Source of the DNA: an uncultured virus (IMG/VR IMGVR_UViG_3300012000_000011)
Taxonomy: Duplodnaviria > Heunggongvirae > Uroviricota > Caudoviricetes
Strand: one strand, 5' to 3'
Length of the DNA stretch: 20,000 nucleotides
Virus record (IMG/VR): IMGVR_UViG_3300012000_000011
Shown here in pieces: positions 1-20,000 of the stretch. The position numbers and the translations under genes were made by a program. How positions within the stretch are numbered: the first letter of the stretch is position 1; the number at the start of each line of letters is the position of its first letter. Below the pieces are notes generated by a model. It saw only the letters and a program-made list of their open reading frames with translations, did no database searches and was not told the origin of the DNA.

Positions 1-2
1 TG

Positions 3-3000
3 TTTTTCAACAGTGCTCAAGTAAAAGTTAACGCAGCTTTTAACAAAATCTTTGATCGTTATCCTTTTGACGGAACTCAAAAAGAAACCGAACTTTTCTA
101 CGATCAAATGACAGGTTATGAAAACTATGTGTTTACAAATCTTCCAAAGCACAAAGGTTATCTTTTCTTTTCTGGCAGTAACATTGGCGATACACCAGTA
201 AGAGGTACGTGGATTACCGTAAAAGATAGCGCAGGCACATCGTTTCCTTTTCTTACAAAGAATCCAAACGGTGCTAGCAGGCTTGATCCAACATCGGGTT
301 CAGTCTCGTTTCAGTTTCAAATCTATGCTGCATCAGGTTCTAACTCAAACCAAATGGTTTTCCAAAAACTCGAAACTTTAAGCGCAACCGAACAACATGG
401 TTTTGGTTGCTTTCTTTCGAGTTCTACGGCCCCTACAGCGAGCTTAACATTCTTTGTTGCCTCTGGGTCAACAAACGTTATGTCTGCCACTGTTGAGCTT
501 GTTAAAGAGTCTTGGACGCCTATTACATTTACTTGGAACAGAACAAGTGGTATCAATCAATTGTTTGGTTATGTAAGTGGTTCATTGGTTGCAACAAGCA
601 GTCAAGTTACAATTCGTAACTTGAATTTTCCAACAGCCAGTTTGCTTATTGGGACAGGAAGTAACATTCTTGCACCATTGTTTACACCAGCAACAACATT
701 CTCTGGAGCTATAGACGAGTTTCGTTATTTCAAGCGTGTTGTTTCTACCGATGAAATGATATCGTATCAAAGCAGCAGCATATATGCTGAACCAGAACTT
801 GCTTTGTACTTTAAGTTTAATGAGCCAAGTGGATCAACTACAAACCTTGTTTTAGATTCTTCTGGTAAAGGTATGCATGGCACATTAAATGGCTATGCGT
901 TAAACATCTTAAAAGTAAGAGATATCAACACAGGTTCTTATATGGGCGAAAGCCCAATGATTTATGAAGACATAAGAAAATGTCCGATATTGTTTCCAGA
1001 TCAACCAGAAGTTGTAACATATCGTGAGAACCTTATTTCTGATGGAGCTTCATACGATTCTTACAACCCAAACATCATAACAAAGCTTGTACCAAAGCAA
1101 TATTTCACATATGGACAAGAACAAGCTGCGTTGGAAACCGAAGAAGGTGAAATCAATGAGTTGCAATATGGTTCTGAACCAAACACAGCAGCTCTTGGCA
1201 GCACACAAACTTTGTTAAGTTTGCTTTATCTTTGGGCAGGATTCTTTGACGAAATCAAATTGTTTCTTGATGCGTTTTCAACATTAAGACACGTTGATTA
1301 TGACCAAAATGACACAGCCCCAGATGCGTTTTTAAAACAACTTGCTGATTTTTACGGCTTGGATCTTCCACCTTTGTTTATTGGTTCAGATGTTAATCAG
1401 TTCATTAACGGAACCAACGTTACACCAACCATTGTTAACAGCGAATATACCCTTCAATATCTACAAAATCAAATCTGGCGTAGGATATTGATTAATGCCA
1501 ACGACATTCTTAAAAGCAAAGGTACAATACACAGCATCAAAGCTTTTTTAAGAGCGGTTGGTATTGATGGAGACAACATTTTTAGATTCAAAGAATATGG
1601 TGGACCAACACAACGTACACTTGATTCTTTGCGTGAGTCAAGAAATGAAATCGGAACAACGTTAAACTTTAAAGCTGGTGGTTATGTAAAAACACCATAT
1701 CTTTCTGGGAGCAGAGTTGAACCGGGATATCCAACACCTGTTGGATCATTTGTTGTCGATCCTAATACTGGACATAACATAGGAACAACAAACGTTAACG
1801 ACGGTTTGTTTACAAGTGGTTCATGGACATACGAAGGTATTTACAACTATTCTGGTACACCTAGTACCAGTTCTGTTCAAAGCCTTGTACGCATTATGTC
1901 TACAGGTTCTAGCAACGTAGAAAATGTGTTAGCTAACTTGTATGCAACAACTGGGTCAGGTGTTACGTTGTACGTCAACCCAAACTCAACTGTTGGAGCA
2001 ACTGCTTTAACAATGAGCATAACAACACCCGACATTATGAACGGTCAAGCTTGGAACATAAGCTTTGGTAGAGTTCGTGGTGATTCTATTAACCAAGTAT
2101 CTTCGTCTTACTTTTTGCGTGTTGGTAGAAACAACCTTGGAAGTATTGTAGAAGAGTACACAACAAGTTCTTATTACGATGATAACTTTGGGTCTAACTC
2201 TGCTAACAATATGTGGCAAGTTATCAATGGAACATATAATGGTTCTGGTTCTTTTCTAGCGTTTGGTAGCGGTAGCACAACAATTGCCACAACCAATCGA
2301 TTTGTTAACGAACATCCGTTACAAACGTTTGATGGTAAGATAACGCAAATGCGTTGGTGGAGCGAAGGATTAACTCTTGACGAATGGAGAGAACACGTAA
2401 GAGACTATAAGAGCCTTGGTGTACAAGATCCGTTGGTTAACTTCAACTTTGAAAACTTTAGAAGCGGATCATTCCAAAAACTTCGTGGTGATTGGAACAC
2501 AGATCAAATTGAGTTGATGACAGACTCAACAGGTTCAATTCAAATCTTTGACTTTTCTCAGCATTATCTACATGCTAGCGGTACTGGATTCCCTGTAACG
2601 TCTTCTGTTATCATCCCAGAACGATTTTACTATTCGTTTATTTCTCCAAACTTTGATGAAGCTGTAACAGATCAAAAGGTTCGTGTAAGAAGCTATCAAA
2701 GCTTGGATTATGTCGATCAAGACGTTGGTTCGTATTCTCAAGCAGCTCCTATATACGAGATTCAACAAGAACAAATACCCGAAGACAATGCTAAGTTCAG
2801 CATTGATTTTTCTATCGTTGACTCACTAAACCAAGACATGATTGGAATGTTTTCTTCGTTGGATATATTCAACAACATTCTTGGAGCCCCAGATATGATG
2901 TTTTCTCCAGATTACCCAGATCTAGAATCATTGCGAGACATATACTTTAACCGACTAACAACTCAGTTAAACATTCGTGGCTTCTTTGAGTTTTATCAAT

Positions 3001-3212
3001 GGTTTAATACCAACATGGGTAAGTTTATTGAACAACTACTGCCAAGAAAAACAAAGTTTAAAGGCATCAACTATGTGATTCAATCTCACATGCTTGAACG
3101 TCCAAAACTTGAATACCACTTCGAAGATATCTACGTGGGCGTCAATAACAGAAATCGTCAAAAAGAAGTGCTTTTACTGCAACTTTTCACCGGTACGTTA
3201 AAAAAATATTAG
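3..3212 (+). CDS. Large virion structural protein, putative baseplate wedge-like protein with two LamG/ConA-like domains (5'-truncated by the window edge)
   Basis: The frame is open from base 3 (FFNSAQVKVNAAFNKIFDRYPFDGTQKETELFYDQ precedes the Met at 108), so the real start is upstream of the window. LamG-like motifs: WTPITFTWN...LLIGTG...FSGAIDEFRYFKR...LALYFKFNE...VLDSSGKGMHGTL, and a second FDGKITQMRWW. The segment APDAFLKQLADFYG...IWRRILINANDILKSKGTIHSIKAFLRAVG resembles the P2 gpI/baseplate wedge 'KGT' signature. Family assignment is by motif recognition only. Confidence 0.7.
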   Translation, partial: FFNSAQVKVNAAFNKIFDRYPFDGTQKETELFYDQMTGYENYVFTNLPKHKGYLFFSGSNIGDTPVRGTWITVKDSAGTSFPFLTKNPNGASRLDPTSGSVSFQFQIYAASGSNSNQMVFQKLETLSATEQHGFGCFLSSSTAPTASLTFFVASGSTNVMSATVELVKESWTPITFTWNRTSGINQLFGYVSGSLVATSSQVTIRNLNFPTASLLIGTGSNILAPLFTPATTFSGAIDEFRYFKRVVSTDEMISYQSSSIYAEPELALYFKFNEPSGSTTNLVLDSSGKGMHGTLNGYALNILKVRDINTGSYMGESPMIYEDIRKCPILFPDQPEVVTYRENLISDGASYDSYNPNIITKLVPKQYFTYGQEQAALETEEGEINELQYGSEPNTAALGSTQTLLSLLYLWAGFFDEIKLFLDAFSTLRHVDYDQNDTAPDAFLKQLADFYGLDLPPLFIGSDVNQFINGTNVTPTIVNSEYTLQYLQNQIWRRILINANDILKSKGTIHSIKAFLRAVGIDGDNIFRFKEYGGPTQRTLDSLRESRNEIGTTLNFKAGGYVKTPYLSGSRVEPGYPTPVGSFVVDPNTGHNIGTTNVNDGLFTSGSWTYEGIYNYSGTPSTSSVQSLVRIMSTGSSNVENVLANLYATTGSGVTLYVNPNSTVGATALTMSITTPDIMNGQAWNISFGRVRGDSINQVSSSYFLRVGRNNLGSIVEEYTTSSYYDDNFGSNSANNMWQVINGTYNGSGSFLAFGSGSTTIATTNRFVNEHPLQTFDGKITQMRWWSEGLTLDEWREHVRDYKSLGVQDPLVNFNFENFRSGSFQKLRGDWNTDQIELMTDSTGSIQIFDFSQHYLHASGTGFPVTSSVIIPERFYYSFISPNFDEAVTDQKVRVRSYQSLDYVDQDVGSYSQAAPIYEIQQEQIPEDNAKFSIDFSIVDSLNQDMIGMFSSLDIFNNILGAPDMMFSPDYPDLESLRDIYFNRLTTQLNIRGFFEFYQWFNTNMGKFIEQLLPRKTKFKGINYVIQSHMLERPKLEYHFEDIYVGVNNRNRQKEVLLLQLFTGTLKKY
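3147..3212 (+). repeat. Direct repeat copy A1: in-place 3' end of gene 1 (NRNRQKEVLLLQLFTGTLKKY*)
   Basis: 53/66 nt and 19/21 aa identical to 4003-4068 by manual alignment, with an exact 21-nt core AGAAATCGTCAAAAAGAAGTG at 3150-3170 and 4006-4026. Confidence 0.95.
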
Positions 3213-3215
3213 CAA

Positions 3216-3251
3216 AAACCTCCCCCACGATATACCTATATTTGGGAGTTT
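3216..3251 (+). promoter_or_regulatory. Putative RNA hairpin occluding the Shine-Dalgarno sequence of HEG1
   Basis: CTCCC (3220-3224) is complementary to GGGAG (3244-3248), flanked by AAAC/GTTT with a one-base bulge. There is an inner ATAT-ACCT-ATAT stem (3230-3241). GGAG lies 5 nt before ATG 3254. Confidence 0.5.
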
Positions 3252-3253
3252 AT

Positions 3254-4003
3254 ATGATTTTTTTGTATGAAGGGAAGAGTAAATCAAGCGGCATCTACCA
3301 TATCCATAACAAACATACTAATCGGTATTATATCGGGCAGTCAAAAGAGTTCAAAGAACGTTGGAAAAATCATTCTTGGAGCTTGTTACAGCAAAAACAA
3401 CAAAACAAATATTTTCAGTCCGATTTTAATCTGTGTTTTTCAGAGCTTGGACATACCGATTTCCTAGAATTTAAGATTATTGAACTACTTCCTGATTCTA
3501 AAAAGGAAGACCGAAACAAACGAGAAGATTGGTGGATATCAGAATATAAGCGGCAAGGTAAACAACTATATAACTTCGTAACGAACAACTGTTCGACCGA
3601 ACATGTCCATTCACATGACCCAGAAACCACAAAACGAAAATTGTCTGATGCCGCTAAAAAAAGATGGCAAAAGCCGGAATACCGTGACAAAGTTTTGGAG
3701 GTATTAAAAAATCGTCCAGCGGAAGGTTATAGACATACCGATGAGGCTAAAGAACGTATAAAAAAAGCTATGTCAACACCAGAAAACAAAAAAAGATTAT
3801 CTGAGTTGTGCCAAACAAAAAAACCACACACAAAAACTCATGATGTAAGATTGGTTTCGCCAGATGGTACAATTTATGGCCCTATAACAAACATGGCGGA
3901 GTTTTGCAGAACCCACGGCATTCATCCACGATCTATGCGACTGCTTCGTAATGGTACGCTTTTGGAAACAAAAGGCTGGAAACTTTTAAAAGAATATATA
4001 TGA
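3254..4003 (+). CDS. GIY-YIG homing endonuclease (free-standing, HEG1)
   Basis: SGIYHIHN...RYYIGQS...KERW...KREDWWI...LYN contains GIY, YIG and Arg/Glu/Asn at the positions expected for I-TevI-type catalytic residues. NUMOD3-like segments HDPETTKRKLS and HTDEAKERIK are followed by a C-terminal LVSPDG...FCRTHGI...KGWK domain. The start is placed at ATG 3254 (GGAG upstream) rather than TTG 3242. Confidence 0.92.
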   Translation: MIFLYEGKSKSSGIYHIHNKHTNRYYIGQSKEFKERWKNHSWSLLQQKQQNKYFQSDFNLCFSELGHTDFLEFKIIELLPDSKKEDRNKREDWWISEYKRQGKQLYNFVTNNCSTEHVHSHDPETTKRKLSDAAKKRWQKPEYRDKVLEVLKNRPAEGYRHTDEAKERIKKAMSTPENKKRLSELCQTKKPHTKTHDVRLVSPDGTIYGPITNMAEFCRTHGIHPRSMRLLRNGTLLETKGWKLLKEYI

Positions 4004-4068
4004 ATAGAAATCGTCAAAAAGAAGTGATTTTGTTGCAACTATTCACTGGTATACTTAAGAAATACTAA
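4000..4068 (+). pseudogene. Displaced duplicate 3' end of gene 1 (copy A2); 22-aa mini-ORF MNRNRQKEVILLQLFTGILKKY*
   Basis: ATG 4000-4002 overlaps the HEG1 stop (ATGA). Codons 4003-4068 match the C-terminus of gene 1, including the stop position. Confidence 0.9.
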
Positions 4069-4080
4069 GGAAAACCAAAC

Positions 4081-5118
4081 ATGCCATACTGGGTTACTGA
4101 TACATCTTTTAAACCGTTTGTTGATATAGCAGATTACTACGGTAGAACAAATCGGTATCTTACTGTATCTGGTGGTATGCCAACCAAAGAAATCGACATA
4201 TATCGTGAAGGTGTTAACCTACGCACAATACAAGACGTTTACAGTTCAAATCAACCAAAGATTATTTTTCAAGATGGTACGCAAGATCGGTTAACTGAAC
4301 CAAACGGAGAAATGTTGCATCAATCTCCGTTTGCAACATATGGTCAAGCTGGAGACTATATCCAATATACTTCCAACACTTTGTTTAATGATTCTCATGT
4401 TGGTATTGAAGGAACCTTGTTGGTTGGTGGAAAAAGAATAAGCAAAACAACAAATTATTTGATTGAATCTGGTCTTATTGTTGAAGGATATTTGAACGCT
4501 GATGACGTTTATCCGATTTATATGAACGGTGGACCACAGTTTTATGAAGAATCGATTATAGAACCGTTTCCTATGCCTTTTCGTCTTGCAACCAACGAAA
4601 GTCCGCAAGAACAAATACGAGGCGTATACGCTTTTCTAGAAGCTGGCAACATTGGTGATGAACGTAGATTCGGTACCGATGTTGTTGAACAAATGGTTTA
4701 TCGTGAAGAACCTAAAATGGTTCGTTCGTTCTTGGAATATGGTGCCGGATATATACTTGTTACAGCAAGCAACGGAACCGTTATTGGTGTAATCGATACA
4801 AGACCTAATGCGATTATGGATCAAACTGTTCAACCAAGAATCGAACCTTGGGTCGATCAGCCTAATGGTGCGTTCTTTCCAGAACTAACCAACACAACAA
4901 ATTTGTTAAGCGTTCAAGTTACTTCTAGCGTTGTTAACTTGAATGGTGAAGTTGTTGGTTCAATTGTTCAACCATTTTTTAGTGAAAATTATGAGATAAG
5001 TGATTCAAACTTACAAACGAGAGATCAAAAAAGTGCAACAGCAGGATTCACATATGGTAACGTTGCTTTGTATGGTACGGACTCAGTTGCATTTGGTGGA
5101 TATTATCGTGGAGCATAA
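4081..5118 (+). CDS. Hypothetical protein, probable virion structural protein (345 aa)
   Basis: Long ORF, co-oriented and tightly packed in the operon, with codon style matching its neighbours. No recognisable catalytic motif. Confidence 0.75.
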   Translation: MPYWVTDTSFKPFVDIADYYGRTNRYLTVSGGMPTKEIDIYREGVNLRTIQDVYSSNQPKIIFQDGTQDRLTEPNGEMLHQSPFATYGQAGDYIQYTSNTLFNDSHVGIEGTLLVGGKRISKTTNYLIESGLIVEGYLNADDVYPIYMNGGPQFYEESIIEPFPMPFRLATNESPQEQIRGVYAFLEAGNIGDERRFGTDVVEQMVYREEPKMVRSFLEYGAGYILVTASNGTVIGVIDTRPNAIMDQTVQPRIEPWVDQPNGAFFPELTNTTNLLSVQVTSSVVNLNGEVVGSIVQPFFSENYEISDSNLQTRDQKSATAGFTYGNVALYGTDSVAFGGYYRGA

Positions 5119-5126
5119 CTAACAAC

Positions 5127-7448
5127 ATGGCAAGAACTCTTAAAGGAACAAGAGCGAGAGGATTACCACCCAAAGTATTATTGTCTCAAAGACAAGATAC
5201 CACTGGTAGCTTTCCAACAATTTGGAGAACATCAAGCGACAACCGCACCGGACGCTATCCTGTTTTCTTTAATGACAACAAAGTTGTTACATTCAATCAA
5301 CCTGTAACAAACGTCGGAATAACAGTAGAAGCAACATATCCAGAATACGAGGAAAAAGTCGTTACAATCGGTTCTCCCGGCAATCCAGTAAATCAATCAA
5401 ATCCTATTATATTTGATTATTCATTTTCTGGAACTCCTTTTGTTGTATTAACAGAGTTAACTCCTAACGCAAACACTCCTATTGTTAATGCGTTTATCGA
5501 TCCGTTATTCGTTGGAGGGATGACGATTAAGTTCTCTGCACCATTTGAAGGAACAATCGTTTACCGAGCGTTATATCAATCTTCACCGGGAAATCCTGTT
5601 AACGTTTTAAGATCGCCAAGGTTTGTAAATCAATATTCTTTAGCTGTTGTAAATAATGCAGAGTTCGATACCAATAATATTCTTGGCAATCCAAACACTG
5701 CCGATATTACTTTTTCTGATTTTGGTTCTGTTCCAACAGAAAACTATGTAACTTTTTATGATTTTTACACAAACAATCAAGCAAACATATCTTCTAGTAT
5801 TTCAGTTGTAACAAATACATCTGCTCAAGTAACTGGAAGTGCTGCTGGTGATGTTGTTTTGTATTACATGGGTGTTGGTACTTCAACCGCTTCTATCGAT
5901 GTAAGTGGTATTGTATATCCTTTAGTAATGACTCCGCAAGCTATTAATGCCGATCTATCTCCAGAAGCTAAATCAGATTTATACAAGCAACCATTCTTTT
6001 CTGGTTCTGAGATTGTTAATCAACCTATTGTTGCTTCTGGGAGTATGAAGAAAAACGTATCAGATATCTTTGTTACGTTTACACCGGGACAAGATATCGA
6101 ACCTTTTCAAGACTTTGCAAATCCAGAAGTTGATGCAAAAATATCGAACGTAACAAGTTCGAATTATCGGTTTTTTGCAACAGGTAGCTTGGTTGAAACA
6201 ACAGGTTTAGGTTTTCAACAACCTGTTTGGAGCAAAAACAAGATAGAAATTGATATAACTCCAGCAGCCGATCAAACAATAACGATGTATCAAAGCGCAA
6301 GCGTTGGAAGTTATCCAATGTATTATTGGAACTTTGCTACGAAACAATACGAAGGCAAAGGAAACGGTAAAGGGATACAAAGCGTACCAAACACATTGAA
6401 CGGTCTTAAAACGTTTTTAGAGGAACAAACGTTTGGTTTCGCTTCAAGTATGGATGTTGGAGGTTTACCAACAGGATTTTCGGAAGGAATATTTAACGTC
6501 AAGGGAAGACAAATAAGCGACTTTGGTTTTCCATATCATCCAAAATTTAAACCAACAACAAATCAACAACTCAATATCGGAAACCATATATCAGAGCCAT
6601 TTTTACTTGAAAAAGTCGTGATTGAGTTTTATGGTAAACTTAAACCGCTAGCATCAGGTTCATTTGGAACCACCGCAATATGGACTTTTTTTCTTTTAAA
6701 CAATCGTCCATCTTTGAGTGGATCTATTTCACCTTCACAGACTATTGTTTATCAAACCAATCCCGGTGCGATCACCCCGCCGCTTTCCTTCACAACTAGC
6801 TCTTTATTAGATTCAACCGTGTTAGATGTTGTGGATCATATGCAAATATGCGTATCAAACAGCTTTGATACCAAAGGATATTTGCAAAGAGAGCTTTTGC
6901 TTAATTCTGGGGAGTTGGTTGGTCCAATGAACGGTCCACGACAATTTGTTTTATCCTCTAGCGTTAAAACCAGTATAGCTTATGAAGCGGGAGCTTATAC
7001 AGCATATTCCGGTAGTTTTGGTAATGAGTCGGGATTCGTTGAAAGCTTAGATTATTCTGGAAGAAATCAATTAAATCAAGCAAACGGTAGAGATTGGTCT
7101 TCTACCTTTTCAAGTCCTGTTGTCGCAGGAACCGCTTCGTATTTTATAGCCAGTTACAACTATACCATTAACGTGAACGAAACATATACAAAACAAAATC
7201 CTTATGTTTTGCTACCAACGGATAAGTTGGTTTTCGGCGTACAACTTCCTTGGGCCACGGGACTTGGTGGTACGCAATGGAACGATGATTCAACATCAGT
7301 TGATTTTTCTCAGTACGGCATCAACAAAATCATTCTTTACGGTTCAACATTAAGAGTTAATCCAGAAACAAATCAACTTGAAGAATATCATGATACGTTA
7401 AATCAGCTTCTTTCTTCAAACAGTATTCATGAAGTGATTGGAGAATAG
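5127..7448 (+). CDS. Hypothetical virion structural protein (773 aa), beta-rich, possibly tail/baseplate-associated
   Basis: Long S/T/G/N-rich ORF starting 8 nt after the previous stop, with an internal SPGNPVN repeat and two segments resembling small tail-fibre/H-lectin-like beta domains. Function is inferred from context. Confidence 0.7.
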   Translation: MARTLKGTRARGLPPKVLLSQRQDTTGSFPTIWRTSSDNRTGRYPVFFNDNKVVTFNQPVTNVGITVEATYPEYEEKVVTIGSPGNPVNQSNPIIFDYSFSGTPFVVLTELTPNANTPIVNAFIDPLFVGGMTIKFSAPFEGTIVYRALYQSSPGNPVNVLRSPRFVNQYSLAVVNNAEFDTNNILGNPNTADITFSDFGSVPTENYVTFYDFYTNNQANISSSISVVTNTSAQVTGSAAGDVVLYYMGVGTSTASIDVSGIVYPLVMTPQAINADLSPEAKSDLYKQPFFSGSEIVNQPIVASGSMKKNVSDIFVTFTPGQDIEPFQDFANPEVDAKISNVTSSNYRFFATGSLVETTGLGFQQPVWSKNKIEIDITPAADQTITMYQSASVGSYPMYYWNFATKQYEGKGNGKGIQSVPNTLNGLKTFLEEQTFGFASSMDVGGLPTGFSEGIFNVKGRQISDFGFPYHPKFKPTTNQQLNIGNHISEPFLLEKVVIEFYGKLKPLASGSFGTTAIWTFFLLNNRPSLSGSISPSQTIVYQTNPGAITPPLSFTTSSLLDSTVLDVVDHMQICVSNSFDTKGYLQRELLLNSGELVGPMNGPRQFVLSSSVKTSIAYEAGAYTAYSGSFGNESGFVESLDYSGRNQLNQANGRDWSSTFSSPVVAGTASYFIASYNYTINVNETYTKQNPYVLLPTDKLVFGVQLPWATGLGGTQWNDDSTSVDFSQYGINKIILYGSTLRVNPETNQLEEYHDTLNQLLSSNSIHEVIGE

Positions 7449-7456
7449 TTACCATC

Positions 7457-8662
7457 ATGCCAATCTACGATGTAGAAAATAGATTCTCCTACTACAAAAG
7501 CTATTCAGATAACATTCTTGTTGGGCCGCCAAAACCAAAAATAGGTGATACAACATGGCTTAGAGCAGTTTCTGGAAGCGTTGTAAGTGGTTCAGAAGAA
7601 TATAAAGCCGCAACATTTCTTTCGGATTATGTGTTTGAATTTAACAACAAATTTTTTAGATCTGGTGAAGTTAGATATTTGAAGTTATCATCTATAAACC
7701 AACAAATAGAAGATTCGATTGCTCCTTCTCCATTGCAATTGTGTACAACTGGCACATATGCTTCTGGTGTTTTGGGCCAAAAAAATGGATCATTTACTCC
7801 CGAACTTTCAAAAGCAGCAACGTTGTTGTTTGCGATTGATAGAAAAGTTATAACGGGATCAAATGGCGTTTACTCAGGAAAAAGAGTTAATAATCTTGAA
7901 TGGTTGGACAGTTATCCTTATGAGAAAAAATATTCGTATGTTGATCGGGGTATCATTACTTTTATCCCAGTAACCACACGTTATGAGATATATCCAAAGG
8001 GTCAGACTCCGGGTTTAGATGAACTTTTATGGTTCGATGCGGCGGGTGTAGGGGAAAGCTTCACCACATCGAGTCTTCCATATGTTATATATTTTACATC
8101 GATAGCTACAACTGGCATAAAATATTACAACGAATTCGCTGAAAGAACCGGAATAAACGGAACATTTTCTGATGCCGACTCTTCGCTTTCGTTTACTAGC
8201 AACAATATATCGTTAACAGCGAAAACGGTTTTTGGAATTAATCCACAAGCGATAGAAACACCAAATTCTTTGAGCGTGGTAGGTTCGGTTATAAACTTTT
8301 GCAGTGGTGTTTATATTGAAGGTTGGAAATATGGATTATACAACGGACTACCAACCAACTTTTCTTGTGTGTTCAGACAAAACCATTACGGTCAACCAAT
8401 GGATATGCTTGAAGGTAGACCATATACAAAAACATACAACAACCCTTTGATTGGCGGGCCTATGGACGAAGGTGGAGGTATTAACTTTATCTCTGGTAGT
8501 GCTTTGTCCGGTGAAAGCAATAACTGGTTAACTGCATCGATATATCAATCTAAAAACGTTGCAGCGGCTTATGTAGTTAATCCATATGGGTCTGGAATAT
8601 TCGATAAAGAATACCGTGCTTCTCAACCGTGGCATGATGACGATCCAAGAGTAGGAACATAA
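7457..8662 (+). CDS. Hypothetical protein, probable virion structural protein (401 aa)
   Basis: Long ORF starting 8 nt after the previous stop; S/G/T-rich with several SGS/TGS motifs like its neighbours. Confidence 0.72.
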   Translation: MPIYDVENRFSYYKSYSDNILVGPPKPKIGDTTWLRAVSGSVVSGSEEYKAATFLSDYVFEFNNKFFRSGEVRYLKLSSINQQIEDSIAPSPLQLCTTGTYASGVLGQKNGSFTPELSKAATLLFAIDRKVITGSNGVYSGKRVNNLEWLDSYPYEKKYSYVDRGIITFIPVTTRYEIYPKGQTPGLDELLWFDAAGVGESFTTSSLPYVIYFTSIATTGIKYYNEFAERTGINGTFSDADSSLSFTSNNISLTAKTVFGINPQAIETPNSLSVVGSVINFCSGVYIEGWKYGLYNGLPTNFSCVFRQNHYGQPMDMLEGRPYTKTYNNPLIGGPMDEGGGINFISGSALSGESNNWLTASIYQSKNVAAAYVVNPYGSGIFDKEYRASQPWHDDDPRVGT

Positions 8663-8663
8663 C

Positions 8664-8729
8664 ATGGGTTTACTTGATCCGAAAACACGTAAGAAAATAC
8701 TTGACGATCATATATATTCATCGAGATGA
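8664..8729 (+). pseudogene. Displaced 5' end of the 9493 gene (copy B1); 21-aa mini-ORF MGLLDPKTRKKILDDHIYSSR*
   Basis: The first 9 codons match MGLLSPKTR at 9493 (8/9 aa, 18/27 nt, exact AAAACACGT at 8682-8690 and 9511-9519). It starts 1 nt after the upstream stop in a TAACATGG context, identical to the junction at 13001. Its TGA (8727-8729) overlaps the HEG2 ATG (8726-8728). Confidence 0.85.
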
Positions 8730-9493
8730 AACAGAGTGGAATATATAAGATAGTCAACAATATTAATGGCCGTTGCTATATTGGATCTGCTAAAAATATA
8801 AAGCGGCGGTGGCAACATCACATTTGTAGTCTTAAAAAACAAAGACATTCTACCCCATTTTTACAAGCCGATTACAACAAGTGCGGTCAAAACTGCTTAA
8901 ATTTTTTGATTTTAGAAGAGTGCGTTGAAGAAGCGATCATCGAAAGAGAGCAATATTGGTTGAACATATACTATGATGATCAAAACCAGTGTTATAATCT
9001 TAGAAAGATTGCCGAATCAAATAGAGGCTACAAAGCTTCTGATGCAACAAGGCAAAAGATGAGAGAAGCCAAAAAAGGGTTCAGACCATCTCCTGCAACC
9101 ATAGAAGGATGCATAAAATACCATTCTGGTAGAAAAAAAGATGAAAACGAAAGAAAAGCTATGAGCGATGGCTGGATCAAAAAGTTATCCAGTTTAACAG
9201 ATGAAGAACGAAAATCACATTCGAATATTTGTAGCGAGAGAAGTAAAAGAGCATGGACAGATCCAGTCATAAGACAAAAATTGCTAGAAGCTAGGGCGAA
9301 AGAGCGGCCTTATAGAAGAAAAGCAGTCATCCAATATGATCTAGAAGGTAAGATCGTGGCTGAGTATGATTCGGTTAATATCGCATCAGAAAAAACCGGG
9401 ATAAGTTTCAATTTGATCAAAAAAGTTATATTGGGTTATGAGGGCAGAACGCAAACTCATGGGTACGTATTTAAATACAAGGAATCTATATAA
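8726..9493 (+). CDS. GIY-YIG homing endonuclease with NUMOD3- and NUMOD1-like DNA-binding modules (free-standing, HEG2)
   Basis: SGIYKIVN...RCYIGSA...KRRW...EREQYWL...CYN has intact GIY-YIG catalytic positions. GYKASDATRQKMREAKKG is NUMOD3-like, and KAVIQYDLEGKIVAEYDSVNIASEKTGI is a NUMOD1/IENR1-like HTH. Confidence 0.93.
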   Translation: MKQSGIYKIVNNINGRCYIGSAKNIKRRWQHHICSLKKQRHSTPFLQADYNKCGQNCLNFLILEECVEEAIIEREQYWLNIYYDDQNQCYNLRKIAESNRGYKASDATRQKMREAKKGFRPSPATIEGCIKYHSGRKKDENERKAMSDGWIKKLSSLTDEERKSHSNICSERSKRAWTDPVIRQKLLEARAKERPYRRKAVIQYDLEGKIVAEYDSVNIASEKTGISFNLIKKVILGYEGRTQTHGYVFKYKESI

Positions 9494-10551
9494 TGGGACT
9501 CTTATCACCCAAAACACGTTTGCTGGATACGATTATTACCGACGAAGGTAGAAAACAATTAGGCACAGGACGTTTTATTCCTGCGTTTTATTCTTTTTCT
9601 GACGCTGGTGCGGTATATTCCCCATTAGACACCTACGTCACAGGAACCGTACCAGATTCAAGCGTTGCAACTCTTGTAACGTTTGAAGCATTTCCTTTGC
9701 CACAAGATCAAGTTTCGTTTGAAGCGGACGATAGTGGTGGTTTAAGAGTGTTTGGAAACAACAACTATTTTACTAGCTCTCAAGGCACGGTTCGTGTTAT
9801 AAGCGGTCAACTTATAAAAGGTTGGGAAAACGGAACACCAGAGATATTATCAAGTTCGGCAACGTTTGCTTCTGTTGCTTCCACAGTTCTTGGAGACAAC
9901 ACAAACAACTTTCGTAAGTTGATGATTTTGAAAAGTCCAGACTTGCTTTATACCAACCGTGACGAGTTTAAAATCAACAACGACGAAATATCGTTTCGAA
10001 TAACAGACAACACAACTTTGGCTGGTGGTGTTACAACCGGCAACCTAGAAGCCACAGAAAACCTTTATTTTGATCGTAGACTTTCTCACATCGATAACTT
10101 TAGCTTGTTGCCTCCAGTTAACAAATCTCAACAACCTATAGGGAACTATGCTGGAGCTATCAACGGTAACCGAAGAATTCTTACGTTCCAAGATTTGAAA
10201 AACGAGTTTCAAAACATTGTTGTAGCTAATGGAACAACAACTCAAAGAACTGAACAACAACGTTCAACTGTTATCTTTAGCGAAACAACAATAACAAACA
10301 GAATCGTTGGTCAAATGTTTGAAATGGCGAACGGTAAAGTAACCAAGTTGGATGTTGTGGATTTCGGTGTGTTTCTTGTGTCGAAAAACTCACCTTTGCT
10401 TCCATTGTTTCCCGATGCCATACCAACACCATTAAATCCCGATCTTGTAACAGCAACAACAAGAGTTCATGTTTACTTTGTTGGAAAAGTTATAACTGAT
10501 GCCACAGGCAACGACAAGTTCATCAATATGTTTTCTTTAGTGTTTCAATGA
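9493..10551 (+). CDS. Hypothetical protein, probable virion structural protein (352 aa)
   Basis: Long ORF whose start overlaps the HEG2 stop (TAATG), preceded by AAGGA inside the HEG2 3' end. Confidence 0.75.
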   Translation: MGLLSPKTRLLDTIITDEGRKQLGTGRFIPAFYSFSDAGAVYSPLDTYVTGTVPDSSVATLVTFEAFPLPQDQVSFEADDSGGLRVFGNNNYFTSSQGTVRVISGQLIKGWENGTPEILSSSATFASVASTVLGDNTNNFRKLMILKSPDLLYTNRDEFKINNDEISFRITDNTTLAGGVTTGNLEATENLYFDRRLSHIDNFSLLPPVNKSQQPIGNYAGAINGNRRILTFQDLKNEFQNIVVANGTTTQRTEQQRSTVIFSETTITNRIVGQMFEMANGKVTKLDVVDFGVFLVSKNSPLLPLFPDAIPTPLNPDLVTATTRVHVYFVGKVITDATGNDKFINMFSLVFQ

Positions 10552-10602
10552 CGAACCATTCTGTTTTGATGAAAACACTATATATGAATAGGTTTAAAAG
10601 CT

Positions 10603-12999
10603 GTGGAAGTAAAACTAAACACTGTTCAAGTTATAACTGCTAATGACGATTTTGCTTCTCTGGAAAAAGCAAGTTTAACGCATTACTTGTATAGGTTTAG
10701 CTTGTCTGTGAGTAAAACCGAAACAAAAAACTCATACGCAACAAAGTTGTTGGTGCGTGCATACACAGAAAATCCTAAAAACGCAGTGCCGTTAACTGTG
10801 TTTAATCAAGATCAACCAACGTTGAACATTTTAAACCAAAACGCAAAACAACTAATAAACAACATTCAAAAAAGATCGTTTTCAATTACAAATGCGATCA
10901 TAACAACAAGAAACAACATTCTTGCTCAACAAGAATATGACTTGAATGGTTTGGTTGAAAAGTTTAACAGCGGTATTGGATATTCAATTGTTACCAACGA
11001 TCCTAAACCTACTGTAAAAAACAAAATCTATGATGCTGTTAACACAATCGATCAAAAGCCATTAAACGAAGATCGATCTATTGCACAACTCAGCAAAGAG
11101 CTGTTGAACGAGTTTAAAACCGATCCTGCGGATTCTATCAAACGCATATACTCTGCTAAAACCGCATATGAAACCAACAATGGTTTAGCTTTTTTCAGCG
11201 GACAAAATCGAGCAAACAAAGTAGAAGATATGATTGCGGCTAGTTTGTTAACAACAAACAATCCAGATTTAACAGAAGCAACTCGTTTGCAAGCTTATAA
11301 CATTTCAGAGCGAGATGTAATCACAATACATCCAGAACAATTGTTTCCAGCAGAAGCTATTGGCACAAGTAACTTTTACTTGATGTTTTCAATCTATGAC
11401 ACCAAAAACAACTTGGTGCAAGAGTTTGTTAAGTTCGTTAATCATAAAACCAACTTAACACGTTTTCAACGTGCTGTTATACCTCCAGATTTTTCTATGA
11501 CGAAACTAACTGGAGGACAGTTAACTGTGTCTGTCAAGCAAAAAGATCCATATGGCACAGGTGTAAAAATCTATAAGTCGGTATATAACCCAAGCGCAAA
11601 AACAGAACTTGTAACACAAGACATAGTTGGCAGCTTTGATTTACCACCGGGAGAAGCTCGTATATTCAACATTCAAAACACTGATGTTGGTTTACTTTTG
11701 TTTCGTGCATTAAGCTATAATGCAACCTCTGATGTTAGCAGCGATTTTGCTAGCCAAGTTGTTGAAGTTCAAGCAAGCGAAGTAACAACAACAAAAGCAA
11801 GCGTGTTTGTAAGCTTGCATCCAGAATACAACCGTCAAGGTCTTAACCTTATTGTTTCTGATATCCCAGATGATATCGCTTTTATCGAGTTGTTTAAAAC
11901 CAACTTAACTAGCGATCCATATACAGAAACATTAATCACAACGTTTTTTGTTGGTGGACAGGGAAGCAACGCAAGTTATGCTTATTTCGATTCAAGCTTA
12001 GATCAAACAAAAGCATATCGATATCGTTGTGCGTTGGTTGATATAAAAGGTCAGCGTTATGATTCGTCTGGAATGGTTGAACTCGTTTATCGTCCGCAAA
12101 CACAAGATTATGCTGTTTCGAACTATACTACACCAACAGTAACGCCTGTTCAAACACCGGGAAGCAGCATTCAATACTATGATGTTGCCTTTGATGTTTC
12201 TTATGCCATAACAAACAAACTTGAAGATAACGTTAAACAGTTTCTTATCAATCAAGGTTTGATTGAATATTTCGGTGGTGATATCAAACGAGAACGTCTT
12301 AAAGATTTACTTGTAACCAAAGTAGAACTTCGTGATTTGCAAACCAACGACAAGTTTTTAATGGGTTACATTGACAACACATACTTGCAAAGCACAACAA
12401 GGTTTGGTTTACTCAATCGTAGTTCACAATACCTATATGAGCTAACAACATACGTTAGAAATCCTGCAACACTTTTGCAAGCAATAGAGCTAACAGGTTC
12501 TTCTACTGCAAGAACAAACTCAAAACTATCTCCTCCAACATACACTTATAATCCATTCAATCTCAACAATCCATATGGTTTGCAAACTGGTACCAATCCA
12601 AAGAAAAGCGGCTCTGAGTTCGTTCTTCAATACGGTTTAGATCAACTAGAGTTTGGTGACATAACAGGCATCGATTACATTAAAGTAGACTTGAAACCAC
12701 CAACACCTAGCATCAACAACTTGAAAGCAAACGTTTTCAACAGCAAATCAATCGACTTGGTATGGAGTGTTAACGGCGATCAAACGCAAATAAGTCATTT
12801 CATTATTCGCAGACAAAATGTTATAACAGGTAAATTGGATTTGATTGGCAAGGCACACGGAATCAATACACAAAACAACTATTTGTTTAGCGACGATATC
12901 AGGTATACCGACACAGGGGTATATAAGTACATTATAACAATGCAATATTTTAACTTGAACTTAAGTCCAGATTACGATAGCAACGAAGTGGTGATATAA
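10603..12999 (+). CDS. Hypothetical protein with Fn3/Ig-like beta-sandwich domains (798 aa)
   Basis: GTG start. The C-terminal SINNLKANVFNSKSIDLVWSVNG...ISHFIIRR...YLFSDD...YKYIIT and the internal IELFKT...YAYFDSSLDQTKAYRYRCALVD follow the Fn3 pattern. Confidence 0.7.
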   Translation: MEVKLNTVQVITANDDFASLEKASLTHYLYRFSLSVSKTETKNSYATKLLVRAYTENPKNAVPLTVFNQDQPTLNILNQNAKQLINNIQKRSFSITNAIITTRNNILAQQEYDLNGLVEKFNSGIGYSIVTNDPKPTVKNKIYDAVNTIDQKPLNEDRSIAQLSKELLNEFKTDPADSIKRIYSAKTAYETNNGLAFFSGQNRANKVEDMIAASLLTTNNPDLTEATRLQAYNISERDVITIHPEQLFPAEAIGTSNFYLMFSIYDTKNNLVQEFVKFVNHKTNLTRFQRAVIPPDFSMTKLTGGQLTVSVKQKDPYGTGVKIYKSVYNPSAKTELVTQDIVGSFDLPPGEARIFNIQNTDVGLLLFRALSYNATSDVSSDFASQVVEVQASEVTTTKASVFVSLHPEYNRQGLNLIVSDIPDDIAFIELFKTNLTSDPYTETLITTFFVGGQGSNASYAYFDSSLDQTKAYRYRCALVDIKGQRYDSSGMVELVYRPQTQDYAVSNYTTPTVTPVQTPGSSIQYYDVAFDVSYAITNKLEDNVKQFLINQGLIEYFGGDIKRERLKDLLVTKVELRDLQTNDKFLMGYIDNTYLQSTTRFGLLNRSSQYLYELTTYVRNPATLLQAIELTGSSTARTNSKLSPPTYTYNPFNLNNPYGLQTGTNPKKSGSEFVLQYGLDQLEFGDITGIDYIKVDLKPPTPSINNLKANVFNSKSIDLVWSVNGDQTQISHFIIRRQNVITGKLDLIGKAHGINTQNNYLFSDDIRYTDTGVYKYIITMQYFNLNLSPDYDSNEVVI

Positions 13000-13000
13000 C

Positions 13001-16000
13001 ATGGCCGCAATACGCAACGGAATTCCTGTAAGAGTCGCTCAAACAAACATTCAACCTGCTCAAACACCAATATTGGTACCAACTGTATCGTTGACTGTAG
13101 CTGCTCCTGCTTCTTCCCCCACTACAATTTCTTCAGTTTCCGCAGCTACAACCATTTCACCAATCATCAACGTTCCAATTACAACACCAACAGTTCAACC
13201 AACGCAAACAACAGCAAACATTTTGTTGAACAATACACTAACAATTCCAACAACTGCCCCAATAGTTTCAACTATCCTTAGTCCTATTGTAGCGTTAACT
13301 GGAAGAATAAATCCCGCCGTTGTTGCTCCAGTTATCTTTAGACCAAAACCAAATCCGATTAAGCTACTAACAAGCAAAGATATGGTTGAAGAAACGTTAT
13401 CATTAGACACATACACAATTGTTAACGGTCAACCTGTGTTGGATGTTGCTAGCTTGCGTAGCGAAATCATATCGTTGGTTGATTTTAGACCAGTTTATAA
13501 TCCATATCTTAACCGTAGTTTTTCAAACTTTGGTGTTTACGTTAACGACTTGTATCAATCAAGCTTGGTTAGTGATACGTTGAGAAAATATCTTTTGTTG
13601 AATCAAGCAACTGCTACACCAGATTTCAACGTTACATTGAATTCTATATCAACAAGAATAAGAGAAGACATAGCTAAATCTAAAAACACCATTAGATCGC
13701 TTGATGGTTTCATTCAAAAAATCAAAGAAATCAACAACGTTTTAGACGTTAAAAGCAATTTGGATGATGTTTACGCATTTAGAACTCCTATGCTTGGATT
13801 GCGAGATTTCGTAACGCAACGTATGTTGTTTTCCGAGCAATCATACAACATATTTTCAGACACAAAAGTATTGTATCAATTGTTGTTTGACCTTAGCGGT
13901 ATCTTGGAAAAATGTTCGTTCAACCTTATATCAAATTTTACAGATGCTGCTAGGTCTTCGTATGTCAGTACACCAATAACGGACAAACAACGAAACATAC
14001 AAGATTCAATAAGCATAGATTTAACTTATGGTGACAACCTACGTTATACACCAGATGCTATAAGAAGCAAGTACATCACGGACTATGTAACGTTTAACGG
14101 AATCGTTAACGTTTTACCGAACTCATATCAAGATCGTTTTACTTTTGTTCTCAACCTTTTGTCTAAAGAATTAAGAGTATCAAAAGGGCTAGGTAAATAC
14201 AACTTACCAGAAGCCAGTTTTTTTGGTTTTAGCAATCAAGGAAATCCTTTTGATAACGTTATTGGTAGCATACCATCAGACATATTTGTTTCGCCTACTG
14301 GAAACAATAGCTTGTCAACGTTGTTATATCTTAGAACAAGCACACAAAACGCTGTTGTGTTGCCTTTTGAGGCTCGTCAGGTTGCTGGAGATGGAGAAAC
14401 AGTATTTGTACCGGGAACAAACTATTTCTCGGACGGTATCTTAAATGGTGACTTTTCAACTTATAACAGTTATCGTGAAGTTTTCTCAAACCGAATCACT
14501 CAAGCACGAAACGTTTTTGACAAATATCTTTTGCGGCAAGCTGCTTTCGACAACACATCGATTGCATTGCAACCCAGCGAAATGCTTAAATCCGCATTGA
14601 GATATTACGCAAATTCTCAAGACCTCATACGCCAAAACAACAATGATGCAACCAACACATTAAGCTTTGTTTTGTTTTTGTTAGGTAATTCTGACCCAAA
14701 AATCAAGTTTGAAGTTTATAAGTTGTTGCTTTTGATTGCTGTGTATGATACAAGAAAAACAGTAACAACGAACTTTACTCAAACAGATAAGTTTAGAGAC
14801 TTGTTGCTGGGTGAACTAACTCAACAAAGAATTCAAGGTTTCTCAGAAAACTTAACAGAAGAAAACATACCAAAACTTATTGATAACCAAATTGCAATTG
14901 TTAGACAACTAGTTTTGAATAACGTAGCTCCGCTTCCACCTTCGAATAACAAAGTGGGAGTAGGCTTGTCAAACAACAAAAGTGCTGAACAAATAAAGAA
15001 CCGACAAATTCTACAGCTTGGTGGTAACGTACCTGCACCTCCATCAAACAACGTTAATCCAAACAACAACATTGCTCAAGTACAAATTCAACAATTTTCG
15101 AATTTGATTTATTCGTTAAGGTCAACCGACAACTTGTTTAAAAACGTTTTGGATATGTGCAAACAATTGTTTACAGCTTGTAGCACAAACGAACAAACGT
15201 ATCATTTGTTGGCTGGATCGTCTGCAACAAGATATCATGGTTTAACTTTGTCTGGTTTTGTGTTGCTTACGTTTGAAATGTTTTCTGCTCTTGTAGCTCA
15301 GTTTTCTACAACAAACATATCGTACAATTTAGTTAACGACCAAACAACGAAACTGTCGGCGGTTCAATATATTCAAGCAACGTTCAACGTTCAAGCTTTG
15401 TCAGATATATCCACGAATATTCGTAACTTTTTGCGTGGTAGTTCTTACTATAGCCCAATCATATCAGGTTATCAACAAAAGCTTGATGAAGAAGATAAAA
15501 TCATAGACAACATTGTGCGGTTCTTTGAGCGATTAAACAATCGGTTTACGAACATTTCAACACCATCCAGCAAAGAAGCAACAATTCTTAGCGAGATAAA
15601 CACAAGCAATCCAAACAGCTTAAGCACAACAAGAACGGCAAAAAACATATTGCAATCGATTGTTAACAAGCAAGCGGTATACAACCCAACGAACAATCGA
15701 GCTTTGGATTTTTATCTTCCTGCTGGTAAGGCTGTAAGTGATAGAAACTGGGAAGCAGTTAAAACTGCTTTGTTTCAACCAGAGTTCGTTGGTAACTCAA
15801 AACAAAAAATTGTTACTGTTGGTATACCATATGGTTTCGTTAGATCGGCTTTGGGTGCCAAGCTTAACAAAAACGAAGTATACAACGGTAAGCTACAAGA
15901 AAGCACAAGCGATTTAATCAACGTAAAGATTTACAAGCTCGATAAAAACGATGACGGAATCGTGTTTAAACCGCAACAATTTAAATTCGACTTGTCTTTG

Positions 16001-16690
16001 TTTGCCAGAGGATTCGATGCATATACCATAAACGAAATATCCAGATCAAACTATTACGATTTAAGAGATACGTTTCAATTTTATGATTTTGACGAAGACC
16101 TACCATTCGATCAAGTAACTGCAAAAACGTTTCAACAATTTGTTGCAACCGATCCTTATTATCGTGTATCAACGGAACGTCAAGGGTTGTGTTTTGAAGC
16201 AGTAGAAAACTTGTATCGAAGCTTTGTGTTTGACTTGTATCTTCATATGGTTACAGGCTTGAACGTCAGCGAAGAAACGTTTGTGTCTTATCTGGAAAGC
16301 GAGACAACAACGTTTACGAATGAGATGGCAAAGATTCCCTTGGGCACAGCAGACCTAACAAAAGTTAAGTTCATGACACCCGAGTATCGTGAGTTGCTAA
16401 ACGCTTTTAAAAACAATCAAGACGACACAAAGATGATGTTAACTCTTTGCAACGACATAACAAAAACAGTGTTTCGACAAAAACAATATGATCGAACATA
16501 TAACATCATGTTCGACATAGATAAGTTTGCGGTTGATACCAACGCAATGAGTCAAAACAAAGAAGGAAATGCATTGTTGCAACAACTAACGAATCAAGGT
16601 CGATTGTATCAATCCAACGGCGAAACATATAAAACCTCTGACGATCTTGTGTTTGATTCATACTTTATTAACGTGGAGATCATTCAATGA
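13001..16690 (+). CDS. Large hypothetical protein (1229 aa) with Pro/Thr/Ile/Val-rich N-terminus and a predominantly helical-looking body
   Basis: Long ORF starting 1 nt after the previous stop; its stop overlaps the next start (ATGA 16687-16690). No family recognised. Confidence 0.75.
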   Translation: MAAIRNGIPVRVAQTNIQPAQTPILVPTVSLTVAAPASSPTTISSVSAATTISPIINVPITTPTVQPTQTTANILLNNTLTIPTTAPIVSTILSPIVALTGRINPAVVAPVIFRPKPNPIKLLTSKDMVEETLSLDTYTIVNGQPVLDVASLRSEIISLVDFRPVYNPYLNRSFSNFGVYVNDLYQSSLVSDTLRKYLLLNQATATPDFNVTLNSISTRIREDIAKSKNTIRSLDGFIQKIKEINNVLDVKSNLDDVYAFRTPMLGLRDFVTQRMLFSEQSYNIFSDTKVLYQLLFDLSGILEKCSFNLISNFTDAARSSYVSTPITDKQRNIQDSISIDLTYGDNLRYTPDAIRSKYITDYVTFNGIVNVLPNSYQDRFTFVLNLLSKELRVSKGLGKYNLPEASFFGFSNQGNPFDNVIGSIPSDIFVSPTGNNSLSTLLYLRTSTQNAVVLPFEARQVAGDGETVFVPGTNYFSDGILNGDFSTYNSYREVFSNRITQARNVFDKYLLRQAAFDNTSIALQPSEMLKSALRYYANSQDLIRQNNNDATNTLSFVLFLLGNSDPKIKFEVYKLLLLIAVYDTRKTVTTNFTQTDKFRDLLLGELTQQRIQGFSENLTEENIPKLIDNQIAIVRQLVLNNVAPLPPSNNKVGVGLSNNKSAEQIKNRQILQLGGNVPAPPSNNVNPNNNIAQVQIQQFSNLIYSLRSTDNLFKNVLDMCKQLFTACSTNEQTYHLLAGSSATRYHGLTLSGFVLLTFEMFSALVAQFSTTNISYNLVNDQTTKLSAVQYIQATFNVQALSDISTNIRNFLRGSSYYSPIISGYQQKLDEEDKIIDNIVRFFERLNNRFTNISTPSSKEATILSEINTSNPNSLSTTRTAKNILQSIVNKQAVYNPTNNRALDFYLPAGKAVSDRNWEAVKTALFQPEFVGNSKQKIVTVGIPYGFVRSALGAKLNKNEVYNGKLQESTSDLINVKIYKLDKNDDGIVFKPQQFKFDLSLFARGFDAYTINEISRSNYYDLRDTFQFYDFDEDLPFDQVTAKTFQQFVATDPYYRVSTERQGLCFEAVENLYRSFVFDLYLHMVTGLNVSEETFVSYLESETTTFTNEMAKIPLGTADLTKVKFMTPEYRELLNAFKNNQDDTKMMLTLCNDITKTVFRQKQYDRTYNIMFDIDKFAVDTNAMSQNKEGNALLQQLTNQGRLYQSNGETYKTSDDLVFDSYFINVEIIQ

Positions 16691-18498
16691 CTGTTATCGT
16701 TGGAGAATCATTACCATCGTTGCCCATCACAACAGCAGACGTTCCAGAAATAAGAACGTTTGAAGCAACGTTCAACTACAACTTTTATACTCCAGATGAA
16801 CTGATTAACAGTAACATTGCAACAAACGCAAGACCTAACACTGTTGATTTTTCTAGAAACGTCCCACGATATGTTCGCTTGTCATGGAACAAAGTTAATA
16901 TAACGTCTGGAGATGTTGGTCGTGCAGATTTTATCGATGTATCAATAGAAGAAAACTCAGACAAAATCTTGGATGAAGACGATATTTCGCTTGCGTATTT
17001 TGATTCGTTCAAACAACAAGAATCAAGCTTTGTAACTCAACGTCAGCATATGCTTAGTCGTCTGTACGAGCAAATTAGATACAATCGTGTTAATGCAGGA
17101 TTGAACGATGCAATAAAAGCTTTGCATGAAATCACTCCCGAAGGTGTTGGCCAAGAGTTTCTTAATCGTTATTTAAACTACGGCTATTCCAGCGTAACAA
17201 ACACAACAGTTGCTGACCCAGCCAACAACTTTGAAACGATTTCAACAACGGTTCCTGTCGCAAACAAAGTGTTTGGTACATTGTTTCATGAAAAAATCAC
17301 AAACGATTCCTTGATTAACATCACACCAAGCATGACTGAAGGATTGTCGAAAATTTTTGAGAATCAATATGCTGTAAAAGCGTTTGCCAATCGTTTTAAT
17401 GGTTCTCAATACGATATGTCGTTAGATAATCCGATTACCACAAGAGTTGCAGAATTGCAAAACAACTTTGGTTTGGTATTTCAATCAACTGGATATGTGA
17501 TTGAAAGATATCGACAATCATCTAATGGTGAGCTAGTAGAGAAAACAACGTTTTACGTTGAAGACCCAAACACAACGGAATATTTTGACACTCAAGTTCT
17601 TTACAATCAACGATATGTTTATTTCATCAAAGTTGTTACATTGCTTCAAACGTTAACTTTCAATGCTGAACAAAGAGTTAATGTGATATCAACGTTTTTG
17701 ATTGGAAGCAAACAAACAAGAACAACGGTTATGTGTGAAGATTTAGCTCCACCAGAACCTCCAACAGATTTTTTCATTCGCTGGGATTATGGGTTAAAGC
17801 AACCTGTTCTTACATGGAACTTTCCTATTGATACCCGCCGCCACATCAAGTATTTCCAAGTTTTCAGAAGAAAGAACGTTGGACAAGTTCGTCCAGCACA
17901 ACTACCTTTTGAACTTGTAAGAATGTTTGACTTTAACGATTTACAAAATGCTTTTGGAATCTTTTATGAGAAGCCAACGTTAGGATCGGCAGGTTTGTTT
18001 CAGTTCTTAAAAGGCGAAGCCAACATTGATGCAAGCGTTGTTGTAGATCAAAATGCTTTACTTAATCAAGCTATATACTCAACAACTTGCTATATCGATG
18101 AAGAATTTGATCGTGAAGCTTATTACATTTATGCTGTTGCTTGTGTTGATGCTCACGGAATTACATCCAACTATAGCAATCAAATAGGTATAAACTTTAA
18201 CAAGCAACGCAATACAATTGAGCGTGTAGACGTTTCTGCACCCGGAGCACCAAAGCCTTATCCAAATCTATATTTGAACAAAGATGCTTTTGTAGACACA
18301 ATAAAAAACGAAGGATACAGTCAAATGACTGTTGTTTTCAATCCAGAATACTATGAGGTGTCACGACGAGACGGCGACAATATCAAGATTGTTAACTTTG
18401 GACCTGACAACAAATATAGAATCCAGTTGATTAACACAGACTTACAAACCGATCAGTTTATTGACATAACGGTTACCGACGACAGAAATCGAACTTAA
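16687..18498 (+). CDS. Hypothetical protein with Fn3-like domains (603 aa)
   Basis: GYVIERY...EYFDTQVLYNQRYVYFIKVV and PEPPTDF...PVLTWNFP...IKYFQVFRRK...YYIYAVACVDAHGITSNYSNQI fit Fn3 patterns. Confidence 0.7.
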   Translation: MTVIVGESLPSLPITTADVPEIRTFEATFNYNFYTPDELINSNIATNARPNTVDFSRNVPRYVRLSWNKVNITSGDVGRADFIDVSIEENSDKILDEDDISLAYFDSFKQQESSFVTQRQHMLSRLYEQIRYNRVNAGLNDAIKALHEITPEGVGQEFLNRYLNYGYSSVTNTTVADPANNFETISTTVPVANKVFGTLFHEKITNDSLINITPSMTEGLSKIFENQYAVKAFANRFNGSQYDMSLDNPITTRVAELQNNFGLVFQSTGYVIERYRQSSNGELVEKTTFYVEDPNTTEYFDTQVLYNQRYVYFIKVVTLLQTLTFNAEQRVNVISTFLIGSKQTRTTVMCEDLAPPEPPTDFFIRWDYGLKQPVLTWNFPIDTRRHIKYFQVFRRKNVGQVRPAQLPFELVRMFDFNDLQNAFGIFYEKPTLGSAGLFQFLKGEANIDASVVVDQNALLNQAIYSTTCYIDEEFDREAYYIYAVACVDAHGITSNYSNQIGINFNKQRNTIERVDVSAPGAPKPYPNLYLNKDAFVDTIKNEGYSQMTVVFNPEYYEVSRRDGDNIKIVNFGPDNKYRIQLINTDLQTDQFIDITVTDDRNRT

Positions 18499-20000
18499 AC
18501 CGTTCGAACATAAAGTCTTTGGCCTGCATCATATATTCTTTCCCATCCCAACTCTTCTGAATGTTGCTTTTCGGTAAGCTTCCTATTATCCATATTTGCT
18601 CTGCAACGCAATCGATTATAGGTGCTTGTTCCATCGGTCCATTTCCAACCCAACGTATCTTTTTTCCAAACAAATCCATGATTCAATAAATGTTCACCAG
18701 TGCCATATCTTAGATCAACCCAATACATGTATTCTTTAGCGTTTAAAAGCTTTTCTAAGGCAGTTAAAAGCTTTGTGAACCCTCCAACCACAACAACATT
18801 GCAAAGCGAACAAAAACGCTCTATGTGGCATGAGTTATTAGTTGCAAACGTTTTATAAGAAAGCAAACAAACCAACTTGTTGTTATCAAACAACCCGATA
18901 TGTTTTGCTGCGATATTTCCCATCAAATGATTGCTTTCTAAGAAAGACTTTGCTTGAGACTGAGAAACAAACTGTATAGTTGTTTTTCTAGCATATATTT
19001 TTTCTTGTATTACACCTGATTTGCTAGCAACAATAGATTTAACAATCTCAGGTTTTGTTTTGATTTCATCTTCGTGAAACTGGATTAGTTTGAGATTGTG
19101 TTCTTCAAATTTTTTACGAAGCTCAAAATGATAGTTTTTGGATTTGTTTGCTTCACTATGCCAATACAATCCATCAACGTTAACAAATAAGCTTTCGTTT
19201 ATTTTGAAATCTGGTTTGTATGGTAACTCTTTGATTGCTTTTTGATTGTAGTGAGAAGAAGCAAACAAAGATTCTGCAATCGATTCTAACGTTGTTTTAT
19301 TCTGAGAAAACCTTGTTAGTATATCTGTCAAGTTTTGTTGTGTAACTGCTTTGTTTTCTTTAAGTTCATTCCAAACATGACTATAAGAAGGTTTAGGAAC
19401 AGGTAAAGATTTCCACCAATCAATCACCGTTTGATTTGATTCTGAATCAATAATAACTTTGCTTTTTGATTGTGCATAATAAGGCTTGCCATATTTTTCT
19501 ACGCAAGTTTGTTGAGATTTATCATTTACACCGGGAAGTTGAAAAGGAGATCGAACTCCATATCTTTCTTCTAAAGTTTGCTTGACTTTCTCTTGCACAA
19601 CATTTGATTGACAAGCATGGTCTACTCCATACAAGTTTCTTATAGAAGCTTTTTGTTTTTCAAAAATATCTTTGTTTTGTGCTGGATAATCAACTCCATG
19701 ATTTATGTTTGTTGTTTTTCTTTTTTTCTCTTTGATTGTTTCTGCTTGTGATATGTTGTCAACACCGTATCGGTTTTTAATCGATCTTTCGTATTTGTTT
19801 CTTATTTCTTTAGAGTGCCAAGCATGTTCAACTCCATACTTTTCAATCATTGTTTGTTTAACTTTGTTTTGCACTTCTGAACCATGCAAAGAACAAGTGT
19901 TTCCATATCGATCAATGTTAGTTTGTTTACGATTTTCTAACGCTCTTTTTGGATGACAAGATCTTTGGGCATAAACATTTTTTGGGATAGCCGTAAAATA
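18495..20000 (-). CDS. Putative homing endonuclease, Vsr/DUF559-like PD-(D/E)xK nuclease plus C-terminal Hef-like domain, with N-terminal 23-aa repeats (5'-truncated)
   Basis: The frame stays open from TTG 19889 to the window edge (YFTAIPKNVYAQRSCHPKRALENRKQTNIDRYGNTCS), so the start lies outside the window. Motifs YKPDF...VNVDGLYWHSE...LIQFHEDE, then KIYARKT...FLESNHLMG...IERFCS...VVGGFTKLL...VDLRYGTG...RIYDAGQ, resemble phage Hef-like endonucleases. Confidence 0.75.
   Translation of the reverse strand, partial: YFTAIPKNVYAQRSCHPKRALENRKQTNIDRYGNTCSLHGSEVQNKVKQTMIEKYGVEHAWHSKEIRNKYERSIKNRYGVDNISQAETIKEKKRKTTNINHGVDYPAQNKDIFEKQKASIRNLYGVDHACQSNVVQEKVKQTLEERYGVRSPFQLPGVNDKSQQTCVEKYGKPYYAQSKSKVIIDSESNQTVIDWWKSLPVPKPSYSHVWNELKENKAVTQQNLTDILTRFSQNKTTLESIAESLFASSHYNQKAIKELPYKPDFKINESLFVNVDGLYWHSEANKSKNYHFELRKKFEEHNLKLIQFHEDEIKTKPEIVKSIVASKSGVIQEKIYARKTTIQFVSQSQAKSFLESNHLMGNIAAKHIGLFDNNKLVCLLSYKTFATNNSCHIERFCSLCNVVVVGGFTKLLTALEKLLNAKEYMYWVDLRYGTGEHLLNHGFVWKKDTLGWKWTDGTSTYNRLRCRANMDNRKLTEKQHSEELGWERIYDAGQRLYVRTV
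19467..19930 (-). repeat. Seven tandem 23-aa (69-nt) degenerate 'K-x-T-x3-(K/R)YGV' protein repeats
   Basis: The Gly of RYGN, KYGV, RYGV, NHGV, LYGV, RYGV and KYGK recurs at exactly 23-residue spacing (counted by hand). Confidence 0.85.

Follow-up and report, generated by a model that had tools for sequence, protein, structure and literature searches.

Mobile endonuclease ORFs (mORFs) that form "gene hybrids" have been described in fungal mitochondria, in atp6 of Allomyces macrogynus and in atp6, atp9, cox2, and nad3 of Glomus sp.; in the available text of that study, the mORF in Glomus atp9 is of the GIY-YIG type (PMC3630166). In T4-like phages, the free-standing seg (GIY-YIG) and mob (HNH) endonuclease genes, whose spread is termed "intronless homing", lie between genes, and gene-splitting insertions are represented by mobE in nrdA of Aeh1, mobA in gene 39/60 of T4, and seg in gene 43 of phage 25, where the product is reassembled from two polypeptides (PMC2988022, available text). 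According to the same text, one-sided homing with illegitimate, microhomology junctions was shown experimentally in the td intron laboratory system of T4. The string "duplicat" appears zero times in this review of T4-like endonucleases.

Here, we describe a locus in a 20,000-nt window (the whole stretch of DNA analyzed) of the IMG/VR record IMGVR_UViG_3300012000_000011. The source is an uncultured freshwater phage, and a related contig was up to 260 kb in length. In this window, a GIY-YIG homing endonuclease gene, designated HEG1, lies at the 3′ end of a gene designated gene 1. We consider it probable, at about 0.85, that a mobile cassette (positions 3121–4005) was inserted in the 3′ end of gene 1 together with a replacement end for that gene, by a mechanism that we infer from sequence comparisons. 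The architecture matches that of the fungal mitochondrial elements. As in the mORFs described in the available part of PMC3630166, the endonuclease ORF is preceded by a diverged, inserted C-terminus with which the gene is completed and followed by the stranded native one. It is the inserted copy that is divergent, whereas the native copy shows few or no differences from the nearest relative without the element. The differences are that the host is a structural-type operon of a bacteriophage rather than mtDNA; that HEG1 forms an independent cistron preceded by a leader of its own, while the mORFs of atp6 and nad3 are in phase with the gene (same source, available part); that the duplicated part is just 21 codons; and that empty and occupied alleles co-occur within single samples, with the stranded copy at a recombination boundary in a second lineage.

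HEG1 resembles the T4 seg and mob genes, as presented in the available text of PMC2988022, in its enzyme family with an I-TevI-like catalytic domain, in forming a cassette that has no promoter and belongs to a polycistronic unit, and in its presence/absence polymorphism between related phages with co-conversion of the flanks. Unlike these genes, it lies inside a coding region, where its insertion would be neutralized by the replacement end that it carries. It shares with the gene-splitting insertions the position of a free-standing endonuclease in a conserved phage gene whose function is kept, but gene 1 remains undivided and has no need of the displaced part. The junction at 4003–4005 resembles the products of one-sided homing, in which one side has homology and the other is joined non-homologously or through microhomology; in contrast, the account of T4 one-sided homing in the available text of the review includes no gene-end duplication. 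No description of an endonuclease carrying a gene end in phages was found in a body of full-text literature with few subscription journals, and the layout was likewise absent from the available portions of PMC10448857, PMC8351571, PMC3706429, PMC12724721, and PMC8778798. The locus would indicate, if this reading holds, that the spare-gene-end trick of mitochondria operates in phages.

A GIY-YIG gene between two copies of a gene end

Gene 1 (3–3212, plus strand) encodes more than 1034 aa, with its frame open at the window start, and contains a Laminin_G_3 (ConA-like) domain (PF13385, E = 8.8e−09). Its last 21 codons plus the stop codon were present twice, at 3147–3212 and 4003–4068, which verified the coordinates in the first-pass annotation of this DNA. 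The GIY-YIG gene is situated between the two copies, and the upstream copy completes the frame of gene 1. A codon-by-codon comparison reproduced the counts reported in that annotation: the copies differed at 13 of 66 nt, with eight synonymous swaps, TAG versus TAA as the stop codon, and only two amino acid changes (L/I at codon 9 and T/I at codon 17). A repeat search aligned 3147–3220 with 4003–4076 (74 nt, 80% identity), so that the similarity extended 8 nt beyond the stop codons, and an exact 21-nt word was common to both copies. When the 200-nt flanks on either side of HEG1 were compared, their best local alignment scored 36.5, and shuffled flanks (n = 200) scored 8.7 on average and 13.0 at most, indicating that the gene-end repeat is well above chance. 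Both copies retained an open frame. When 12 random substitutions were simulated in the 63 coding nucleotides, a mean of 8 amino acid changes resulted, and two or fewer occurred in 0 of 20,000 trials, bearing out the claim that the synonymous bias exceeds that of random substitution. The description "synonymously recoded" holds inside the repeat, with its two amino acid changes, but not in the adjoining segment 3121–3146, where W/F, L/V, and E/V changes were found.

Downstream of HEG1, the second gene-end copy is contained in a 22-codon mini-ORF (4000–4068, plus strand), the ATG of which (4000–4002) overlaps the TGA stop codon of HEG1 (4001–4003) in an ATGA motif (4000–4003). A 12-nt spacer (4069–4080), the length of which agreed with the initial description, separates this copy from gene 2 (4081–5118, plus strand, 345 aa), and the Shine–Dalgarno-like AAGGA of gene 2 is retained. 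In the ORF list, the other junctions of the operon had gaps of 8, 8, 1, and 51 nt and overlaps of 1 and 4 nt.

The initial description of gene 1 as "baseplate-like" was unsupported, the Laminin_G_3 domain being the sole domain detected. Apart from this domain, Pfam and PHROGs gave no indication of function for gene 1 or gene 2; gene 2 matched no family in either database and gave no usable match in the atlas. In the atlas search, gene 1 matched only viral "hypothetical protein" clusters with Laminin_G_3. In PDB sequence searches, the Laminin_G_3 domain gave only a weak pentraxin-type match, and three further large ORFs had no match. The AlphaFold models of the two flanking genes had mean pLDDT values of 29.6 and 27.0 (from alignments of 9 and 7 sequences, respectively).

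The endonuclease encoded by HEG1

HEG1 (3254–4003, plus strand, 249 aa) was identified as a GIY-YIG homing endonuclease gene by Pfam (PF01541, 30.4 bits against a cut-off of 22.6), by PHROG homing-endonuclease families 314, 7168, 5123, and 19446, and by its similarity to the catalytic domain of I-TevI (1MK0/1LN0, E = 3.4e−07). The sGIYhI, YIG, and eRWKnH motifs were present in the alignment with 1MK0, and the Glu in krEdwWI faced an Ala of the 1MK0 chain, which we take to be the E75A mutation of I-TevI. Distant homologues covered residues 4–246, 1–248, and 5–251 of the 253-aa ORF counted from the listed TTG start (3242); this near end-to-end coverage indicates that HEG1 is full length by comparison with them, and the enzyme looks intact from its sequence. 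The start codon is likely the ATG at 3254 rather than the TTG, and a GGGAG motif (3244–3248) lies 5 nt upstream of this ATG. HEG1 matched no DNA-binding domain of Pfam, and residues 198–248 matched the C-terminal part of PHROG 2081.

The leader and spacer preceding HEG1 (3213–3253, plus strand) are of donor type: the first 15 nt (3213–3227) exactly matched part of the longer spacer between genes 1 and 2 in the contig L004. A hairpin masking the Shine–Dalgarno sequence of HEG1 (CUCCC/GGGAG, predicted −10.9 kcal/mol) was considered and rejected, with a z-score of −0.32, no better than shuffled sequences. Promoter-like sites did not exceed their frequency in shuffled sequences, and the search for terminators was negative. 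HEG1 is not an intron-encoded endonuclease of the group I type, as no Rfam intron family was detected at 2800–4400 (E up to 1) and the upstream copy has a stop codon; no other Rfam family was found in this interval. Among viral and metagenome contigs, the relatives of HEG1 were either identical copies or shared at most 49% identity, the 49% match being a partial one, and none were found among genome contigs. Nor did the viral, metagenome, and genome contigs include a donor in which HEG1 simply occupies an intergenic position.

Element-free relatives and the direction of insertion

Twelve IMG/VR contigs were informative at the end of gene 1, and HEG1 was absent from 11 of these. The HEG-less contig L002 was almost identical to the window over 1–3120 (3 mismatches) but differed at 8 of 26 nt over 3121–3146, where the occupied allele encodes FEDIYVGVN and L002 encodes WEDIYLGEN. 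The end of its gene 1 differed from the downstream copy only at 4005 (65 of 66 nt identical) but from the upstream copy at 12 positions (54 of 66 nt identical). In L002, gene 2 follows after the identical 12-nt spacer, and its first 51 nt are identical as well. This is the arrangement that had been predicted for a HEG-less relative, namely a gene end of the 4003–4068 type abutting the gene at 4081. On the basis of the 65/66 versus 54/66 comparison, the upstream copy is probably foreign and the downstream copy resident, in agreement with the earlier proposal that the endonuclease brought a foreign C-terminus and stranded the resident end. The apparently foreign tract spans about 3121–4005 (about 885 bp), and gene 1 is an apparent hybrid of resident sequence to about 3120 and donor-type sequence from 3121 to the stop codon. 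Of the insertion limits first proposed (3149 and 4006), the right one was accurate, the tract ending at 4005, but the left one was not, as the tract starts at or before 3121. A separate HEG-plus contig (L001) differed from the window by three SNPs, two of which were common to L002, and outside the cassette the empty and occupied alleles differed by about 0.1%. The two alleles thus form a clean natural before/after pair for a free-standing homing endonuclease entering a coding region harmlessly.

The gene end of another HEG-less contig, L014, exactly matched the window over 56 nt (3132–3187), indicating that the upstream copy, which would supply gene 1 with a functional end of foreign origin in place of its own, is a natural allele. 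Because L014 has a donor-type allele without any endonuclease, such an allele alone does not prove HEG-mediated transfer. These matches also bear on the alternative that the gene end was duplicated locally in tandem and diverged in place, with HEG1 being a later or unrelated arrival. Replication slippage can yield direct repeats flanking an insert, and the open frame kept in both copies fits such an origin. However, the gradient of differences from L002 (3/3120, then 8/26, then 12/66) is impossible for in-place divergence, the upstream copy equals the L014 end over 56 nt with a further 15 nt of L004 spacer beyond it, and none of the 11 HEG-less contigs had two copies, a result that goes against the refuting case named in the first-pass annotation, HEG-less relatives with both copies. 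We regard a tandem origin as extremely improbable.

The polarity might also be the reverse, with the upstream copy native and the endonuclease and downstream copy acquired from an L002-like phage, since two copies alone cannot give a direction without an outgroup and the upstream type is the native end of L014. Yet the window equals L002 on either side of 3121–4005 (3/3120 upstream; spacer and gene-2 start identical), the reverse polarity needs two exchanges against one insertion into an L002-like genome, and L002-type genomes are HEG-less, both in L002 itself and in two records of a metagenome run (run X6, records 8 and 14). This makes reversed polarity very unlikely, and we retain the insertion of a cassette into an L002-like genome as the preferred reading. 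Within the GenBank phage collection, neither megablast nor tblastn with the end of gene 1 as query recovered a relative.

Occupied and empty alleles in further samples

A contig from another sample (L024) corresponded to window positions 3022–4132 with 0 mismatches, and two records of run X7 (19 and 21) bridged both junctions with 0 differences. Four further runs (X6, X7, X9, and X10) were informative; three of the runs are lake or freshwater metagenomes, some possibly from related campaigns. HEG-plus and HEG-less alleles occurred together in two of the four. In run X6, records 8 and 14 represented the HEG-less allele of the L002 type and record 13 represented a HEG-plus allele; the HEG-plus and HEG-less contigs shared their sequence from 4006 on. 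In run X10, a HEG-less allele whose loose end was the sequence of the HEG-less contig L003 occurred beside HEG-plus records 4 and 5. Among close relatives, the HEG1 locus is therefore polymorphic for presence and absence, with the flanking sequence converted (L002 versus the window and L001; X6 and X10).

The co-occurrence of both strains in X6 and X10 raises the concern that the window is an assembly chimera and that the two gene ends never lay on one molecule. The shared 21-nt word, the high conservation of the 52 nt before 3121, and the ending of contig L001 inside HEG1 would all be compatible with a mis-join. However, the right junction, between the HEG1 stop codon and the gene end, was bridged by L024, X7 record 21, X6 record 13, and the 27.9-kb X9 record 24, and the left side was bridged by L001, L024, X7 record 19, and X10 record 4. 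Moreover, a mis-join swaps the sequence after a shared word, and a HEG end abutting a gene-end copy needs a real genome. With contigs from other assemblies and four further runs bridging the junctions, a chimera, which the first-pass annotation had named as a possible refutation, has next to no probability.

A second lineage, 13–15% diverged in both flanking genes, contained a cassette that was roughly 99% identical according to the contig tables. Record 24 of run X9 (27,925 nt), which belongs to this lineage, was colinear with window positions 2619–4254. In run X10, the second lineage differed from the window at 77 positions in 2619–3133 and 28 in 4034–4254, but at only about 7–8 in 3134–4033. 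The HEG-less L003 had 81 and 28 mismatches to the window in the same two flanking intervals, and 36 of the 40 listed variants of the second lineage were common to L003. The switch points lay at about 3134 and about 4033, boundaries that come from the contig tables, in which 254 differences are unlisted, and from the positions of contig breaks. The contig tables thus argue that the cassette has moved between lineages as a unit. Because the right switch point lies inside the stranded copy, the data suggest that the stranded end may serve as the right homology arm in homing. Empty and occupied alleles in the same lake samples, together with a second recipient lineage, are thus at hand.

Proposed origin and homing of the cassette

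The cassette would comprise two parts. One is a copy of about the last 30 codons of the gene, including a stop codon, that comes from a donor lineage and would keep gene 1 intact; the other is the GIY-YIG homing endonuclease gene together with its leader. The insertion would have moved the resident gene end downstream, with the native junction to gene 2 still attached. HEG1 may first have been free-standing in the spacer between genes 1 and 2 of an L004/L014-like donor, from which it would have cut HEG-less genomes within gene 1, near the equivalent of 3135–3150. The cut genome would then have been repaired by homologous invasion on the left and by an illegitimate join on the right, between the 3′ end of the endonuclease gene and the broken gene end; this right-hand join would have resulted in the gene-end duplication. 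The endonuclease gene would thereby have come to occupy the very site that its product cuts and to be flanked by two stretches of homology, with gene 1 as the left arm and the stranded end plus gene 2 as the right arm. Because of this position with two homology arms, it could subsequently have homed in the manner of intron-encoded endonucleases, converting only very short tracts, and neither the recoded upstream copy nor the truncated downstream copy would contain an intact target.

A putative cut site and a putative resistance of the occupied allele to cleavage were deduced from the ends of the conversion tracts only; with two recipients, these ends confine the likely cut site to an interval of a few tens of bases. 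At 3135–3146, the L002 and L003 types share the same 12-mer, and the occupied allele differs from it at 6 of 12 nt. The donor-type tract 3121–3146 is the probable site of the target-destroying changes. Spare-end cassettes of this kind can leave structural genes with short patches of foreign sequence and with small orphan ORFs, features that annotators and pangenome tools are likely to misread.

A second GIY-YIG gene in the window

The window contains a second GIY-YIG gene, HEG2 (8726–9493), which appears to be the mirror image of HEG1 in that a gene start is stranded. This start forms a mini-ORF (8664–8729) with a TGA that overlaps the ATG of HEG2, and the stop codon of HEG2 overlaps the ATG of the next gene (9493–10551). 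The 27-nt copy at HEG2, taken alone, was not significant at the nucleotide level, and a search with the gene at 9493–10551 found no near-identical HEG2-less contig. At nine other GIY-YIG loci (L029 was excluded as its flanks were too short), no clear flank-to-flank repeats were found; a marginal 26-nt flank match in L004 resembled a shared non-coding motif.

A tentative reading, to which we give somewhat less than an even chance, is that the stranded gene ends are not scars but do work within a composite mobile element, and that the mini-ORFs sustain translation of the operon. A free-standing endonuclease that formerly cut at some distance would then have become an "intron without splicing", placed at its own cut site, between two homology arms, by target duplication. 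If true, such a lifestyle would be regular among the GIY-YIG genes of this phage group, with both such genes in the window showing it, one at a gene 3′ end (HEG1) and one at a 5′ end (HEG2). The stranded end of gene 1 may instead, or in addition to recombination, have been kept for expression, with the mini-ORF handing terminating ribosomes to gene 2 as would happen in the operon without the insertion. This idea draws on the ATGA overlap at 4000–4003, on the corresponding overlaps at both ends of HEG2, and on the mostly tight junctions of the operon. It is, however, a post hoc interpretation of two cases; the copies are too young (~1% or less between cassette lineages) for selection on the mini-ORFs to be visible, and gene 2 has its own Shine–Dalgarno-like AAGGA anyway. 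We therefore consider a role in expression rather unlikely. As for HEG2 itself, its relatives were at most 44% identical, and its NUMOD1 match lay slightly under the Pfam threshold.

A duplicated gene end surrounds an intact endonuclease gene

Gene 1 is a long ORF (3..3212) whose frame is already open at the window start, and its final 21 codons plus TAG (3147–3212, the upstream copy) recur with a stop at 4003–4068 (the downstream copy). The window sequence thus confirms the doubling around an endonuclease gene that had been noted in the first-pass annotation, along with the differences between the copies: 13 of 66 nt, comprising 2 amino-acid changes, 8 synonymous codon swaps, and TAG versus TAA. 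A repeat search extended the similarity 8 nt beyond the stops (74 nt, 80% identity), and the flank-to-flank alignment score was 36.5, whereas 200 shuffles of the flanks reached 13.0 at most. When 12 random substitutions were simulated, two or fewer amino-acid changes arose in none of 20,000 trials. We attribute this synonymous bias to divergence that took place while the copies were still apart and each served as a gene end; the earlier claim that both evolved as functional ends holds, as the donor-type end and the spacer behind it have natural counterparts in other lineages (contigs L014 and L004, respectively). The label “baseplate-like” for gene 1 was not confirmed by Pfam, PHROG, PDB sequence, or atlas searches, which yielded Laminin_G_3 as the sole domain.

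The gene between the copies, HEG1, is an intact GIY-YIG gene running from a probable start ATG at 3254, preceded by GGGAG, to a TGA at 4001–4003. Its proposed identity was borne out by Pfam PF01541 above threshold, matches to homing-endonuclease PHROGs, and an alignment with the I-TevI catalytic domain (E = 3.4e−07) in which the motif residues were aligned. No intron ribozyme was found around HEG1. An ATG at 4000, in frame with the downstream copy, overlaps the HEG1 TGA. Separately, an otherwise unrelated contig from sequencing run X10 matches only the HEG1 leader and first codons (3229–3266), with a 2-nt deletion at 3244 and more than 255 nt of unlike sequence on either side, suggesting that this leader/start module may also be in use elsewhere. 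Another GIY-YIG ORF, in L004, has a 26-nt non-coding motif in common between its flanks (979–1004 and 2061–2086).

The empty allele and the origin of the replacement end

Thirteen related IMG/VR contigs were compared, and the junction of gene 1 with gene 2 (4081–5118) was visible in 12, L007 ending too early. Eleven of these 12 lack the endonuclease, with 1 to 34 nt between the gene 1 stop and the gene 2 ATG; the other, L001, carries HEG1. The closest HEG-less contig, L002, has 3 differences from the window in 1–3120 and then 8 within 3121–3146. Its gene end has a single mismatch to the downstream copy (65 of 66 nt identical; mismatch at 4005) and 12 mismatches in 66 nt to the upstream copy, and it adjoins gene 2 through the same 12-nt spacer; the opening 51 nt of gene 2 are likewise identical. 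The empty allele predicted earlier therefore exists. Because L002 matches the window outside 3121–4005 and mismatches it within, the window represents an L002-type genome that carries, in addition, a foreign tract (approximately 3121 to 4005), and by sequence comparison the downstream copy is the resident gene 1 end. On its left side, the tract can be delimited only to between 2509 and 3121, because the 52 nt preceding 3121 are conserved between lineages.

Window positions 3132–3187 match the gene end of the HEG-less contig L014 exactly over 56 nt, and the 15 nt after the upstream stop (3213–3227) correspond to the start of the L004 spacer, which is unusually long (34 nt). Both the replacement end and the spacer that follows it are thus naturally occurring sequence of another lineage, which suggests that HEG1 may first have been an ordinary free-standing gene in an L004-type spacer. 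The gene 1 end of L014 (upstream of locus position 6001) is itself mosaic, of upstream-copy type to 3187 and L002-like in its last 25 nt, and its spacer also begins L002-like; L014 could represent the donor state or a relative of the donor, or its end could have been left behind when the endonuclease was lost through recombination between the copies.

Recurrence of the junctions and a second recipient lineage

An assembly artefact, in which the junctions were mis-joined at a shared word, could not produce an endonuclease end abutting a gene-end copy. Furthermore, L001, a distinct HEG-plus contig, differs from the window by 3 SNPs, and L024, from another sample, is exactly equal to 3022–4132, spanning both junctions. 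Among Logan contigs (rather than reads) of four additional runs, drawn from four other studies and some of them possibly belonging to related campaigns, both junctions were bridged without differences in X7 (records 19 and 21), the right junction was bridged in X6 (record 13), the whole region was spanned in X9 (record 24), and both sides were covered in X10 (records 4 and 5). The chimera suggested as a possible refutation is thus unlikely, one or both junctions recurring in contigs of other samples (L024, X7, X6, X9, and X10).

In X6, both alleles occur side by side: an L002-type HEG-less allele (record 8, whose 9 differences up to 3175 are exactly those predicted, and record 14, starting at 4006) and the HEG-plus allele of record 13, the sequence being common to both from 4006 onward. 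The lineage in X9 and X10 differs from that of the window, and 36 of its 40 listed variants are common to the HEG-less contig L003. Its flanks have 77 differences from the window in 2619–3133 and 28 in 4034–4254 (81 and 28 for L003), and it is colinear through the cassette, as the foreign tract is called here, with only approximately 7–8 differences in 3134–4033. X10 also contains the HEG-less allele of this lineage, a loose end before 4003 being L003 sequence. Contigs break at 3104–3133 and about 4033–4062, and the HEG-plus contig already has lineage-type bases at 3116, 3122, 4041, and 4051; the cassette-type tract in this second recipient therefore extends from approximately 3134 to approximately 4033, as read from contig difference tables that omit 254 differences rather than from contig sequence. 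Its right boundary falls inside the stranded copy.

A proposed route of homing

In both recipients, the limits of the conversion tract fall within tens of bases of the 3135–3150 equivalent, on either side, and for this reason the HEG1 cut site probably lies near there. One 12-mer at 3135–3146 is common to both recipient types; 6 of its 12 positions differ in the occupied allele, and the stranded copy lacks that half entirely. The original junction at 4003–4005 shows homology over no more than a few bases and may have formed by one-sided, illegitimate break repair, as described for T4 intron homing in PMC2988022. Once formed, the duplication would flank the endonuclease gene with two homology arms and position it where its own product cuts, and the second lineage suggests that the cassette now spreads through these arms.

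The layout corresponds to that of mitochondrial mobile endonuclease ORFs (Allomyces atp6; Glomus atp6, atp9, cox2, and nad3) as presented in PMC3630166, where, as here, the stranded end matches the element-free relative. In contrast, seg and mob genes of the T4 type are located between genes or split them, according to the review PMC2988022, in which the string “duplicat” does not appear. Full-text literature searches found no phage description of such a layout.

A stranded gene start beside HEG2 and the rest of the window

The arrangement is mirrored at a second GIY-YIG gene, HEG2 (8726–9493, 28% identical to HEG1): the next gene (9493–10551), whose ATG at 9493 overlaps the HEG2 stop, has its first 9 codons duplicated as a stranded copy in front of HEG2. 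The copy (8664–8690, 27 nt, MGLLDPKTR) directly follows the stop of gene 7457–8662 and is identical to the actual start (MGLLSPKTR) at 19 of 27 nt. It lies exactly at the gene ATG site of the HEG2-less contigs L013, L014, L016, and L017. At their true starts of this gene, L010 agrees with the copy in 23 of 27 nt and L011 in 24 (manual count). The copy opens a 21-codon mini-ORF (8664–8729, stop included), the TGA of which overlaps the HEG2 ATG. A contig search with gene 9493–10551 found no near-identical HEG2-less relative by which to tell the foreign from the resident copy.

Nine large, tightly packed plus-strand ORFs of 345 to 1229 aa occupy 108–18498. Apart from one Laminin_G_3 domain, they had no Pfam, PHROG, or PDB sequence match, and their relatives were found only in lake and freshwater samples, on contigs of uncultured viruses that reach 260 kb. 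A third homing-endonuclease-like ORF (18495–20000, minus strand) matches DUF7487 and the HNH-type PHROGs 3339 and 559. It converges on gene 16687–18498, overlapping its end by 4 nt, and its frame is open at the window end.
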